A stretch of 64,000 nucleotides of DNA from an uncultured Bacteriovoracaceae bacterium. Its GTDB lineage: Bacteria; Bdellovibrionota; Bacteriovoracia; Bacteriovoracales; Bacteriovoracaceae. The notes under the pieces were generated by a model. That model saw nothing but the letters and a program-made list of their open reading frames with translations. It made no database searches and was not told where the DNA came from. Positions 1 to 64,000 of this stretch are shown piece after piece. Each line of letters begins with the position of its first letter. Positions within the stretch are counted from its first letter, which is position 1. The position numbers and the translations under genes are program-made. The DNA lies in NCBI GenBank assembly GCA_964012805.1, contig CAXGUD010000009.1, positions 32,001-96,000 on the forward strand, in the 5' to 3' direction.

Positions 1-1095
1 GCCGCTAGCTTCGATAATAGAGCTCAAATCCTTTAGAGTTACCCCATGCCCTGAAATTGCAGTTTTCACGACATAAATACCATGGCCAGTTCCTATTTCC
101 ATTTTTTCTGTTTCTGGTCTTACATCACGTTCTTCTAACTCTTCTTTTTTAATTCCAACATACTTCTTCAAAATTAAGTTTTGGGAATCAGCGATCCCAA
201 AAGTTTCAATTAATGAGTTAACTGAACTGCCACCCACAGGAAAAATTTTTAAACCTAAAGAGTAAGCATTCGTAATTTGTGGAAAAGAGTTTTGAGCGTC
301 CATTGCAAAAGAAATTAACCCAAAAGCCTCAATAGTATTATTTTCTGGAAAAAAATTAAACCAAAGAGAACTGGTGGATGAAGCAATTCCTGTTAAAGAA
401 TTATTTTCCTCAACTAGCGCTTTAACATTAGATAAACTCGTTTTCCAGCGGCATGAAAAGCCAAATAAGTTATTAGCAAAACCTAAACTTATTTCTATTT
501 TATCAGGCCTTTTTGCTTCATGATCATAAATCCATCTTATGAGTGACTTTAAAGCGATACTTACCTTAACTTTGTGAAGCATTAGCTTTTTAACTTTTTT
601 AAGAAATTCTTTAAAAAGTTGTTCTAGATCAAATGAGAGTGTCTCTAGACCCGTTATATTATTATGGGCCAAAACTTCTGTTTGTTGAGGAAAGAAAGAG
701 TGTAAACCTCTATCTACACTATCTCCCATTAAATTTACCATGGCTTCAAGAATTAAACTTCCCCTATCGCTAGGTATACTTAAACTAGGAAATGTGTAAT
801 TAGGGGCATCAAGCTTTTTATTAAAATAAACAATTCTAACCCTTCCAGAATTCAAAGCATCAAGAAAGTCTCCGGGAAGACTATCGGGAGCAGTTAGGGC
901 CCAAACAGATGGAATGATTACAGTTGAAACACCATTACTGACAAGGTTGGAGATCTCTTTAACCCAATTACCCTGGTGAGCATTCCACTCAACTATCTCT
1001 ACATCTTCAATAGTCTCTAGAAGCAAATTAAGGTCTTGAAAACTAATTCCTTGACCTAAAACAGACCTTTTACTTACATAGATTGTATGGTTCAT
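1..1095 (-). CDS. Hypothetical protein, runs off the window edge (>=365 aa); not in the supplied ORF track
   Basis: Manual translation gives an open frame from ATG at 1095 (MNHTIYVSKRSVLGQG...) to position 1 with no stop; the ATG overlaps the TGA of the upstream gene (ATGA, 1092-1095). Confidence 0.85.
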   Translation of the reverse strand, partial: MNHTIYVSKRSVLGQGISFQDLNLLLETIEDVEIVEWNAHQGNWVKEISNLVSNGVSTVIIPSVWALTAPDSLPGDFLDALNSGRVRIVYFNKKLDAPNYTFPSLSIPSDRGSLILEAMVNLMGDSVDRGLHSFFPQQTEVLAHNNITGLETLSFDLEQLFKEFLKKVKKLMLHKVKVSIALKSLIRWIYDHEAKRPDKIEISLGFANNLFGFSCRWKTSLSNVKALVEENNSLTGIASSTSSLWFNFFPENNTIEAFGLISFAMDAQNSFPQITNAYSLGLKIFPVGGSSVNSLIETFGIADSQNLILKKYVGIKKEELEERDVRPETEKMEIGTGHGIYVVKTAISGHGVTLKDLSSIIEASG

Positions 1096-4000
1096 TCTTT
1101 TCCCTCTAAATCAACCTTTTTTGAAAAACTCTCAACAGCTTTAACACCCTCCTGAAACTCTTTTTCAGAGACTGATAAAACAAAACGGCAATAATCAGGT
1201 ATACCTGTCCATTCACTACCATTTATAAGGATACCTGTAGAGAAAAAGAATGCCTCGTAAAAATTTTGTGAATTTAAAATATAATTTTTTTCTTCGGAAA
1301 AGTGACTAGAATTAACTGTTATTTTCTTCCCAAAATAACTTCTTGGAGCAGCCACTAAAAAAAGGCCTCCTTCCGCAGGAAGCACATCCCAGCGGGCTTC
1401 CTTAAGCTTTTTAGTTAAAAACAAAGCTCGATTTCTTAGAAGAGATCTTTGCTCGGCCAGAAATGTTACAAGTGAGGGATGTGAATCATTAAACTTCTTT
1501 ATAATCTTCTTCACTGCGTAAAGTGTAGCGAAATGAGGCTCAAATGAATTCATTTCGCTTAAGTTTTTGGCAATTTCTGAATGAGAACAAAGGGCATAAC
1601 CAAAACGTAACCCACCAGCTGCGAAAAGCTTTGAAACACCTCCAAGCATTACCCATTCAAAATCATCATTAAGAACTTTTCCAATTTTTGTCATTTTAAT
1701 TGTAGAATCAAACTCTAAACCATTAAAAACATGGTCCAAAATAAGCCTTGCTTGATGGGACTTGATGACTTCAATAAGCTCAATAATCTCCTCTTCTCTA
1801 TAAAGGGCTCCAGTTGGGTTTACTACTGGAAAGTTTAAAAATACGTATGCTCCTTTTTTATTTTCTAAGGCCTTATTAAGAGCTGATGGGGTAAATTTAA
1901 ATGAATCCTTCTCTTCGGTTGAAAAAGTAGAAGCATCCGCTCCCACAAATCCTGCACAAGCGACAAATTCTCCATAGGCACCCTGTGGAAAAATTATAGG
2001 ATATTTCTCTATTGCACAAATTTTACTCAGGGAGTGAAAAAGTGGCGCAATACCATTGCCATAAATAAATGATTTTTTGTGCAGTTCTCCTCTAGTGAAG
2101 CCAAAAGACTTTTCAAACATTCTTTTTAGATCTTCATCAGGTTCATAATCTTGTTTGTTTAAAGAAAATGGATTTCTTAAAAAGCCTTCAAACAAATCAA
2201 TTCTTAAATCCTTCGGAATAGGAAAACTATTTTCTCCATAGTCAAGCCTTACTGTCTTATCATCACGAGGCAATCTCTCTCTCGCCATTGAAGGGTGCTC
2301 CATCATTTCAACAGCATCTACTGCCAAGGGCTTAAATTTTTTTTCAATATCGTTCGAAACACCTCTTTTAAGAGAAACTTCTTTTTTTTGTCCATCCTCT
2401 AAAAGTCTAAAACTTAATAGTTCATCGAGAAGAACTTCATAATAAAACTGGGTTAAAATTGGTGTTCGACTATAAGATAATTCTGCGGCTGAATTCAACT
2501 GCTGTACTAAAGGAGCGTTTCCAATTAGGGAAAAACAAAGCCTTAAATTTTCATAAACCCTATTTTTAAATAAGTCGCAATTTATAATCACATGATCTGG
2601 CAAAGACTTTTCTCTTAAATAGGAAAGGATTGCATTCTTTTGTGGCTGACTTGAAATATCAAAATAATCAGACATATCCAGGATAAGGCGTGTAGAATTT
2701 TCTTTCGTTACATTAAAAATTCTTTCAACATTTTCTTCCAACTCATTTTCAAAAGTATTAAAAAAACAAACAAGTAAATCTGGTTTTAATTTTTCAACTA
2801 AGTCTTCAATCAACTTTACTCTTCTCGGGCAAGCGAACGACTCTACTTCCCAGGGGTAAAACTCACTCATTCTTTTTAGTTGTGGATCTTGATCAAAAAG
2901 AACTTCATCTATAAGAACTAATTTGGGCCTGTAAAGGAGAAGAATATTATTTATACACTCGTGCCTCGATGGAGAAATTAAAATTTGATCTTGATTGACA
3001 GGCAAATGATAATAAGAAGTCAGAAAGCGCGACAGTTTCATTCTCAATTCAGATCGGCCTTGAGTTTTCTCATAGGGGAGAAGTGAAGGTGATCTTAATA
3101 CTTCAGATAGTTCAGATAAAAAGTTTACTCTTTCCTCAAAAATATCTTTCTCATTAGAGTAAAGGTCCATAAGCTGCTTTGCTTCTGAAAAAGAATCACT
3201 CTCTAAAAAGTTTAAAATGTTCTTCACTTCTCTTCTTTTGGGAAGATGGGCTTCATAAACACTTAACGAATGTGCTATTCTTCCACCATTTTTAGAAAAG
3301 ACCTCTGCTGTTTGGGCATTAATAGGCTCTCTTGCATCAAGACCCATAAAAAACTCAAACTTATGACCCGTCCTTTTTTCAATTTCTACAAGGACTTTAA
3401 TATCAGTATCTTCGGCTTGAAGAACCTTTGTTGACCATAGTTTATTTACTGTAAAACCTCTTCTCTTAAAGAGTTCTTCCAAAATAGCTGTCCCAGGTCT
3501 CCCTCCCAAATTCATTATAACAGACCCTCCTGCCTTGAGAACTTGTAGTGACTCCTCAAGTGCCGAGGCGATTAGCCCTAAACCGAACTCATCTTCAAGG
3601 TGACCTTTGATACTGCAATAATTACTTAAGTCGTAAAGCTGTTCATCGCTTGAATGCTCAGAAATATTTTGGATTAATTTTTCTGGATCAGGGCTTAAAA
3701 CCTGGGGAATACACCCAATAACCTTATCAAGAAATATTTCTTTTTCAATTATGAGAGAAAGAAGGTCACTTTCTTCAAAAAGGACACTCTCCCATAAATT
3801 TTTCCCTGAATAAGTTTTAGCTGCTTTACCATCTTGATCAAACGAATTAAAAGCTAAGTTTAGTTTTGCACAAATTATGGCCCTTGGGTTTATGTCCAAA
3901 CCATAAATAAAATCTAAGTCTGTATTTAAAGCAAGAGATAAACATATCCAGCCATTTCCACAACCCAATTCAGAAATTTTCTTCCCTGTAAAAGTCGAGT

Positions 4001-4319
4001 GCGGCAACCTGGATAAACCTTCATAAAAAGTAAATGACCACTCCTCAGGGGAAAAGATACTAGGGAATTGAATCAACCTAAGTTTATTTCTGTGACCTCC
4101 CAAAAGAATCGTTTTAAAATTAAAGTGATACTTCTCTAAAAAGATGTCTTTATCATTCTCTTTTTCATAGAATTCAAAAAGAAGATTAAGGCACTCGTAG
4201 GTGTTTTTAATTTCCTCTATCTCAGAAGATTCGAATAGAATTCCCTTAAAAGCTTCATAAGCTTTTTGACTGGATAATTCACACTCTTTAAGAAAATTTT
4301 CAATAGAAAAATGGGTCAT
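1092..4319 (-). CDS. mmt: Full-length plant-type methionine S-methyltransferase (class I SAM methyltransferase + PLP aminotransferase-fold region)
   Basis: PSIFSPEEWSFTFYEGL, ELGCGNGW, GLDINPRA, GCIPQVL, LSNYC, EDEFGLGLIA, NLGGRPG, QAEDTDI, FEFFMGL all match plant MMT motifs as I recall them; the C-terminal part has class I aminotransferase motifs (NPTG, ILDHVF, SKxxxxGGLRFG, YCRF); length is similar to plant MMT. Confidence 0.92.
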   Translation of the reverse strand: MTHFSIENFLKECELSSQKAYEAFKGILFESSEIEEIKNTYECLNLLFEFYEKENDKDIFLEKYHFNFKTILLGGHRNKLRLIQFPSIFSPEEWSFTFYEGLSRLPHSTFTGKKISELGCGNGWICLSLALNTDLDFIYGLDINPRAIICAKLNLAFNSFDQDGKAAKTYSGKNLWESVLFEESDLLSLIIEKEIFLDKVIGCIPQVLSPDPEKLIQNISEHSSDEQLYDLSNYCSIKGHLEDEFGLGLIASALEESLQVLKAGGSVIMNLGGRPGTAILEELFKRRGFTVNKLWSTKVLQAEDTDIKVLVEIEKRTGHKFEFFMGLDAREPINAQTAEVFSKNGGRIAHSLSVYEAHLPKRREVKNILNFLESDSFSEAKQLMDLYSNEKDIFEERVNFLSELSEVLRSPSLLPYEKTQGRSELRMKLSRFLTSYYHLPVNQDQILISPSRHECINNILLLYRPKLVLIDEVLFDQDPQLKRMSEFYPWEVESFACPRRVKLIEDLVEKLKPDLLVCFFNTFENELEENVERIFNVTKENSTRLILDMSDYFDISSQPQKNAILSYLREKSLPDHVIINCDLFKNRVYENLRLCFSLIGNAPLVQQLNSAAELSYSRTPILTQFYYEVLLDELLSFRLLEDGQKKEVSLKRGVSNDIEKKFKPLAVDAVEMMEHPSMARERLPRDDKTVRLDYGENSFPIPKDLRIDLFEGFLRNPFSLNKQDYEPDEDLKRMFEKSFGFTRGELHKKSFIYGNGIAPLFHSLSKICAIEKYPIIFPQGAYGEFVACAGFVGADASTFSTEEKDSFKFTPSALNKALENKKGAYVFLNFPVVNPTGALYREEEIIELIEVIKSHQARLILDHVFNGLEFDSTIKMTKIGKVLNDDFEWVMLGGVSKLFAAGGLRFGYALCSHSEIAKNLSEMNSFEPHFATLYAVKKIIKKFNDSHPSLVTFLAEQRSLLRNRALFLTKKLKEARWDVLPAEGGLFLVAAPRSYFGKKITVNSSHFSEEKNYILNSQNFYEAFFFSTGILINGSEWTGIPDYCRFVLSVSEKEFQEGVKAVESFSKKVDLEGKE

Positions 4320-4450
4320 GAAATCTTAATCCTTTTCATTCTAATATGCTCTCTTCAGGACAGAAAAAAATCAAGAAAAACCTAGGCTTACAATTTTTCA
4401 ATGGCAATTTAGTCAAGTTAAATATTGTGCTTGATTCATACTTTTTAGTT

Positions 4451-4477
4451 TCAGCAAACTACTAAAGAATCCGAATA
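4451..4477 (+). promoter_or_regulatory. Possible sigma28 (FliA)-type promoter
   Basis: TCAG-N15-TCCGAATA just upstream of the GGAG RBS and ATG 4496; two mismatch-bearing boxes, so weak. Confidence 0.35.
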
Positions 4478-4495
4478 TAACTCGGAGAGAACTGA

Positions 4496-5962
4496 ATGAT
4501 TGAATCACTACAAAAACTTTTCAAGTCAACTATAGGAAGAGCTCTTATTTTAAGGATTCTAGTTTTTAGTGGCCTTGTGACTCTTTTTATAAGTATTTAC
4601 CAAGTTTATGATGATTATTCGCATGCAATTTCATCAATTGAAAAAGAAATTGGTCAAATTAAAAAGGCTTACCAAAGCCCTTTAGCGCATAGTCTATGGA
4701 ACTTTAATACAAACCAAATTAAACAAATTATAAGTGGGCTTGCAAACTTTCCGTCAATTACCTTTATCGAGGTCACAGACAGTGCTGGAGATTTTCAGTT
4801 CTCAGCTGGGTCTAAGGAATCAAACATCCTGATTTTTGAATTTCCGCTTTTCTTCAGCTCCAAGTACAGCAAAAAACAAGAAGTTGGTTCAATCTACATT
4901 CAATCTTCTAAAAAACCTGTTTTAGAAAAAATTAGAAATAGAGTGTTAATAATATTATTTTCACAAGGTATTAAAACTTTTATTGTCTCTATATTTATTA
5001 TCATACTCATTAAGGTTAGTATCACAGACCATCTTCACGATATATCTGAGACCCTAAGTCAATTTAAAACAGGGGACATTAATACTTTCCAAAAAGACAA
5101 TAAATTTAGTGTCATTTCTCTTCAAAAGAAAACCCAGGATGATGAAATTGATATCGTTGTAGAAAAATTGAACATTTTCATAACTGAACTTTATAAGTCA
5201 ACGGCTGAAATCCATTCTCTTAACTTCAATCTCGAAAAACTAGTGGATTTAAAAACTAAGGAACTCAGATCGGCCCTTCTTCAAAATGAAAACCTAATTA
5301 GAGTTCTTATACATGACATCGGAAACCCATTGAGTGGAATAATTTTTTCAATTGATCGACTTACTAGACAATATACTTTAAAGGAGCCCATACAAGGGTC
5401 TAAGCTAAAACTAGCCCAGGAAAGCTGTGACAAGATTCTAGAAATCATTAACTTTGTCAAAGATATAAAGTCTTTAGAGTCTGGGAAAAAACAACTTACT
5501 CTTAGCAAAATTGACTTATTTCCCATTATTGAAAATATTAAAGAGAATTTTCACCACCAATTTAGAAATAAAAAGCTAGAACTTAAAACAATATATTCCA
5601 AAAAGCCTTTTTTTGTTATGGCCGAACGAATTAGCTTATCAAATAGCGTTCTATCCAACCTTGTTTCCAACGCTATCAAATTCTCTCACTTTGGATCAGT
5701 AATCACCATCGAGTGCTTTTTTATGGAAAATAAAGCTTTTGTAGCAATAAAAAACTTAAATGCAAAAATTCCACCCGAAATTTTGACCAACCTCTTCGAC
5801 TTTCATAAAGCGACAACAATTAAAGGCCTTGCAGGAGAAGAGGGTACAGGCTTCGGCCTTCCTATTGTAAAGATGTTTGCGCAATACAATAATGGCGATA
5901 TCACAGTAAGTTCAACAAAAGAGGAAACAGTCTTCACTCTAAGCCTTCAATTGGCCAAATAA
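4496..5962 (+). CDS. Membrane sensor histidine kinase (no adjacent response regulator)
   Basis: Two TM segments flanking a periplasmic domain; H-box LIHDIGNPL, N-box NLVSNAIKFS, G-box GTGFGLPIV. Confidence 0.9.
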   Translation: MIESLQKLFKSTIGRALILRILVFSGLVTLFISIYQVYDDYSHAISSIEKEIGQIKKAYQSPLAHSLWNFNTNQIKQIISGLANFPSITFIEVTDSAGDFQFSAGSKESNILIFEFPLFFSSKYSKKQEVGSIYIQSSKKPVLEKIRNRVLIILFSQGIKTFIVSIFIIILIKVSITDHLHDISETLSQFKTGDINTFQKDNKFSVISLQKKTQDDEIDIVVEKLNIFITELYKSTAEIHSLNFNLEKLVDLKTKELRSALLQNENLIRVLIHDIGNPLSGIIFSIDRLTRQYTLKEPIQGSKLKLAQESCDKILEIINFVKDIKSLESGKKQLTLSKIDLFPIIENIKENFHHQFRNKKLELKTIYSKKPFFVMAERISLSNSVLSNLVSNAIKFSHFGSVITIECFFMENKAFVAIKNLNAKIPPEILTNLFDFHKATTIKGLAGEEGTGFGLPIVKMFAQYNNGDITVSSTKEETVFTLSLQLAK

Positions 5963-5989
5963 AATTAGTCACTCAAAAGTTTCAAAGTC

Positions 5990-6694
5990 TTATTTCACTT
6001 TCGGACAGTTATCGTCTTTTCTCTTCTCTAAGTCCAAAACGACAGCTTTTTTAAATGGATGCCCTTCATCCAAAAGATAACTTAAGCTTTCTTTGTAATC
6101 TTTTATGTCACAAACCTCAATGTTCAAAAAAAGCGTTTTAAAAATCTTCGGAAAAAGTTGCCCAGGAGTTTGAACATGATGAAGGCCTCCACTATAAATA
6201 AAGCCAATTTTTCCTTCATCAAGCCTTCTTATAATATCTGAAACCCCGGCCCTCATAGACATTTCATTTCCATAAAAATCAAGACCTGTTTTCCTCATCA
6301 TTCTACCTTCAGGTGCTATAAGAATGATATCGTCGCTTTTCATTTGAGATAAAAAGTTATCCCAAGTGTGATCTCTCTTTCTTGAAATTGAAACCATCCT
6401 TGGAACTAAGTTTTTGTAAAACCATCCTACGATTGGCCTCTCAAGAGTTTTATCAGCTCCAGGAGCTAGAAATCTTGATGAACCAAGCCACAATAAATTA
6501 ACAGGCGCAACTCCTAAAAAAAGCGGTTCATAAAGACTCGTATGGTTTATAAGCATAATTAACTTTAATTTCGTCCAGTCCGGATCCTGATCACCAATAT
6601 ATTTTCCCTCAAACTTGTAAAATATCTGACTTATGAATTTTACGAAAAGAAGGATAAAAAATATTGAAAGCCGTTTAATTATTTTTAAAACCAC
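5990..6694 (-). CDS. Lysophospholipid acyltransferase (PlsC family)
   Basis: NHTSLYE (HX4D/E block I) and IAPEG (block III). Confidence 0.8.
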   Translation of the reverse strand: MVLKIIKRLSIFFILLFVKFISQIFYKFEGKYIGDQDPDWTKLKLIMLINHTSLYEPLFLGVAPVNLLWLGSSRFLAPGADKTLERPIVGWFYKNLVPRMVSISRKRDHTWDNFLSQMKSDDIILIAPEGRMMRKTGLDFYGNEMSMRAGVSDIIRRLDEGKIGFIYSGGLHHVQTPGQLFPKIFKTLFLNIEVCDIKDYKESLSYLLDEGHPFKKAVVLDLEKRKDDNCPKVK

Positions 6695-6848
6695 AACCTC
6701 TACCCCTTGCTACCGCTAAAACCAGGAACTGGAGAAGCCTAAGACTGTAAAACAACAAAAGCCCAAGTGCAAGAAACGCTTCACAATGTAGATAATCGAA
6801 TAGATCATTTAAAGAATACAATCTCATTTAAATTTAGGAGTTACAAAA

Positions 6849-7130
6849 TTGAAAACTTGGAAACTTATTGTGCATGGAAGGGTTCAAGCCGTTGGCTATA
6901 GACAAAGTGTCGTAAACTTTGTGAAGTCTTATTCTAACCCCATTTTCGGTTACGCGAAAAACCTGAGAGATGGAACGGTCGAGGTCTTGGCAACTGGAGA
7001 AGAAAAGTCTCTAGAGGATCTTGTCAGATCTTGTTACAAAGGGAGTATTATTTCAAAAGTCACAACTATCGATGTTTACAAAGACGCAGAAAACAAAAAC
7101 CATTTGGATGACTTTAGGATAGAGTACTAA
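6849..7130 (+). CDS. acyP: Acylphosphatase
   Basis: VHGRVQAVGYR, GYAKNLRDGTVEV; AGGAG RBS before the TTG start. Confidence 0.93.
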   Translation: MKTWKLIVHGRVQAVGYRQSVVNFVKSYSNPIFGYAKNLRDGTVEVLATGEEKSLEDLVRSCYKGSIISKVTTIDVYKDAENKNHLDDFRIEY

Positions 7131-7157
7131 CAACACGCAAAATAGGATAAGAATCAG

Positions 7158-7382
7158 TTACTCTTTTTCATGCACGCTATCAAGGTCTCTGTTTAAACAG
7201 GGGTCTGCTCCACACTCCAAAAGTGAAATGAGAGAGTCTGTAGCGTCATGAACCATAGCTTTTTGAACTGGGCGTAGCCCACATGGAAGCACCTCATCTG
7301 GATCTCTACCATGATTTAGGAAGTGCTCCACACCTCTTACCTCATCTCTTTTGAGAAAATACTCAAACAAATCAACAATCAT
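7158..7382 (-). CDS. Small ankyrin-repeat-like protein (~74 aa)
   Basis: FLNHGRDPD...PVQKAM...LLECGADP ankyrin pattern; start moved to ATG 7382 because GGAG precedes it. Confidence 0.65.
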   Translation of the reverse strand: MIVDLFEYFLKRDEVRGVEHFLNHGRDPDEVLPCGLRPVQKAMVHDATDSLISLLECGADPCLNRDLDSVHEKE

Positions 7383-7522
7383 AAAAAGTTGCTCCAATAA
7401 ACATCTATGACATGAAGTTTAAAGAATGTAATGAAAAGTATCTTAAAAGAAAAGTTTTTTCTCTTGAGCCTTGGGTAAAAATACTTTCTGTTTATTTTCT
7501 TAAACTAAAGTAAATCACCTCC

Positions 7523-8644
7523 TCAATCTTCAAGGTTTAAATAATAGTTCACTAATTCATCATGAGATTTAAAGCAAGGAGCCGTAGCTCCATCTAAAGG
7601 GTAACGCCCTTTAATAAGGTTTGCCTTTAGCCCCCTCAAAGAAATAATATCAGTCAATTTATCTCCAATCATAAGACTTTTCTCCAGGTGGACCCCATAC
7701 TTTTCAGCAGCACTTAACAACATTCCTGGATTTGGCTTTCTAAATAATGAGACCCCTTTTAAAAGTTCATCTTTTGCTTTGGGGTGAAAAGGACAAAAAA
7801 ACCATCCGTCAACCTCTGCACTTCTCTTTTTCATTTCTAAGTCCATCCACTTATGTAGAGAGACCACATTTTCTTCAGAGAAAAAGCCTCTTGCAACTCC
7901 AGATTGGTTAGTTACAACAAAAACCCACCACCCTTTTTCTTTAAACAGTTTAATAAGAGGGAAAACACCTTCAATAAAATGAACCTTATCCTTCGAACTT
8001 ATATACCCAAGGTCTTCATTTATGATCCCGTCCCTATCCAAAAACAAAGCCGGCTTCTTAGAGGTCTTTTTGATCAATTCATTAGTTTTTTTTGGTAGAG
8101 GAATACCTTCAACAAAACAACAGTCACTAAAAAAGGAATCTGTAAATAAAAACCTATCCGTTAATTGGCTGCTGGAAGAAGCAGCTTTTTTTAAGGTTTC
8201 AACCTTCATCCAAGCAATACCTATTTCTCTATAACAATCTTTATACCCAATACTCTGTTGATGAACCCTTTTTAATCCATCTTTTTGACCACCTACAAGC
8301 TCGTTATTTAAATCTAAAAAGCCTGGGTTGCTTCCATCATTTTGCTCGATGGAAAAACCTAATAATTCAATAGAGGATGTTCTGGACACATGGAGAAATA
8401 AGTCCAAATCATAAGAGAAAGCATTAGAAAAGACTTTTAAAGAAGGAAAGTCAAAACTACTAAAATCACTTTGGATTTTAGCAAGACAAAATGGTCCTTT
8501 TGCTTTCGAAGGTTCATAAAAAAATAAAAACTTCTCACTTGGATTACGGTTATCCAAAAATTCACAAAAGTCTTTGCTTGACTTGAAACTTAAAACTTCT
8601 TTATTTTTGCTCTCCAAACTCAAACTCCTTAAAAATTTGGCCAA
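7523..8644 (-). CDS. gmhB: D-glycero-D-manno-heptose-1,7-bisphosphate phosphatase (HAD IIIA) with ~190-aa N-terminal extension
   Basis: FLDRDGIIN, TNQSGVARG, CPFHP, RKPNPGML, IGDKLTD in the C-terminal half. Confidence 0.85.
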   Translation of the reverse strand: MAKFLRSLSLESKNKEVLSFKSSKDFCEFLDNRNPSEKFLFFYEPSKAKGPFCLAKIQSDFSSFDFPSLKVFSNAFSYDLDLFLHVSRTSSIELLGFSIEQNDGSNPGFLDLNNELVGGQKDGLKRVHQQSIGYKDCYREIGIAWMKVETLKKAASSSSQLTDRFLFTDSFFSDCCFVEGIPLPKKTNELIKKTSKKPALFLDRDGIINEDLGYISSKDKVHFIEGVFPLIKLFKEKGWWVFVVTNQSGVARGFFSEENVVSLHKWMDLEMKKRSAEVDGWFFCPFHPKAKDELLKGVSLFRKPNPGMLLSAAEKYGVHLEKSLMIGDKLTDIISLRGLKANLIKGRYPLDGATAPCFKSHDELVNYYLNLED

Positions 8645-8648
8645 ATTT

Positions 8649-9695
8649 TTAACTCATTTTTTTTACCGAACAATTAACCTTCATGGCCGGGACAGTAAAT
8701 ATGTTCATAGGTTTTACCCTTATCTGAAGGACAAAGCTTTTTAACCTTATTTCAAAAGAACTTAAACCCTTCTTAAGTTTTTCAATTGTAATATTTTCTA
8801 GTTCTTGAGAGATTTTTTGATTCGTTACAATATCAATTTCCTTCAACTGATACCTTTCTTTTTCACCCTTTAAGCACTTTTCTCCATGATAGCAGGTTAT
8901 TTGAATTATATTTTCAAGACCCATTCCCAACAAAGGAAAAAGGGCCTTTTTAAACTTCTCTTTATCTTTTTTAAAAAACACTATAAACGCGTTATAAAAC
9001 TCTTGGATTACTCTATGATAATGTCCCTGAACTAAAACGAGGTCATCCTTAGACAACTGACCTGGAAGAGAGCTTTTTCCCGCTTCTTCCCACTCTTCAC
9101 CAAATTTTCCTTCAAAAGTGAGGCCTACCTTGTCGTAAAGCTGATAGCTCATCTCTAAAAAGCTTTGCTCAACAAATTGAGAGACTTTTTGCTGTAAATT
9201 TGAAGCTTCTTGGAACTCCGAAAAGTATTTTCCAATGAAGCTCCTAACACCACCGCTTTTAGTATTTACAAAAGCTTTCGTCTTACATAGCTTCAAGCTC
9301 AATAAATGTTCTTTTCCCTCATCAGTTATGGCCAATAGGTCTGCTTCCTTTAATCGGTCCCTTCTTTTAAACTCTGGACACTTTCCCACCACAAAAATTT
9401 GATGGATATTTTTCGGGAGTATAGAAAAAGATTCTTCAGCAGTTTCTCGAGCAAGTATTGGGAGGCGTTTAACAAGCTCTGGGTCATACTCTCTGAGGTA
9501 TTTCTCATAAGTAATGAGTTGAGACCTTAAAGGACCCCCAAACCCCTTCAAAAACTGAGATTCCCTAAGATACTTCCTCGACAACCAGGAACCGACCAGA
9601 AATTCAAATAAATTTCCTTTAAATTCATTGATCGCTGCTTCCTTTTGACTCAAGGTTGCTTTGCCTACCCCTGAAAAATTTAAAGGCCTTTTCAC
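8649..9695 (-). CDS. Hypothetical protein, possible PD-(D/E)xK restriction-endonuclease-like fold
   Basis: 348-aa ORF; pattern NEFKGNLFE...EADLL...LSLK. The ORF is solid, the function is tentative. Confidence 0.55.
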   Translation of the reverse strand: MKRPLNFSGVGKATLSQKEAAINEFKGNLFEFLVGSWLSRKYLRESQFLKGFGGPLRSQLITYEKYLREYDPELVKRLPILARETAEESFSILPKNIHQIFVVGKCPEFKRRDRLKEADLLAITDEGKEHLLSLKLCKTKAFVNTKSGGVRSFIGKYFSEFQEASNLQQKVSQFVEQSFLEMSYQLYDKVGLTFEGKFGEEWEEAGKSSLPGQLSKDDLVLVQGHYHRVIQEFYNAFIVFFKKDKEKFKKALFPLLGMGLENIIQITCYHGEKCLKGEKERYQLKEIDIVTNQKISQELENITIEKLKKGLSSFEIRLKSFVLQIRVKPMNIFTVPAMKVNCSVKKMS

Positions 9696-9808
9696 TTTTT
9701 GGACCTCATCTGAAAAAAGATGTTTTCAATGCCTCAACCCTGTTTTAGACTACGCGGGATTGAATTTCCAGAGATTGGGCATCATATAGAGGCCCAAAGG
9801 ACAAGGTA

Positions 9809-10765
9809 ATGAAGCCCTTTCCACTCATTTTGGAGTCCATAAAAGACCTCAGTGAAGGTCAGGTCCAAGATGTTTTTAAGCTTGCCAAATCCTTTAAAAA
9901 TGGTTCTGAACCAGAGGGGGCTCCTTTTTCTTCCAATCTGCCTAAGACAGGAAAAGCTCACTTTCAATCAAAAACTCCTCTTATAGCTACTTTTTTCCAA
10001 GAGCCATCAACTCGAACAAAAAACTCTTTTGCCATTGCAGCAAAAAGGTTAAAAACAGACTATGTCGACTTAGCACCGCAGTCTTCAAGCCTTAAAAAAG
10101 GTGAGGACTTGGAGCAAACCTTCATAACCCTTAAGTATCAGGGTGTTAACCTACTTATTTGCCGATCACCTTTGGAAAAAATAAGTAGTAGGGTCAAATT
10201 ACCAAACGTAGCTTATATAAACGGTGGGGATGGAAAAAATGAACACCCTACCCAAGCCCTCTTAGATGCTTTTTCCATTATAGAAAGCGGTTTGGACCTC
10301 TCTAGGACTACCGTTGCTCTGATTGGAGATGTCCTCCACTCTAGAGTGGCCCACTCCCTGATGAAACTCATCCCTAAATTGGGAGGAAAAGTTTTAATTT
10401 GTGGCCCTAGCGACTGGCTCCCAAAAGAAGACTTAGGACCCTCTATTGAAAGTGTTTCTTCACTTGAAGAAGCCATTCTAAGAGCAGATGTCCTTTATCC
10501 TCTTAGGATACAAAAAGAGAGGCACAAAGGCACCGTTCAAAATGAAGAGTATTTTATTAAGCATTTTAAGGTCAGCTTGAAAAAGCTTAAAGATATGAAT
10601 AGAACCCCTCTTGTCTTTCACGCGGGGCCTTTTAACATAGGAGTAGAAATCGACCAAGACCTTCTCGATTCACCCTTATTTCAAGCATATAACCAAATTG
10701 AAAACTCAATATATATTAGAATGTCCATCATCCAACTCATGTTACAAGAGTTTGGACAATCCTAA
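9809..10765 (+). CDS. pyrB: Aspartate carbamoyltransferase catalytic subunit
   Basis: FQEPSTRT, SSLKKGE, HPTQALLD, GDVLHSRVAHS, LRIQKER. Confidence 0.96.
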   Translation: MKPFPLILESIKDLSEGQVQDVFKLAKSFKNGSEPEGAPFSSNLPKTGKAHFQSKTPLIATFFQEPSTRTKNSFAIAAKRLKTDYVDLAPQSSSLKKGEDLEQTFITLKYQGVNLLICRSPLEKISSRVKLPNVAYINGGDGKNEHPTQALLDAFSIIESGLDLSRTTVALIGDVLHSRVAHSLMKLIPKLGGKVLICGPSDWLPKEDLGPSIESVSSLEEAILRADVLYPLRIQKERHKGTVQNEEYFIKHFKVSLKKLKDMNRTPLVFHAGPFNIGVEIDQDLLDSPLFQAYNQIENSIYIRMSIIQLMLQEFGQS

Positions 10766-10777
10766 AAAGGTAAGATC

Positions 10778-13700
10778 ATGACAACGAAAGAACAATTATT
10801 TTTAGAGTCTTTGGAAAAGACTCCTGGTTTTTTGCACTTTGAAGATGGAACTTCTTTTTCTGGAACACTCAATATTGAAAGCAATGACCCCCGTTTAGAA
10901 AAAGGAATATGGGGGGAAGCTGCTTTTACGACAGGCATGACCGGATACCAAGAAACAATGACGGACCCATCTTTTTTGGGACAACATATTATTTTTAGCT
11001 CACCCCATATTGGGAACTATCCTTCCGATGAAAAAGTAAACCAATCAAATAGTTGTCATGGAACATCGATTATAGCCAAAAGCTTTTCTCCAAATAAGTT
11101 TCTTATGGAATGTGAAGCCCCACTTTTTACATGTCATGATACCAGGGCACTTGTTAAGTTTATAACTGGAAAGAAAGGCAATCATAAATCTGTTATTACA
11201 GTTAACTCGAAAAGCCCCAGTTCCGAAGAGTTTGAGAAAGAGGAACTTAAATGCAACCGATTAGACTTGGTAAGTTCGGAAGGACCCTCAAAAGTCCTTA
11301 CGCCTGGAAAAAACCCTATTGTCCTCATTGATTATGGTTGTAAAAAAGCCATCATAAATAATCTAAAAAACCTAGGGTTTCCTCTCGTTATTGTAGGACA
11401 CAAAACAAAAGCTTCAGAAATTTTAGATTTTAAACCAAGAATGATTTTCCTCTCCAATGGACCTGGAGATCCAAGGTCCTACTCAACTCAAATCGAAGAG
11501 GTAAAGAAGCTGCTCACTTTTCAAATTCCAATAAGAGGAATTTGCCTTGGTCACCAATTAATCACTCTAGCTCTTGAAGCATCTATAATAAAATTACCAT
11601 TTGGCCAAAGGGGTGTTAACCATCCTTGTATCGAACATGAGACTGGTAAAGTTATCATAACCAGTCAAAACCATGGTTACGCTGCTTCAAAAGAAGAACT
11701 TACGAGCAAATTTTCTGCCGAAAATAATATCTTAGGTAAAGAACTTTTTATTTCATATACATCTCTCTTTGATAACTCAGTAGAAGGCATCTCATCAACC
11801 GATCATTTTCTCAAAACAGTTCAGTTTCATCCTGAAGCTTACCCTGGTACACATGATGGAGATGGTTTTTTTAAAGAAATAAAAAATTACCTAACTGAGA
11901 AACAAAACCCAATTGAAGTTTCTAGTCTAGAGAAAGTAGTAGATTTAAGCTCAGGCTACAAGAAAGAAGTCCCTTATTCAAAGGTCCTAATTATTGGTTC
12001 CGGGCCTATAAAAATTGGCCAAGCTTCTGAGTTTGATTATTCAGGAACTCAAGCCTGTAAAGTTCTAATGGCCCTGGGAATAGAGGTTGTTCTTTTAAAC
12101 TCAAACCCCGCGACCATTATGACCGATTCAGAAATGGCCACCAAAACCTACCTTGAGCCTATTACCAAAGAAACGCTCAAAAAGATTGTTGAAAAAGAAA
12201 ATATCCAAGCTGTTCTTTCCACCTTGGGAGGTCAAACGGCACTAAACCTTTGTATTGACCTTGAAGAAGAAGGCTACTTTAAAAAGAACAATGTCGCTCT
12301 TCTTGGCGCGAATACGGATACCATTAGAAAAACAGAAGACAGAGAGCTTTTTGCAAAAGAACTTTTAACACTTGGTTATCACACAGGAGAAAGGTACTCA
12401 GCTTTTAGCCAAGAAGAATGTATACAACTAGCTCATGACCAAGTTGGTTTTCCCCTCATCATTAGAAGAGACTTTGCTTTAGGAGGGAAAGGAGCTGCCC
12501 TTGTTTACAATGAGAAGGAACTTGTCGAAGTCTTTTCAAGCGACATCAAATTTCCCATTACTCTTGAGCGGTCTTTAGTTGGCTGGAAAGAGATTGAACT
12601 CGAAGTCATGGTTGATAAAGAAAAAAATGGGGTTATAATTTGCTCCATTGAAAATATCGATCCATGTGGTGTTCATACTGGAGATAGTATTACAGTTGCT
12701 CCTGCTCAAACGATAAGTGATCAACTATATCAAAACCTTAGGACGATGGCCCTTAATGTAGCAAAACACATGGGTGTTGTTGCCGGCGGAGCAAACGTTC
12801 AGTTTGCTATCAATCCTCATAATGATGATGATATTGTTGTTATTGAAATGAACCCGAGAGTCTCAAGGTCTTCAGCTTTGGCTTCCAAAGCGACTGGTTA
12901 CCCGATTGCAAAAATTTCGGCCCTACTCTCCCTTGGGTATACTCTTAAAGAAATTCTTAACGATATAACAAAAGCCTCTCCAGTAGCTTTTGAACCGACA
13001 CTTGATTATGTAGCTGTAAAAATACCTCTTTTTCCTTTCAGCAAATTTCCAACGTCTTCTAAGGTATTAGGTCCTCAAATGAGATCTGTGGGAGAAGTTC
13101 TGTCACTGGGAAGTACCTTTAATGAAGCTTTTATGAAAGCACTAAGGAGTCTGGAACTAGGACTTGAAATTCCTGAACTTTCAAGGATTCCCAATATACC
13201 ACTTGATTTGAATCAGGACTTTCTAACAAAAAGACTATCTTCGCCCCATCAGTTATCCTTACTAACTTGTATGGAAGCTTTAAGAAAAGAAGTAAGCTTG
13301 AATAAAGTCCACGAGCTTACCCAAATTTCGCCTTGGTTTTTAGAGCAAATTAATGTTCTCGTTAATGCTGAAAATAAAATCAGAAACAGAAAAAATAAAG
13401 AAATTAAAAACATTACCAAAGAAGAGATGCTTTGCTACAAAAAACTAGGGATGAGTGATAAGCATATTGCGACCCTCCTTGAGAAAACTCAAAAAGAGGT
13501 CCTCTCCTTTCGCTTAGAAAATAACCTATCTCCTGTTTATAAAGCAGTTGATACATGTTCAGGGGAATTCTTCGCTGAAACTCCTTATTTTTATAGTACT
13601 TACACCCAAGTTTGTGAAGCATCTCCTTTAAGTAAAAAAGGGAAATCTGTAGCTGTCCTAGGATCAGGTCCTAATAGAATCGGTCAAGGCATCGAGTTTG

Positions 13701-15253
13701 ATTATTCTTGTGTTAAATCGTGCCAACGACTTAGAGAAAAGAATACTCAAGCCATCATGATTAACTCAAACCCAGAAACAGTATCAACTGATTATGATAG
13801 TTCTGACCGCCTTTACCTTTCACCTCTTTACTCGGAAGATATTTTTGATATCCTTCTTCACGAAAAGCCTGACGGTATTATAACTCCCTTTAGTGGTCAA
13901 ACAGGTATTGCTATAAGAGAACACATAGAAAAGAGCTTTAGAAAAGAATTCGCATCCTTTAATTTTTTAGGACCGAACCTTGAAAGCCTCCAGTTGACAG
14001 AAGACAGAAAACTTTTTAGTGACCTTCTAAAAAAAGTTAATATTTCCCAAACAAAAGCGGTGGAGGTTAAGGGCCATAAAGCTCTAATGAACGCAATTAT
14101 AGATGACATAGGCTTACCTGCTATTATTAGACCCAGTTATGTTATAGGTGGTGAATCCATGTATATCTTTAACTCCTATGAAGATACCCGAAAGCTTCCA
14201 CCATCCTTACTTGAACAGCTTGAAAAAAAGGAGACCGTTTTTCAAGTTGAAACTTGCCTCGAAAGAGCAATTGAATACGATGTTGATCTTGTAAGAGACG
14301 AATTTGGAAACACTCTTTTTACAATATGTGAACATATCGAACATGCAGGTGTTCACTCGGGAGACTCAGGAATGATATCTCCCCCAGTAAAATTAACAGA
14401 AAGTATGCTCAAACAAATAGAATCAATCTCAATTCAACTTTCAGAAGCACTCAATATTATAGGACCAATTAACTTTCAATATGCCGTAAAAAATAACGAA
14501 GAAATTTATTGTATTGAAGCTAACCCTAGAGGTTCTAGAACTCTTCCTTTCTTAAGTAAGGCAAATGATATAAGTATTCCTGGAATCGCCACAGATGCCA
14601 TGCTAGGTGAAAGTATTAAAGAATATAAAAAGAAAGATGATCCTCCTTTTTGTGTGAAGCAGTCTACTTTTCCATTTGATAGATTCCTTCAAGACAAATC
14701 AATTCTAGGCCCAAAAATGCGCTCTACTGGAGAAACTTTTGGGATGGATATTGATAAAGAGCAATCCGTCCTTAAATCTTATCTTGGAAATTACCCAAAC
14801 CTACTAGGACCGGGAAAACTGCTGATCTCTCTTGCAGATAAAAATAAAACGGTGATTTTGCCTTACATAAAAACCCTTCATCAAATGGGTTATCGATTTA
14901 TGGCAACTCAAGGAACTTACCAATTTATAAAGAAACAGGGACTCCCTTGTGAAAAAGTAACCAAAATTGCCGACGATACTGGTCTTTCCATTTTAGAAGC
15001 TCTTAAAGATTCGAAGCTTAAAATGGTTCTAAATACCCCGATGAACCCAAAGTCATCTAAATCAGACGGAGAAGAAATAAGAAATACTGCTATTGCTTAT
15101 GGTATTCCATGCTTTACCCGACCAGAAAATATAATCGCCATTATAGAGTCTCTTATTGGCTCTAAAGGAAGTGAGCTTATACCAATAAGCCTCCAGGAAA
15201 AGTTTTTTACACCATCAATAAATAACAATCAGACAACTGAAGGCACAATCTAA
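10778..15253 (+). CDS. carAB: Carbamoyl-phosphate synthase with fused small (GATase) and large subunits
   Basis: CarA motifs TGMTGYQE..TDPS, LSNGPGDP, GICLGHQ, QFHPEA in the same frame as CarB motifs GSGPIKIGQASEFDYSG, IEMNPRVSRSSALASKATGYPIA, GSGPNRIGQGIEFDY and a C-terminal MGS-like domain. Confidence 0.96.
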   Translation: MTTKEQLFLESLEKTPGFLHFEDGTSFSGTLNIESNDPRLEKGIWGEAAFTTGMTGYQETMTDPSFLGQHIIFSSPHIGNYPSDEKVNQSNSCHGTSIIAKSFSPNKFLMECEAPLFTCHDTRALVKFITGKKGNHKSVITVNSKSPSSEEFEKEELKCNRLDLVSSEGPSKVLTPGKNPIVLIDYGCKKAIINNLKNLGFPLVIVGHKTKASEILDFKPRMIFLSNGPGDPRSYSTQIEEVKKLLTFQIPIRGICLGHQLITLALEASIIKLPFGQRGVNHPCIEHETGKVIITSQNHGYAASKEELTSKFSAENNILGKELFISYTSLFDNSVEGISSTDHFLKTVQFHPEAYPGTHDGDGFFKEIKNYLTEKQNPIEVSSLEKVVDLSSGYKKEVPYSKVLIIGSGPIKIGQASEFDYSGTQACKVLMALGIEVVLLNSNPATIMTDSEMATKTYLEPITKETLKKIVEKENIQAVLSTLGGQTALNLCIDLEEEGYFKKNNVALLGANTDTIRKTEDRELFAKELLTLGYHTGERYSAFSQEECIQLAHDQVGFPLIIRRDFALGGKGAALVYNEKELVEVFSSDIKFPITLERSLVGWKEIELEVMVDKEKNGVIICSIENIDPCGVHTGDSITVAPAQTISDQLYQNLRTMALNVAKHMGVVAGGANVQFAINPHNDDDIVVIEMNPRVSRSSALASKATGYPIAKISALLSLGYTLKEILNDITKASPVAFEPTLDYVAVKIPLFPFSKFPTSSKVLGPQMRSVGEVLSLGSTFNEAFMKALRSLELGLEIPELSRIPNIPLDLNQDFLTKRLSSPHQLSLLTCMEALRKEVSLNKVHELTQISPWFLEQINVLVNAENKIRNRKNKEIKNITKEEMLCYKKLGMSDKHIATLLEKTQKEVLSFRLENNLSPVYKAVDTCSGEFFAETPYFYSTYTQVCEASPLSKKGKSVAVLGSGPNRIGQGIEFDYSCVKSCQRLREKNTQAIMINSNPETVSTDYDSSDRLYLSPLYSEDIFDILLHEKPDGIITPFSGQTGIAIREHIEKSFRKEFASFNFLGPNLESLQLTEDRKLFSDLLKKVNISQTKAVEVKGHKALMNAIIDDIGLPAIIRPSYVIGGESMYIFNSYEDTRKLPPSLLEQLEKKETVFQVETCLERAIEYDVDLVRDEFGNTLFTICEHIEHAGVHSGDSGMISPPVKLTESMLKQIESISIQLSEALNIIGPINFQYAVKNNEEIYCIEANPRGSRTLPFLSKANDISIPGIATDAMLGESIKEYKKKDDPPFCVKQSTFPFDRFLQDKSILGPKMRSTGETFGMDIDKEQSVLKSYLGNYPNLLGPGKLLISLADKNKTVILPYIKTLHQMGYRFMATQGTYQFIKKQGLPCEKVTKIADDTGLSILEALKDSKLKMVLNTPMNPKSSKSDGEEIRNTAIAYGIPCFTRPENIIAIIESLIGSKGSELIPISLQEKFFTPSINNNQTTEGTI

Positions 15254-15996
15254 TGAATCAAGTGAACTCCAAAGAGAGCTTAAACAAGGTTATTTTGGCA
15301 GTTGATAACATGACTCAAACCGAAGTAAGAGACCTTTTAAAAAATTGGCCATCCCAAAAAATGCCAGTGGTCAAGATAGGCTTGGAACTTTTTTTAAAAT
15401 ACGGGCAACCATTGGTTCTCGACCTTTTTCATGAGTTTGGAGTAAAGATTTTCTTGGATCTAAAGCTTCATGACATTCCAAATACGGTTGCAAAGTCAAT
15501 ACGAAGCTTAAAAGGTCTTCCCATAGAGTTTTTAACAATACACCTCTCCGGAGGCAGGGAAATGATTCAGCGCGCTCTTAAAGAGGCGAAACTAAACCTT
15601 CCTCACACAAAAGTGCTAGGGGTTAGCCTCCTAACTTCCCTGGATAAAAATGATTTTAAAGAGCTTTGGGACTTTTCTGGAAACCAAGTTGAAAATACAT
15701 TTAAAAACCTCTTTTCCCTTGCTCTAGAACTAGAAGTTCATGGAGTTGTCTGCTCTCCGGTTGAATTAAATTTAATTACATCTTTAGAAAAAAAACATCA
15801 ACGCTCTCTTTTAAAAGTTACCCCTGGGATCCGGTTTGAGGATGAGATTCTCATAGGCTCTATTGGCGACCAAAAAAGAGTCTTATCTCCTGAAGTAGCG
15901 ATTGGTTCCGGAGCTAATTACTTGGTTATTGGCAGATCTCTGACTGAATCCGCTCAACTTGACAAAAGAATTGAACACCTTGCAAACTTAGACTAG
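15253..15996 (+). CDS. pyrF: Orotidine-5'-phosphate decarboxylase
   Basis: FLDLKLHDIPNTV, VTPGIR, DQKRV, VIGR; TAATG overlap with carAB. Confidence 0.96.
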   Translation: MNQVNSKESLNKVILAVDNMTQTEVRDLLKNWPSQKMPVVKIGLELFLKYGQPLVLDLFHEFGVKIFLDLKLHDIPNTVAKSIRSLKGLPIEFLTIHLSGGREMIQRALKEAKLNLPHTKVLGVSLLTSLDKNDFKELWDFSGNQVENTFKNLFSLALELEVHGVVCSPVELNLITSLEKKHQRSLLKVTPGIRFEDEILIGSIGDQKRVLSPEVAIGSGANYLVIGRSLTESAQLDKRIEHLANLD

Positions 15997-16022
15997 GTCT
16001 AAAAAAATGGGGTGTTTACAAT

Positions 16023-16220
16023 ATGAAAGGGCAGGAACACAACAAGGGAACTCTCAAAGAACTAAAAGTTAATATTGAAGAGAAAGTAGTCGATGACTTC
16101 GAAATGATGGCAAAAAACACAGGAATTCCTATGGCAGACCTAGTTGTTATAGCATTGAAACGCTTTGCTTCCAGCCATTCGGACTATAAAGGAAGTACAC
16201 CTCCCGCGACAACAAAATAG
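16023..16220 (+). CDS. Small hypothetical protein, possibly ribbon-helix-helix-like
   Basis: 65-aa ORF, GGGG RBS; strand (LKVNI) followed by two helices. Confidence 0.55.
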   Translation: MKGQEHNKGTLKELKVNIEEKVVDDFEMMAKNTGIPMADLVVIALKRFASSHSDYKGSTPPATTK

Positions 16221-16229
16221 AAAAAGCTA

Positions 16230-17144
16230 ATGAGGTTCCACCACCTTCAATCCTTTTTGTCAGTACTATGCTTATTATGGGTCTTATCCTCAATTAGTAA
16301 TAACGCTCACTCAGCCCAATTGGTAACAGTCTCTACTTCAAGGGCCATTATCTATGCTGACAAAGAACTAACTCTACCATTAGGGTATGTGACTATGGGT
16401 AAAGAGTTAACCGTTGGTGAAGTGGCCCGAAAAGGCGGCCAAGTTCTCCCACTCATTGTTTCCGGCAAAATTGCTTATATTCGTGTAAGTGACATATCAG
16501 TTTCAAAAGAGGGCAACAAAAAAGGTTACTCTCGCTACTATCAAAAAGATGAAGACCCTATAGATTTCGAATATCTTCATGAACTCAAAAGTAATCTTCA
16601 AAAAAACAATTATTTAACTAGTTCTTATGGTTTTTTTAACCCTGGTGAAAGCTGGCATTACTTAGCATCCTCTACTGGAAGTATAGAAAAGGAGTCAATT
16701 AAAACTATCTCAATCACTTTAGAACATAGAGACCCCCTTAAAAGATTAAGTTGGGGATTAGGTTTTAAGTTGTATACCCTGACTCAGGAAAGTCTTAAGA
16801 CACTTTCCCTCAACTTTGAAGTACCTTTTTACTACAATAATCTCTATAAGATAAAAACAGTTTCATTTGATGGCATTATAGGCGTCAGTGTTACAAGCTC
16901 AGTTAAGATCAAAGTTTTAGATACGCCAGGTTATTACAAAGCTTTTCAGTATGGTGGTCTTCTTGGATTACGAAGTAGAGTTCCCCTTACACCCAAATGG
17001 GGAATGCTTTTTACATTAAGCTACAAGCTACTGAATATAGATTCCATGCAACCAATATCTATAAAAGGGCCTCCCACTAAAAAATATACAATAAATGCTT
17101 TTTCTGGAACCCACCTTACTTTTGGTGCCAGCTATAGGTTTTAA
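16230..17144 (+). CDS. Exported protein, probable SH3-like N-domain + outer-membrane beta-barrel
   Basis: Signal peptide (AHSA), alternating beta pattern, C-terminal SYRF. Confidence 0.6.
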   Translation: MRFHHLQSFLSVLCLLWVLSSISNNAHSAQLVTVSTSRAIIYADKELTLPLGYVTMGKELTVGEVARKGGQVLPLIVSGKIAYIRVSDISVSKEGNKKGYSRYYQKDEDPIDFEYLHELKSNLQKNNYLTSSYGFFNPGESWHYLASSTGSIEKESIKTISITLEHRDPLKRLSWGLGFKLYTLTQESLKTLSLNFEVPFYYNNLYKIKTVSFDGIIGVSVTSSVKIKVLDTPGYYKAFQYGGLLGLRSRVPLTPKWGMLFTLSYKLLNIDSMQPISIKGPPTKKYTINAFSGTHLTFGASYRF

Positions 17145-18437
17145 TTATTCGACAACTAGCTCTTCATCTTCTTCATCTAAGTTACTACCTTCGGCCTTAG
17201 CTTCCTCCAAATAAGTTTTCATCTTTTCTTTTTTGTCGGTAAACTTTTCATCAGGAAGAATGACTTCTCTTTCTCTCTCTGTTTTAATAAATTCTTCTTC
17301 TTCTTTTTCAATTTTTCTTTTTAGTTTGATCATCTGTGTTTCTTTCAAAAACTCTTCCCTTCTAGAAAAAGTGGTCCCAAACTCTTTAAATGAGTATCTA
17401 TATAACTCCTGAAGAACAAGATTATTACGCTTGCTTCTTTCCAAAAACTGGATCATTTCCCTAACAAAGCCTTCATTACTTAATAAATGGGACCAGGCTG
17501 AAAAAAGGAAAACAGTCCCCTTTGAAGAAATTTGCTCATTAAAAGTTAAGTCTTTAAATTTTTTATATATAACCTTCGCCATTCTCTCGTTTGTAGGTTT
17601 ATATTCTAGAGCATTTAAAATTCTTAGTTTAAGATTTCTACCTTCTTTCTTTTTATCATCGTAGCGAACAAACAAAGTCCGAAAATAACCTCTGTTAAAA
17701 ATAAAAACCTTTATTTGTCTATATTCGGATCCTTCCTTTTTAGGTAAGATCACAACCCCAAGTTTCCTTTCACTATCATAATAAAAGTCCTCAAACTTTT
17801 TACCAATAACAGTTCTCCTAATTTCTAATAGAAAAAGGTTATAAACATACTCATACATATTTCCTTGAAGAATCCGGTCAATTGTTTTTTTTGAAAAGGT
17901 TTTTCCTCTAAAAGGATTTATGTCTTTTAGAAAAATATCTCTCGCTATTTTTTTGTCAGATATTTTTAAAAGATAATTTTTAAAAATAGGTAAATTATAT
18001 AATTTTTGATTTTTAAATGGCAGATTCAAAGCAATCTTCTCTCCTGAGAAAAATTGACCAAAAAAAATGCCTTTATTGTTAACAAACTTTGCCCCAGGCT
18101 CTTTACTTAATTTCCCATCCATCACAACAGGTATTAAATTATAAACCGGATGATAAACTGGAAAAGGAAGAATGAAATTTTTTAAATGGAAATTCTTCCA
18201 TTTATCCTGGTTAGATTCCAAAATCTTCTGCTCAAATTTCGAAAGGCCAATTTCTTTTCCTTTTAACAATTCTCTTTTTTTTACGATAATAGACACTAAA
18301 CGAGAGTGATAACCTTCATCAATAATTTTTTTGTAAAAAAAATAGGGAGTAAAAAGAATGCCACCTAAAAGCAAAAATCCTATTAAGCAAAATATAGTTA
18401 AAGATAACAAAGTTCTCATAACCTTCTTCTCGTCCAA
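17145..18437 (-). CDS. Hypothetical membrane-anchored protein
   Basis: 430-aa ORF, N-terminal TM helix, acidic/charged C-terminus. Confidence 0.7.
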   Translation of the reverse strand: MDEKKVMRTLLSLTIFCLIGFLLLGGILFTPYFFYKKIIDEGYHSRLVSIIVKKRELLKGKEIGLSKFEQKILESNQDKWKNFHLKNFILPFPVYHPVYNLIPVVMDGKLSKEPGAKFVNNKGIFFGQFFSGEKIALNLPFKNQKLYNLPIFKNYLLKISDKKIARDIFLKDINPFRGKTFSKKTIDRILQGNMYEYVYNLFLLEIRRTVIGKKFEDFYYDSERKLGVVILPKKEGSEYRQIKVFIFNRGYFRTLFVRYDDKKKEGRNLKLRILNALEYKPTNERMAKVIYKKFKDLTFNEQISSKGTVFLFSAWSHLLSNEGFVREMIQFLERSKRNNLVLQELYRYSFKEFGTTFSRREEFLKETQMIKLKRKIEKEEEEFIKTEREREVILPDEKFTDKKEKMKTYLEEAKAEGSNLDEEDEELVVE

Positions 18438-18578
18438 AAGATCAACTAACTGAGTAAATGTAAAATAAACTTACAAATAAAGTCAGAATTAGGAAGGTAA
18501 GAAACGACAATTAGACGACAACAGCTAAAGTAATTAGAATAGAAAAAGTTAAAACGTTCCTACCTATTTGGATAAAGC

Positions 18579-19136
18579 ATGAAAATAACATTTTTCGTCC
18601 TAATAAATATTTTCTTAATAGACTTATCACTATGCTATGGAAACCTCAACTTGGAAAAAGCAGGCTGTTTAGAAATAAAAGGAAAAAAAGCGCGTTTTAA
18701 GTTTGAACACAAACTATTAGGGAAATTCTCTATTTGCCAATCTAAAAATGAAGATAAAATAATATTCTTCAAAAGTAAAAAGAGGTTTCTAAACAATAAG
18801 TTTTGTTTTATACCAACTCATGAAAGAATCAATAAATCTTTTTATGTTGGTGAACCAAGGTGTCTTTTTTTAAATGACAGTGAAAAAGTTTTTAGAATTA
18901 ATTTCCTTAAAAATAGACCTGGTAATTATGTGGACTTCCCAATAAATGGCACCCTCATTATCCCAGATAAATTTATCAACTTTCCAGACCCTTTTAATAA
19001 AGAAATAAAAATGGGTATTCCAGAGGCTTACCTCAGGTGCATGAAAGAAATAAATAAGAGAGAATCAAATACCTCATTTTGTGAATCATTCAAAAAGGCA
19101 AATAACTTCATCTATGTCCCTCTTGCAAAGAGATAA
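18579..19136 (+). CDS. Hypothetical exported Cys-containing protein
   Basis: 185-aa ORF with hydrophobic N-terminus and several Cys. Confidence 0.65.
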   Translation: MKITFFVLINIFLIDLSLCYGNLNLEKAGCLEIKGKKARFKFEHKLLGKFSICQSKNEDKIIFFKSKKRFLNNKFCFIPTHERINKSFYVGEPRCLFLNDSEKVFRINFLKNRPGNYVDFPINGTLIIPDKFINFPDPFNKEIKMGIPEAYLRCMKEINKRESNTSFCESFKKANNFIYVPLAKR

Positions 19137-19138
19137 TA

Positions 19139-20029
19139 TTAACTTTTAAGATTCCCGGATATTAACTTACCCTTCCGGTAACTATTATAAGTGTCACCAT
19201 CTTGCGATGGAAAACCAAGGATAGGAAGTATCGTATCACCGGCTTCTTCTATGGAAGGACCTATATTCATACATATCACAAAATAATAAAAGCTTTTTCC
19301 ATCTTTTTCATGTGCTTTTATATAAGTAAAAAGATCGTCCCCATCTCGATCCCTTTCAGTATAGACTTCATCTGGACCTTCTAAAGTATCCTCCATAAAG
19401 ATGTCGTAACAATAGAAATCCTCATAAGGAATATCTTTACTTGATCGTTGCTCAAGTAAAGAAGCTAAAAATGCGGACTTTTTACTTTCAATTGTTTCAA
19501 AAACTTCTGAAGATATTTGTCCATCTGAGCCGCTCTCTCCGCCATCATTTTTTAGAAATTCTTCTAGATTCTCTAGTTCTTTTCCAATTCTAAACTCATT
19601 TAAAAGAGAAACTTCCTTGGTTGCAGTGACAAGAAAAATAAAAGAAGGTTTATTTTCAAAAACTAAGCAAAGGGAAGCTAAGTAGAAAGTGCCATCCATT
19701 TCTCCATCAAACTTTGAAATAAAAGAAAAAACCTCTTCTCCAAGAGAGTTTTGATTCCTCCATATTTCATCTGGCTCTGCAAAAAGTTTTTCCAAAAAAG
19801 AAGGATCCGAAATAAAATCACTTAAATTTTCTGTTTCACATTTATATTTCTTTCTTAGATCATCTTCACATTTCTCATAATAATCAACAATGGGTCCGTA
19901 AAACTCTTTTATACAAATTTCAGAACAGAAGCCGCGGGGGATGACACTCTCAACAAAGTAGAGGCTTTCAGGATCATCCACAATTTTTTTACAATTATTA
20001 CAAAAATAGAAGTTTTCTTTTAATTTCAA
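19139..20029 (-). CDS. Hypothetical protein: N-terminal Zn-binding motif + two PBECR2-like repeats
   Basis: CNNC...FCSEIC; internal duplication LFAEPDEIW..FSFIS / TLEGPDEVY..FTYIK. Confidence 0.65.
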   Translation of the reverse strand: MKLKENFYFCNNCKKIVDDPESLYFVESVIPRGFCSEICIKEFYGPIVDYYEKCEDDLRKKYKCETENLSDFISDPSFLEKLFAEPDEIWRNQNSLGEEVFSFISKFDGEMDGTFYLASLCLVFENKPSFIFLVTATKEVSLLNEFRIGKELENLEEFLKNDGGESGSDGQISSEVFETIESKKSAFLASLLEQRSSKDIPYEDFYCYDIFMEDTLEGPDEVYTERDRDGDDLFTYIKAHEKDGKSFYYFVICMNIGPSIEEAGDTILPILGFPSQDGDTYNSYRKGKLISGNLKS

Positions 20030-20036
20030 GATTTTC

Positions 20037-20945
20037 TCATATGTTTAAGTTAATCTTTGTAAAAACAGAATTACCATAAAAACCTTGGTGAGACCAAAGC
20101 CTCGCTCTCCTCAATTCCTCTTCCTTACGGACCTTATTTGTTCTAAATACTGCACCCAAAACAAAATCAAACTTTTTAGATAAGTTCAGGAATAACCAAG
20201 GAGATAGGTGCCCACTCGACACTTTATTTTTCAATGAATCATTACTTTTAGACGTTGGTGAAACCTCGTAATGCACAGCTTCAATTGCAAAGTTAATATC
20301 CGGTGTTACTTTCCAGCCCAAAACACCATAATATTTTCTAATATCGCCAACTGCTAGCTCCCCTTGGTTCTTGGGTCTTCCTGTCATATGGTACTCATGA
20401 CCTAATGAGAAAATTAAATTTGAAAAATTCCTCGAGGTTTCAAAACCGATCATCTTATCAGTCCTTGAAGAACCGAAGTTTGAGCTACTTTCTTTCAGAC
20501 TAACTCCAGCAAACAAATCCAGTTTTGAGTTAAAAGAACCATTAGACCAACTCAACCAATTAGCAACTACCCGAAAATCTAAATTGCCCTTTCTAGATTG
20601 ATTTTCATTAAGGTTTAATGAATCTGCAAAACCAAAGTAATATCCAAGTTTTAAATAGAGGTCAGATTGTGGCCGATAATAAAGATTCATTTTATAAAAA
20701 GAAGCATTATCATTTTTTGAAAAGCTGTCAACATCAACAGATTCAATGGTGCCTTCGAAAGTCCAGCTGCCAAATCCACTTTTTGTAGTGGCTTTTGAAG
20801 AAGATCTAGAAGAGTCTGCACGCTTTTCATTTTTTTTTCTTCTTTTCTTTTTAGTAGGAATTTCTTCTGTATAATCTGGAGGAGCCGATAAGAGAGGCAC
20901 TGAAAAAAGGGCAAGCAGGAGGATTACTGAAATTTTTTTTTTCAT
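20037..20945 (-). CDS. Exported protein, probable outer-membrane beta-barrel
   Basis: Signal peptide, amphipathic beta strands, GGGAGAGG RBS. Confidence 0.65.
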   Translation of the reverse strand: MKKKISVILLLALFSVPLLSAPPDYTEEIPTKKKRRKKNEKRADSSRSSSKATTKSGFGSWTFEGTIESVDVDSFSKNDNASFYKMNLYYRPQSDLYLKLGYYFGFADSLNLNENQSRKGNLDFRVVANWLSWSNGSFNSKLDLFAGVSLKESSSNFGSSRTDKMIGFETSRNFSNLIFSLGHEYHMTGRPKNQGELAVGDIRKYYGVLGWKVTPDINFAIEAVHYEVSPTSKSNDSLKNKVSSGHLSPWLFLNLSKKFDFVLGAVFRTNKVRKEEELRRARLWSHQGFYGNSVFTKINLNI

Positions 20946-21306
20946 AACAAGCCTCTCCCTTCTCGCATTTTTAATTACAACAAAAGTTACGCTATACGTT
21001 CATTAGACCAAAGAAAAAAAATTTTTTCAACTAATACTTTAAAAGCAAAAGAGAATGTCCCTTCACGAAAAAAGAGGGAAGGTTCAAAAATCATCTTTCT
21101 GATTTCAAGAGTGAGAACCTTAGGATGTACTTACTTTTTAGAACCACAAAAGACTCTATGCAATGAGTAATTTCATTTGATGGAGAGCTTCATAGTACTA
21201 TAGATGACCCTTTTAAAACCATATCAAAGGAAAAACCTACCTCTTAGCCTGAGACTCATTAATCATATAAAATTAAATTAAAAAATAGAGCAGGAAGGAG
21301 GTTTTT

Positions 21307-21615
21307 TTGGATTTACAAAAATGGAGAAATAATCCTGAAATAGCTTCACTTGTAGAGATCGGAACAAAAGGATTCTACCCTCTTTTTTATCCCCAATGGC
21401 TCCATGAAGTTTCCAATCTGCAAAGTAACCCATTTTCAAAACAAGAAGAGGAAAAAGCAAAGAAGATATTAAAGCAGCTTCAAAAGCACAAAAGCTTAGA
21501 TAGAAAAAAAACACTCCTGTCTTCTTTAGAAAAAGAGGATCGAATTCTATTTATAAAAACATTCCTAAAAGCGGTTGAAGGAAAAATTCTAGACGAGAAA
21601 CCAGAACTTCAATGA
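21307..21615 (+). CDS. Hypothetical protein
   Basis: 102-aa ORF, AAGGAGG RBS before TTG; ATGA overlap with next gene. Confidence 0.7.
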   Translation: MDLQKWRNNPEIASLVEIGTKGFYPLFYPQWLHEVSNLQSNPFSKQEEEKAKKILKQLQKHKSLDRKKTLLSSLEKEDRILFIKTFLKAVEGKILDEKPELQ

Positions 21616-21917
21616 AAAAACTTAATACAATTCTCTTTAATTTTATATTTGGTACTTTTTTTTTATTGCCTATGCAAGCCCAAGCGGAATACAGAGTCTA
21701 CCAATACTTTGTAAAATCTAAATTTAACCTACCTCAAGACAAAGAAGGACATCTTGTAACCTCCACACTAGATCCAGTTAGCTATATAGCTTATCACGGT
21801 GGTCGACAGTCAATTGAAATAGACTTGCTAAGAACATGGGTTTGTAAAGGTCACACAGGGTACTTTAAAAAATTTTGCGATTCCCCGCTCGACAAACTGA
21901 AAAAAACAAAAATCTAA
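21612..21917 (+). CDS. Hypothetical exported protein
   Basis: Signal peptide ending AQA; WxCxGHTG motif. Confidence 0.7.
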   Translation: MKKLNTILFNFIFGTFFLLPMQAQAEYRVYQYFVKSKFNLPQDKEGHLVTSTLDPVSYIAYHGGRQSIEIDLLRTWVCKGHTGYFKKFCDSPLDKLKKTKI

Positions 21918-21941
21918 ACTAACATTCGGAGGAATTTTCAA

Positions 21942-23117
21942 TTGAAAATAACTCAAGGTCAAAAAGATTTCGAACAAACCCTAAAATTTATAAAAGAGAA
22001 GAGGAAAAGAGAAATCAAACGAGGCCAACAAGAAGTTAAAAATATAAAAGATTATTACGATAAAGCTGTATCCACAACGAAAACAGATGGAGAAAAACGG
22101 TATTATGAAGCAAAATTAAAAAATGAAAGTAAATTAGACCAAGCCTATAGAGAAGGTCTAAAAAACTTTGAGGAAAAACAAGGTGTTTTTGAAGGAGATC
22201 TTGAAAAAGTGAAGGATGCTTTTGAAACTAAAAAAAAGCTCTACCAAAATAGACTTAGAGAACTCAACAGAAGATTTAATATCAAGCTTCTAGATAGAAA
22301 CGAATACGCAGAAGACATACTTTCAAAGATAGACGGGGAGCATAGAGAAGCAATTCTAAATTTAGAGGAGGTAAGTTCTAGAGAATTAGCTGAAGCAGAA
22401 ATGAGGGCCCTTAAAAGAATAAAGAGTAATCAACTCAGAAATAGAATAAAAATGGAAAGGCAAAAAAATGATTTTATGAAAAAAATGGGAGATGAAGGCT
22501 TATTACTTGATGAAAAACTAAAAAATGAGAGGTTAAAAAGTAAAAAGAACCTTGATGATCTCGTTAGACTCCAAGATATAAAAAGACAGCAAGCCGTTAA
22601 AAGACATCACGAAATTCTTGAAACAAAAAAAGACCAACATGCGGAAAAAATTAAATCAGAAGATAAATCTTTTAAGCAAAAATTTAGTATTTTAAAAGAA
22701 AACCATCAAGAAGTTCTTGATAGAGTTAAAAAGCTATTCGATAAGCAAAAGATGGAGCTTATTAAATCCCACTCGAAAATAAAACAGACTCTAGATAACA
22801 AACATGAAGACGATTTCTATCATGTAAAAGTTATTGAGCCCAAACTAATTGATAATGAGAAAGAATACTTACTCTACATCAAAGTTCCACCTCATGAGAA
22901 AGAGACAACACATGTTGCAGCGAGAAACAGAAAAATTAACATCACCGTAGCAAGACGCTTTGAAGATAGAGTTCAAAATGATGACGGAACAATAGATAAA
23001 TCTCGTAAATCAGAAATTTTCGGCAAGACAATCTATACGGATGATCTAATGGACCATAATGGAATTACTCAAAAGTATGAAAATGGTCACTTAATTTTTA
23101 AAATCCTAAAAAAATAA
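21942..23117 (+). CDS. Coiled-coil protein with C-terminal Hsp20/alpha-crystallin-like domain
   Basis: ~290 aa charged heptad region, then EKEYLLYIKVP...ITQKYENGHLIFKILK; GGAGG RBS. Confidence 0.7.
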   Translation: MKITQGQKDFEQTLKFIKEKRKREIKRGQQEVKNIKDYYDKAVSTTKTDGEKRYYEAKLKNESKLDQAYREGLKNFEEKQGVFEGDLEKVKDAFETKKKLYQNRLRELNRRFNIKLLDRNEYAEDILSKIDGEHREAILNLEEVSSRELAEAEMRALKRIKSNQLRNRIKMERQKNDFMKKMGDEGLLLDEKLKNERLKSKKNLDDLVRLQDIKRQQAVKRHHEILETKKDQHAEKIKSEDKSFKQKFSILKENHQEVLDRVKKLFDKQKMELIKSHSKIKQTLDNKHEDDFYHVKVIEPKLIDNEKEYLLYIKVPPHEKETTHVAARNRKINITVARRFEDRVQNDDGTIDKSRKSEIFGKTIYTDDLMDHNGITQKYENGHLIFKILKK

Positions 23118-23169
23118 GTGATCTCTTTTCTTTCAGAATAAAAAATCTTATAATCTAAAGAAAAGAGTC

Positions 23170-24315
23170 ATGAAAAGACCACAAATAGTTCACTTCATTA
23201 CAATTATATCAGACGACTTTATTAGTCTAAAGGCTGCAGTCGGATTATCGAGGAAACCCAGTATCCTCCAAGAACCCGGTCTAACACCCATATCAAGTTT
23301 AGAAAGTGATATTGCAAGTTTCCCAATTCAATCCTTTAACCTCCTCAACTCCCATGATTTTCAAATCAAAATTATTGGCCTGGATAAAGATCATAAAGTT
23401 GTATTTGAAAAAGAATATGAAACGGATACTTACGGTAAGTTAAATTTCAAAATCCCCTTAACCAAAGAAACTTTTAAAATAAAGAGTTTTCAACTATACG
23501 AAACAAGTCGCCTACCTCAGGTCGAACTTCTTCTTGGAAGCTTTATTCCTCTTAAAATCCAAACCCCTAGAAAAATTGTCATTTGCGACTTTGATAAGAC
23601 CTTAGTTGATACAAAATACTCCACAACAAAAGAAGTATATGAGTCTTTAACAAAACCCCTTAAGGATTTTCCAAATGTCAAAAAAAGCATAGAGCTTTTG
23701 AAAAGCTATACTAAACAAGGCTTTCATCCTTTTATTCTTTCAGCATCTCCTCACTTTTACGAAAATGCTATTCGAGACTGGTTATATCAAAATAAAATTT
23801 TTACGGCCGGCATTTTCCTTAAAGATGTTCGTCAAGTTTTTTCTCTTTGGGATGGTGATTTAGGCCCTAGAGATATAACTCATCAGGGTCTCTATAAATT
23901 AAATCAACTACTAGACATTATAAATATGACTGACATTCCTGACGAACTTGTCCTTATGGGCGACAACTTTGAATCAGATCCCGTGATATATTTATCCTTT
24001 TCTCAAATGATCCAAAATAAGGAGGAGCCATGGGTTATTTGGAAAAACCTCAAAGACCAAAAAGACTTCTCCATTGGAAAAAAACAAAACTCTAAGTTTC
24101 TAAGTAAAATTTTTCAGATTAAAACTCTTCTTAATAACAAAAAGCAAAAAAGTAACAAATTTCAGATTAAATTGAAAATTTTTATTCGAAAAAAACATCC
24201 AGATGAAGCCTTAAAAATCCCTTCAAACCTAAAAACTGAAGTAACAAGCATTGAAACCTACGCAACAGATACAACACCTAATGAGTTACCATCAAGCAAT
24301 AATCAGCCAGAATAA
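23170..24315 (+). CDS. App1-family (DUF2183) HAD-like phosphatase
   Basis: CDFDKTL, ILSASP, LMGDNFESD. Confidence 0.75.
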   Translation: MKRPQIVHFITIISDDFISLKAAVGLSRKPSILQEPGLTPISSLESDIASFPIQSFNLLNSHDFQIKIIGLDKDHKVVFEKEYETDTYGKLNFKIPLTKETFKIKSFQLYETSRLPQVELLLGSFIPLKIQTPRKIVICDFDKTLVDTKYSTTKEVYESLTKPLKDFPNVKKSIELLKSYTKQGFHPFILSASPHFYENAIRDWLYQNKIFTAGIFLKDVRQVFSLWDGDLGPRDITHQGLYKLNQLLDIINMTDIPDELVLMGDNFESDPVIYLSFSQMIQNKEEPWVIWKNLKDQKDFSIGKKQNSKFLSKIFQIKTLLNNKKQKSNKFQIKLKIFIRKKHPDEALKIPSNLKTEVTSIETYATDTTPNELPSSNNQPE

Positions 24316-24528
24316 AAGCTCTGTAATAAAGAAAGTTAAGTAACCAATTGCAAGAAAAAGTCCTAGCCGATGAATTCGCTCAGGTTTCACTTTGCTTTCA
24401 CTGATTGAAATTAACATCTTGCCCAAAGGCAACTTACTAAAATTTAGAGGCAAAAACTCCAAAAAAACTCTAAGAAGTGATAGGATCAAAACACAATATT
24501 CCGAATTTTGCTTTAGGAAAAAAGGCAT
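24292..24528 (-). CDS. Small hypothetical membrane protein
   Basis: Two hydrophobic segments; AGGAG RBS before ATG 24528; 24-bp convergent overlap with the previous gene. Confidence 0.5.
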   Translation of the reverse strand: MPFFLKQNSEYCVLILSLLRVFLEFLPLNFSKLPLGKMLISISESKVKPERIHRLGLFLAIGYLTFFITELLFWLIIA

Positions 24529-24581
24529 GAAATCAAAACTCCTGACCATAACATTCACAATATAAAAAGGCTTATTACCTT

Positions 24582-26264
24582 ATGAACTTTATTCATCTTA
24601 TCGGTGATCCAGAGGAAACCTTTTATCAATTAGGGCTAAAGGACAAAACTACCTACAGGCCACTCTATGATCAATTAAGAAAACTCACTCATCTAAACTC
24701 GAAAGTTCTCGATCATTTAATGGATGAAATTTTTAATTGGGGTGGTTATGCCTTAACCTTAAAATCTTCTAACTTTAGAAAAAAAGTTAAAGCCTACAAT
24801 GAGGCTATTGGCCTAAAAGAAAGAGAGATGATAACCTCTTTTATTATACCAGAACTTCTTTCTTGCTTATCTAAATGGATTCCTGGTTTACCTCCCCAAC
24901 TTTTTGGCTGTTCAAGCTATTTCATGTTGAATGAATTAGGCCAAACACTACATGGAAGAATTTTAGATTTTCCTTTAGTTGGGACATATGAGAATGAAGA
25001 GAGAGCTTTAAGGTGGGACGTGCCAGGTGTTAATAATCAAATTTTTTCCTATTCTTCTTCAGGGCTCCCTTTTTCCTCTTTGACTGCAATGAATTCATAC
25101 GGAGTATCAGTTGCTCTCCATCAAAAATACACAGATCACTTCAATATAAAAGGAACACCTATTTTTGAAATTGCAGAAGAAATGCTTCTAAAATGTGGTG
25201 ACAAAAAATCTGTCTTAAGCTTTTTAAAAAATAGTGAAAGTTTAACAACATGGGGCCTCTATATTGGTTTTGCTGATGGACAAGTATTAGAAGTAGATCT
25301 AAGAGGTGAAGAGATTTTTATTAATGAGTTCCGACTTGAAGAAAATCAAATCCTATACTTTAACAATATAAATTTAGGGAATCATACAGAAGAAGATGAT
25401 TCCTATTTTATGCCTTATGGCGTTCCCTCTTTTTGTCAAATGAGGAAGGACACAGCCGAAGAAGAAATTCAAAGCTTCTTCGAAACCAAAAAAGAAAAGA
25501 GCTCCTTAAATCTATTAAAACTAATGAGTTTCCCCAAAAATCAAAAAACGAATCTAAAAGACTGGAAATTATCCCCTATCACTCAATCAAGCATTTCATG
25601 CTCAACTTTTAATTTAAATGATGAAGAATCTTTATTCATTCCAGGGCCTGCACCAAAGTATATTAGAAAAGAGATTTCTCAATTTAAAAATATTTGGTCT
25701 AGAAAGCCATTGCAAGAAAAGGTTACTTTAAAGTCAGATAAAAAACTCTCTTTTATAACTAATAAATACCACCAAGGTATGAAAGAATTAATCTCAGCAC
25801 AGACTTTTTATGATAAACACGATTTCCACATGGCCTATCACTTCATCCAAGCAAGTATAGAAACCTTAGATAAACTACCTGAGAAATTTATTGCAAAATT
25901 CTTTTTTGCTGTCTTCGAATTTATCCACGAACCACATACTAAAGCAAGAGGACTCATTTTACAGGAATTTAAAGAGCTTAAAGGAAAACTCCCATCCTAT
26001 TTAAACGACCATTGCCTGCTATTTATAAACAGACTTCAGGTCTTAATCTCCGGGTACTCTAGCCTCTCACCGATGAGAATTAACCATATTGGTTTAAGAG
26101 AGGTTTTTTATTTTGAAAGAAATATTCCCAGGATCCTATTATACAAGACCATTTCCCCTCTTATGAGGCCAAGAATAGAACTTCTAGATGTTATTTATGG
26201 CCATATATCTCCCCCCATCAAAATCAGAAAGCCTAAGATTGATGAGGGAAGCCTATCTTTATAA
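24582..26264 (+). CDS. C45-family Ntn-hydrolase (autoproteolytic acyltransferase/peptidase) with helical C-terminal extension
   Basis: FG|CSS nucleophile site, HGRILDF, AMNSYGVSV. Confidence 0.75.
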   Translation: MNFIHLIGDPEETFYQLGLKDKTTYRPLYDQLRKLTHLNSKVLDHLMDEIFNWGGYALTLKSSNFRKKVKAYNEAIGLKEREMITSFIIPELLSCLSKWIPGLPPQLFGCSSYFMLNELGQTLHGRILDFPLVGTYENEERALRWDVPGVNNQIFSYSSSGLPFSSLTAMNSYGVSVALHQKYTDHFNIKGTPIFEIAEEMLLKCGDKKSVLSFLKNSESLTTWGLYIGFADGQVLEVDLRGEEIFINEFRLEENQILYFNNINLGNHTEEDDSYFMPYGVPSFCQMRKDTAEEEIQSFFETKKEKSSLNLLKLMSFPKNQKTNLKDWKLSPITQSSISCSTFNLNDEESLFIPGPAPKYIRKEISQFKNIWSRKPLQEKVTLKSDKKLSFITNKYHQGMKELISAQTFYDKHDFHMAYHFIQASIETLDKLPEKFIAKFFFAVFEFIHEPHTKARGLILQEFKELKGKLPSYLNDHCLLFINRLQVLISGYSSLSPMRINHIGLREVFYFERNIPRILLYKTISPLMRPRIELLDVIYGHISPPIKIRKPKIDEGSLSL

Positions 26265-26275
26265 AGTTGCTGAAC

Positions 26276-28003
26276 TTAGTTTTTTATACTATCAATTCGA
26301 AGAGAAGGGTCTCCTAAAAGGTGATACCATTTTAAATTGTCGATAACTTCTTTTTTAGTGGAGTGCTTTTTAAAAAGCTCCATTTGACCATTAAAAAGTA
26401 ACTTCCCCAGGTGAGTACTCTTACCCTTTGCTAAAATCTGGTTAATAATAACTGCCATTTTGGCCGGTGGATGCCAAGATATATCTACACTTCCACCATA
26501 ATACGCAACAGCTCCAATCAAAGAGTCATTCCCTTTTGTCTCATTGAGAAACCTCTCACCTAGTCTATTATCAAAAGAGAAACGTCCGTTCTGGCAGGCA
26601 ACATCAATAATAACTGGTTTAACCTTCCCCTTTCCATCTATGTTTTTCACGTCGTTAGAATGATAACTTCTTGAATGGAGGCTAGGCCAAGTGCTCCCTT
26701 CACCGTGACCAATATAGTTAAGCCAAATAGCTCCCTTATTTAGTACCTTATTAATGTTTTCTGGAGTTGAATTTATTTTTTCCTGCAGAAACTTATAAGG
26801 TCGCAAACCAAAAGCTTTTTCAAGTGGATTTTGCATATTTTTTAAATATTCTACATCAGTAGGATCATACCCTTCGTCAGATGCAATACCAATTTGCCTC
26901 TTATAACCAGATTTATTAGCATAAGCTCCTTTCTCAAATTGAATCGTTTTAAGAACTTGTACTTCAAGGTCCTGCAAACTATCGACAACAAATCGACCAT
27001 AAAAAACGTCAGGAATGTTATCTCTTAGGCCCCCCATAGTAAAATAATCTAAATCAGAAGGAGTTTTGTCATGAGAGTCTGTTTTAACATAATTTGTCGG
27101 CATGATTTCTTCATGCCCCAAAAGAAGCGCCCAAGAAAAAGCGTCCCTTTTGTATTCAGAACGAAAAAATGATTTTACATCCTTAGCACTTTGACCAAGG
27201 CCCTCTAAAGATATTAATTTAACTTTAAACCCTTGTTCCTCTTTCCACTTCTTCCACGGCTCAAGAGCTTCAAAAAACCTTTCAGGACCCACAACAACAA
27301 ATTTTTTATTTGTAACAGAGTCTACTTCCAATAAATCTTTGACTTCATGAGAGGCCACAATATTTTTTGATTTATCAAAGATAGAAAACTCAATTTTAGG
27401 ATAGACAAATAATTCTCTATCCATCCCATCATAACGGGAGGGGTACAGCTTAATTCTAGAGATCTCAATACCTCTAAAATCACCTAGGTAGTCAATTTCA
27501 TACAGCTCATTGAATTCATCCTCATAAGTTTCTCTATCAAGTGGTTCAATTTCATCTCCCTCTTTTAAGCATCTACATGGTAACTTCAAGTTTGGTCTGG
27601 GAAGAATATTCGACACCTTCTTGACGGGGCCTTCACGCACATCCACTATAAAATCTGATGGCCTTCCCTCCATAAAAAGGGCCAAATAAGGAAGTCTTGG
27701 CTTATTAATTTCATCAGTGTTCTTTAGCCTTGGAAATACCAGGTCGGTAAATTTACCGTCTCCAAGAAATTTATTACTTTTAGAGTCCATTAAATTGGCT
27801 GATTTAAGAGAAAACCTCACTCTTTTTCCCTTCAAACCACGATTTTCTATATTTGCGATGGTCATTCTATTGGCAATACCACCAGTTTCATTAAAATAAA
27901 TGGTCTCGGATAAAGCTGGATTAGAAAAAATTATTAAAAAGGTAAAAACTCGCAAAAAAAGCCTTGAATTAAAATTCTCCATTGGAAAATTCTTTTTTTT
28001 CAT
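26276..28003 (-). CDS. C25-family (gingipain-like) cysteine peptidase with propeptide
   Basis: Signal peptide, SDLDYF, PDVFYGR, YIGHG (His), DVACQNG (Cys), LLGDPSL. Confidence 0.88.
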   Translation of the reverse strand: MKKKNFPMENFNSRLFLRVFTFLIIFSNPALSETIYFNETGGIANRMTIANIENRGLKGKRVRFSLKSANLMDSKSNKFLGDGKFTDLVFPRLKNTDEINKPRLPYLALFMEGRPSDFIVDVREGPVKKVSNILPRPNLKLPCRCLKEGDEIEPLDRETYEDEFNELYEIDYLGDFRGIEISRIKLYPSRYDGMDRELFVYPKIEFSIFDKSKNIVASHEVKDLLEVDSVTNKKFVVVGPERFFEALEPWKKWKEEQGFKVKLISLEGLGQSAKDVKSFFRSEYKRDAFSWALLLGHEEIMPTNYVKTDSHDKTPSDLDYFTMGGLRDNIPDVFYGRFVVDSLQDLEVQVLKTIQFEKGAYANKSGYKRQIGIASDEGYDPTDVEYLKNMQNPLEKAFGLRPYKFLQEKINSTPENINKVLNKGAIWLNYIGHGEGSTWPSLHSRSYHSNDVKNIDGKGKVKPVIIDVACQNGRFSFDNRLGERFLNETKGNDSLIGAVAYYGGSVDISWHPPAKMAVIINQILAKGKSTHLGKLLFNGQMELFKKHSTKKEVIDNLKWYHLLGDPSLRIDSIKN

Positions 28004-28256
28004 AAATTGCTCCTTATATGTCTTGATAATTTGAAATGGGCCTAAATCTTTAATTAAAGGCCAAAACTGAAGCCTCCATCGATTTATTGGGTAAAAATAA
28101 TAAGAAGCTGTGAACTTTTTTCCTGTGGATGAAAATTTTTCCCCTCAAAATAAAAATCCTCCTTTTTCTAAGGTTTATTTCTCTAAAAATTACGGATGTT
28201 TTGACTTTTTTGGGTATATTTCATAGGAAAAAGGTCTATATGAACTGAGGTATTGA

Positions 28257-29012
28257 ATGAATCCAAAAAACCTTTTTTCCCTAGGGGAAAATACTCACAT
28301 TCAAGGTGATGCCACTTCAAAGGAACCTTACTTTCAAGTTTTAGGGGAAAGAAAGGTGAGTCTTATCCTTGCAGATCCTCCCTACTGTCTTCTCACCAGG
28401 AGGAGAAAAGATGGGAGATTACGGGATCCCAAAAGGGCAAAAATCGAGCATGAAGCCGTTAGGCGATTTGAAAACGGAAAGGAATATACAAAGTTCACTT
28501 TATCTTGGATGGAAAAAGCAATTTCTTATCTTGAAGAAAGCGGACATTTTATAATTTGGACTAACTTTCTGGGAAAAGCTCCTATAATGAAAGTTGCTGA
28601 AGATATTGGCCTCTTTTTCCATGGGGAATACACATGGGCAAAATGGTCAAAAGGAGGCAGCGGCAATGAGAGGCTGGCAAGGGCATACGAGGTAGCTCTT
28701 ATCTTCGGAAAATATCAGGTCAAAGAATTAAAGGATACCGACAGTTGCCCCCCTCGATTTTGCATTAATAATTATGATGAGGAAAAAGAAGGGCTTAAAT
28801 GGGGTAATCATCCTAATCACAAATCCTTTTCTGTTCTTGAGCCTCTGATTCGCTTTTACACAACTCCGGGAGATTGTGTTTTAGACCCCTTCACTGGCTC
28901 TGGGTCAACTCCTGCAGCTTGCTTAAAACTAAAGAGGTCAATAGCTGGAATAGAGCTAAGACCACAATGGGCCGAAATGACACAATTAAGACTGAAGAGC
29001 TTTCAAGGATAA
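28257..29012 (+). CDS. Orphan beta-class N4-cytosine/N6-adenine DNA methyltransferase
   Basis: ADPPY near the N-terminus, HPNHK, VLDPFTGSGST near the C-terminus. Confidence 0.88.
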   Translation: MNPKNLFSLGENTHIQGDATSKEPYFQVLGERKVSLILADPPYCLLTRRRKDGRLRDPKRAKIEHEAVRRFENGKEYTKFTLSWMEKAISYLEESGHFIIWTNFLGKAPIMKVAEDIGLFFHGEYTWAKWSKGGSGNERLARAYEVALIFGKYQVKELKDTDSCPPRFCINNYDEEKEGLKWGNHPNHKSFSVLEPLIRFYTTPGDCVLDPFTGSGSTPAACLKLKRSIAGIELRPQWAEMTQLRLKSFQG

Positions 29013-29298
29013 CAATAAAATTTATTGAACTTTCAAAAAGGGTAAAAGAAAATCCCTTAAACCCTGCTCTATTATGAGCTTTTTCCAAAGATTTTGCCTT
29101 AAAGGCCCATAATTATGGCAATTTCATATTGTAAAGGTATGAAAAACAGAGTAACTTCATCCTACCTTTTTGGGGACTGTTTGAGATTTTGGATAAATAG
29201 TCTAGAATCAAGAGTTGATAAAATAAGGGGACTCCTTTTTAGAGTCCTGCATTAAGTGATAATTTATAACTAAAAAAACAATAAAAGGAAGAGAGTAC

Positions 29299-29526
29299 AT
29301 GAGTTCAGAATCAGCTATTAAGGTTGTCATTGATGGAAGCCGTTTTGGTGTAGAAGGGTCTTTAAAGAAGTTTAAAAGGCTCTGTGAAGCTGCTGGAGTA
29401 CTCAAAGAGTATAGAAAAAGAAAAGAATTCAAAAAGCCTTCTGTTAGAAAAAAAGAAAAAGTTGAAGCTGCGAACAAAAGAAAAGCCAAAGACAAGGCCA
29501 AAGCAAAAAGAAATACCAAAATTTAA
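29299..29526 (+). CDS. rpsU: 30S ribosomal protein S21
   Basis: LKKFKR..E..GVLKEYRKRKEFKKPSVRKK. Confidence 0.95.
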   Translation: MSSESAIKVVIDGSRFGVEGSLKKFKRLCEAAGVLKEYRKRKEFKKPSVRKKEKVEAANKRKAKDKAKAKRNTKI

Positions 29527-29575
29527 GAATTTCTTAAATAATCAATAAAATAAACGTTTAAAAGGGTTCGAATTA

Positions 29576-30160
29576 ATGGGCCTCCTGTTTGTTATGCCTG
29601 TTTCGGAAAAAGAAACTGATAGAGTTTCGATTTCCGACAACGGGAAATCCTCCTCGAAAATTACACTTAAATCTTATGGGCTTCCTCTGATTTTCTGGGG
29701 CTACTGTCTCGGAATCTTAGTCACACTCTTTATTATGTACACGGCTGCTTCAAAACCTCTGATTAAACTTGGGAACAATGGGGATATTTACAGCCTTTTA
29801 ATTTATTACGCTGTATGGCTAACCTTTTCTGCGATTCCTCTAGTTCTTGTTGTTGCGCTTTTTTATGAAAAGTCCTTTATAAAGTCTGACCTGTCTCTTT
29901 CTATAAAGCATAAAGTCATGGGGATCCCATTATTTTGGAAAAACATAACCCTAAGAAGCAAAGACTCTTTTATTGTTGAGCATTATATGGACACCCCCAA
30001 CGTCGCCAGGAAAAAGCAGGTGGAAAAGCTCAGAGCATTTCAAAATCAAGGCCACTTCGTGCTCAAGGCCCATTTAGAAAATGATAAATTTCTCTTGATT
30101 GATAGACATAGTAGGAGGGCCGACTTGAAAAAGATCGCGGCCCTTTTGTCAAAGTATTAA
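29576..30160 (+). CDS. Hypothetical membrane protein
   Basis: 194-aa ORF with two TM helices. Confidence 0.7.
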   Translation: MGLLFVMPVSEKETDRVSISDNGKSSSKITLKSYGLPLIFWGYCLGILVTLFIMYTAASKPLIKLGNNGDIYSLLIYYAVWLTFSAIPLVLVVALFYEKSFIKSDLSLSIKHKVMGIPLFWKNITLRSKDSFIVEHYMDTPNVARKKQVEKLRAFQNQGHFVLKAHLENDKFLLIDRHSRRADLKKIAALLSKY

Positions 30161-30191
30161 AAGAAGACAACTCTTTAGGTCTTTTTTCTTT

Positions 30192-30932
30192 TTATTTTTT
30201 CTTTAAAGGCTTGTTGAATTTTTTTGAATCAGAAGGCCGGCTTTTCGAATAACTCTTACCTTGAGAACCATTAATCCTTCTTTGGTTTGAGGTTTTGCGG
30301 TCCCTATTTGTTTCTGTGTGCCTACCACTATCTGGAGTCTCGTTCCTCTTTGGCTCATCGGAACCTTCCAGGTCGTCAGTTTTAAAACCTTTTGGCCTAC
30401 GGTATCCACCAGAAGAAACTTTAGAAAGAAGTGAAACTTCATCTTCTGTTACTTCTTTATTCTCATCCCAAGTTCGAAACCATTTCTTCTTATTCTCAGT
30501 TCTTTTCTGAGCTGACTCTGTTCGTCTCTGCTCCTTAGTCTCGTCTATACTCGTATTTTTTCTAACCCTTGTTGAAGGTTTCTTAAAGCCGCCCTTTTTC
30601 ATTTTGTTTCTAAGTGCCTCGTTATCTTTTTTCTTATCATGCTCAGAGAGGTCGAGAATGACGATTTCATCACCACAAATCTTAGTCTGGCAAGAAAGCC
30701 TCTCTTTGGTAATATGAAAGACATTACCTAAAAGCTGCACTTCTTCAAAAGGAGGAGTTGTAAGAGCATCTTCTCCAGCTATCACTTTTACCCGACAATC
30801 TGTACAACTAGCGACACCTCCACAACTAGACTTTATATACACTCCCTTCTCTTTTAAGGCCTCAAGAATAGATTTATCCTCATCTATTTCAAACTCCTGG
30901 CCAGAAGGCTTCAGCATTACTTTTTTGGTCAT
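30192..30932 (-). CDS. 2Fe-2S ferredoxin domain protein with long charged C-terminal tail
   Basis: SSCGGVASCTDC...RLSCQ; start set at ATG 30932 behind an AGGGGG RBS. Confidence 0.85.
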   Translation of the reverse strand: MTKKVMLKPSGQEFEIDEDKSILEALKEKGVYIKSSCGGVASCTDCRVKVIAGEDALTTPPFEEVQLLGNVFHITKERLSCQTKICGDEIVILDLSEHDKKKDNEALRNKMKKGGFKKPSTRVRKNTSIDETKEQRRTESAQKRTENKKKWFRTWDENKEVTEDEVSLLSKVSSGGYRRPKGFKTDDLEGSDEPKRNETPDSGRHTETNRDRKTSNQRRINGSQGKSYSKSRPSDSKKFNKPLKKK

Positions 30933-30977
30933 AGAGTTTCCCCCTAACAATGATATCTTTGATATCTTATTTAAAAA

Positions 30978-31262
30978 CTACAACAAGTTCCTAAGTCCAT
31001 CTTCTAGGCCCTTAGAAATCTTTGAACTCAAAGGTTTAAGCAAAAAGGAAAGAGATATTTCAACCACACATCGATCCTCTTGGAAGATAAAAGAAGCTTT
31101 AAACCCTTTCCCAGTCCCCTCTATAAAACCTTTTTCTTTATCAAACTCAATTTTTATCTTTAGCTTAAATTGGGATAAGAAGCTTGGATCTATTTTTTCT
31201 TTAACAAGATCAAAAGCCTCATCACCGTTATTTGCGACTTGATAAGGTATCTCCAACTTCAC
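30978..31262 (-). CDS. Small protein resembling the polyhydroxyalkanoate-system (PHA_gran_rgn) family
   Basis: 94 aa; GTGKGFKA...VEISLSFLLKPL pattern. Confidence 0.55.
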   Translation of the reverse strand: MKLEIPYQVANNGDEAFDLVKEKIDPSFLSQFKLKIKIEFDKEKGFIEGTGKGFKASFIFQEDRCVVEISLSFLLKPLSSKISKGLEDGLRNLL

Positions 31263-31276
31263 TTATTCTCCCATTT

Positions 31277-31744
31277 TTAAAGGTGACCTGTGGAACCAAA
31301 TCCTCTCGTACCTCTTTCTGTCTGACTCAATTCACCATCCCACACTTTAAACTCTGCTCTCCAAACAGGCGCGAGAACAATTTGTGCGACTCTTTCACCA
31401 TGAGCTATAACTTCTTCATTAGTACCGAGGTTACCCAAAATAACCTTCAGCTCTCCACGATAATCCGAGTCAATCGTCCCAGGTGAGTTTAAAACCATCA
31501 GGCTTGTTTTAAAGGAAAGGCCCGACCTAGGCCTTACTTGAACTTCATAACCCTCTGGAATTTCTAATGATAGACCAGTTGGCAAAAGAGCTTTTTCTCC
31601 AGGTGCTAGAGTCAAAGACTCTTTATCAGGAAAGGAAACTCTCAAATCAGCTCCAGCAGCTTGCAAACTTTCATAAGCCGGAAGACAAAAGCTAGAATCA
31701 AAGTGACTCAGCTTTTTAACTTTTACGACAACTGACCTTTCCAT
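31277..31744 (-). CDS. dut: dUTP diphosphatase
   Basis: AAGADL, RPRSGL, GTIDSDYRGE, RVAQ, RGTRGFGSTG; start at ATG 31744 behind AAGGAG. Confidence 0.96.
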   Translation of the reverse strand: MERSVVVKVKKLSHFDSSFCLPAYESLQAAGADLRVSFPDKESLTLAPGEKALLPTGLSLEIPEGYEVQVRPRSGLSFKTSLMVLNSPGTIDSDYRGELKVILGNLGTNEEVIAHGERVAQIVLAPVWRAEFKVWDGELSQTERGTRGFGSTGHL

Positions 31745-31769
31745 AAATTGCTTATCTCCTTTAAAATGC

Positions 31770-31800
31770 AAAAAGGCGGCCCTGACAAAGCCGCCTTTTT
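31770..31800 (-). terminator. Intrinsic terminator after pnp
   Basis: AAAAAGGCGGC-loop-GCCGCCTTTTT. Confidence 0.85.
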
Positions 31801-31837
31801 ATGCTCCAATTAAGGAATTTTTCAAACCTATTTTAAT

Positions 31838-33961
31838 TTAGCTTTTTTTACCAAGCGGCTTAACAGCTTTGGCAGAAAGCTTAATTTTTCCCATTCTATC
31901 GACATCTAGGACTTTAACCTCTACCTCGTCTCCTTCACTCAAGTATTCATGAATGTCGTTGACTCTTTCATTAGCAACTTCTGAAATATGAACAAGTCCC
32001 GAAACTCCTGGAACAATATCGACAAAAGCACCATATTCTTTAAGAGTGATAACTTTCCCAAGGTAATCTTTACCGATTTCAGGTCCTTTAATCTGAAGTT
32101 CTATACAGCTTTGACAATCACTTAAAACATTATCATCTAGCCCAAGAACCTTCACAGTTCCATCCTCTTCGCACTCAAGAGTTACATCAAATTTTTCTTG
32201 GACTGCTTTAATATTTTTCCCACCAGGTCCAATTAAAGCACCAATTTTATCTTGGGGTATTTTGAAAGAAACCATACGAGGCACGCCATCTTTGAAGTTT
32301 GCTCTGTGCTTGGAAATCGTTTTGGCCATCTCACCCAATATGTGATTTCTTCCATTCTTGGCCTTATCGAGGGCCTCCACGAAAATTTCTTTAGAAATCC
32401 CTTCAATCTTAATATCCATCTGAATCGCAGTGATTCCTTTCGTTGTTCCTGCGACTTTAAAGTCCATATCTCCAAGGTGGTCTTCATCACCTAAGATATC
32501 AGTTAAAACTTTATAATCATCTCCTTCCTTAATAAGCCCCATAGCAATACCACCTACAGGCTCTTTCAGAGGAACACCAGCATCCATAAGGGCCATAGAA
32601 CCAGAACATACAGAACCCATAGAAGAAGAACCATTTGACTCTAGAACTTCACAAGCAACTCTCATTGTATAACCAAAGTCGTCTTTGCTAGGTAAAACAG
32701 CTTTTAGAGCTCTTTCGGCAAGGTTTCCATGACCTAGTTCGCGTCTAGAAACGCTAAACTTTCCTCTTGCTTCACCAACTGAAAAAGGAGGGAAATTATA
32801 GTGAAGGTAGAAACGGTCAAAGTTTTGGCCTGAAATCCGATCTGTCATTTGCTCGCCTTTCACCCCCCCAACAGTGACGGTAGAAAGAACTTGAGTTTCA
32901 CCTCTAGTAAAGAGGCCAGAGCCGTGAGGAGTCTCCAAAATGTTAACTTCAGTTTCGATTTGACGAACTTCATCTAATCCACGGCCAGCAATCCTTTTTT
33001 CTTCCTTCATGATATCATTTCTCATCATGTGATACAGAAGCTCATCAACAACACTATAGGCTTCTTTACCGAAAGAAGCATCAGCAGAAAGTCCAAAAGA
33101 CTCTGGGTCTTTCTCAATAGTTTCTGCGACTTTCTTTTCAAGAACTTTTACAGCTTTTTGTCTTTCAAGCTTTGGAACAATATCTAAAACGCTTCTAGCG
33201 TCTGAAGAAAAGTCTTCTTTTACCTTATTAAAGAAAGTCTCATTAGGTTGAGCCGATACAAACTCTCTCTTAGCTACACCGACTTCTTCTCTCATCTTCT
33301 CCATAACATCACAAGCAGCTCTGATATGCTCATGAGCAAACTCTATGGCCTCCATCATTTCGCTTTCAGAAATCTCAGTTGCTTCTCCTTCAACCATTAA
33401 AATTGCATCTTTAGAAGCAGATACGGCTAACTCTAGATCTGATTTCTCCCATTCAGCATGACTTGGATTTAAAACAAGCTTACCGTCAATTCGGCCAACC
33501 TTGGCAGTACTTACAGGGCCACCAAAAGGTATATCTGAAATGCAAAGAGCTGCAGAAGCTCCCATTCCAGCTAAAACCTCAGCATCACCATTTTCACCAT
33601 AAGATAGGACAGTTGCTGCAATAATCGTTTCAAACATATATCCTTTTGGAAACAAAGGCCTTAGGGGTCTATCTATTAAACGAGCATTCAGAGTCTCACC
33701 AACACTTGGTTTAGCCTCTCGCTTGATAAAACCACCAAGAAACTTTCCAGCAGCATAAAATTTTTCAACATAGTCTACGGTCAGAGGAAAGAAGTCCTGA
33801 CCATCCTTCATTTCTCTTGAAGAACATGCTGTAACAAGGACTTGAGTCCCATTACAGGAAATAAGAACAGAACCATCAGCCTGTTTTGCTAAACGACCTG
33901 TTTCAATGACAACATTCTTCCCTCCGTAGTCAAACGAGTATTCTTTTTTATTTTCATTCAT
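31838..33961 (-). CDS. pnp: Polyribonucleotide nucleotidyltransferase
   Basis: ETGRLAKQADG, RLIDRPLRPLF, FTRGETQ, SNGSSSMGSVC, EDHLGDMDFKVAG, KH and S1 domains; start at ATG 33961 behind GGAG. Confidence 0.98.
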   Translation of the reverse strand: MNENKKEYSFDYGGKNVVIETGRLAKQADGSVLISCNGTQVLVTACSSREMKDGQDFFPLTVDYVEKFYAAGKFLGGFIKREAKPSVGETLNARLIDRPLRPLFPKGYMFETIIAATVLSYGENGDAEVLAGMGASAALCISDIPFGGPVSTAKVGRIDGKLVLNPSHAEWEKSDLELAVSASKDAILMVEGEATEISESEMMEAIEFAHEHIRAACDVMEKMREEVGVAKREFVSAQPNETFFNKVKEDFSSDARSVLDIVPKLERQKAVKVLEKKVAETIEKDPESFGLSADASFGKEAYSVVDELLYHMMRNDIMKEEKRIAGRGLDEVRQIETEVNILETPHGSGLFTRGETQVLSTVTVGGVKGEQMTDRISGQNFDRFYLHYNFPPFSVGEARGKFSVSRRELGHGNLAERALKAVLPSKDDFGYTMRVACEVLESNGSSSMGSVCSGSMALMDAGVPLKEPVGGIAMGLIKEGDDYKVLTDILGDEDHLGDMDFKVAGTTKGITAIQMDIKIEGISKEIFVEALDKAKNGRNHILGEMAKTISKHRANFKDGVPRMVSFKIPQDKIGALIGPGGKNIKAVQEKFDVTLECEEDGTVKVLGLDDNVLSDCQSCIELQIKGPEIGKDYLGKVITLKEYGAFVDIVPGVSGLVHISEVANERVNDIHEYLSEGDEVEVKVLDVDRMGKIKLSAKAVKPLGKKS

Positions 33962-34112
33962 AGAAAAAATCTCCACTATTCAAAGTTACAACTCCCTCAA
34001 TTAAATTACGTAGACCTAGACCTAGCTATACAAACTAAGAGAGTTTTTTATTTATTAAACTAATTTTCACTTCTAAAAGCGATTCAACAAAATCTGGAAA
34101 ACCTAAGATGAC

Positions 34113-34283
34113 CTGAGCTTTCTAAGCTTGCAAGAGTTATAAAAGTTCAGAAAGCTGTAGAGAGGAATTTAAAAGATATTTCAAAAAAGCTAGCCACACT
34201 ACCATTTTTTCAAATATCCCTTATATTCTCTCTCCCTACAATTTTTATTAACTCTTAAACTTTTGAAATCTAAAAAACTCAAG
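34113..34283 (-). promoter_or_regulatory. Long imperfect hairpin in the pnp 5' leader (candidate RNase III processing stem)
   Basis: Nested inverted repeats around a loop at ~34194-34198; several mismatches become G-U pairs on the minus strand. Confidence 0.7.
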
Positions 34284-34296
34284 CCTCACGGCTCCT

Positions 34297-34329
34297 AAAA
34301 AAAAAGGGAGTTCTAAAACTCCCTTTTTT
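34297..34329 (-). terminator. Intrinsic terminator after rpsO
   Basis: A9-GGGAGT-loop-ACTCCC-T6. Confidence 0.88.
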
Positions 34330-34342
34330 ATAATCTCAAATG

Positions 34343-34609
34343 TTATTTTCTCAAACCTAATGCTTTAATTAAGTCGGTATACTCTGCCGGCTTCTTTCTC
34401 GACAAATAATTGAGGAGCGACTTTCTTTTCCCAATCATCTTAAGCAAACCTCTATTGGAATGATAATCATGGCGGTTTTCCTTAAAGTGAACCTTCAAGT
34501 TCTCAATTCTTCTTGTCAGAATTGCTACCTGAGACTGAACACAACCAGTATCATTCTCATTTTTTCCAAATTGACTAATAATTTCTTTTTTTTCTTCTGC
34601 AGTAATCAT
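34343..34609 (-). CDS. rpsO: 30S ribosomal protein S15
   Basis: DTGCVQSQVAILTRRI, DYHSNRGLLKMIGKRKSLL; start trimmed to ATG 34609 (GTG 34612 possible) behind AAGGGG. Confidence 0.97.
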   Translation of the reverse strand: MITAEEKKEIISQFGKNENDTGCVQSQVAILTRRIENLKVHFKENRHDYHSNRGLLKMIGKRKSLLNYLSRKKPAEYTDLIKALGLRK

Positions 34610-34689
34610 CACTGTCCCCTTTAACTTACAAAATCTCCAAGCTCTTACAAAACCCGAAAATATGCGCATATACTAACAATTACCGATTC

Positions 34690-35895
34690 TTATCGAATAA
34701 ACTTTGACATGTAAACCCTTAAATTCTTCAAGAGCCTTTCCTCAATTTGGCGGATTCTCTCCCTAGAAACCCCATAGGAGTTGGCAAGGGTCTGCAGGGA
34801 AGGTGGTACTTCCTCAAGTAGCCGTTTTTTAAAGATTTCTAAGTCTCTGGGCTTTAACGTTTCCAAAAAACCCCCCAAATTTTCTTTGAGAAGGTCTACC
34901 TCCTGACTAGCCGCAACAATACTTTCTAAGCCTCCGTCATACTTAGAGTCAACAAGGTTATCTCCTAAAGTTCCCTTTTCTGAGTCTTCAAAAAGAGGCT
35001 TATCAATACTAACTTCCCCACCTTGCTCACCAAGTCTTTGATCCATAACAACGACGGCTTTTTCGGAAACACCTAGGTTTTCTGAGAGAGTTTTTGTATC
35101 AGGGTCTATCCCCATACTCAAAAGCCGATTCTTTTCTTTCATAAGATTATAAAAAAGCTTTTTTTGTTCGTTTGTTGTTCCAATCTTTATGAGGCGAAAG
35201 TTATCTAAAATAAACTTAAGGATGTAAGATCGAATCCACCAGCTAGCATAGTAAGACAGTTTTGCACCTTTAGAGCGGTCATATTTTGAAACCGCTTTCA
35301 TGAGACCGATATTTCCTTCCTGAATTAAGTCCATTACATTCTGATGAGCAGATCGATACTCCATGGCAATTTTAACAACTAACCTTAAATTGGCCAAAAC
35401 CAATTTTCGTGCTATTTCAATATCACCCGTTTCTTCTAAGGCTTTTGTTAAAGCTTGTTCTTGTTCTAAAGAAAGAAGGTCATAACGGTTAATCTCTCTT
35501 ATATAGACGGTTAGAGGGTCGCTAACCTTATCCGGTTCATAAAGGGTGACTTCTTTAGAGGAAGAGAGGTCCTTTTTAGAGCCCAATTCCTTTAAAGCCT
35601 CATCTGAACTTTGATGCTTAGAGGGATCAATGACCTCGACTACGACATCATCATTTGACTTCTTTTCCCCTGAAGGGCTATAAATATTTTTTATTGAATC
35701 AACATTCGCTTTAAGAACTTTGCTCTTATCATTGGACACTTCAATAATTTTATCAACCTTGGAAGGAGCCTTGGACTTGCCCTTTTTAGCAGAACGAGAA
35801 TAGGCTTTCTTTTTACCCTCTGATGAACTTTTAGAATTCTTTTCCCTCATTGATCTTTTGCTTTTCCCATAAATATTTGGATAAACTCTTAGCAT
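34690..35895 (-). CDS. rpoH: RpoH/sigma32-family RNA polymerase sigma factor with long charged N-terminal extension
   Basis: LANLRLVVKIA, DLIQEGNIGLMKAV, YASWWIR, RpoH-box-like QKKLFYNL, GVSRERIRQIE; true start may be ATG 35850. Confidence 0.8.
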   Translation of the reverse strand: MLRVYPNIYGKSKRSMREKNSKSSSEGKKKAYSRSAKKGKSKAPSKVDKIIEVSNDKSKVLKANVDSIKNIYSPSGEKKSNDDVVVEVIDPSKHQSSDEALKELGSKKDLSSSKEVTLYEPDKVSDPLTVYIREINRYDLLSLEQEQALTKALEETGDIEIARKLVLANLRLVVKIAMEYRSAHQNVMDLIQEGNIGLMKAVSKYDRSKGAKLSYYASWWIRSYILKFILDNFRLIKIGTTNEQKKLFYNLMKEKNRLLSMGIDPDTKTLSENLGVSEKAVVVMDQRLGEQGGEVSIDKPLFEDSEKGTLGDNLVDSKYDGGLESIVAASQEVDLLKENLGGFLETLKPRDLEIFKKRLLEEVPPSLQTLANSYGVSRERIRQIEERLLKNLRVYMSKFIR

Positions 35896-36014
35896 TTAAG
35901 CCATAAAATATAGCCTAATCAGCCCAAGATAACACAATTTTAAAAAAAGAACATCATGAGTGGGAATTTTACACTTCAAAAATATTTTTAAACACTAAAC
36001 AATTTGAAATTGGC

Positions 36015-37670
36015 CTATAAATTCATAAGTGAGATTCTATGCTTATAATGCATGTACCTAAGAGCATAAATACCGTAATAAAAATCTATAGGTAAAGAGA
36101 GAATTTTGGGTTTATCTGTTTCAAAGAAATTGCCCCTATAGCCTTCCAGTTGCCTTAATAGCTCCCTAGCAATCAAAGCCTCAAGGTTTTTCCGCCACGG
36201 AGGAAGCTTCCAAAGGGTCTTTTTAGATATAACTTGGTCTCTTATGTGAGCGGTAAAAAGCTTTTTCAATGATTTGATCTTTTTCTTATTCCCTAGCCGC
36301 CGGGCTTCGATCAACTCACTTCTCTGCCAACTTAGAAAGCTTTTAGGCAATTTTATGGTAATTGTTGTCTTCAACTTACCAAGCATACTCACAACTCTAT
36401 CTAATTCACCAAGATTAACATCAAGTTTTACGCCAAAGTCTGGGTTTAAGTTGTTAAAATAGAGCTTCTTTCGAACAGGTTCTATAATAAAGGACTCTTC
36501 AAAAAGAATTTCTTCATTAAAGTGGTTATTCTGCTTTTTTGCCCACCTTCTCCACGACCTCTCCATAGAAGCCTTGGTAAATTCTAGTCCATCATTTAAT
36601 TTTTTTGCTCCCACTAAGAGATCCGGAATACCAGTTATAAGCGCAATCATTTGAGAGACCATCAAATTATCTTCAATCAAGTCTTTTTTCTCTATTATTC
36701 TTTTCACTCGTGGTTCTTGGTTTTTATAAGTGTACCCAGCTTCAAGAAAATCTTCACAATAGAGGTTTTCAAGATCTCTTTTAAACGTTTTAGACCCTAT
36801 TGATTTCCATCGAAGGTTATTAAACTTCTTGTGTCCCACACGTCTACAAATATACTCTTCACACCAGACTTGAACTGTTTTTAAATTTCTTTTAGGTAGG
36901 CTTTTATTCTGGACTTCGTCCCAAACGAGCCCTTTGTTAGTCAATTGCCTTATTACAAAAGAAATGATGGAAGGGTGCTTTGCTAAAGGAACTAAAAGCC
37001 GCAAGTTTTGAGCATCATTACCCCAAGAGCAAAAAGCTCTAAAAAGCTTAATTGAATACATAAATTCTTGCTCAAGCTTTTCCCTTTCTCCATTAATTTG
37101 AAGAAGACTCCTAGGGAAAAAAGGGTTCTTCTCAATATTTGGGATCTCAAGCTTTTTTCCACTAGAACTAAATTGAAGCTTGAAGTTTTTTTTAAGTTGT
37201 CTCTGGCTAATTATCGTCATATTTTTAGAGCAAAAATTATTCGTTAAATTTTGCACTAGGTTGTTAAAATCACTTTTTTTTAATTCAAGCTCTTTTGAAT
37301 AATCTGAAATGGCCCTCAAGGTCAGGTCAATTCCAATGTACTGAAGAGTTGCTAATAGAGACCTTTTGGTCTCAACCCTTTCTTTATAAGTTGAATATCT
37401 AATCTTTCTTTCTACCTTACAGTAGTTTTTAAGTTTTTGACCCTCAAGATAGAAACCTCTAAAGTATCCCAATTGTCTTTTTAAATCTTTATAGTCACTT
37501 GATGAGTTTAAAGGTTCTTCACGTCTGAAAATATACTCAAGGGGATCACTTTTTTCCCTCTTATAAAGAGAAGAGAAGTCTCCTAAAACAAGGCTCTCAA
37601 CTGGTACCAGGGAGTATACCTTGGAAATACAAAATAAAAATAAAAGTGATATGGAGGCAATTTTTCTCAC
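36015..37670 (-). CDS. Hypothetical exported protein
   Basis: 551-aa ORF, signal peptide, several Cys. Confidence 0.75.
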   Translation of the reverse strand: MRKIASISLLFLFCISKVYSLVPVESLVLGDFSSLYKREKSDPLEYIFRREEPLNSSSDYKDLKRQLGYFRGFYLEGQKLKNYCKVERKIRYSTYKERVETKRSLLATLQYIGIDLTLRAISDYSKELELKKSDFNNLVQNLTNNFCSKNMTIISQRQLKKNFKLQFSSSGKKLEIPNIEKNPFFPRSLLQINGEREKLEQEFMYSIKLFRAFCSWGNDAQNLRLLVPLAKHPSIISFVIRQLTNKGLVWDEVQNKSLPKRNLKTVQVWCEEYICRRVGHKKFNNLRWKSIGSKTFKRDLENLYCEDFLEAGYTYKNQEPRVKRIIEKKDLIEDNLMVSQMIALITGIPDLLVGAKKLNDGLEFTKASMERSWRRWAKKQNNHFNEEILFEESFIIEPVRKKLYFNNLNPDFGVKLDVNLGELDRVVSMLGKLKTTITIKLPKSFLSWQRSELIEARRLGNKKKIKSLKKLFTAHIRDQVISKKTLWKLPPWRKNLEALIARELLRQLEGYRGNFFETDKPKILSLPIDFYYGIYALRYMHYKHRISLMNL

Positions 37671-37688
37671 TTCAACACCCTCTCATGT

Positions 37689-37715
37689 TTATCGGGCATT
37701 CAAAAAAATAATTTA
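37689..37715 (-). promoter_or_regulatory. sigma28 (FliA)-type promoter
   Basis: TAAA-N15-CCCGATAA against consensus TAAA-N15-GCCGATAA, 18 nt upstream of the GTG start. Confidence 0.7.
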
Positions 37716-37780
37716 TAATAATTACCCTAAAAAAGACTTTCATCTATTTCGTAATAAATTTACCCATCCTCTATAGTCCT

Positions 37781-39244
37781 TTGAAACCAAATAAGGTTAT
37801 CAAATCTCCAACCGATGAATCTTCCATGAAAAGTACTTCTTTTTGTAAAAACATTATGACCATTTTTTTTTCGCTGCTTGTAGTAAACCTCCAACAAGCC
37901 ATTGGGGAGGAAAAAATTGCCTGGGAGAAAATGAGCCAGGGAGATGTCCTAGATTATTTTCAAGTTATTAAAGAAAAAAAGAATAAAAAAAATTCCTTTT
38001 TTCTAAAAAAAGCCAAATTTAATATTATTAATGGTAATTTAAAGGCTGCGGAATTCTATTTAAAAAATATCTCTTCAAAGAATAAAGCTATTGTCTATCC
38101 AAAAAAAAGACTCCAATCCCTAATATATTTTCTTAAAGAAGACTATGTTAACTCTCTTAAAATTCTTGAAGACCCTGAGTTTTCATTTTTCTCTTTTTAT
38201 AAGGAAACTTGTTTAATCAAAATCCTAAATTTAATGGCCCTTAGCAAAACTGAAAAGCTTTCAAAAGAAACTGAATTATGCCAAGAAGCATCTTTAAAAT
38301 ACTCTAAAAAAGATCATTTCTGGCTTAAAAATACTGTAAAAGTAAAAAATGGTTATGCTATTCAAATTGGACAAGAGTCTCCCCTTCAACTCAAAAAGCT
38401 TTTTGAAGATAAAGAAATGACTACTTTATGGTTAAAATTAGCAATTTTCCTTAATAAGGAAGAGAATATTGTTTCAAAATTGCCTAAACTTCCAAAAAAG
38501 CTTTATCGATCAAAAAAAATCAGAGAGCTAATCAGCTTTATATACTACAGGCTTAATCAAAAAAGTTTGGCTCTAGACTTTATTGAGGATATTTCGACAG
38601 CAAACTCAGAGAATATCAAAGGAAATTTGCGGCTAAAAGATAAGGAATTTGAGCTAGCTTACGGACATTTCCAACTCGCATTGAAAAATAAAGTTAATTC
38701 AAAAAATGCACTCGAAAGATCTCTTCCCCTTTCCTGGATACTCAGAAAATGGAAACAAGGTAAAAAACACCTAAGCTCTATTTTAAGCGAAGATATAGAC
38801 CCTAGAAAAAAGCGGTCTCTTGACACTGCATTTCTTATCCAAATGGGCCTTTTTAAAAAAGCTCATGAACAATTGAAAAGGCTTAATTATGACTACACTG
38901 GTTTTATCCCCCTAGAGATTAACCTCATGAACAGCTATGTCTCCATCGTCAATAACAATGAAAAAGACCTGGATCGGTTTTCCCATGAAGCTTGCTTAAA
39001 GTTTGATGGTTTAAACTGTTGGGTTCGTTCTCAATTGCTTACTTGGGAACAGTTTCCTCAAACTCTTAAAAGAAAAGACCCCATTTATAAGGACGAACGG
39101 CTAACGCTTGATTCCTTAATCGAGCTTTCAGTTTTGCGACCTCTAAAAGAAGAGCTTATTGTGGACCAAAAAGACATTGAGGAGTTGGATAGCGCAGAAG
39201 TTAATTTGCCTAAAAGTCTTCATTACAAGGGCATTTTTGATTAA
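37781..39244 (+). CDS. Hypothetical exported TPR-like protein
   Basis: Helical repeat character; true start is probably ATG 37826 or 37856, downstream of the sigma28-like promoter. Confidence 0.7.
   Translation: MKPNKVIKSPTDESSMKSTSFCKNIMTIFFSLLVVNLQQAIGEEKIAWEKMSQGDVLDYFQVIKEKKNKKNSFFLKKAKFNIINGNLKAAEFYLKNISSKNKAIVYPKKRLQSLIYFLKEDYVNSLKILEDPEFSFFSFYKETCLIKILNLMALSKTEKLSKETELCQEASLKYSKKDHFWLKNTVKVKNGYAIQIGQESPLQLKKLFEDKEMTTLWLKLAIFLNKEENIVSKLPKLPKKLYRSKKIRELISFIYYRLNQKSLALDFIEDISTANSENIKGNLRLKDKEFELAYGHFQLALKNKVNSKNALERSLPLSWILRKWKQGKKHLSSILSEDIDPRKKRSLDTAFLIQMGLFKKAHEQLKRLNYDYTGFIPLEINLMNSYVSIVNNNEKDLDRFSHEACLKFDGLNCWVRSQLLTWEQFPQTLKRKDPIYKDERLTLDSLIELSVLRPLKEELIVDQKDIEELDSAEVNLPKSLHYKGIFD
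37792..37818 (+). promoter_or_regulatory. sigma28 (FliA)-type promoter
   Basis: TAAG-N15-ACCGATGA. Confidence 0.55.
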
Positions 39245-39248
39245 TTGC

Positions 39249-39283
39249 AAAAAAAAAGCACTCCCAAAGAGAGTGCTTTTTTT
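39249..39283. terminator. Bidirectional intrinsic terminator
   Basis: A-tract-GCACTC-loop-GAGTGC-T-tract between convergent genes. Confidence 0.88.
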
Positions 39284-39305
39284 AGATTTCTTTATAAAGG
39301 TATTC

Positions 39306-39581
39306 TTAAAGAAGATCTTTCCAAGCTTTTCCTGGTCTAAACTTTGGCACATTTTTTGCCTTAATTTTAAGTTTTTCACCAGTCGCTGGGTTAATCCCTG
39401 TTCTAGCTTTTCTTCTTACCTTAGTAAAAGTACCAAAGCCGATCAAAGAAACGTCTTCACCTTTTTTAACAGCTTTCTTGATCACATCTAAAGTTGTGTT
39501 CAAAAAAAGTTCCGCATCTTTTTTTGTCAATTCAAGTCCAGAGTCCTTGGCAACCTTTTCTAATAATTCCTGCCTGTTCAT
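39306..39581 (-). CDS. hup: HU family DNA-binding protein
   Basis: VSLIGFGTF, RKARTGINPATGE, PKFRPGK. Confidence 0.95.
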   Translation of the reverse strand: MNRQELLEKVAKDSGLELTKKDAELFLNTTLDVIKKAVKKGEDVSLIGFGTFTKVRRKARTGINPATGEKLKIKAKNVPKFRPGKAWKDLL

Positions 39582-39664
39582 AAATTCCCCTTTTTTGGTT
39601 CTCCCGAATTATTTTTTATTATAATTCCGGGGGCAATTAACTAGCCTAAAATTAATATGTAGCT

Positions 39665-39694
39665 ATTGTAATCAGGACATTCCCCTTATTGCAA
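39665..39694 (-). promoter_or_regulatory. Candidate sigma70 promoter for HU
   Basis: TTGCAA-N18-TACAAT on the minus strand. Confidence 0.45.
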
Positions 39695-39872
39695 TACATT
39701 TTTTTTTAAAAAGTTAAAGAGGTCTTAAAGAAAGGGGTTTTCGATCCTTCTTGGAAGATAAAACCTTGAATCGTTTATCAGTAGATCCTCTTAACCAAAC
39801 CTGTTAAGTGAAAATTCCAACAAGTTGTCCAAATAAAGGCTTTGCCAATTAAGTTTTAACAAATTATTTTTC

Positions 39873-39899
39873 TACATTTTCCTGCTTTAAAACCGATAA
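39873..39899 (+). promoter_or_regulatory. Possible sigma28-type promoter of the aldolase-mtnA pair
   Basis: TACA-N15-ACCGATAA. Confidence 0.45.
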
Positions 39900-39964
39900 A
39901 GAGGGTAATTTACGCTTTAGAACGAGCAGGGCAAAAAATAAATTGATTAAATTGGAGATCACTC

Positions 39965-40642
39965 ATGGCCTTTTTTTGGAGAAGAAAGCATTCTTTAGGG
40001 AGTAATTACCGAGAGGAAATAGTTACTGCAGCACGAAGGCTTTACGACAAAAATATTCTTGCTGCTACTGACGGCAATATCAGCTCAAAAGAAAAAGACT
40101 CCCAAATACTTATAACCCCTTCAGGAAAACAAAAAGCTTTTTTGCGTCCAGAAGAAATTATTCTCTACAATATGAAGGATAAAAACCCTAAGCAAAAAGT
40201 CTCAAGTGAGCTTGCTATGCACCTCCAAATATATAAGAGTTGTCCTAAAGCATCTTTTGTCATACATGCTCATCCTCCTTCGGCCATAGCCTGGACTATT
40301 GCCTTCCCAAAGCTAAAAAACCTACCCTACGATATTCTTCCAGAACTTATTCTCGCTGTTGGTAGCATCCCTTTTGTTCCCTACGCACGTCCCGGAACAG
40401 AAGATATGGCAAAAAATATAATTCCCTACCTACCTCAGCATAAAGCACTTATTTTAACGAGGCATGGAGCCCTTAGCTGGGGAGAAACAATGGAGGAAGC
40501 CATTAATGGTATGGAAAGAATTGAGCATACCGCCCATATCCTTATGATGGCCAAAAAGCTCAGGGGATTGACAACTCTTCCGCAAGATGAAATTCAATAT
40601 CTTCAGGAAAAAAGAAAGCAAATCGGAGATATTAATTTATGA
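39965..40642 (+). CDS. Class II aldolase/adducin family protein (FucA/Ald2-like)
   Basis: DGNIS, ITPSG, SSELAMH, IHAHP, RHG; ATGA overlap with mtnA. Confidence 0.88.
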   Translation: MAFFWRRKHSLGSNYREEIVTAARRLYDKNILAATDGNISSKEKDSQILITPSGKQKAFLRPEEIILYNMKDKNPKQKVSSELAMHLQIYKSCPKASFVIHAHPPSAIAWTIAFPKLKNLPYDILPELILAVGSIPFVPYARPGTEDMAKNIIPYLPQHKALILTRHGALSWGETMEEAINGMERIEHTAHILMMAKKLRGLTTLPQDEIQYLQEKRKQIGDINL

Positions 40643-41658
40643 AAGACCTCGAATCTATGTCACTCAAAGTTGAAAATGGAAAGTTATTTGTTCTTGACCA
40701 GCAAATGCTCCCTCATCAAGAAGACTGGATCGAATCCAAAACACCTGAAGAAATGTCTAAAATTATTCTTGACTTAAAAACTAGAGGTGCTCCTCTCATA
40801 GGAGTCTCAGCTGTTTTAAGCTTGGCCCTTTATGCAGAAAAAGAACCTCATCCTGAAAAAATCATGGCCAAAGCTGAACTCCTAAGAAGCTCAAGACCAA
40901 CTGCTGTAAACCTCATGAATGCGATTGATAGGGTCCTCGAGGTAGGACAAAAGACTCAATGGGATACTCTAGAAATTACGAAGGAAGCTGAAAATATTTT
41001 TGAAGAAGATGTCGAACTTTGCGAGAAAATGGCCTCGATTGGATCTCAACTTATAAAGCCTAATGAAAACGTCCTCACTCATTGCAATACTGGAGGCTTG
41101 GCAACGGTTGGGAGAGGCACAGCTCTAGGAGTTATTTCTAAAGCTTACGAAAACCAAAAAGGAATTCACGTCTATGTAGACGAAACAAGGCCTCTCCTCC
41201 AAGGTGGAAGGTTAACAACTTGGGAACTTGAATCTCTAGGTATTCCCTACACTCTTATTTGTGACAATATGGCAGGACAACTCATGAGCGTGGGTAAGAT
41301 AGATAGAATTTTTGTTGGCGCAGATAGAATTGCTGCAAACGGCGACTTTGCCAACAAAATAGGAACTTACTCCCTTGCAGTTAATGCAAAATTCCACAAA
41401 GTTCCCTTCTACGTGGTGGCCCCCTTCACAACATTCGACAAAAATTGCCCTAATGGCAAAGAAATCCCTATTGAACAAAGGGAGCCAGATGAAGTGAGGG
41501 GCGTAAAAGGAAGTTTTGGCAAAGTTGTTTGGAGTCCCAAAAATGCAGAAACTTATAACCCGGCCTTTGATGTAACCCCGGAAAGCCTGGTGTCGGGATA
41601 TGTCTTAGATAAAGGGCTCTTTAAAGCAAGTGAACTTTCTAAAGCTTTCGAAAATTAG
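40639..41658 (+). CDS. mtnA: S-methyl-5-thioribose-1-phosphate isomerase
   Basis: RGAPLIG, RPTAVNL, LTHCNTGGLAT, DETRPLLQG, GADRIAANGDFANKIGTY, NPAFDVTP. Confidence 0.96.
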   Translation: MKDLESMSLKVENGKLFVLDQQMLPHQEDWIESKTPEEMSKIILDLKTRGAPLIGVSAVLSLALYAEKEPHPEKIMAKAELLRSSRPTAVNLMNAIDRVLEVGQKTQWDTLEITKEAENIFEEDVELCEKMASIGSQLIKPNENVLTHCNTGGLATVGRGTALGVISKAYENQKGIHVYVDETRPLLQGGRLTTWELESLGIPYTLICDNMAGQLMSVGKIDRIFVGADRIAANGDFANKIGTYSLAVNAKFHKVPFYVVAPFTTFDKNCPNGKEIPIEQREPDEVRGVKGSFGKVVWSPKNAETYNPAFDVTPESLVSGYVLDKGLFKASELSKAFEN

Positions 41659-41698
41659 TTTTTAAGATTAATTTTTAAGGTTGACCTTAAAAAGGACC

Positions 41699-42472
41699 TT
41701 AAAAGATAAGGTCCTGCTTCCTCATCCAGCCCTTTTTATTTTTATCAACCTCTATTCTAACCCAGCCTTTTTCGCTTTGATCCTGTAAGTTAACCTCAGC
41801 TCCTTCATGTAGAACAAACAATTTCACATTATCCTTACCAATTCCTGAAAACACAGAAGCCTTCGAAACCTTTACAACCCCAAAATCTCTTTCCCAAAAA
41901 GCATTATTCAAAAAGGGTATAGCGAATAACAAAACAAAAAAGAAAGATAAATTTCGCACCCATTTAAAAGACTCATATTTAAACAACAATTGGAGAAGAG
42001 AGCCAACCCAAAAGAGCACCCAAAAGCCTATTAATAAAGTTGCCGTTTCTTTTTTGTTAAGAGGAAAAAGGCCTCTTGGATCAAGAAAGGGTTTTGATTC
42101 AACTTTATCCTTGGTTTTCGATCTCAAATACTCAAGATTGTATTTAACATCTCCATCTCGCGGAAGAACCTCACTAGATTTCTTGAAATGAAATAAAGCT
42201 TTCCCTAGCTCTCCTGCCCTAAAGTAAGCATTGCCTAAATTGAAGTGGACCTCTCCCCAAATTCTCTCATCAGACTCAAGGAGGCTTTTATACTCCTTAA
42301 TCGCATCACTATATCGACCTTCATAGTAAAATTTATTGGCCTTTAAAAAATCCCCTCGGACTTTTCGAGCTTCACCGTGAGATTCACTTATCACTGAAAA
42401 AAGAATAAAAAATGAAAAAATAACTGAGGTAAAAGTGATTCTTCCTTTATTATTCATCATTAATCTGTTCAT
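41699..42472 (-). CDS. batE: BatE-like TPR + SH3b protein
   Basis: TPR HFNLGNAYFR, two TMs, LHEG...GWM; operon position. Confidence 0.85.
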   Translation of the reverse strand: MNRLMMNNKGRITFTSVIFSFFILFSVISESHGEARKVRGDFLKANKFYYEGRYSDAIKEYKSLLESDERIWGEVHFNLGNAYFRAGELGKALFHFKKSSEVLPRDGDVKYNLEYLRSKTKDKVESKPFLDPRGLFPLNKKETATLLIGFWVLFWVGSLLQLLFKYESFKWVRNLSFFFVLLFAIPFLNNAFWERDFGVVKVSKASVFSGIGKDNVKLFVLHEGAEVNLQDQSEKGWVRIEVDKNKKGWMRKQDLIF

Positions 42473-44361
42473 CTTAATTCCTTTTCCATACTCTTTACTA
42501 TATTTTTCATTTTAGTCATCATTTCTCTTGGGCCTTTTTTAGCTTGCCCTCCATATTGAGCACTTTCAAAATCCTGTAGAAGATTCTTTATTTCTTTTAA
42601 AGTTTCAGGGCCTAATTGATGAGGACTTAAAACCCTATCTAAATCAAGAGGAGTTAAGGCCTTGCCATCAACATTAACTTTATCACCAATATAATCCTTA
42701 AAGACACTAGAAGCTTGTGTTAAAAAATTATTTCCTTCGCCCACACTTTTAAGCCCTTTATTAAATTTCTTTAAAGCCTGTTCCTGCCTTCTTAAGGCGT
42801 CATTGCCTTTAAGCCGTTCCTTCTTTTTTTGCCAAATAAAGCAGGCAACGAAAAGAAGAGGAGGCATAAAAAAAAGAACCCAAAAGATACTTTTTTCATT
42901 TAGCGAGAGACTGCCCAAAGTTTTCTCAACCTTCCTCTTTATGGGCATGAGGTCCTTTCCTTCAACCTTTATCTTTTTTTTCAATTTGGTTTGCGGTAAA
43001 CCTGGAGAGACAAGATTAACTTTTTCTTCATCACCAGACTCTGCCTTTAAAATTTTAACCATAATAGGCCTAGTTGAGGTGGCCTTATAGACTCCACTCA
43101 AGGGATCAAAATAGCTTAAGTTAAAAGCAGGTATCTGTTTCTCCCCTATATCTTGAGGAACCAATGCCATTTTAAAAACACGTTTTCCAAAGACGCCCTT
43201 TTTACTTCTTTGAATTTTTAAAACTGGTTTATCTTTATAAATTTTGAAACCAGTAATTTCTTTTTCATCTAATTTTGCATCAAAGACATTCCCACTTCCC
43301 TGAACAGTCAAAGTAAGAGTTGTCGATTCACCTTGCCTAAGAGAGTCTTTATCAACCCTAGAAATGACCTTGAAATCACCAATAAGACCACTAAAGTTTT
43401 TAGGTTTTCCCTCTTGTGGCAAAGGCTTCGCTTCAATTTCTAAATCTTTAGTCCTAAGGCTTACCCTTTTCCTCCGGCCAAAACCTCCCCCGAAGAAAGG
43501 ATCATCAAACATATCAAAAAGGGAACCTGAACCACGCCCTCTTCCAGAACCATCCCTTATGTAAATATCCCCCAAAAAGGTCGATCCAGGAACTGTCACT
43601 TTTCCAGGCTTCGTAGGGAAAAGGGCATAATTGACTTCATACACTTTCCACTCTTTCCCTTTCACAACTTTTCTATACGACCTTCCCTCACCAAGCTCTT
43701 CCTTCCAAAAATCCTTAAATTTAGGCAAACTTATTTTAGGGTTGCTTATTTCAACACGATAATAAAGCCTAAATGTATAGATGATTTGCTCTCCAACAAA
43801 AGGGTCCTTTTTATTAACAAAGCCTTCTATCAAAAAGTTTTTATCTCTTTTCTCCTTAGCAGGCCCCTTGTGGTCATCAACGCTAGAACTTCCTTTTCCC
43901 TGATTAGGGTTTGAGTTAACAGAAGCTCCGTCTGCAAGCACTTCTAAATTAAGAACGTCACTTTTATATTCTTTTCCATCAATAACAGCGACCACAGGAC
44001 CAACTGTAAAGGATCCTTCTTTTTTAGAATAGAGAGAGTAGTTTATCGTTTTGCTGGTACTAGCTTTACCATTAATTATCTGTACTGATGTTGAAGTTCC
44101 TCTATTGGAAAGAGAAAACTTATCAGCATTTTCAATCCGAAGGGAATCAATACTCTGGGATCCATCAACACGAATCTGAATAGAAAATTCCTCACCTAAA
44201 GAAATAGGGTTTTCATCAACAGTCAACCCAACCTCTATCGCTCCAACCAAAGAGGTCTTCGTCCCCAAAAAAAAGATCAGGAAAACCCAGAGGATTGAGA
44301 AGCTTTTCAAGATAGAAGCTTTGCTCGTCCCGCTTTTCAATTCTTTACCAATCTTTTTCAA
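42469..44361 (-). CDS. batD: BatD family protein
   Basis: STSVQIING, repeated Ig-like units, C-terminal TM; operon position. Confidence 0.9.
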   Translation of the reverse strand: MKKIGKELKSGTSKASILKSFSILWVFLIFFLGTKTSLVGAIEVGLTVDENPISLGEEFSIQIRVDGSQSIDSLRIENADKFSLSNRGTSTSVQIINGKASTSKTINYSLYSKKEGSFTVGPVVAVIDGKEYKSDVLNLEVLADGASVNSNPNQGKGSSSVDDHKGPAKEKRDKNFLIEGFVNKKDPFVGEQIIYTFRLYYRVEISNPKISLPKFKDFWKEELGEGRSYRKVVKGKEWKVYEVNYALFPTKPGKVTVPGSTFLGDIYIRDGSGRGRGSGSLFDMFDDPFFGGGFGRRKRVSLRTKDLEIEAKPLPQEGKPKNFSGLIGDFKVISRVDKDSLRQGESTTLTLTVQGSGNVFDAKLDEKEITGFKIYKDKPVLKIQRSKKGVFGKRVFKMALVPQDIGEKQIPAFNLSYFDPLSGVYKATSTRPIMVKILKAESGDEEKVNLVSPGLPQTKLKKKIKVEGKDLMPIKRKVEKTLGSLSLNEKSIFWVLFFMPPLLFVACFIWQKKKERLKGNDALRRQEQALKKFNKGLKSVGEGNNFLTQASSVFKDYIGDKVNVDGKALTPLDLDRVLSPHQLGPETLKEIKNLLQDFESAQYGGQAKKGPREMMTKMKNIVKSMEKELR

Positions 44362-46276
44362 CTTGATAACTCCTTCTTCCCCGCATTTTGCGTTTTAAGT
44401 ATTTTTTTCGTTCATCACTCAAAGAGTTTAGCCACCTTAATGCTTCTGCTTCACTCATTTTTTTACCCTGAGCTCCCTGTTTTGCTTTGGAAGCCTGATT
44501 TTGAATTGAAGAAGCCTGACTCTTCACCTGATCTTCTTTCTTTTTTTCTTTGTCACCTTTTTCTTCACTTTTAGAAGTTTTGGCTATACTTTCAGGCTTT
44601 TTCTCCTTACCTTCCTTACTTTTATTTCCTTCTTTTCCCTGCTCATTTTTGGAAATATTATTTTGATCATCTTTATTGGCCTTGTTTTGGTCACCTGTTT
44701 GTTGATTGTCAGCTTGTTTTCGTCCTTCCTGACCTTGTTGGTTTTTTTGATCCTTTTGACCTTTTTGACCTTTTTGACCCTTTTGATTTTTTTGACCTTT
44801 TTGACCCTTTTGATTTTTATTACTGGCCTGTCTTTTTCTTTCCTCTTCAATTCTTCTTTTAATTTCTTTTCTGACAAAGTCTAGATTATGCTTGGCATCT
44901 TTATCATTAGGATTTATCTCCAAAGTTTTTTTATAATATTTAACAGAGTCTTTAAGCCTTCCCATTTTATAAGCAGTATTACCAAGGTTATAATAGGATT
45001 TTGCACTTAAAGCCTTGTCCCCTTTTTTGGCCGTGGACTCGAAAAGTTTAAAGGCCTTATCATATTCCTTCATTTTATAATAAGAATTGCCCGTATTATA
45101 TTTTAATTCCAAATCTTTAGGTTCTTTTACTTGAGCCTCAAGGAAACTTTTTAAGGCCTTATTATATTTCTTATTTTGGTAATCATTTTCTCCAATTTGC
45201 CTCTGGGAGTCCCATGGAGCAGCTCTAGTAACCTGTATGGGTAAAGCTGAAAATAAGAGAAAGACCATCACGCCCAAAACGGTTTGCCCTCCTTTTCGTT
45301 CCTTCACAAAGACTTCTAGAATTAGAAGAAAAAGGGCCACAAGAAGAGGCCATTGGAACCTCTCCTCAAACCGTTTTCTTTTCCCACTCACAAGCTCCTT
45401 AGATTCAACTTTCTTTGTAATGTCATTATAAATTTTTTCTAAATCCAAGTCGCCCGTTATGGAACGGACATAACTTCCTCCTGTATCTAAAGCTATTTTT
45501 TGAAGAGTCGTCTCATCTAATTGGGTCGTTACAACATTACCACGAGAATCTTTTTTAAAGCCTCCCCTTTTTCTGTCGGGAATAGGTGCTCCTTCTTCTT
45601 TACCAATACCTATCGTATAAATCTTAATCCCTTCTTCATGTGCCTCCTTGGCCATTTTCAATGGTTCTCCGCTATGATCCTCTCCATCGGTAATAAGTAT
45701 AAGGACTCGCGACTTCTTATTTTGAGAGTCAAAAGCGCTAATAGATTTTTTTATAGCATCCCCAATAGCGGTTCCAGGTACTGGGATTAGGTCCGTATCC
45801 AGTTCATCCAAGAAAATTCTTACAGCGCCGTAGTCAAGAGTAAGAGGGCTTTGAAGAAAGCTGGTCCCTGAAAAGGCAACCAACCCAACTCTATCTCCTT
45901 GCATCATATTAAGGAGGTCAATAATTTCACGCTTGGCCCTCTCTAAGCGATTTGGAGAAACGTCTTCGGCCAGCATACTTTCACTAACATCGAGGGCCAG
46001 AATAATATCAACACCTCTCCGGTTCACTTCCTCCCATTGAAAACCCCATTTGGGCCTTATCAAGGCAAGGATGCAAAAAAAGAAAGCAAAAATGATAAGG
46101 AATGCTTTGACCTTCTGCCTTTTAGCAGAGAACCCTCTAAGTAACTTGTCCTTTAAATCCTCACTAACAAAAAGCTCTAAAAGTCTTTTTTTCTTCTTAA
46201 ATGCCCAAATATAAAACAAAACAAGTAAGGGAATGATGATTAAACACCACAAATATTGAAGATTCGCAAACTTCAA
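44345..46276 (-). CDS. batB: BatB (VWA)-BatC (TPR) fusion
   Basis: DVSESM MIDAS, SPLTLD, ITDGED, EERFQWPL, then TPRs (YNLGNTAYK), Q/K-rich linker and C-terminal EKDW. Confidence 0.88.
   Translation of the reverse strand: MKFANLQYLWCLIIIPLLVLFYIWAFKKKKRLLELFVSEDLKDKLLRGFSAKRQKVKAFLIIFAFFFCILALIRPKWGFQWEEVNRRGVDIILALDVSESMLAEDVSPNRLERAKREIIDLLNMMQGDRVGLVAFSGTSFLQSPLTLDYGAVRIFLDELDTDLIPVPGTAIGDAIKKSISAFDSQNKKSRVLILITDGEDHSGEPLKMAKEAHEEGIKIYTIGIGKEEGAPIPDRKRGGFKKDSRGNVVTTQLDETTLQKIALDTGGSYVRSITGDLDLEKIYNDITKKVESKELVSGKRKRFEERFQWPLLVALFLLILEVFVKERKGGQTVLGVMVFLLFSALPIQVTRAAPWDSQRQIGENDYQNKKYNKALKSFLEAQVKEPKDLELKYNTGNSYYKMKEYDKAFKLFESTAKKGDKALSAKSYYNLGNTAYKMGRLKDSVKYYKKTLEINPNDKDAKHNLDFVRKEIKRRIEEERKRQASNKNQKGQKGQKNQKGQKGQKGQKDQKNQQGQEGRKQADNQQTGDQNKANKDDQNNISKNEQGKEGNKSKEGKEKKPESIAKTSKSEEKGDKEKKKEDQVKSQASSIQNQASKAKQGAQGKKMSEAEALRWLNSLSDERKKYLKRKMRGRRSYQVEKDW
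44729..44815. repeat. Imperfect 9-bp tandem repeat encoding QKG/QKN/QKD units
   Basis: About nine to ten copies of an ACCTTTTTG-like unit; protein NQKGQKGQKNQKGQKGQKGQKDQKNQQG. Confidence 0.85.
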
Positions 46277-46300
46277 GGGGTTTCTCCTCGTTCTTTTTTT

Positions 46301-47290
46301 TTAAGGAATTCTTCTCAACTTTGTTTGCCCTAAAAATATTTCCAAGAGTAAAATAAAGAGTCCTGGAATTAAAAAGTGGGCGAACATTTCATTGTATTCT
46401 GTGTATTTTTTGACCTCAATTTTAGTTTTTTCTAACTTATCAATTAGGCTGTAAATATTTTTAAGTTCGTCAGTGTTAGTAGCTCTAAAGTACCTTGCTC
46501 CAGTCTCAGAGGCGACTTGTTTAAGAGTTGATTCATCTAAGTCCACTTTTTGGTAAATATAGCGTTTTCCAAAAAGAGTATCTGCTAAAAAAGGTGCCTT
46601 CCCCTGGGTCCCAACACCGATGGTATAAACTTTAACTCCGTAATGATCGGCAAGTTTAGAAGCCTGTAAGGGGCTCAAACGCCCAGCAGTATTTCTTCCA
46701 TCAGTGAGAGCAATCATTATTTTTGACTTGGACTTTAGGTCCTTCATCCGGTTTACGCCAATACCAATGGCCTGTCCCAAAGCCGTGGCTGATCCGGCCA
46801 TACCTATTTTTATGTTGTCAAGAAAGTCCATGACAATACCGTGGTCAAGAGTCAATGGACATTGTGTGAAAGCTTCCTCACCAAAAACAACGAGCCCAAT
46901 TCTGTCATTGGGTCTCTTTTTAATAAAGTCTCTTACCACCTCTTTAACGACTCTCAAACGGTTAACTCTCTTTCCTTCTCTCTTAAAATCTAAGGCCTGC
47001 ATACTTTCGGAAGTATCGAGAACAAGTAATATGTCGACGCCTTCTGAATTCGTTTTTGTAAACTGCCTTCCTGACTGTGGTCTAGCAAGTGCTACAACAA
47101 GAAGAATAATGGCCAGAGACCGTAGAATAAGAAGAATTAATTTGGGATTATTTCTCGCTCTCATATTCATTGATTTCAGGAGGTCAATACTTGAAAAGCG
47201 AATCTTTCCTCCACTTTTTTGCCCCCAAATAAAAATAGGGACAATAACTAAAAACAAGCATAAAAACCATGGGTAAGCCAGACGGATCAT
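46301..47290 (-). CDS. batA: BatA VWA-domain protein
   Basis: ALARPQ, DTSESM, RPNDRIGLVVF, TQCPLTLDH, LTDG, YTIGVG, IDKLEK. Confidence 0.92.
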   Translation of the reverse strand: MIRLAYPWFLCLFLVIVPIFIWGQKSGGKIRFSSIDLLKSMNMRARNNPKLILLILRSLAIILLVVALARPQSGRQFTKTNSEGVDILLVLDTSESMQALDFKREGKRVNRLRVVKEVVRDFIKKRPNDRIGLVVFGEEAFTQCPLTLDHGIVMDFLDNIKIGMAGSATALGQAIGIGVNRMKDLKSKSKIMIALTDGRNTAGRLSPLQASKLADHYGVKVYTIGVGTQGKAPFLADTLFGKRYIYQKVDLDESTLKQVASETGARYFRATNTDELKNIYSLIDKLEKTKIEVKKYTEYNEMFAHFLIPGLFILLLEIFLGQTKLRRIP

Positions 47291-48351
47291 AAAACTGAAT
47301 CCTCCTCATTTTCATTATCAACTTTTTTAGGCATTGTTTCCAAAACGAATTTTTTTGCGTCTTGCAAAATACCTTCTCCTTCTTCTTCACTTTTTTCGAT
47401 ATTGGCAAATTTAACAAGGTCAGCCTCTTTCAATATTCCTAAAAAGGCCCTTTGCTGAGAAGGCCCAACCGAATTTAAAAGATCAATATCTCTTTTTATT
47501 TCTTCTTGTGTCCGCTCTTTGGCTGGAAATTTATAACTATCCTCAACATAAGAGCGCACAATATCTGAAAGGGAAAAATAAAAACTTTTCCTCTTAGAAT
47601 AGTCTGACAGACAAGAAATACCTTTTTTTAAATTTTCCAATTCTAAAAGGGCCTTTTCATGAGGAGGCGGGAGAGGTATTGCATCTCTTTGCCTTCCCTT
47701 TCTCTTATTAAAAAAGTAAATCAAGAACCCAAAAACACCAAGCACCAATAACGCTCCAACAAAATATGTAAGGGTTTTAGATGGAGCAATAGTCAGAGGC
47801 TTAATATCCCTTAATCCACTTTCTTTTCCCTTAAAACCTCCTAACTCACTCTGCTTATTTGTTCCTTTAGACGTTTTTGAAACTTCATTTTTCACTTCAA
47901 CAAAAATTTCCGGTGAACTTAAAATGATGTCCTTTCCTGCCTTATTTTTAAGAGACAATTTCAAAGAAGGTAAAATGTAAGAACCAGTGAGGTCTGCTTC
48001 TAACTTATACCACCTCTCAAAAACCCACTCTCCATCTTCTTTAACTGGCCCTTCTTTACCAAAGTCAACAATCCTAAAACCTTGAATTTTGTCACCACTT
48101 TCAGGCAGATAGAGAGGTCCCTCTTTGAGCGAAGAAAAAGCCCGAAGACGAAACGTAAGGGTTTCACCTGGACTTAAAATGGCCTTATCAACCTCTGCCT
48201 TCAAAAAGCTTGTCCTCTTACCTTCATCTGCCAATACGTTTTGAAATAAGGTCAAGTAACTAAAAAAGAGGGTCAAAAAAATTAACAAAGAAGAATGAGC
48301 CTCTTTCAAAAAATCAATGGACCTAGTTCGTGTTTGAGTTCTCATTTCCAC
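47287..48351 (-). CDS. Bat-operon membrane protein (Ig-like domain + DUF4381-like region)
   Basis: LRDIKP before a TM helix, PPPHEKALLEL, ADLVKFA. Confidence 0.75.
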   Translation of the reverse strand: MEMRTQTRTRSIDFLKEAHSSLLIFLTLFFSYLTLFQNVLADEGKRTSFLKAEVDKAILSPGETLTFRLRAFSSLKEGPLYLPESGDKIQGFRIVDFGKEGPVKEDGEWVFERWYKLEADLTGSYILPSLKLSLKNKAGKDIILSSPEIFVEVKNEVSKTSKGTNKQSELGGFKGKESGLRDIKPLTIAPSKTLTYFVGALLVLGVFGFLIYFFNKRKGRQRDAIPLPPPHEKALLELENLKKGISCLSDYSKRKSFYFSLSDIVRSYVEDSYKFPAKERTQEEIKRDIDLLNSVGPSQQRAFLGILKEADLVKFANIEKSEEEGEGILQDAKKFVLETMPKKVDNENEEDSVL

Positions 48352-49586
48352 CTTTCGACAAAAAGCTGTACATTTTCGTTCTTGAATGACTCTTGAACAA
48401 GTTTCTTATAGAGGCCTTGGCCCTTTTCTATTTTATAACTCTGCTCAACAACATTTTTAATATCATTGTATGCATATTGTTGGGGAAGCGTTTTTTCCGC
48501 TACAATATACATTTTATAAGTACCGGAGGTTAAAAAAGGTCCGCTCCATTCGCCCTTATTTTTTTTAAAAAGACCTTTAATTTGAGAAGGATTTAACTTT
48601 AAATTAGGTGAAGCCAAACCCTTAGTCAGCGTAATTTCCTTTTCAACAGAAGCCGAAGGTAACATTTTTTTGACTTCATTTATAAGGTTTGTGACTTTTT
48701 TATTTCTTTTTAGGAAAGCTTTTAACTTTTTTGATTGATCTTTTCCTTTAAATTCAATCTTGGTAAGGTTTAAAGTTTCCTTTTGAGAAAATTTCTCCCT
48801 ATTTGCTTTGAAATAATTTTTAAGGTCGACTTCATCAACTTTGATCTTTCTTTCTACTTCGTTTTTAAGTAGTTTTTCAACCAGCAACTGTTTTGTAACG
48901 TTTTCAAGTTTCTTAATGAAAGATGGATCCTTTTCCAGCCCCAGTCTTTTCGATTTTTGCCATAGGATTTGATTAATGACATACTTTTGAAGTAGTTCCT
49001 GTTTAACCTTATTGGACTTTAAATTTTCCTGTCCTTTGCCAAATGCATGAAAAGAATCTACGTATTCGTTTAACTGATAATCATAAATGTTTTGCTCTCC
49101 CACTTTAGCTACAATGGCAGCACCTTTTCTTTTAGTTGCATCCTTATCCGTGGAAAGTGTGGTTTTATCTTTAATAAAGGCTTTAGCAGCACCAAACTTT
49201 TTAAGTTTTTCCAAGAGGGCCACTATCCTCTTGTTAGCTTCCGTTATGTAAGTCGATTTAGGATCCAAAAGCTCTACTTTATAAAACCAGGAGATGGCCT
49301 TTTCCAAATGTCCTTCTTCTTCATACAATTCACCAAGTGAATAAGACATTTTTGCTTTTACTTTCGCATCAACTTTCCCTTTCTCAAGGTATTTCTCGTA
49401 CTCTCTGGCAGCTTGATTCAAAAGCCCAGCAGCATGTAGTTTTGATGCAGCATCTTTAAGAACAGTGACCTCTCCTTGATCAGAGTTTTTTCCACTTTCA
49501 AAGTTTTGAAAAACTAAAATACCAAGAAGCCCCCCCAATATACATTGACTAAAAAAAAGAACCATAAACCTTGTATCTTTTTTCAT
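48342..49586 (-). CDS. TPR + SurA/PpiC-like (degenerate parvulin) chaperone
   Basis: N-terminal TM and TPRs; IVAKVG...KRLGLEKDP...LKNYFKANREKF...WSGPF; the usual parvulin His motifs are not evident. Confidence 0.7.
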   Translation of the reverse strand: MKKDTRFMVLFFSQCILGGLLGILVFQNFESGKNSDQGEVTVLKDAASKLHAAGLLNQAAREYEKYLEKGKVDAKVKAKMSYSLGELYEEEGHLEKAISWFYKVELLDPKSTYITEANKRIVALLEKLKKFGAAKAFIKDKTTLSTDKDATKRKGAAIVAKVGEQNIYDYQLNEYVDSFHAFGKGQENLKSNKVKQELLQKYVINQILWQKSKRLGLEKDPSFIKKLENVTKQLLVEKLLKNEVERKIKVDEVDLKNYFKANREKFSQKETLNLTKIEFKGKDQSKKLKAFLKRNKKVTNLINEVKKMLPSASVEKEITLTKGLASPNLKLNPSQIKGLFKKNKGEWSGPFLTSGTYKMYIVAEKTLPQQYAYNDIKNVVEQSYKIEKGQGLYKKLVQESFKNENVQLFVERWK

Positions 49587-50476
49587 CTTTTCCTTTCCCT
49601 TTCTCTAAAGAACTTAATGAGAGTGTCAAAATAAGAACCGTCTGTTCTTACATCTAGAAAATCTATCCCATTTTTTTGGAAAAACCTTTTTTTCTCTCTT
49701 AAGGCAAGTTTTGCTTTTTTTGAAAATGATTGGACACCATTGAGATCACTAGTGTTAATTAAAAGAGATTCACCAGTCTCAGCATCCTCTAACTCAATAT
49801 AGCCGATATTGGGGATTTCTATCTCTCTAGGGTCAGTGACAGAAATGGCCACAAGGTCATGCTTTCTCGAAAAGCTCCTTAACTTGTTTTCAAATCCTTC
49901 CCCTTGAAAGTCTGAAATTAAAAACGTAATGGCCTTCTTTTTCATAACCTTGTTCATAAAGTCGATAGGAACTGAAATATCCGTTTTCTTGGCTTTAGAT
50001 TTAAAGGAAAGGATATCTCGAATGAGTGACCAAACATGCCCTCTTCCCTTCTTTGGAGGAATGTAATGCTCGACATGGTCAGAGAAAATAATGAGCCCAA
50101 CCTTATCATTACTTCTTAAAGCTGTGTAGGCCAGAAGGGCCGTAATTTCAGCAGAGACCTCATTTTTAAACTTTTTCTGAGTTCCAAAATGAGAAGAAGC
50201 TGAAACATCCACAAGAAAAAAAACGACAAGTTCTCTTTCATCCCTAAACGTTTTTATATAAGGTTTTTGGCTTCTTGCAGTTACATTCCAATCAATATTT
50301 CTTATGTCATCTCCAGGAACGTACTCTCGAACTTCCTCAAATTCCATACCACGGCCTTTAAAAACGCTTAGATACTCCCCTGCAAAAGCGTCGTTGACCA
50401 TGTACTTGGCCTTAAATTGTATCTTTTTTACTTTGGCCAATAACTCGTCATCAAAAAACTGTGTTGGTTCGTTCAT
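49583..50476 (-). CDS. DUF58 family protein
   Basis: GRGMEFEEVREYVPGDDIRNIDWNVTAR, DVSAS, ISDF. Confidence 0.95.
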   Translation of the reverse strand: MNEPTQFFDDELLAKVKKIQFKAKYMVNDAFAGEYLSVFKGRGMEFEEVREYVPGDDIRNIDWNVTARSQKPYIKTFRDERELVVFFLVDVSASSHFGTQKKFKNEVSAEITALLAYTALRSNDKVGLIIFSDHVEHYIPPKKGRGHVWSLIRDILSFKSKAKKTDISVPIDFMNKVMKKKAITFLISDFQGEGFENKLRSFSRKHDLVAISVTDPREIEIPNIGYIELEDAETGESLLINTSDLNGVQSFSKKAKLALREKKRFFQKNGIDFLDVRTDGSYFDTLIKFFRERERKR

Positions 50477-50490
50477 TTCATTTCCATGAT

Positions 50491-51480
50491 TTAAGGTACA
50501 TCAATTTTATCAAAAACCTTTTGAATAATATCAGTTGAATTCATATCTTGTGCTTCTGCTTCATACGAAATAAGAATTCTATGCCTTAAAACATCTGGTC
50601 CTATTGTCTTAATATCTTGAGGAGTCACATAACCTCTTCCATTGAGGAAGGCTTGGGCTTTTGCTGCTTTAATAAGGTTGATAGAAGCTCTTGGTGACCC
50701 ACCATACTCAATCAAATGTTTCATATCTTTGAGACCAAAAAGCTCTGGGTTTCGTGTGGCAAAAACAAGATTCGCAACATAATCATATAATTTATCGTCA
50801 ACAAATACTTGAGAGACAAGCTGACGAAGCTCAATAATTTTTTCTGGCGTTAATACTTTTGTAATCGTTGGTTGATGAACACCTTCCATTCTTTTCATAA
50901 TTGAAATTTCTTCTTCTTTACTAGGATAATCAACGACAACTTTAAGCATGAAACGGTCTACCTGAGCTTCCGGTAGTGGATAAGTTCCTTCTTGCTCAAC
51001 AGGGTTTTGAGTTGCCATAACAAGGAATGTCTCTGGAAGCTTAAACGTTTCGTCACCTATAGTTACTTGCTTTTCTTGCATTGACTCCAAAAGTGCACTT
51101 TGTACTTTAGCTGGAGCCCTGTTAATTTCATCAGCTAAAACAATATGAGCAAAAAGAGGTCCTTTTTTAACGTGGAAATTCCCCTCCTTAGGAGAATAAA
51201 TTTGGGTTCCTATAAGGTCAGCCGGGAGGAGGTCTGGTGTGAACTGAATCCTGCTAAACTCAGCTTGAATAACCTCGGAAAGAGTTTTAATGGCCGTTGT
51301 TTTAGCGAGACCTGGAACACCTTCAACTAAAATATGTCCATCGGAAAGTAGACCTATAAGTAACTTTTCTGTCATATTTCTTTGGCCTACAAGAACTTTA
51401 CTAACTTCCTCACTGACGGCGGCAACAACGGGAAATTCTCTTTCAATTTTTTGAGTTATCTGTTCTACTGACTCACTCAT
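50491..51480 (-). CDS. moxR: MoxR family AAA+ ATPase
   Basis: EGVPGLAKT, RIQFTPDLLPAD, DEINRAPAKVQSALLE, ATQNPVEQEGTYPLPEAQVDRF. Confidence 0.97.
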   Translation of the reverse strand: MSESVEQITQKIEREFPVVAAVSEEVSKVLVGQRNMTEKLLIGLLSDGHILVEGVPGLAKTTAIKTLSEVIQAEFSRIQFTPDLLPADLIGTQIYSPKEGNFHVKKGPLFAHIVLADEINRAPAKVQSALLESMQEKQVTIGDETFKLPETFLVMATQNPVEQEGTYPLPEAQVDRFMLKVVVDYPSKEEEISIMKRMEGVHQPTITKVLTPEKIIELRQLVSQVFVDDKLYDYVANLVFATRNPELFGLKDMKHLIEYGGSPRASINLIKAAKAQAFLNGRGYVTPQDIKTIGPDVLRHRILISYEAEAQDMNSTDIIQKVFDKIDVP

Positions 51481-51536
51481 TTATGTCCTCCCTCTTAATT
51501 TTTTTATTTTTAACTATGTTTTTATATTTACTAAAA

Positions 51537-52892
51537 TTAAATGATGTCTTCTTTTTTTACCTCATGCTCTAATCTTTTTTCTAAATAGCGGACTTTCATT
51601 TCATCCACGGCTTTCCCTCCTCCATATTTGTGGGTTTCAAGCAACGCGTTCTCTTCTTTCCCATCAAGGCCTTTTTCAATTGATAACTTTCTATTAAGCT
51701 CAATAAGTTTAGAAATATATTCTTTCTGTTTACCTTCCATTTTCATTCTTTGGAGTTCTTCAAAAAGTAGCCCATTAATCCAAGAAAAGTTTTCCTCTCC
51801 TGGATGAAAAGTTTTCTTCCCTTTTCTCTTATGCCTCCAAAATAAAAACAGTACCGCACAAAATAAAAGAAACACAACAAAAGCGAACTCCATCCAACTA
51901 AGTGCTCCCCATCGACTGGCAACACTCAAAGAAATACCCGGATGCCTTGAAAACCTCTCTGCCCCCCCACTTCTTGGACTATAAGAAAGTTCTATTGGTC
52001 CTATTTGATAATTACCCTTTTCTTTTAGTTCAAAGGGGTAGTGATATTCTAAAACCGATTGTCCTTCCCTAATACTTGTCGTGGACGTAACGCCTTTAGA
52101 GTTTAAACCTTTTGGAAACCTTACTGTCGGTACCTTTATCAAGTATCTCCGTGAATTACTTGGCCAGGTAATTGATACCTTTAAAGTATGAACTCCTCCC
52201 ACTTTAAAAATATTATTTTCAGGTTTCAAGGAGCTCACTTTCATAACAGGCGGAAGCAAGTCTTTTGGAAATGAAAAACGCTCTTTATTTCCTCCGACCT
52301 TCTTTCCTCCATTTAACTCTGATAGCGTTTTATATTGTGAGAGTTTTTTTAATTCCTCAAAAACCTCCTGCGTCTCCCAGCTCTTTCCTCCTCTGAAGAC
52401 TCCTGCCAAAAAGCCATCTGGAGAAATTATGTAAACGCTTGGTATAGCGGTAGCTTGATAGATTCGAGAAACTTCTGATTGATCATCATGAAAATTAGGA
52501 AAAGTTATCCCAGTTTCCTTTAGGTACTTTTTAACCAATCTTCTGTTTCCCTGATCAACAGAGACACCAACGACTTGGATATTTGAAGCTTGGAATTCTT
52601 GGGCAGCACTTTCAAGAGTAGGCATCTCCATCCGGCAAGGTCCACACCAAGTTGCCCAAAAATTTAAAAGGACCCACTTACCTCTATAATCACTTAAGCT
52701 TCCTTCAGAACCTTTTATATAAGGGAGTGTAAAGTCTTTGGATTTTATTTGGGTGGGAGTAAATCCTAGCCTTTCTAGAATGTTGTCTTGGGCATTGAGA
52801 AGTTCTGTAAAGGTAGCGGATAATATTAAGCTCAATAATAGGAACTTAAGCTGGTACATACTTACAAGAAACTTTAATTTAGTTTTTAACAT
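51537..52892 (-). CDS. TlpA-family thioredoxin fused to a BatD-like Ig domain and a TM helix
   Basis: LNFWATWCGPCRMEMP; then YHYPFELKEKGNYQIGPIELSY, TM and helical tail. Confidence 0.8.
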   Translation of the reverse strand: MLKTKLKFLVSMYQLKFLLLSLILSATFTELLNAQDNILERLGFTPTQIKSKDFTLPYIKGSEGSLSDYRGKWVLLNFWATWCGPCRMEMPTLESAAQEFQASNIQVVGVSVDQGNRRLVKKYLKETGITFPNFHDDQSEVSRIYQATAIPSVYIISPDGFLAGVFRGGKSWETQEVFEELKKLSQYKTLSELNGGKKVGGNKERFSFPKDLLPPVMKVSSLKPENNIFKVGGVHTLKVSITWPSNSRRYLIKVPTVRFPKGLNSKGVTSTTSIREGQSVLEYHYPFELKEKGNYQIGPIELSYSPRSGGAERFSRHPGISLSVASRWGALSWMEFAFVVFLLFCAVLFLFWRHKRKGKKTFHPGEENFSWINGLLFEELQRMKMEGKQKEYISKLIELNRKLSIEKGLDGKEENALLETHKYGGGKAVDEMKVRYLEKRLEHEVKKEDII

Positions 52893-52982
52893 AAACCCAA
52901 AAACCTTTATTTTGCTTCTATCTCTAAAAGATCAGAGGAGATCTCTTTGGTGCTCTCTGCTTTGATACTCTCTACTTTGATG

Positions 52983-53011
52983 ATTATGCTAAAAGCCCCA
53001 TCTCAAATCAA
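52983..53011 (-). promoter_or_regulatory. Candidate sigma70 promoter for the tlpA-moxR-bat operon
   Basis: TTGATT-N17-CATAAT on the minus strand. Confidence 0.5.
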
Positions 53012-53027
53012 GAAAAAGATGAATAGC

Positions 53028-53831
53028 TTAACTCTTTGCAACTTTTTTAAACACCCTAAAAAGAATGGGAGAAAAATTTCCTACTCCTGGAGGCAGTGCT
53101 TCATTAAAAAACTCTAAAAATAATGTGTTCTTCCCAACCCCTCCTTTAGGTTTTACTGCGCCAGAAAAGATTCGGCTCAAATAAAAATGAGTCGACAAAT
53201 AATTTGAAGGCCAAAGGCCGTCTATTTCTTCAAGGCCTATTCTATCAAGAACAGAACCTAGTTTATCGCTTAAATAGCGGTTGTGTGGAGAAATAGGAAT
53301 TTCCTCCATTAGCATTTCTTTTCTTCCCTTATTAAGTTGCACCCAAGGTGTCCTGAAACTCTCACTCATTAAGTAAAGCCCACCTTCATGAAGCAGATCC
53401 GCAATGTTAAGGAATGCCTGGAACTGCTCTTCCCAACTTAAAAGGTTTATAATGACCCTCTCAGTTATTATGAGGTCAACTTTGTTAGGCCAAAAGTTCT
53501 TTTCTCGGCAATCACCCTTTTTAACAACTGCTCTTTCCAAGCCGCGGTTTTTAGCTATTTCAAAAAGGTGCGGAGAAAACTCGATGCCTCCAAAGGAGGA
53601 CTCAGGGAAAGACTTCTCTAAAACATCTAGCAGGTATCCATTTCCGCACCCGACATCCAAAACTTTCAAAGCTCGCCCATTGAGTTTGCAAAAACGATCT
53701 ATTTCTTGAGAGAAGAATCGAATTTCGTTTTGTCTGATGACTTGATCCTGCATTGTACAATGAGGACCTTCTCCAAAACTTTTGGCCAATTTTTCATAGT
53801 GGTTAAGAATTATCTTATCGCCTTTTCCCAT
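53028..53831 (-). CDS. Class I SAM-dependent methyltransferase
   Basis: VLDVGCGNG, GIEFS, LHEGG. Confidence 0.88.
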   Translation of the reverse strand: MGKGDKIILNHYEKLAKSFGEGPHCTMQDQVIRQNEIRFFSQEIDRFCKLNGRALKVLDVGCGNGYLLDVLEKSFPESSFGGIEFSPHLFEIAKNRGLERAVVKKGDCREKNFWPNKVDLIITERVIINLLSWEEQFQAFLNIADLLHEGGLYLMSESFRTPWVQLNKGRKEMLMEEIPISPHNRYLSDKLGSVLDRIGLEEIDGLWPSNYLSTHFYLSRIFSGAVKPKGGVGKNTLFLEFFNEALPPGVGNFSPILFRVFKKVAKS

Positions 53832-53870
53832 GGGCGCTTTCTATCAATTGGAAAACAAAAAGACAATGCG

Positions 53871-54254
53871 TTACTTTAAAGCATCACCAATTGGTCTAGG
53901 TTTCCTATCCTCATCAATGGCCACATAAGTAAAAATTCCTTCTGTAACTTTAAAACGACGAAAGTTTCGGCTTACCCAAGCTTCAACCTTAACACTTAGA
54001 GATGTATTTCCTGTTTTGATATTTTGAACATAGCAACATAGAATATCTCCAACCAAAACAGGTCTATGAAAAGTCATTCCATCAACTGCTACTGTAACAG
54101 TTCTTCCCCTGGCCAAGGAGCTTGAAAAAACTCCTCCAGCAATATCCATTTGACTAAGGACCCAGCCACCAAAGATATCACCGCTAGGATTTGTATCAGC
54201 TGGCATGGCTTGAGTTCGTATAGATAGTTCACCCTTTGGTTCTTCCTCTGACAT
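53871..54254 (-). CDS. yciA: Acyl-CoA thioesterase (YciA-type hotdog fold)
   Basis: AMPADTNPSGDIFGGWVLSQMDIAG, TVAVDGMTF, FTYVAID. Confidence 0.92.
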   Translation of the reverse strand: MSEEEPKGELSIRTQAMPADTNPSGDIFGGWVLSQMDIAGGVFSSSLARGRTVTVAVDGMTFHRPVLVGDILCCYVQNIKTGNTSLSVKVEAWVSRNFRRFKVTEGIFTYVAIDEDRKPRPIGDALK

Positions 54255-54323
54255 TTAAGACTCCCTGTTTTTGTAAGTGGCTATTTTATTGTCGAAAAGA
54301 AAAAAAGAAAAGAAAGAAGGTGT

Positions 54324-54935
54324 TTATCTTTGACTCAGTAACTTTCCAAAATCCGTTGACTCCTGCTTTCCTAGCAACACTTGTCCATCAAGAGTATAGC
54401 CTGGGGAAACAAAAATTCCGGACTTATTTGCCAAAACTTCATTTTGCCTAAGCTCCTTTTCCAGAAAAGGTGACTTCAACTCAAGCTTAAATTTGGCAAA
54501 ATCCAACCCCAAATCAGTTATAACATTTTTAAGGAAGGCTTCATTTATTTCACCTTTTAGAGTCTGTTCAAAAACTCTTTTGTAAAAAGACTCAGCGAAC
54601 TTTTTATTTTGATTTAAAAGCATGTGATAGTATTTACCGGCAATCCATGAAAATCCTTCATCAGAGAAAGCAAGACTTTTCCTTACAATTCGAACACGAC
54701 TCCCCACTTTTTCTTTAAAAGAGCTGAGAGACTTTGAACTCTGAGCACTAAGAGGGCAAGAAAAGTCAAAGTATTCGGTAAGAGTCAAAGTTTTTCCTTT
54801 CTCAGCTCTTTTAAACCCTTCCTTCGCTTCGGAAAAAGAAAGTCCAAATGTAAACAAGACGGTAAACAACAGAAAAGTAAATGACTTCCCAAAAACACAG
54901 TGAAAGGAATGACTAAACTTTCTTAACCTTGGCAT
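54324..54935 (-). CDS. Exported DsbA/DsbG-like thioredoxin-fold protein with CxxS site
   Basis: EYFDFSCPLS, GIFVSP (cis-Pro loop), signal peptide. Confidence 0.75.
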   Translation of the reverse strand: MPRLRKFSHSFHCVFGKSFTFLLFTVLFTFGLSFSEAKEGFKRAEKGKTLTLTEYFDFSCPLSAQSSKSLSSFKEKVGSRVRIVRKSLAFSDEGFSWIAGKYYHMLLNQNKKFAESFYKRVFEQTLKGEINEAFLKNVITDLGLDFAKFKLELKSPFLEKELRQNEVLANKSGIFVSPGYTLDGQVLLGKQESTDFGKLLSQR

Positions 54936-55037
54936 CAGAATTCCTTTTTTTATAGATTAATTTGTCATAGGGAATAAGAATCATTGTCAGGTATATGCCA
55001 AGATTAAGTTAGACTACACACCAAAATGTCAAAATCT

Positions 55038-55706
55038 TTATATCGGCTTGAGTCTGTAGCCAATACCTCGCATTGTTTCAATCATGTCTTCTGAAATTTT
55101 TTGTCTTAATTGAAGAACATGAGTATCAACCGTCCTCGTCGAAGGATAGTTTTCAAAGCCCCAAACTTTATTCAAAATTTCTTCCCTCGAAAAAACCCTT
55201 CCTGGAGACTCTGCTAGTAATCTTAAAAGATCATATTCCATTTTTGTAAGCTCTAAAGGCTTATCACCAAAAATGACATCACGCTTCTCCAAGTCAATTT
55301 TTAGAGAATGAACTTCAATAACTTTAATTTCTTTTTCAGAAGTCCCTTTATTTTCTCTTAACTGAACCCTGATTCTTGCTATTAGCTCTCTGGGTTCAAA
55401 TGGTTTAGTAATGTAATCATTAGCACCAGACTCCAACCCTAGAACTTTGTCAATGAGTTCTGTTTTTGCAGTAAGCATAATTATCGGCATTTGAGGATGC
55501 TCACTCCTCATCTCTTTTAAAAAATCAATTCCTTGTCCATCGGGAAGCATCCAATCAAGTATAACTAGAGAAAACTCACCATCTTTCAAAGCTCTGGCAT
55601 GTTTTAGGCTTCCGGCCAAAGACACGCTATACCCTTCATCTTCCAGATGTTTTTTGAGTGAAATACCCAAATTTTCATCGTCCTCAACTAGCATCACTCT
55701 CGCCAT
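55038..55706 (-). CDS. OmpR-family response regulator (VxrB/WigR-like)
   Basis: VEDD, LDWMLPDG, KPF, winged helix with TRTVDTHVLQLRQK. Confidence 0.93.
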   Translation of the reverse strand: MARVMLVEDDENLGISLKKHLEDEGYSVSLAGSLKHARALKDGEFSLVILDWMLPDGQGIDFLKEMRSEHPQMPIIMLTAKTELIDKVLGLESGANDYITKPFEPRELIARIRVQLRENKGTSEKEIKVIEVHSLKIDLEKRDVIFGDKPLELTKMEYDLLRLLAESPGRVFSREEILNKVWGFENYPSTRTVDTHVLQLRQKISEDMIETMRGIGYRLKPI

Positions 55707-55741
55707 AATTTTTTCCTTTTTTCATATAAGAATCTAAAAAT

Positions 55742-57340
55742 CTATTTTTTCAATCCTTGCGTTCCCACTTTCTTTACTTTCCATGGAATTGACAACTCAA
55801 ATTTTGTCGGGTTTTTTGAAAAAGCAAGCTTACCACCCATATCCCTTAAAACTTTTTTAACAATATTAAGGCCCAAACCAGTTCCCGAGCTTTTTTCTCC
55901 CTTTACAAATTCAGAAGTAATTTCTTCTAAAGAAGAAAAGGAACATTCGCCACAGTCTTCAATTGAAACTTTCCAAAAATCTTCACTTGCACAAACCTTA
56001 ACGGTGATCGGAGCTCTTCCATGGGCTTTGGCATTTTCCAGGATATTCTTGATGCAAATACTAATCCAATAAGGATCAAAGAAGGCGCCTCTATCATTGT
56101 CCAACCCTTCGAAACGCCCCTTTTCATCTTGAATATAAATATCAATTTGTTCTTTGATGAATTCATTTAAAGAGGGTACGTCGTCCTCCTGTTTTTGCAA
56201 AAGTCCTTCTGGATTTTCCATTTTTAAATAATGCCGACTAGTCTCAGTTAATCTTTGCAATCTAAAAACATCATTACTCAATCTCAAAAAGGACTCTTGA
56301 AGATCCTCATTTAGGGTTAAAATATTTTTTTGGACGCGTTCTACCTGGAGGAGCATACTGGCAATTGGAGTTCTGAATTCATGAGTCAAAACCTGAAGCG
56401 CAAGCCTTTTCCTTTGCTCCTCAGTTCTTTGCTGCCGGATTTTATTGAGAAGAATAAAAATCACGAGAGATATAATAAGTAGAGAACCAAGAAAAAAGTT
56501 AATGGTTGAAAAACTCGTAATTTCCAAAAAATGCCTTACATTATACTCCCAACACAGTTCACCATCTTGAATAAAGCACCTTTTATCCTTACTGTAATTT
56601 TTAACTACGTAGGGAGAATCTTTAATAAAGTTCTCCAAATCCTTTCTTGTGTAAAGGCCATACTCTAGACCCATAACTTTGCCAAAATGTTTAATTTTTG
56701 AAAAAAGATATTTTTTGCTTAATACAAATTCATTTCCTTTTACCAGAGCATCAAGAGAATTATTCGCAAGTTCAGATAAAATTTCAAAAACACCACCTAT
56801 CTCTGATAAATAGGTTTTTAAATGTTTAAACTCAGACACATGAAAATAAAAAAGGTGTTTTTTTACCCATATATCTGAAAAATAAGAAGCCTTTTTAAGC
56901 TTGAAAGCCAAATAGGCATAACTTTTACCACTTGGATGCATAAAAGGCGGGTTTTTAAAGTATTCTTTTGGCAAACGCCTTCGGTCCCCACAACGAAATT
57001 CCTCCCACACCAAAACTTTTTCGTAATTTACAGAATTGAGAATGCTCGAAATATTTGTATAACAATTTTTAGAAGATTCATAAACGTTTAGCTCTTTTAA
57101 CTTCTCTTCCCTATTATAAAAGGGGTTCATTAACTGAAAGTGGTCTCTGGAATAATAAATTGAGTTCAGGTTAACTACCATTCGAGGAACATATTGTTTT
57201 TTAAACTCTTGCTTTACCTTCTCTATTTCAACAAGATCTCTTGGGCGAGACTCATAGGGCCTTTGGAGAAAAAGCGCAAAATAGCCCGTTACAAAGGCCA
57301 TAATGACAGCTGTAAAAATTAAAGTATAATATAGCTTCAT
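55742..57340 (-). CDS. Sensor histidine kinase, VxrA/WigK (DUF3404)-like
   Basis: Periplasmic HPSGKSYA and GELCW motifs, H-box LTHEFRTPIASM, GTGLGLNIV. Confidence 0.85.
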   Translation of the reverse strand: MKLYYTLIFTAVIMAFVTGYFALFLQRPYESRPRDLVEIEKVKQEFKKQYVPRMVVNLNSIYYSRDHFQLMNPFYNREEKLKELNVYESSKNCYTNISSILNSVNYEKVLVWEEFRCGDRRRLPKEYFKNPPFMHPSGKSYAYLAFKLKKASYFSDIWVKKHLFYFHVSEFKHLKTYLSEIGGVFEILSELANNSLDALVKGNEFVLSKKYLFSKIKHFGKVMGLEYGLYTRKDLENFIKDSPYVVKNYSKDKRCFIQDGELCWEYNVRHFLEITSFSTINFFLGSLLIISLVIFILLNKIRQQRTEEQRKRLALQVLTHEFRTPIASMLLQVERVQKNILTLNEDLQESFLRLSNDVFRLQRLTETSRHYLKMENPEGLLQKQEDDVPSLNEFIKEQIDIYIQDEKGRFEGLDNDRGAFFDPYWISICIKNILENAKAHGRAPITVKVCASEDFWKVSIEDCGECSFSSLEEITSEFVKGEKSSGTGLGLNIVKKVLRDMGGKLAFSKNPTKFELSIPWKVKKVGTQGLKK

Positions 57341-57397
57341 ATTCCAATCACTAAATTACTAACAATAGCTCTTATTTCAAATAAAAAACAATTTTTA

Positions 57398-58018
57398 TTA
57401 AACCTGTTTAAAGGTCTTTTCTAACAAATTTTTAAAAGAAGTATAATCTTCGAACACAAAGTCGGCTTTTTCACTCCAACTCTTAATATCATTGTTTCCG
57501 TTATTATATAGAAATGTTCGAACGCCAGCACTAATACCTGTCAAAAGATCATGTAAATGATCGCCAATAAAAATTATATCATCCTTATTCGTTTGAAAAA
57601 ATTCACTTATAACATCTAACCCCATTGGATCGGGCTTAGGCTTTTCAAGGTTATCCCTATGAAGAACCAGGCCAAAACTCAAATTAAACTTTCCAAGGAT
57701 CATTTGGGTGACTTTTTTAGAGTTTCGAGTCAATAAAGCTCTCTTAAAACCCATTTCATCGCAAAAATCTAAAAACTCTATCACCCCTTCATAAAGTATG
57801 GCCCTATTTGCCCCTTCCACTTCAAAATCATCAAGTTGTTGCCATAATTTTTTTTTCTTTTCAGAGTCAGTCACATCATCCAGTGCCTCCAAAACCGAAG
57901 AATCCTCAGCAAAGCCCATTTTTTTTTTAAGTTCCTTAAAATCCAAATAAGACTCAATAAGGGTTCCATCCATATCAAAAACGATAACCTTTGGTTTTTT
58001 AAGGACTTCTGGTTTCAT
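57398..58018 (-). CDS. HAD family hydrolase (phosphoglycolate phosphatase-like)
   Basis: FDMDGTL, LTRN, KPKPDP, IGDHLHD; start at ATG 58018 behind AGGGAG. Confidence 0.9.
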   Translation of the reverse strand: MKPEVLKKPKVIVFDMDGTLIESYLDFKELKKKMGFAEDSSVLEALDDVTDSEKKKKLWQQLDDFEVEGANRAILYEGVIEFLDFCDEMGFKRALLTRNSKKVTQMILGKFNLSFGLVLHRDNLEKPKPDPMGLDVISEFFQTNKDDIIFIGDHLHDLLTGISAGVRTFLYNNGNNDIKSWSEKADFVFEDYTSFKNLLEKTFKQV

Positions 58019-58053
58019 AAATAAACTCCCTTTACTCGATGAATCGTATTTAA

Positions 58054-58081
58054 TTGACGCCAAAAATAATTAGGCTACAAT
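58054..58081 (+). promoter_or_regulatory. Candidate sigma70 promoter directly before ATG 58090
   Basis: TTGACG-N16-TACAAT. Confidence 0.5.
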
Positions 58082-58089
58082 AACTGACT

Positions 58090-58326
58090 ATGGCACTCAA
58101 CATAAAACCCCTCATGCCTCTTGACCATCCCAGGGCTCCAGAAAAAATCAAAAAAGCCATGGTCAAGAAATGCACGCCTCAAACTATTGAGGTTCAGTCA
58201 TACGACTTTAACGAAAAAGCAAAGAGAAATGAAGAACAGTTTGCAAATTCAAAAAAACAGCTTAAAGAAAGAGAAGTTATTGGAAAGAACCGCTTCCTGA
58301 TGCTAAAAAAACTAGATATTATATAA
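58090..58326 (+). CDS. Small basic hypothetical protein
   Basis: 78-aa ORF filling an intergenic gap with an upstream promoter-like motif. Confidence 0.55.
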   Translation: MALNIKPLMPLDHPRAPEKIKKAMVKKCTPQTIEVQSYDFNEKAKRNEEQFANSKKQLKEREVIGKNRFLMLKKLDII

Positions 58327-58401
58327 TACTAATAAAAGCACCCCTATTAGTTTTTCTTAGAAATTTATTTTTTAAAAGATTAAAGCCTACTCTGACCTAA
58401 T

Positions 58402-58779
58402 TTACGATCTTTTCTCTACAATCCTTCTAATTGTTTCTTTCAGCTTATCTTCTTTGAAGGGCTTAAGGAGCCAAGCCATGACAACTCCTACTTTTTTGGC
58501 CTCTAAAATAAGCTTAGGATGGCTTTCAGTAGTACACATAACTGTAGGTATTTGCTTGTATTTTTCATCCTCAGCTTGAACTTTTATAAACTCCATCCCG
58601 TTCATTTCCGGCATATTCACATCGAGTAATATAAGGTCAAACGTATCCTTTTCCTTAAGCTTTTCCAAAGCATCGTAGCCATCAACAGCTTCAACTATAC
58701 TATGGTCAGCAGCGGTTAAGATGTTTCTGAGAGTTGTTCTTACTGATTCCGAGTCGTCAACAACTAAAATATTGGCCAT
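58402..58779 (-). CDS. Single-domain CheY-like response regulator
   Basis: VVDD, LDVNMPEMNG, CTTES, WLLKPF; start at ATG 58779 behind GAGGA. Confidence 0.92.
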   Translation of the reverse strand: MANILVVDDSESVRTTLRNILTAADHSIVEAVDGYDALEKLKEKDTFDLILLDVNMPEMNGMEFIKVQAEDEKYKQIPTVMCTTESHPKLILEAKKVGVVMAWLLKPFKEDKLKETIRRIVEKRS

Positions 58780-58875
58780 AAAATCCTCTACCTTCTTACC
58801 AGACATTAAGTCTTCTTTAGGTCTATCATAACTCGGAAGAGAACTAATTATGGAATGACGGAAAATTATTCCAAG

Positions 58876-58900
58876 AAAAAGGGCCTACAAGGCCCTTTTT
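58876..58900 (-). terminator. Intrinsic terminator after the glutaminase gene
   Basis: AAAAAGGGCCT-loop-AGGCCCTTTTT. Confidence 0.85.
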
Positions 58901-58917
58901 CCAATTTAATTCGTTAC

Positions 58918-64000: not shown

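Follow-up and report, generated by a model that had tools for sequence, protein, structure and literature searches.

Bacterial Group III proteins form a published family of plant-like Met S-methyltransferases (MMTs) (Peng 2022, PMC9135737). Homologues of full length are described there from Oligoflexia and Deltaproteobacteria, as the original prediction for the present gene had suggested. Group III enzymes are characterized by a C-terminal aminotransferase-like region and a total mass of about 115-120 kDa. DMSP was made by one of four tested Group III strains, and the use of S-methylmethionine (SMM) by these bacteria was called 'difficult to predict' (PMC9135737). Two questions are touched here, the purpose of the aminotransferase-like region in plant MMT and the fate of SMM in Group III bacteria. 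We analysed a Group III gene in a window of 64,000 nucleotides, which is the whole stretch of DNA studied. The split between Lys-bearing and Lys-lacking enzymes, the predicted one-site pseudo-dimer and the nested origin of the plant enzyme are the new points.

Gene and domain organization

The MMT gene occupies 1092..4319 on the minus strand of the window, as do all features below. Its ORF, read from 4319 to 1092, encodes 1075 aa with zero internal stops. The assignment is based on the ORF, on homology and on an AF2 model with a mean pLDDT of 91.7 and a pTM of 0.89. Every motif cited in the original prediction is found in the translation, namely LILDMSDYF (residue 545), LFKNRVY (583), NPTG (834), ILDHVF (860), GGVSKLFAAGGLRFG (893) and YCRF (1043). 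The proposed likeness to plant MMTs extends over the whole length, at 34-37% identity in a comparison with 120 MMTs of land plants. Among named relatives the Pseudobacteriovorax MMT is closest (45% identity over 1027 residues), and with it our protein forms a clade of support 100/99, and plants fall within the same main clade. Its length fits Group III, of which the gene is an ordinary member. The family spans at least eight phyla and is found, among others, in Bdellovibrionota, Gammaproteobacteria, cyanobacteria, Bacteroidota and Acidobacteriota. DNA of our organism is found in marine samples.

By its sequence the product is a Group III MMT, in which an MmtN-like domain precedes two aminotransferase-fold units arranged in tandem, and it is predicted to form SMM. 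An N-terminal helical region (residues 1-75, 4095..4319) evolves faster, with a dN/dS of 0.14, and is unmatched in a divergent clade (L073-L080). It is followed by the MmtN-like SAM-dependent methyltransferase domain (residues 76-360, 3240..4094), with a match to the MmtN structure 7vvv over residues 89-322 (E value 2e-10). The MmtN residues used for comparison were taken from PMC9135737. The GxGxG motif at 119-123 (G119, G121 and G123), D142, S184, L186 and C203 are each present in 121/121 homologues and in 120/120 plants. At the positions of two of the Met-binding residues of MmtN (E127, R132 and E250), S209 and K214 are found in a gapped stretch, where plants have Asn and Ala; E322 is invariant and lies two residues off the match to E250. 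PLP-fold unit 1 (residues 376-640, 2400..3194) is truncated, without the C-terminal half of the small domain, and its own lysine position is variable. PLP-fold unit 2 (residues 660-1075, 1095..2342) is a complete class I aminotransferase-type subunit, of which residues 749-1060 match PF00155 at an E value of 9e-30.

Predicted PLP site in unit 2

Unit 2 contains most of the class I aminotransferase residues, namely the Lys and following Arg, the Asp, the Asn of NP(T/S)G, the ring-stacking aromatic residue and the carboxylate Arg. In alignments with solved class I aminotransferases, Lys897 (1629..1631) falls on the Lys of their S-K and is the predicted Schiff-base lysine, in agreement with the original prediction. 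From the alignment, Arg905 (1605..1607) is the predicted phosphate-binding arginine, Arg1045 (1185..1187), also retained in 115/120 plants, would bind the substrate α-carboxylate, and Tyr782 (1974..1976), replaced by Asn in 114/120 plants, is the predicted PLP ring-stacking residue. The N834-P-T-G motif is located at 1809..1820, and Asp862, the putative partner of the pyridine nitrogen, lies with Phe865 at 1725..1736. A motif at the putative substrate entrance, R691-L-D-Y-G-E-N697 (2229..2249), is near-invariant in bacteria and gone in land plants.

These residues were counted in a set of 121 homologues with 37-45% identity, to which the query itself, two relatives closer than that and two proteins labelled as rotifer also belong. 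K897 and D862 are found in 120/121 of them, and N834, R905, R1045, Y782 and Y416 in 121/121 each. Among 81 locus rows, all 76 that cover the lysine column have K897. In the wider tree, 80 of 82 non-streptophyte rows, clades near 28% identity included, have both the Lys and the Arg; the lysine column is altered in one rotifer, one amoeba and one metagenome protein. Based on sequence, an intact PLP site is thus a family-wide feature of bacterial Group III MMTs, found in nearly all members. The catalytic-looking domain pointed out in the original prediction is real, but it is not peculiar to this gene. A live PLP site in the bacterial enzymes is well supported by this conservation. Our search found no published description of an intact PLP site in a Group III MMT, within a literature coverage that is incomplete and lacks key works.

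One class I residue is missing in unit 2, the Tyr three positions after the pyridine-nitrogen Asp. This position, which hydrogen-bonds O3' of PLP, is Tyr in five aligned class I structures and Phe in 3ftb. It is Phe865 here, and Phe in 120/121 homologues. The substitution is a point absent from the original prediction. In addition, Ala758 stands where class I enzymes have a phosphate- or substrate-side residue.

Tandem duplication and a proposed composite active site

The two PLP-fold units proposed earlier are recovered, with an hhalign probability of 94.9 between unit 1 and unit 2. Unit 1 reaches 97.8 against ordinary aminotransferases, and its model matches aminotransferase structures at an E value of 6e-11, GabR-type domains being among the matches. 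The C-terminal region is, on this comparison, a tandem duplication. Unit 1 has a dN/dS of 0.042 and unit 2 one of 0.067. In the model, unit 2 superposes on 6f77 with a Z score of 41.7 and an rmsd of 2.6 Å over 385 residues, and by structure subgroup I-beta transaminases (Z 41.7) rank above ACC synthase (36.7) and C-S lyases (36-37).

In unit 1 the lysine position is occupied by Lys (45), Asn (33), Arg (26) or His (8). In class I aminotransferases one tyrosine of the PLP site comes from the partner subunit. Unit 1 carries the motif of this tyrosine, and unit 2 has no such motif of its own. Tyr416 of unit 1 (3072..3074) is found at the position of this tyrosine and is invariant (121/121). A second partner-subunit loop, E613-x-x-Y616-S617-R618 (2466..2483, with a register uncertainty of ±1), is invariant or nearly so in bacteria and decayed in land plants. 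The loss is reciprocal between the units, with unit 2 retaining the PLP residues of a subunit itself and unit 1 only those that a partner would contribute, which implies one composite active site per chain. Several structural alignments place residues 415-422 of the model on the N-terminal segment of a chain whose other parts align with unit 2. Read indirectly from these alignments, the 415-422 loop of the model would lie against unit 2.

Fate of SMM and possible reactions at the PLP site

The query genome (100% complete) has no MmuM-type homocysteine S-methyltransferase; its sole PF02574 match is a 1236-aa MetH, and the mmuM cut-off was reached by 0 of 11 segments scored. Thus SMM would need another fate. 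Among 50 carrier genomes, 35 have nothing past a MetH-type match and 13 have a YitJ-type homocysteine methyltransferase, which might recycle SMM in those carriers. Around 80 loci no conserved partner genes (decarboxylase, aminotransferase or dehydrogenase, as in Group I mmtN clusters) are found, and the query genome has no close homologues of the Group I partner enzymes, the best matches having 27-30% identity. With these results and a single DMSP-positive strain among four, the DMSP-type pathway suggested in the original prediction is weakly supported. Some Group I clusters hold a separate PLP aminotransferase; the mmtN-linked one of L089 scores 84 bits against unit 2, and a housekeeping one scores 121 bits.

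The likeliest reading, to which we give a probability of about 0.45, is that the query MMT makes SMM and transaminates it, using one PLP site to which both units contribute. Unit 1 would take the place of the other subunit in an aminotransferase dimer and supply unit 2 with Tyr416 and the E613-R618 loop. Lys897 would bind PLP, Arg1045 would hold the substrate carboxylate and the invariant acidic and aromatic residues D693, Y694, E696, E613 and Y616 would hold the sulfonium. Deprotonation at C-alpha of SMM would then give 4-dimethylsulfonio-2-oxobutyrate. This compound is labile. Hosts that have a decarboxylase or reductase able to act on it could turn it into DMSP; in all others it would shed DMS. 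SMM as the substrate is inferred only from the domain fusion and from charge. We count against SMM transamination Phe865, Ala758, the L089 enzyme being no nearer to unit 2 than the housekeeping one, the one DMSP-positive strain in four, the unlinked partner genes, the YitJ-type enzyme in 13/50 carriers and the pocket residues retained in plants.

The main rival is a DMS-releasing elimination, which we consider rather unlikely. Methylation makes the thioether a good leaving group, and SMM, once deprotonated at C-alpha, could lose DMS by gamma-elimination to give 2-oxobutyrate and ammonia, vinylglycine or, as in ACC synthase, ACC. This would be a one-protein route from Met to DMS, or from Se-Met to dimethylselenide. 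It needs no partner genes and suits the three of four strains without DMSP; with the unit-2 profile, the scores of ACC synthases (92-96 bits) come just below those of the best transaminases (97-120). The top NCBIfam match is GntC, a cyclodehydratase, although far under its cut-off (79 vs 415 bits). The structural ranking, however, puts transaminases above ACC synthase and the lyases, and Glu at 696 is found in ordinary I-beta transaminases too. Placed by what we take to be the offset of the ACC synthase Gln from the partner-subunit Tyr, residue 414 is Phe (77), Leu (34), Ile (5) or Tyr (4). Thus the Gln defining ACC synthases (Q98 of AtACS7, PMC8580319) has no counterpart. In favour of elimination, ACC synthase is described (PMC1282579) as using the same fold on a sulfonium amino acid, with the sulfonium served by an acidic residue and with a Tyr contributed by the partner subunit, and the title of Ko 2004 names SMM as an ACC synthase substrate. 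It is quite improbable that a live site acts at an earlier step or on a different amino acid, for example converting 4-methylthio-2-oxobutyrate from methionine salvage to Met that feeds the methyltransferase. The methionine-aminotransferase model PRK09082 gives a weak match (E 2e-10), the fold is shared with I-beta transaminases of broad specificity and an mtnB/mtnA-like pair, its gene names inferred from Pfam families, lies on the same contig at 39965-41658. But SMM would be left without a fate where genomes lack MmuM, the invariant acidic residues would fit a cation better than neutral Met and at least four further class I enzymes are encoded in the genome.

A GabR/MocR-like allosteric sensor that binds PLP and Met, SMM or SAM with no productive turnover is decidedly improbable. 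Such a role is consistent with the deviations at Phe865 and Ala758, the GabR-type matches of unit 1, the lysine column altered in three proteins and the retention of the whole region with several pocket residues in plants after lysine loss. MocR sensors keep the lysine as well. Nevertheless, near-absolute conservation of the full catalytic set over at least eight phyla, down to about 28% identity, is typical of enzymes. Very improbable, finally, is an SMM decarboxylase forming DMSP-amine, or a decarboxylating transaminase forming DMSP-aldehyde, with one promiscuous aldehyde dehydrogenase finishing DMSP. Phe is found at the 865 position in 3ftb, and the decarboxylase CobD has Phe at the equivalent position. 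For plant DMSP synthesis a decarboxylase/transaminase step is drawn in PMC5395565. The query groups with Pseudobacteriovorax, the sole DMSP-positive genus among those tested; the query genome encodes a BCCT carrier and gives 13 matches to aldehyde dehydrogenases, and its DNA occurs in marine samples. In PLP enzymes the carboxylate geometry decides between C-H and C-COO cleavage. Invariant Arg1045 should favour the former, known SMM decarboxylases have another fold and three of four strains lack DMSP.

Origin of plant MMT and implications

As the original prediction suggested, plants lack the lysine: it is found in 0/120 land-plant MMTs by two alignment methods and in 0/4 Mesostigma and Closterium proteins. 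Plants nevertheless retain D862, N834, R1045 and W1037, so the conservation may in part reflect structure or ligand binding. Streptophyte MMTs nest within the clade bearing Lys and Arg (AU p=0.0014), in an LG+G4 tree of 33 rows, mostly metagenome proteins, with the tested group named after the first tree was seen. Because of this nesting, plant MMT is likely a decayed copy of a Lys-bearing bacterial-type enzyme. The suggestion that the protein represents the ancestral state of plant MMT is supported for the character, but not for the query, whose own branch is not sister to plants. Such an enzyme would have been transferred into early streptophytes, after which the PLP site decayed.

It is possible, though doubtful, that Group III MMTs in general are single-chain two-step sulfonium enzymes, which methylate Met, degrade the product at the composite PLP site and release DMS (or DMSP-aldehyde) with no partner gene. 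If so, DMS or DMSP would have a source not counted so far, present in both marine and freshwater bacteria of at least eight phyla. Surveys of genes for DMSP and DMS production would be missing a widespread enzyme if SMM is turned over at the site. The C-terminal region of plant MMT, roughly 700 residues, would be the decayed remnant of a two-step enzyme. The history of plant SMM metabolism would then run from a bacterial gene to streptophyte algae and the loss of a second activity, and this early-streptophyte loss would have let SMM accumulate, enabling the plant SMM cycle.

Comparison with known systems

The Group III MMT of Pseudobacteriovorax antillogorgiicola has the same architecture and Lys897 motif, is likewise unlinked to pathway genes and shows no essential difference. 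Plant MMT (EC 2.1.1.12) shares 51-55% identity in the methyltransferase domain and all checked methyltransferase motif residues, whereas land-plant enzymes have Lys897 in 0/120, Arg905 in 8/120 and Tyr782 in 1/120, and motifs 691-697 and 616-618 are gone. The plant SMM cycle couples MMT to HMT; in the query genome an MmuM-type HMT is missing. MmtN (Group I, PDB 7vvv; Group II) has a homologous methyltransferase domain with GxGxG and the equivalents D69, S101, L102 and C121, but is a 300-aa single domain with separate decarboxylase and aminotransferase genes, and its Met-binding E127 and R132 appear to be kept neither in the query (S209, K214) nor in plants. ACC synthase (EC 4.4.1.14) has the same fold, a sulfonium amino-acid substrate and the ring-stacking Tyr, at 92-96 bits to the unit-2 profile; unlike the query, it has the O3' Tyr and the defining Gln, and its structural rank is lower (Z 36.7). 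Unit 2 superposes with Z 40-42 on subgroup I-beta aminotransferases for prephenate, aspartate or aromatic substrates (6f77, 5wmh, 1gd9, 4my5), with the Lys, Asp, Asn and both Arg in common but only 17-19% identity, and with Phe at 865 in place of their Tyr. Those enzymes are homodimers with two sites, whereas the query is a predicted single-chain pseudo-dimer with one.

Gene identity and the predicted PLP site

The plant-type methionine S-methyltransferase (MMT) gene encodes 1075 residues at window 4319..1092 (-), with every motif of the original prediction in place and Lys897 at codon 1631-1629. Residues 89-322 match the solved MmtN structure 7vvv (E 2e-10), and similarity to class I aminotransferases lies in the C-terminal part. 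Lys897 had been proposed as the Schiff-base lysine and indeed falls on the S-K of solved class I aminotransferases. Across the query plus its 120 top homologues, Lys897 and Asp862 are each kept in 120/121 and Asn834, Arg905, Arg1045 and Tyr782 in 121/121; the single Lys897 exception is a rotifer-labelled protein. Lysine is also found in all 76 locus rows covering this column (81 locus rows in all), and Lys and Arg occur together in 80 of the 82 non-streptophyte rows of a wider set reaching down to ~28% identity. For part of the site we take the residue roles to be those generally known for the fold. The others were assigned from aligned solved enzymes and from the ACC-synthase descriptions in the available text of two papers (PMC1282579, PMC8580319). 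The observation itself, a plant-type bacterial MMT with PLP-site residues, is real.

Among named genome records a Halobacteriovoraceae MAG comes closest (89%), and the query DNA is present in marine metagenomes. Four RNA-library contigs (151-258 nt, three studies) lie within the gene, a weak hint of expression since such contigs cannot exclude DNA. Scanning species genomes yielded 110 relatives, of which 80 were kept; these come from Bdellovibrionota, Pseudomonadota, Cyanobacteriota, Bacteroidota, Acidobacteriota, Planctomycetota, Myxococcota and Actinomycetota. The gene is patchy in the query's own family (3/121 genomes searched); even so, its GC3 of 0.27 agrees with the 0.25-0.30 of four neighbouring genes, and a recent transfer into this genome is unsupported.

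Several homologues depart from the common form. Thirteen proteins of 1240-2450 residues form a divergent clade (P0216, P0226, P0227, P0229, P0231, P0233, P0236, P0241, P0244, P0248, P0249, P0250 and P0252); most have 300-900 added N-terminal residues with no Pfam match there, all keep Lys and Arg, and P0249 carries an additional methyltransferase-like stretch near residue 2050. P0197, a 1091-aa JGI metagenome protein of a divergent clade, has neither Lys nor Arg, an independent loss of the PLP site. At locus L071 (6992-10049) the homologue is broken into two frames at about residue 576, either by an assembly error or as a broken gene. Full-length MMTs also occur in records labelled Rotaria (P0057, P0108) and Mastigella (P0151); one Rotaria copy keeps Lys and the other has Glu, and the Mastigella copy is without Lys. 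These may be additional transfers into eukaryotes followed by decay, with contamination possible.

Two-unit architecture

Two PLP-fold units had been predicted, and both were recovered. The AF2 model of the query (pLDDT 91.7, pTM 0.89) superposes over residues 660-1070 (unit 2) on subgroup I-beta aminotransferases with Z 41.7 and rmsd 2.6 A over 385 residues. Residues 376-645 (unit 1) are a second, truncated copy, with a probability of 94.9 against unit 2 and 97.8 against 14 ordinary aminotransferases; a model built for unit 1 alone hits aminotransferase structures (E 6e-11, ~250 columns). Unit 1 is variable at its own Lys position and misses the C-terminal small-domain half. What it retains is Tyr416 (121/121) together with the E613-x-x-Y-S-R618 loop, the two pieces of the active site contributed by a partner subunit; in unit 2 the corresponding Tyr motif is gone. 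The decay of the two units is reciprocal. In seven structural alignments the unit-2 match includes model residues 415-422, which places this loop against unit 2. Sequence and model together point to a one-site pseudo-dimer, whose composite active site would be built from both units. Both are under strong purifying selection, with dN/dS against the 89% relative of 0.042 for unit 1 and 0.067 for unit 2 (methyltransferase, 0.036).

Loss of the site in streptophytes

As originally predicted, plant MMTs lack the lysine: it is found in 0/120 land-plant MMTs, gathered with a Selaginella query, by both MAFFT and HMM alignment. Arg905 is kept in 8/120 and Tyr782 in 1/120. A lysine one residue downstream (59/120) was weighed as a displaced catalytic residue and dismissed, because it replaces the Glu of most bacteria and of 39/120 plants and is accompanied by Arg in only 7/59. 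The land-plant proteins P0279-P0397 keep Asp862 (119/120), Asn834 (95/120), Arg1045 (115/120), Trp1037 (115/120) and Tyr416 (101/120), and the unit-1 lysine position, variable in bacteria, is fixed as Lys in plants (114/120). These retained residues may mark a ligand-binding pocket.

In its available text, PMC6284425 describes MMT as absent from algae and places its origin in the land-plant ancestor. In contrast, we found full-length homologues in the streptophyte algae Mesostigma (P0154, P0267) and Closterium (P0147, P0264), with the lysine already gone (4/4). Closterium retains Tyr782 along with the greater part of the 616-618 motif, which would represent an intermediate stage of site decay.

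After the motif columns were taken out, a single clade (100/99) unites Mesostigma, Closterium and land plants within the main Lys-bearing clade (97/89) in an LG+G4 tree of 33 rows rooted on five divergent Lys-bearing homologues; the rows are mostly metagenome proteins taken as bacterial, with one rotifer-labelled row. FastTree on 94 rows gives the same placement. A grouping of the 22 other main-clade rows, chosen once the first tree had been seen, was rejected (AU p=0.0014). By this topology an intact PLP site would be the ancestral state, and its loss would date to the streptophyte stem or earlier. The suggestion that the query shows the ancestral state of plant MMT therefore holds in part: streptophytes are nested among Lys-bearing proteins, but the query's branch is not the donor.

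Gene neighbourhood and fate of S-methylmethionine

At the 80 loci no sulfur or DMSP gene recurs beside MMT and no neighbour recurs across lineages, in a scan of 95 proteins (chosen non-redundantly out of 145 adjacent genes, plus a few more). Neighbours track lineage synteny (cytidylate kinase, ribosomal genes, response regulators); aldehyde dehydrogenase-family (L059), nitrilase-family (L028) and sulfur-transport (L048) genes appear once each. A 1266-aa gene with no Pfam match (window 1095..1 (-), continued at locus L086, 15299-19096) has a start overlapping the MMT stop (ATGA), as does a 1259-aa gene at L001. It is probably local context, since no such neighbour cluster turns up again elsewhere among the loci. 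Promoter and terminator scans stayed at chance level, and phage records gave no match.

The query genome, 100% complete by markers, holds a single homocysteine-methyltransferase domain, within MetH; the search for mmuM found none. Fifty carrier genomes, many of them MAGs, were chosen from the 80 loci to spread over taxa, with homocysteine-methyltransferase classes assigned by frame length and score and checked on 11 segments. A single MetH-type match was found in 32, none in 3 and an added YitJ-type protein in 13; two have an extra small HMT-like protein under the mmuM cut-off. The unpublished carrier-genome row G014 is also included in alignments A2 and A3. As carriers mostly have MetH only, a plant-type S-methylmethionine (SMM) cycle is not the rule among them and SMM needs another fate. 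The query genome has no match to PF16867, the DMSP lyase family covered by the search, best matches of only 27-30% to the partner enzymes of Group I, 13 aldehyde dehydrogenase matches and one BCCT carrier. Its one Cys/Met-lyase family enzyme could also act on SMM. DMSP as the general end product is not supported.

Proposed reaction

The likeliest reading, which we put tentatively at about 0.45, is that MMT would methylate Met to SMM and the composite PLP site would then transaminate SMM. It is favoured by the fusion, the closest fold, the invariant carboxylate-binding Arg, the invariant acidic and aromatic residues on the substrate side and the absence of any other sink for SMM. The same carbanion could instead eliminate DMS. 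This main rival is unlikely: ACC synthases score closely behind and, by the title of one paper, accept SMM, but their defining Gln is missing here.

SMM is probably the substrate of the predicted site, and a PLP site working on another substrate seems improbable. Phe865 in place of the O3'-bonding Tyr (120/121) and Ala758 in place of a usually polar residue count against catalysis. PLP binding at the site and turnover of some substrate are very probable, and a C-terminal region acting purely as a sensor is quite improbable. Least probable of all, decarboxylation at the PLP site would be a rather remote outcome.

Other genes in the window

Class II aldolase and IF-2B family genes at 39965-41658, 36 kb from the MMT gene, are likely the methionine-salvage pair mtnB-mtnA. 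A nitrogen cluster (58918-63631 (-)) encodes an ammonium transporter, a response regulator, a 348-aa glutamine synthetase and a 521-aa glutaminase with EF-hand and ankyrin domains; the short synthetase and the ankyrin glutaminase have what we take to be a eukaryote-like look. A Bat-type operon (41699-51480 (-)) contains MoxR AAA ATPase, DUF58, VWA/TPR and BatD genes. Pyrimidine genes at 9809-15996 comprise an aspartate carbamoyltransferase-like ORF, a 1491-aa ORF resembling, as read from the sequence, a fused carA-carB, and OMP decarboxylase.

Comparison with known MMT and MmtN systems

The comparison with Group I mmtN, the short bacterial type, rests on five loci; no Group I locus was found among 401 genomes of one phylum. 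In the metagenome loci L089 (3-5861) and L090 (1-2579) a class II aldolase-family gene adjoins mmtN, and L089 also has a class I aminotransferase. The latter bears no special resemblance to unit 2, and a Rosetta-stone link was rejected. The aldolase would be a candidate decarboxylase of the SMM-derived 2-oxoacid; its identification as DsyD was rejected, as DsyD belongs to another family according to the available text of PMC11306096. Its close homologues (46-50%) occur in 3/50 genomes searched and are absent from the query genome.

In the open literature we found no account of an intact PLP site in a bacterial MMT, nor of the split between Lys-bearing bacterial and Lys-lacking plant proteins, the proposed tandem one-site design or the nested plant origin, although prior mention is possible.

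The query gene is a member of published Group III, which in the available text of Peng et al. 2022 (PMC9135737) unites plant MMT with plant-like MMT from certain Deltaproteobacteria and Oligoflexia, in line with the full-length homologues originally expected there. The same text links no DMSP, NRPS or Met-cycle genes to Group III, reports DMSP from one strain out of the four examined (Pseudobacteriovorax antillogorgiicola) and judges the role of the group hard to predict. A protein labelled Pseudobacteriovorax has 45% identity to the query over 1027 residues and groups with it in the tree. Set against MmtN as described there (PMC9135737), the query keeps the SAM-binding residues but appears to lack the Met-binding E127 and R132, and the same is true of plants.
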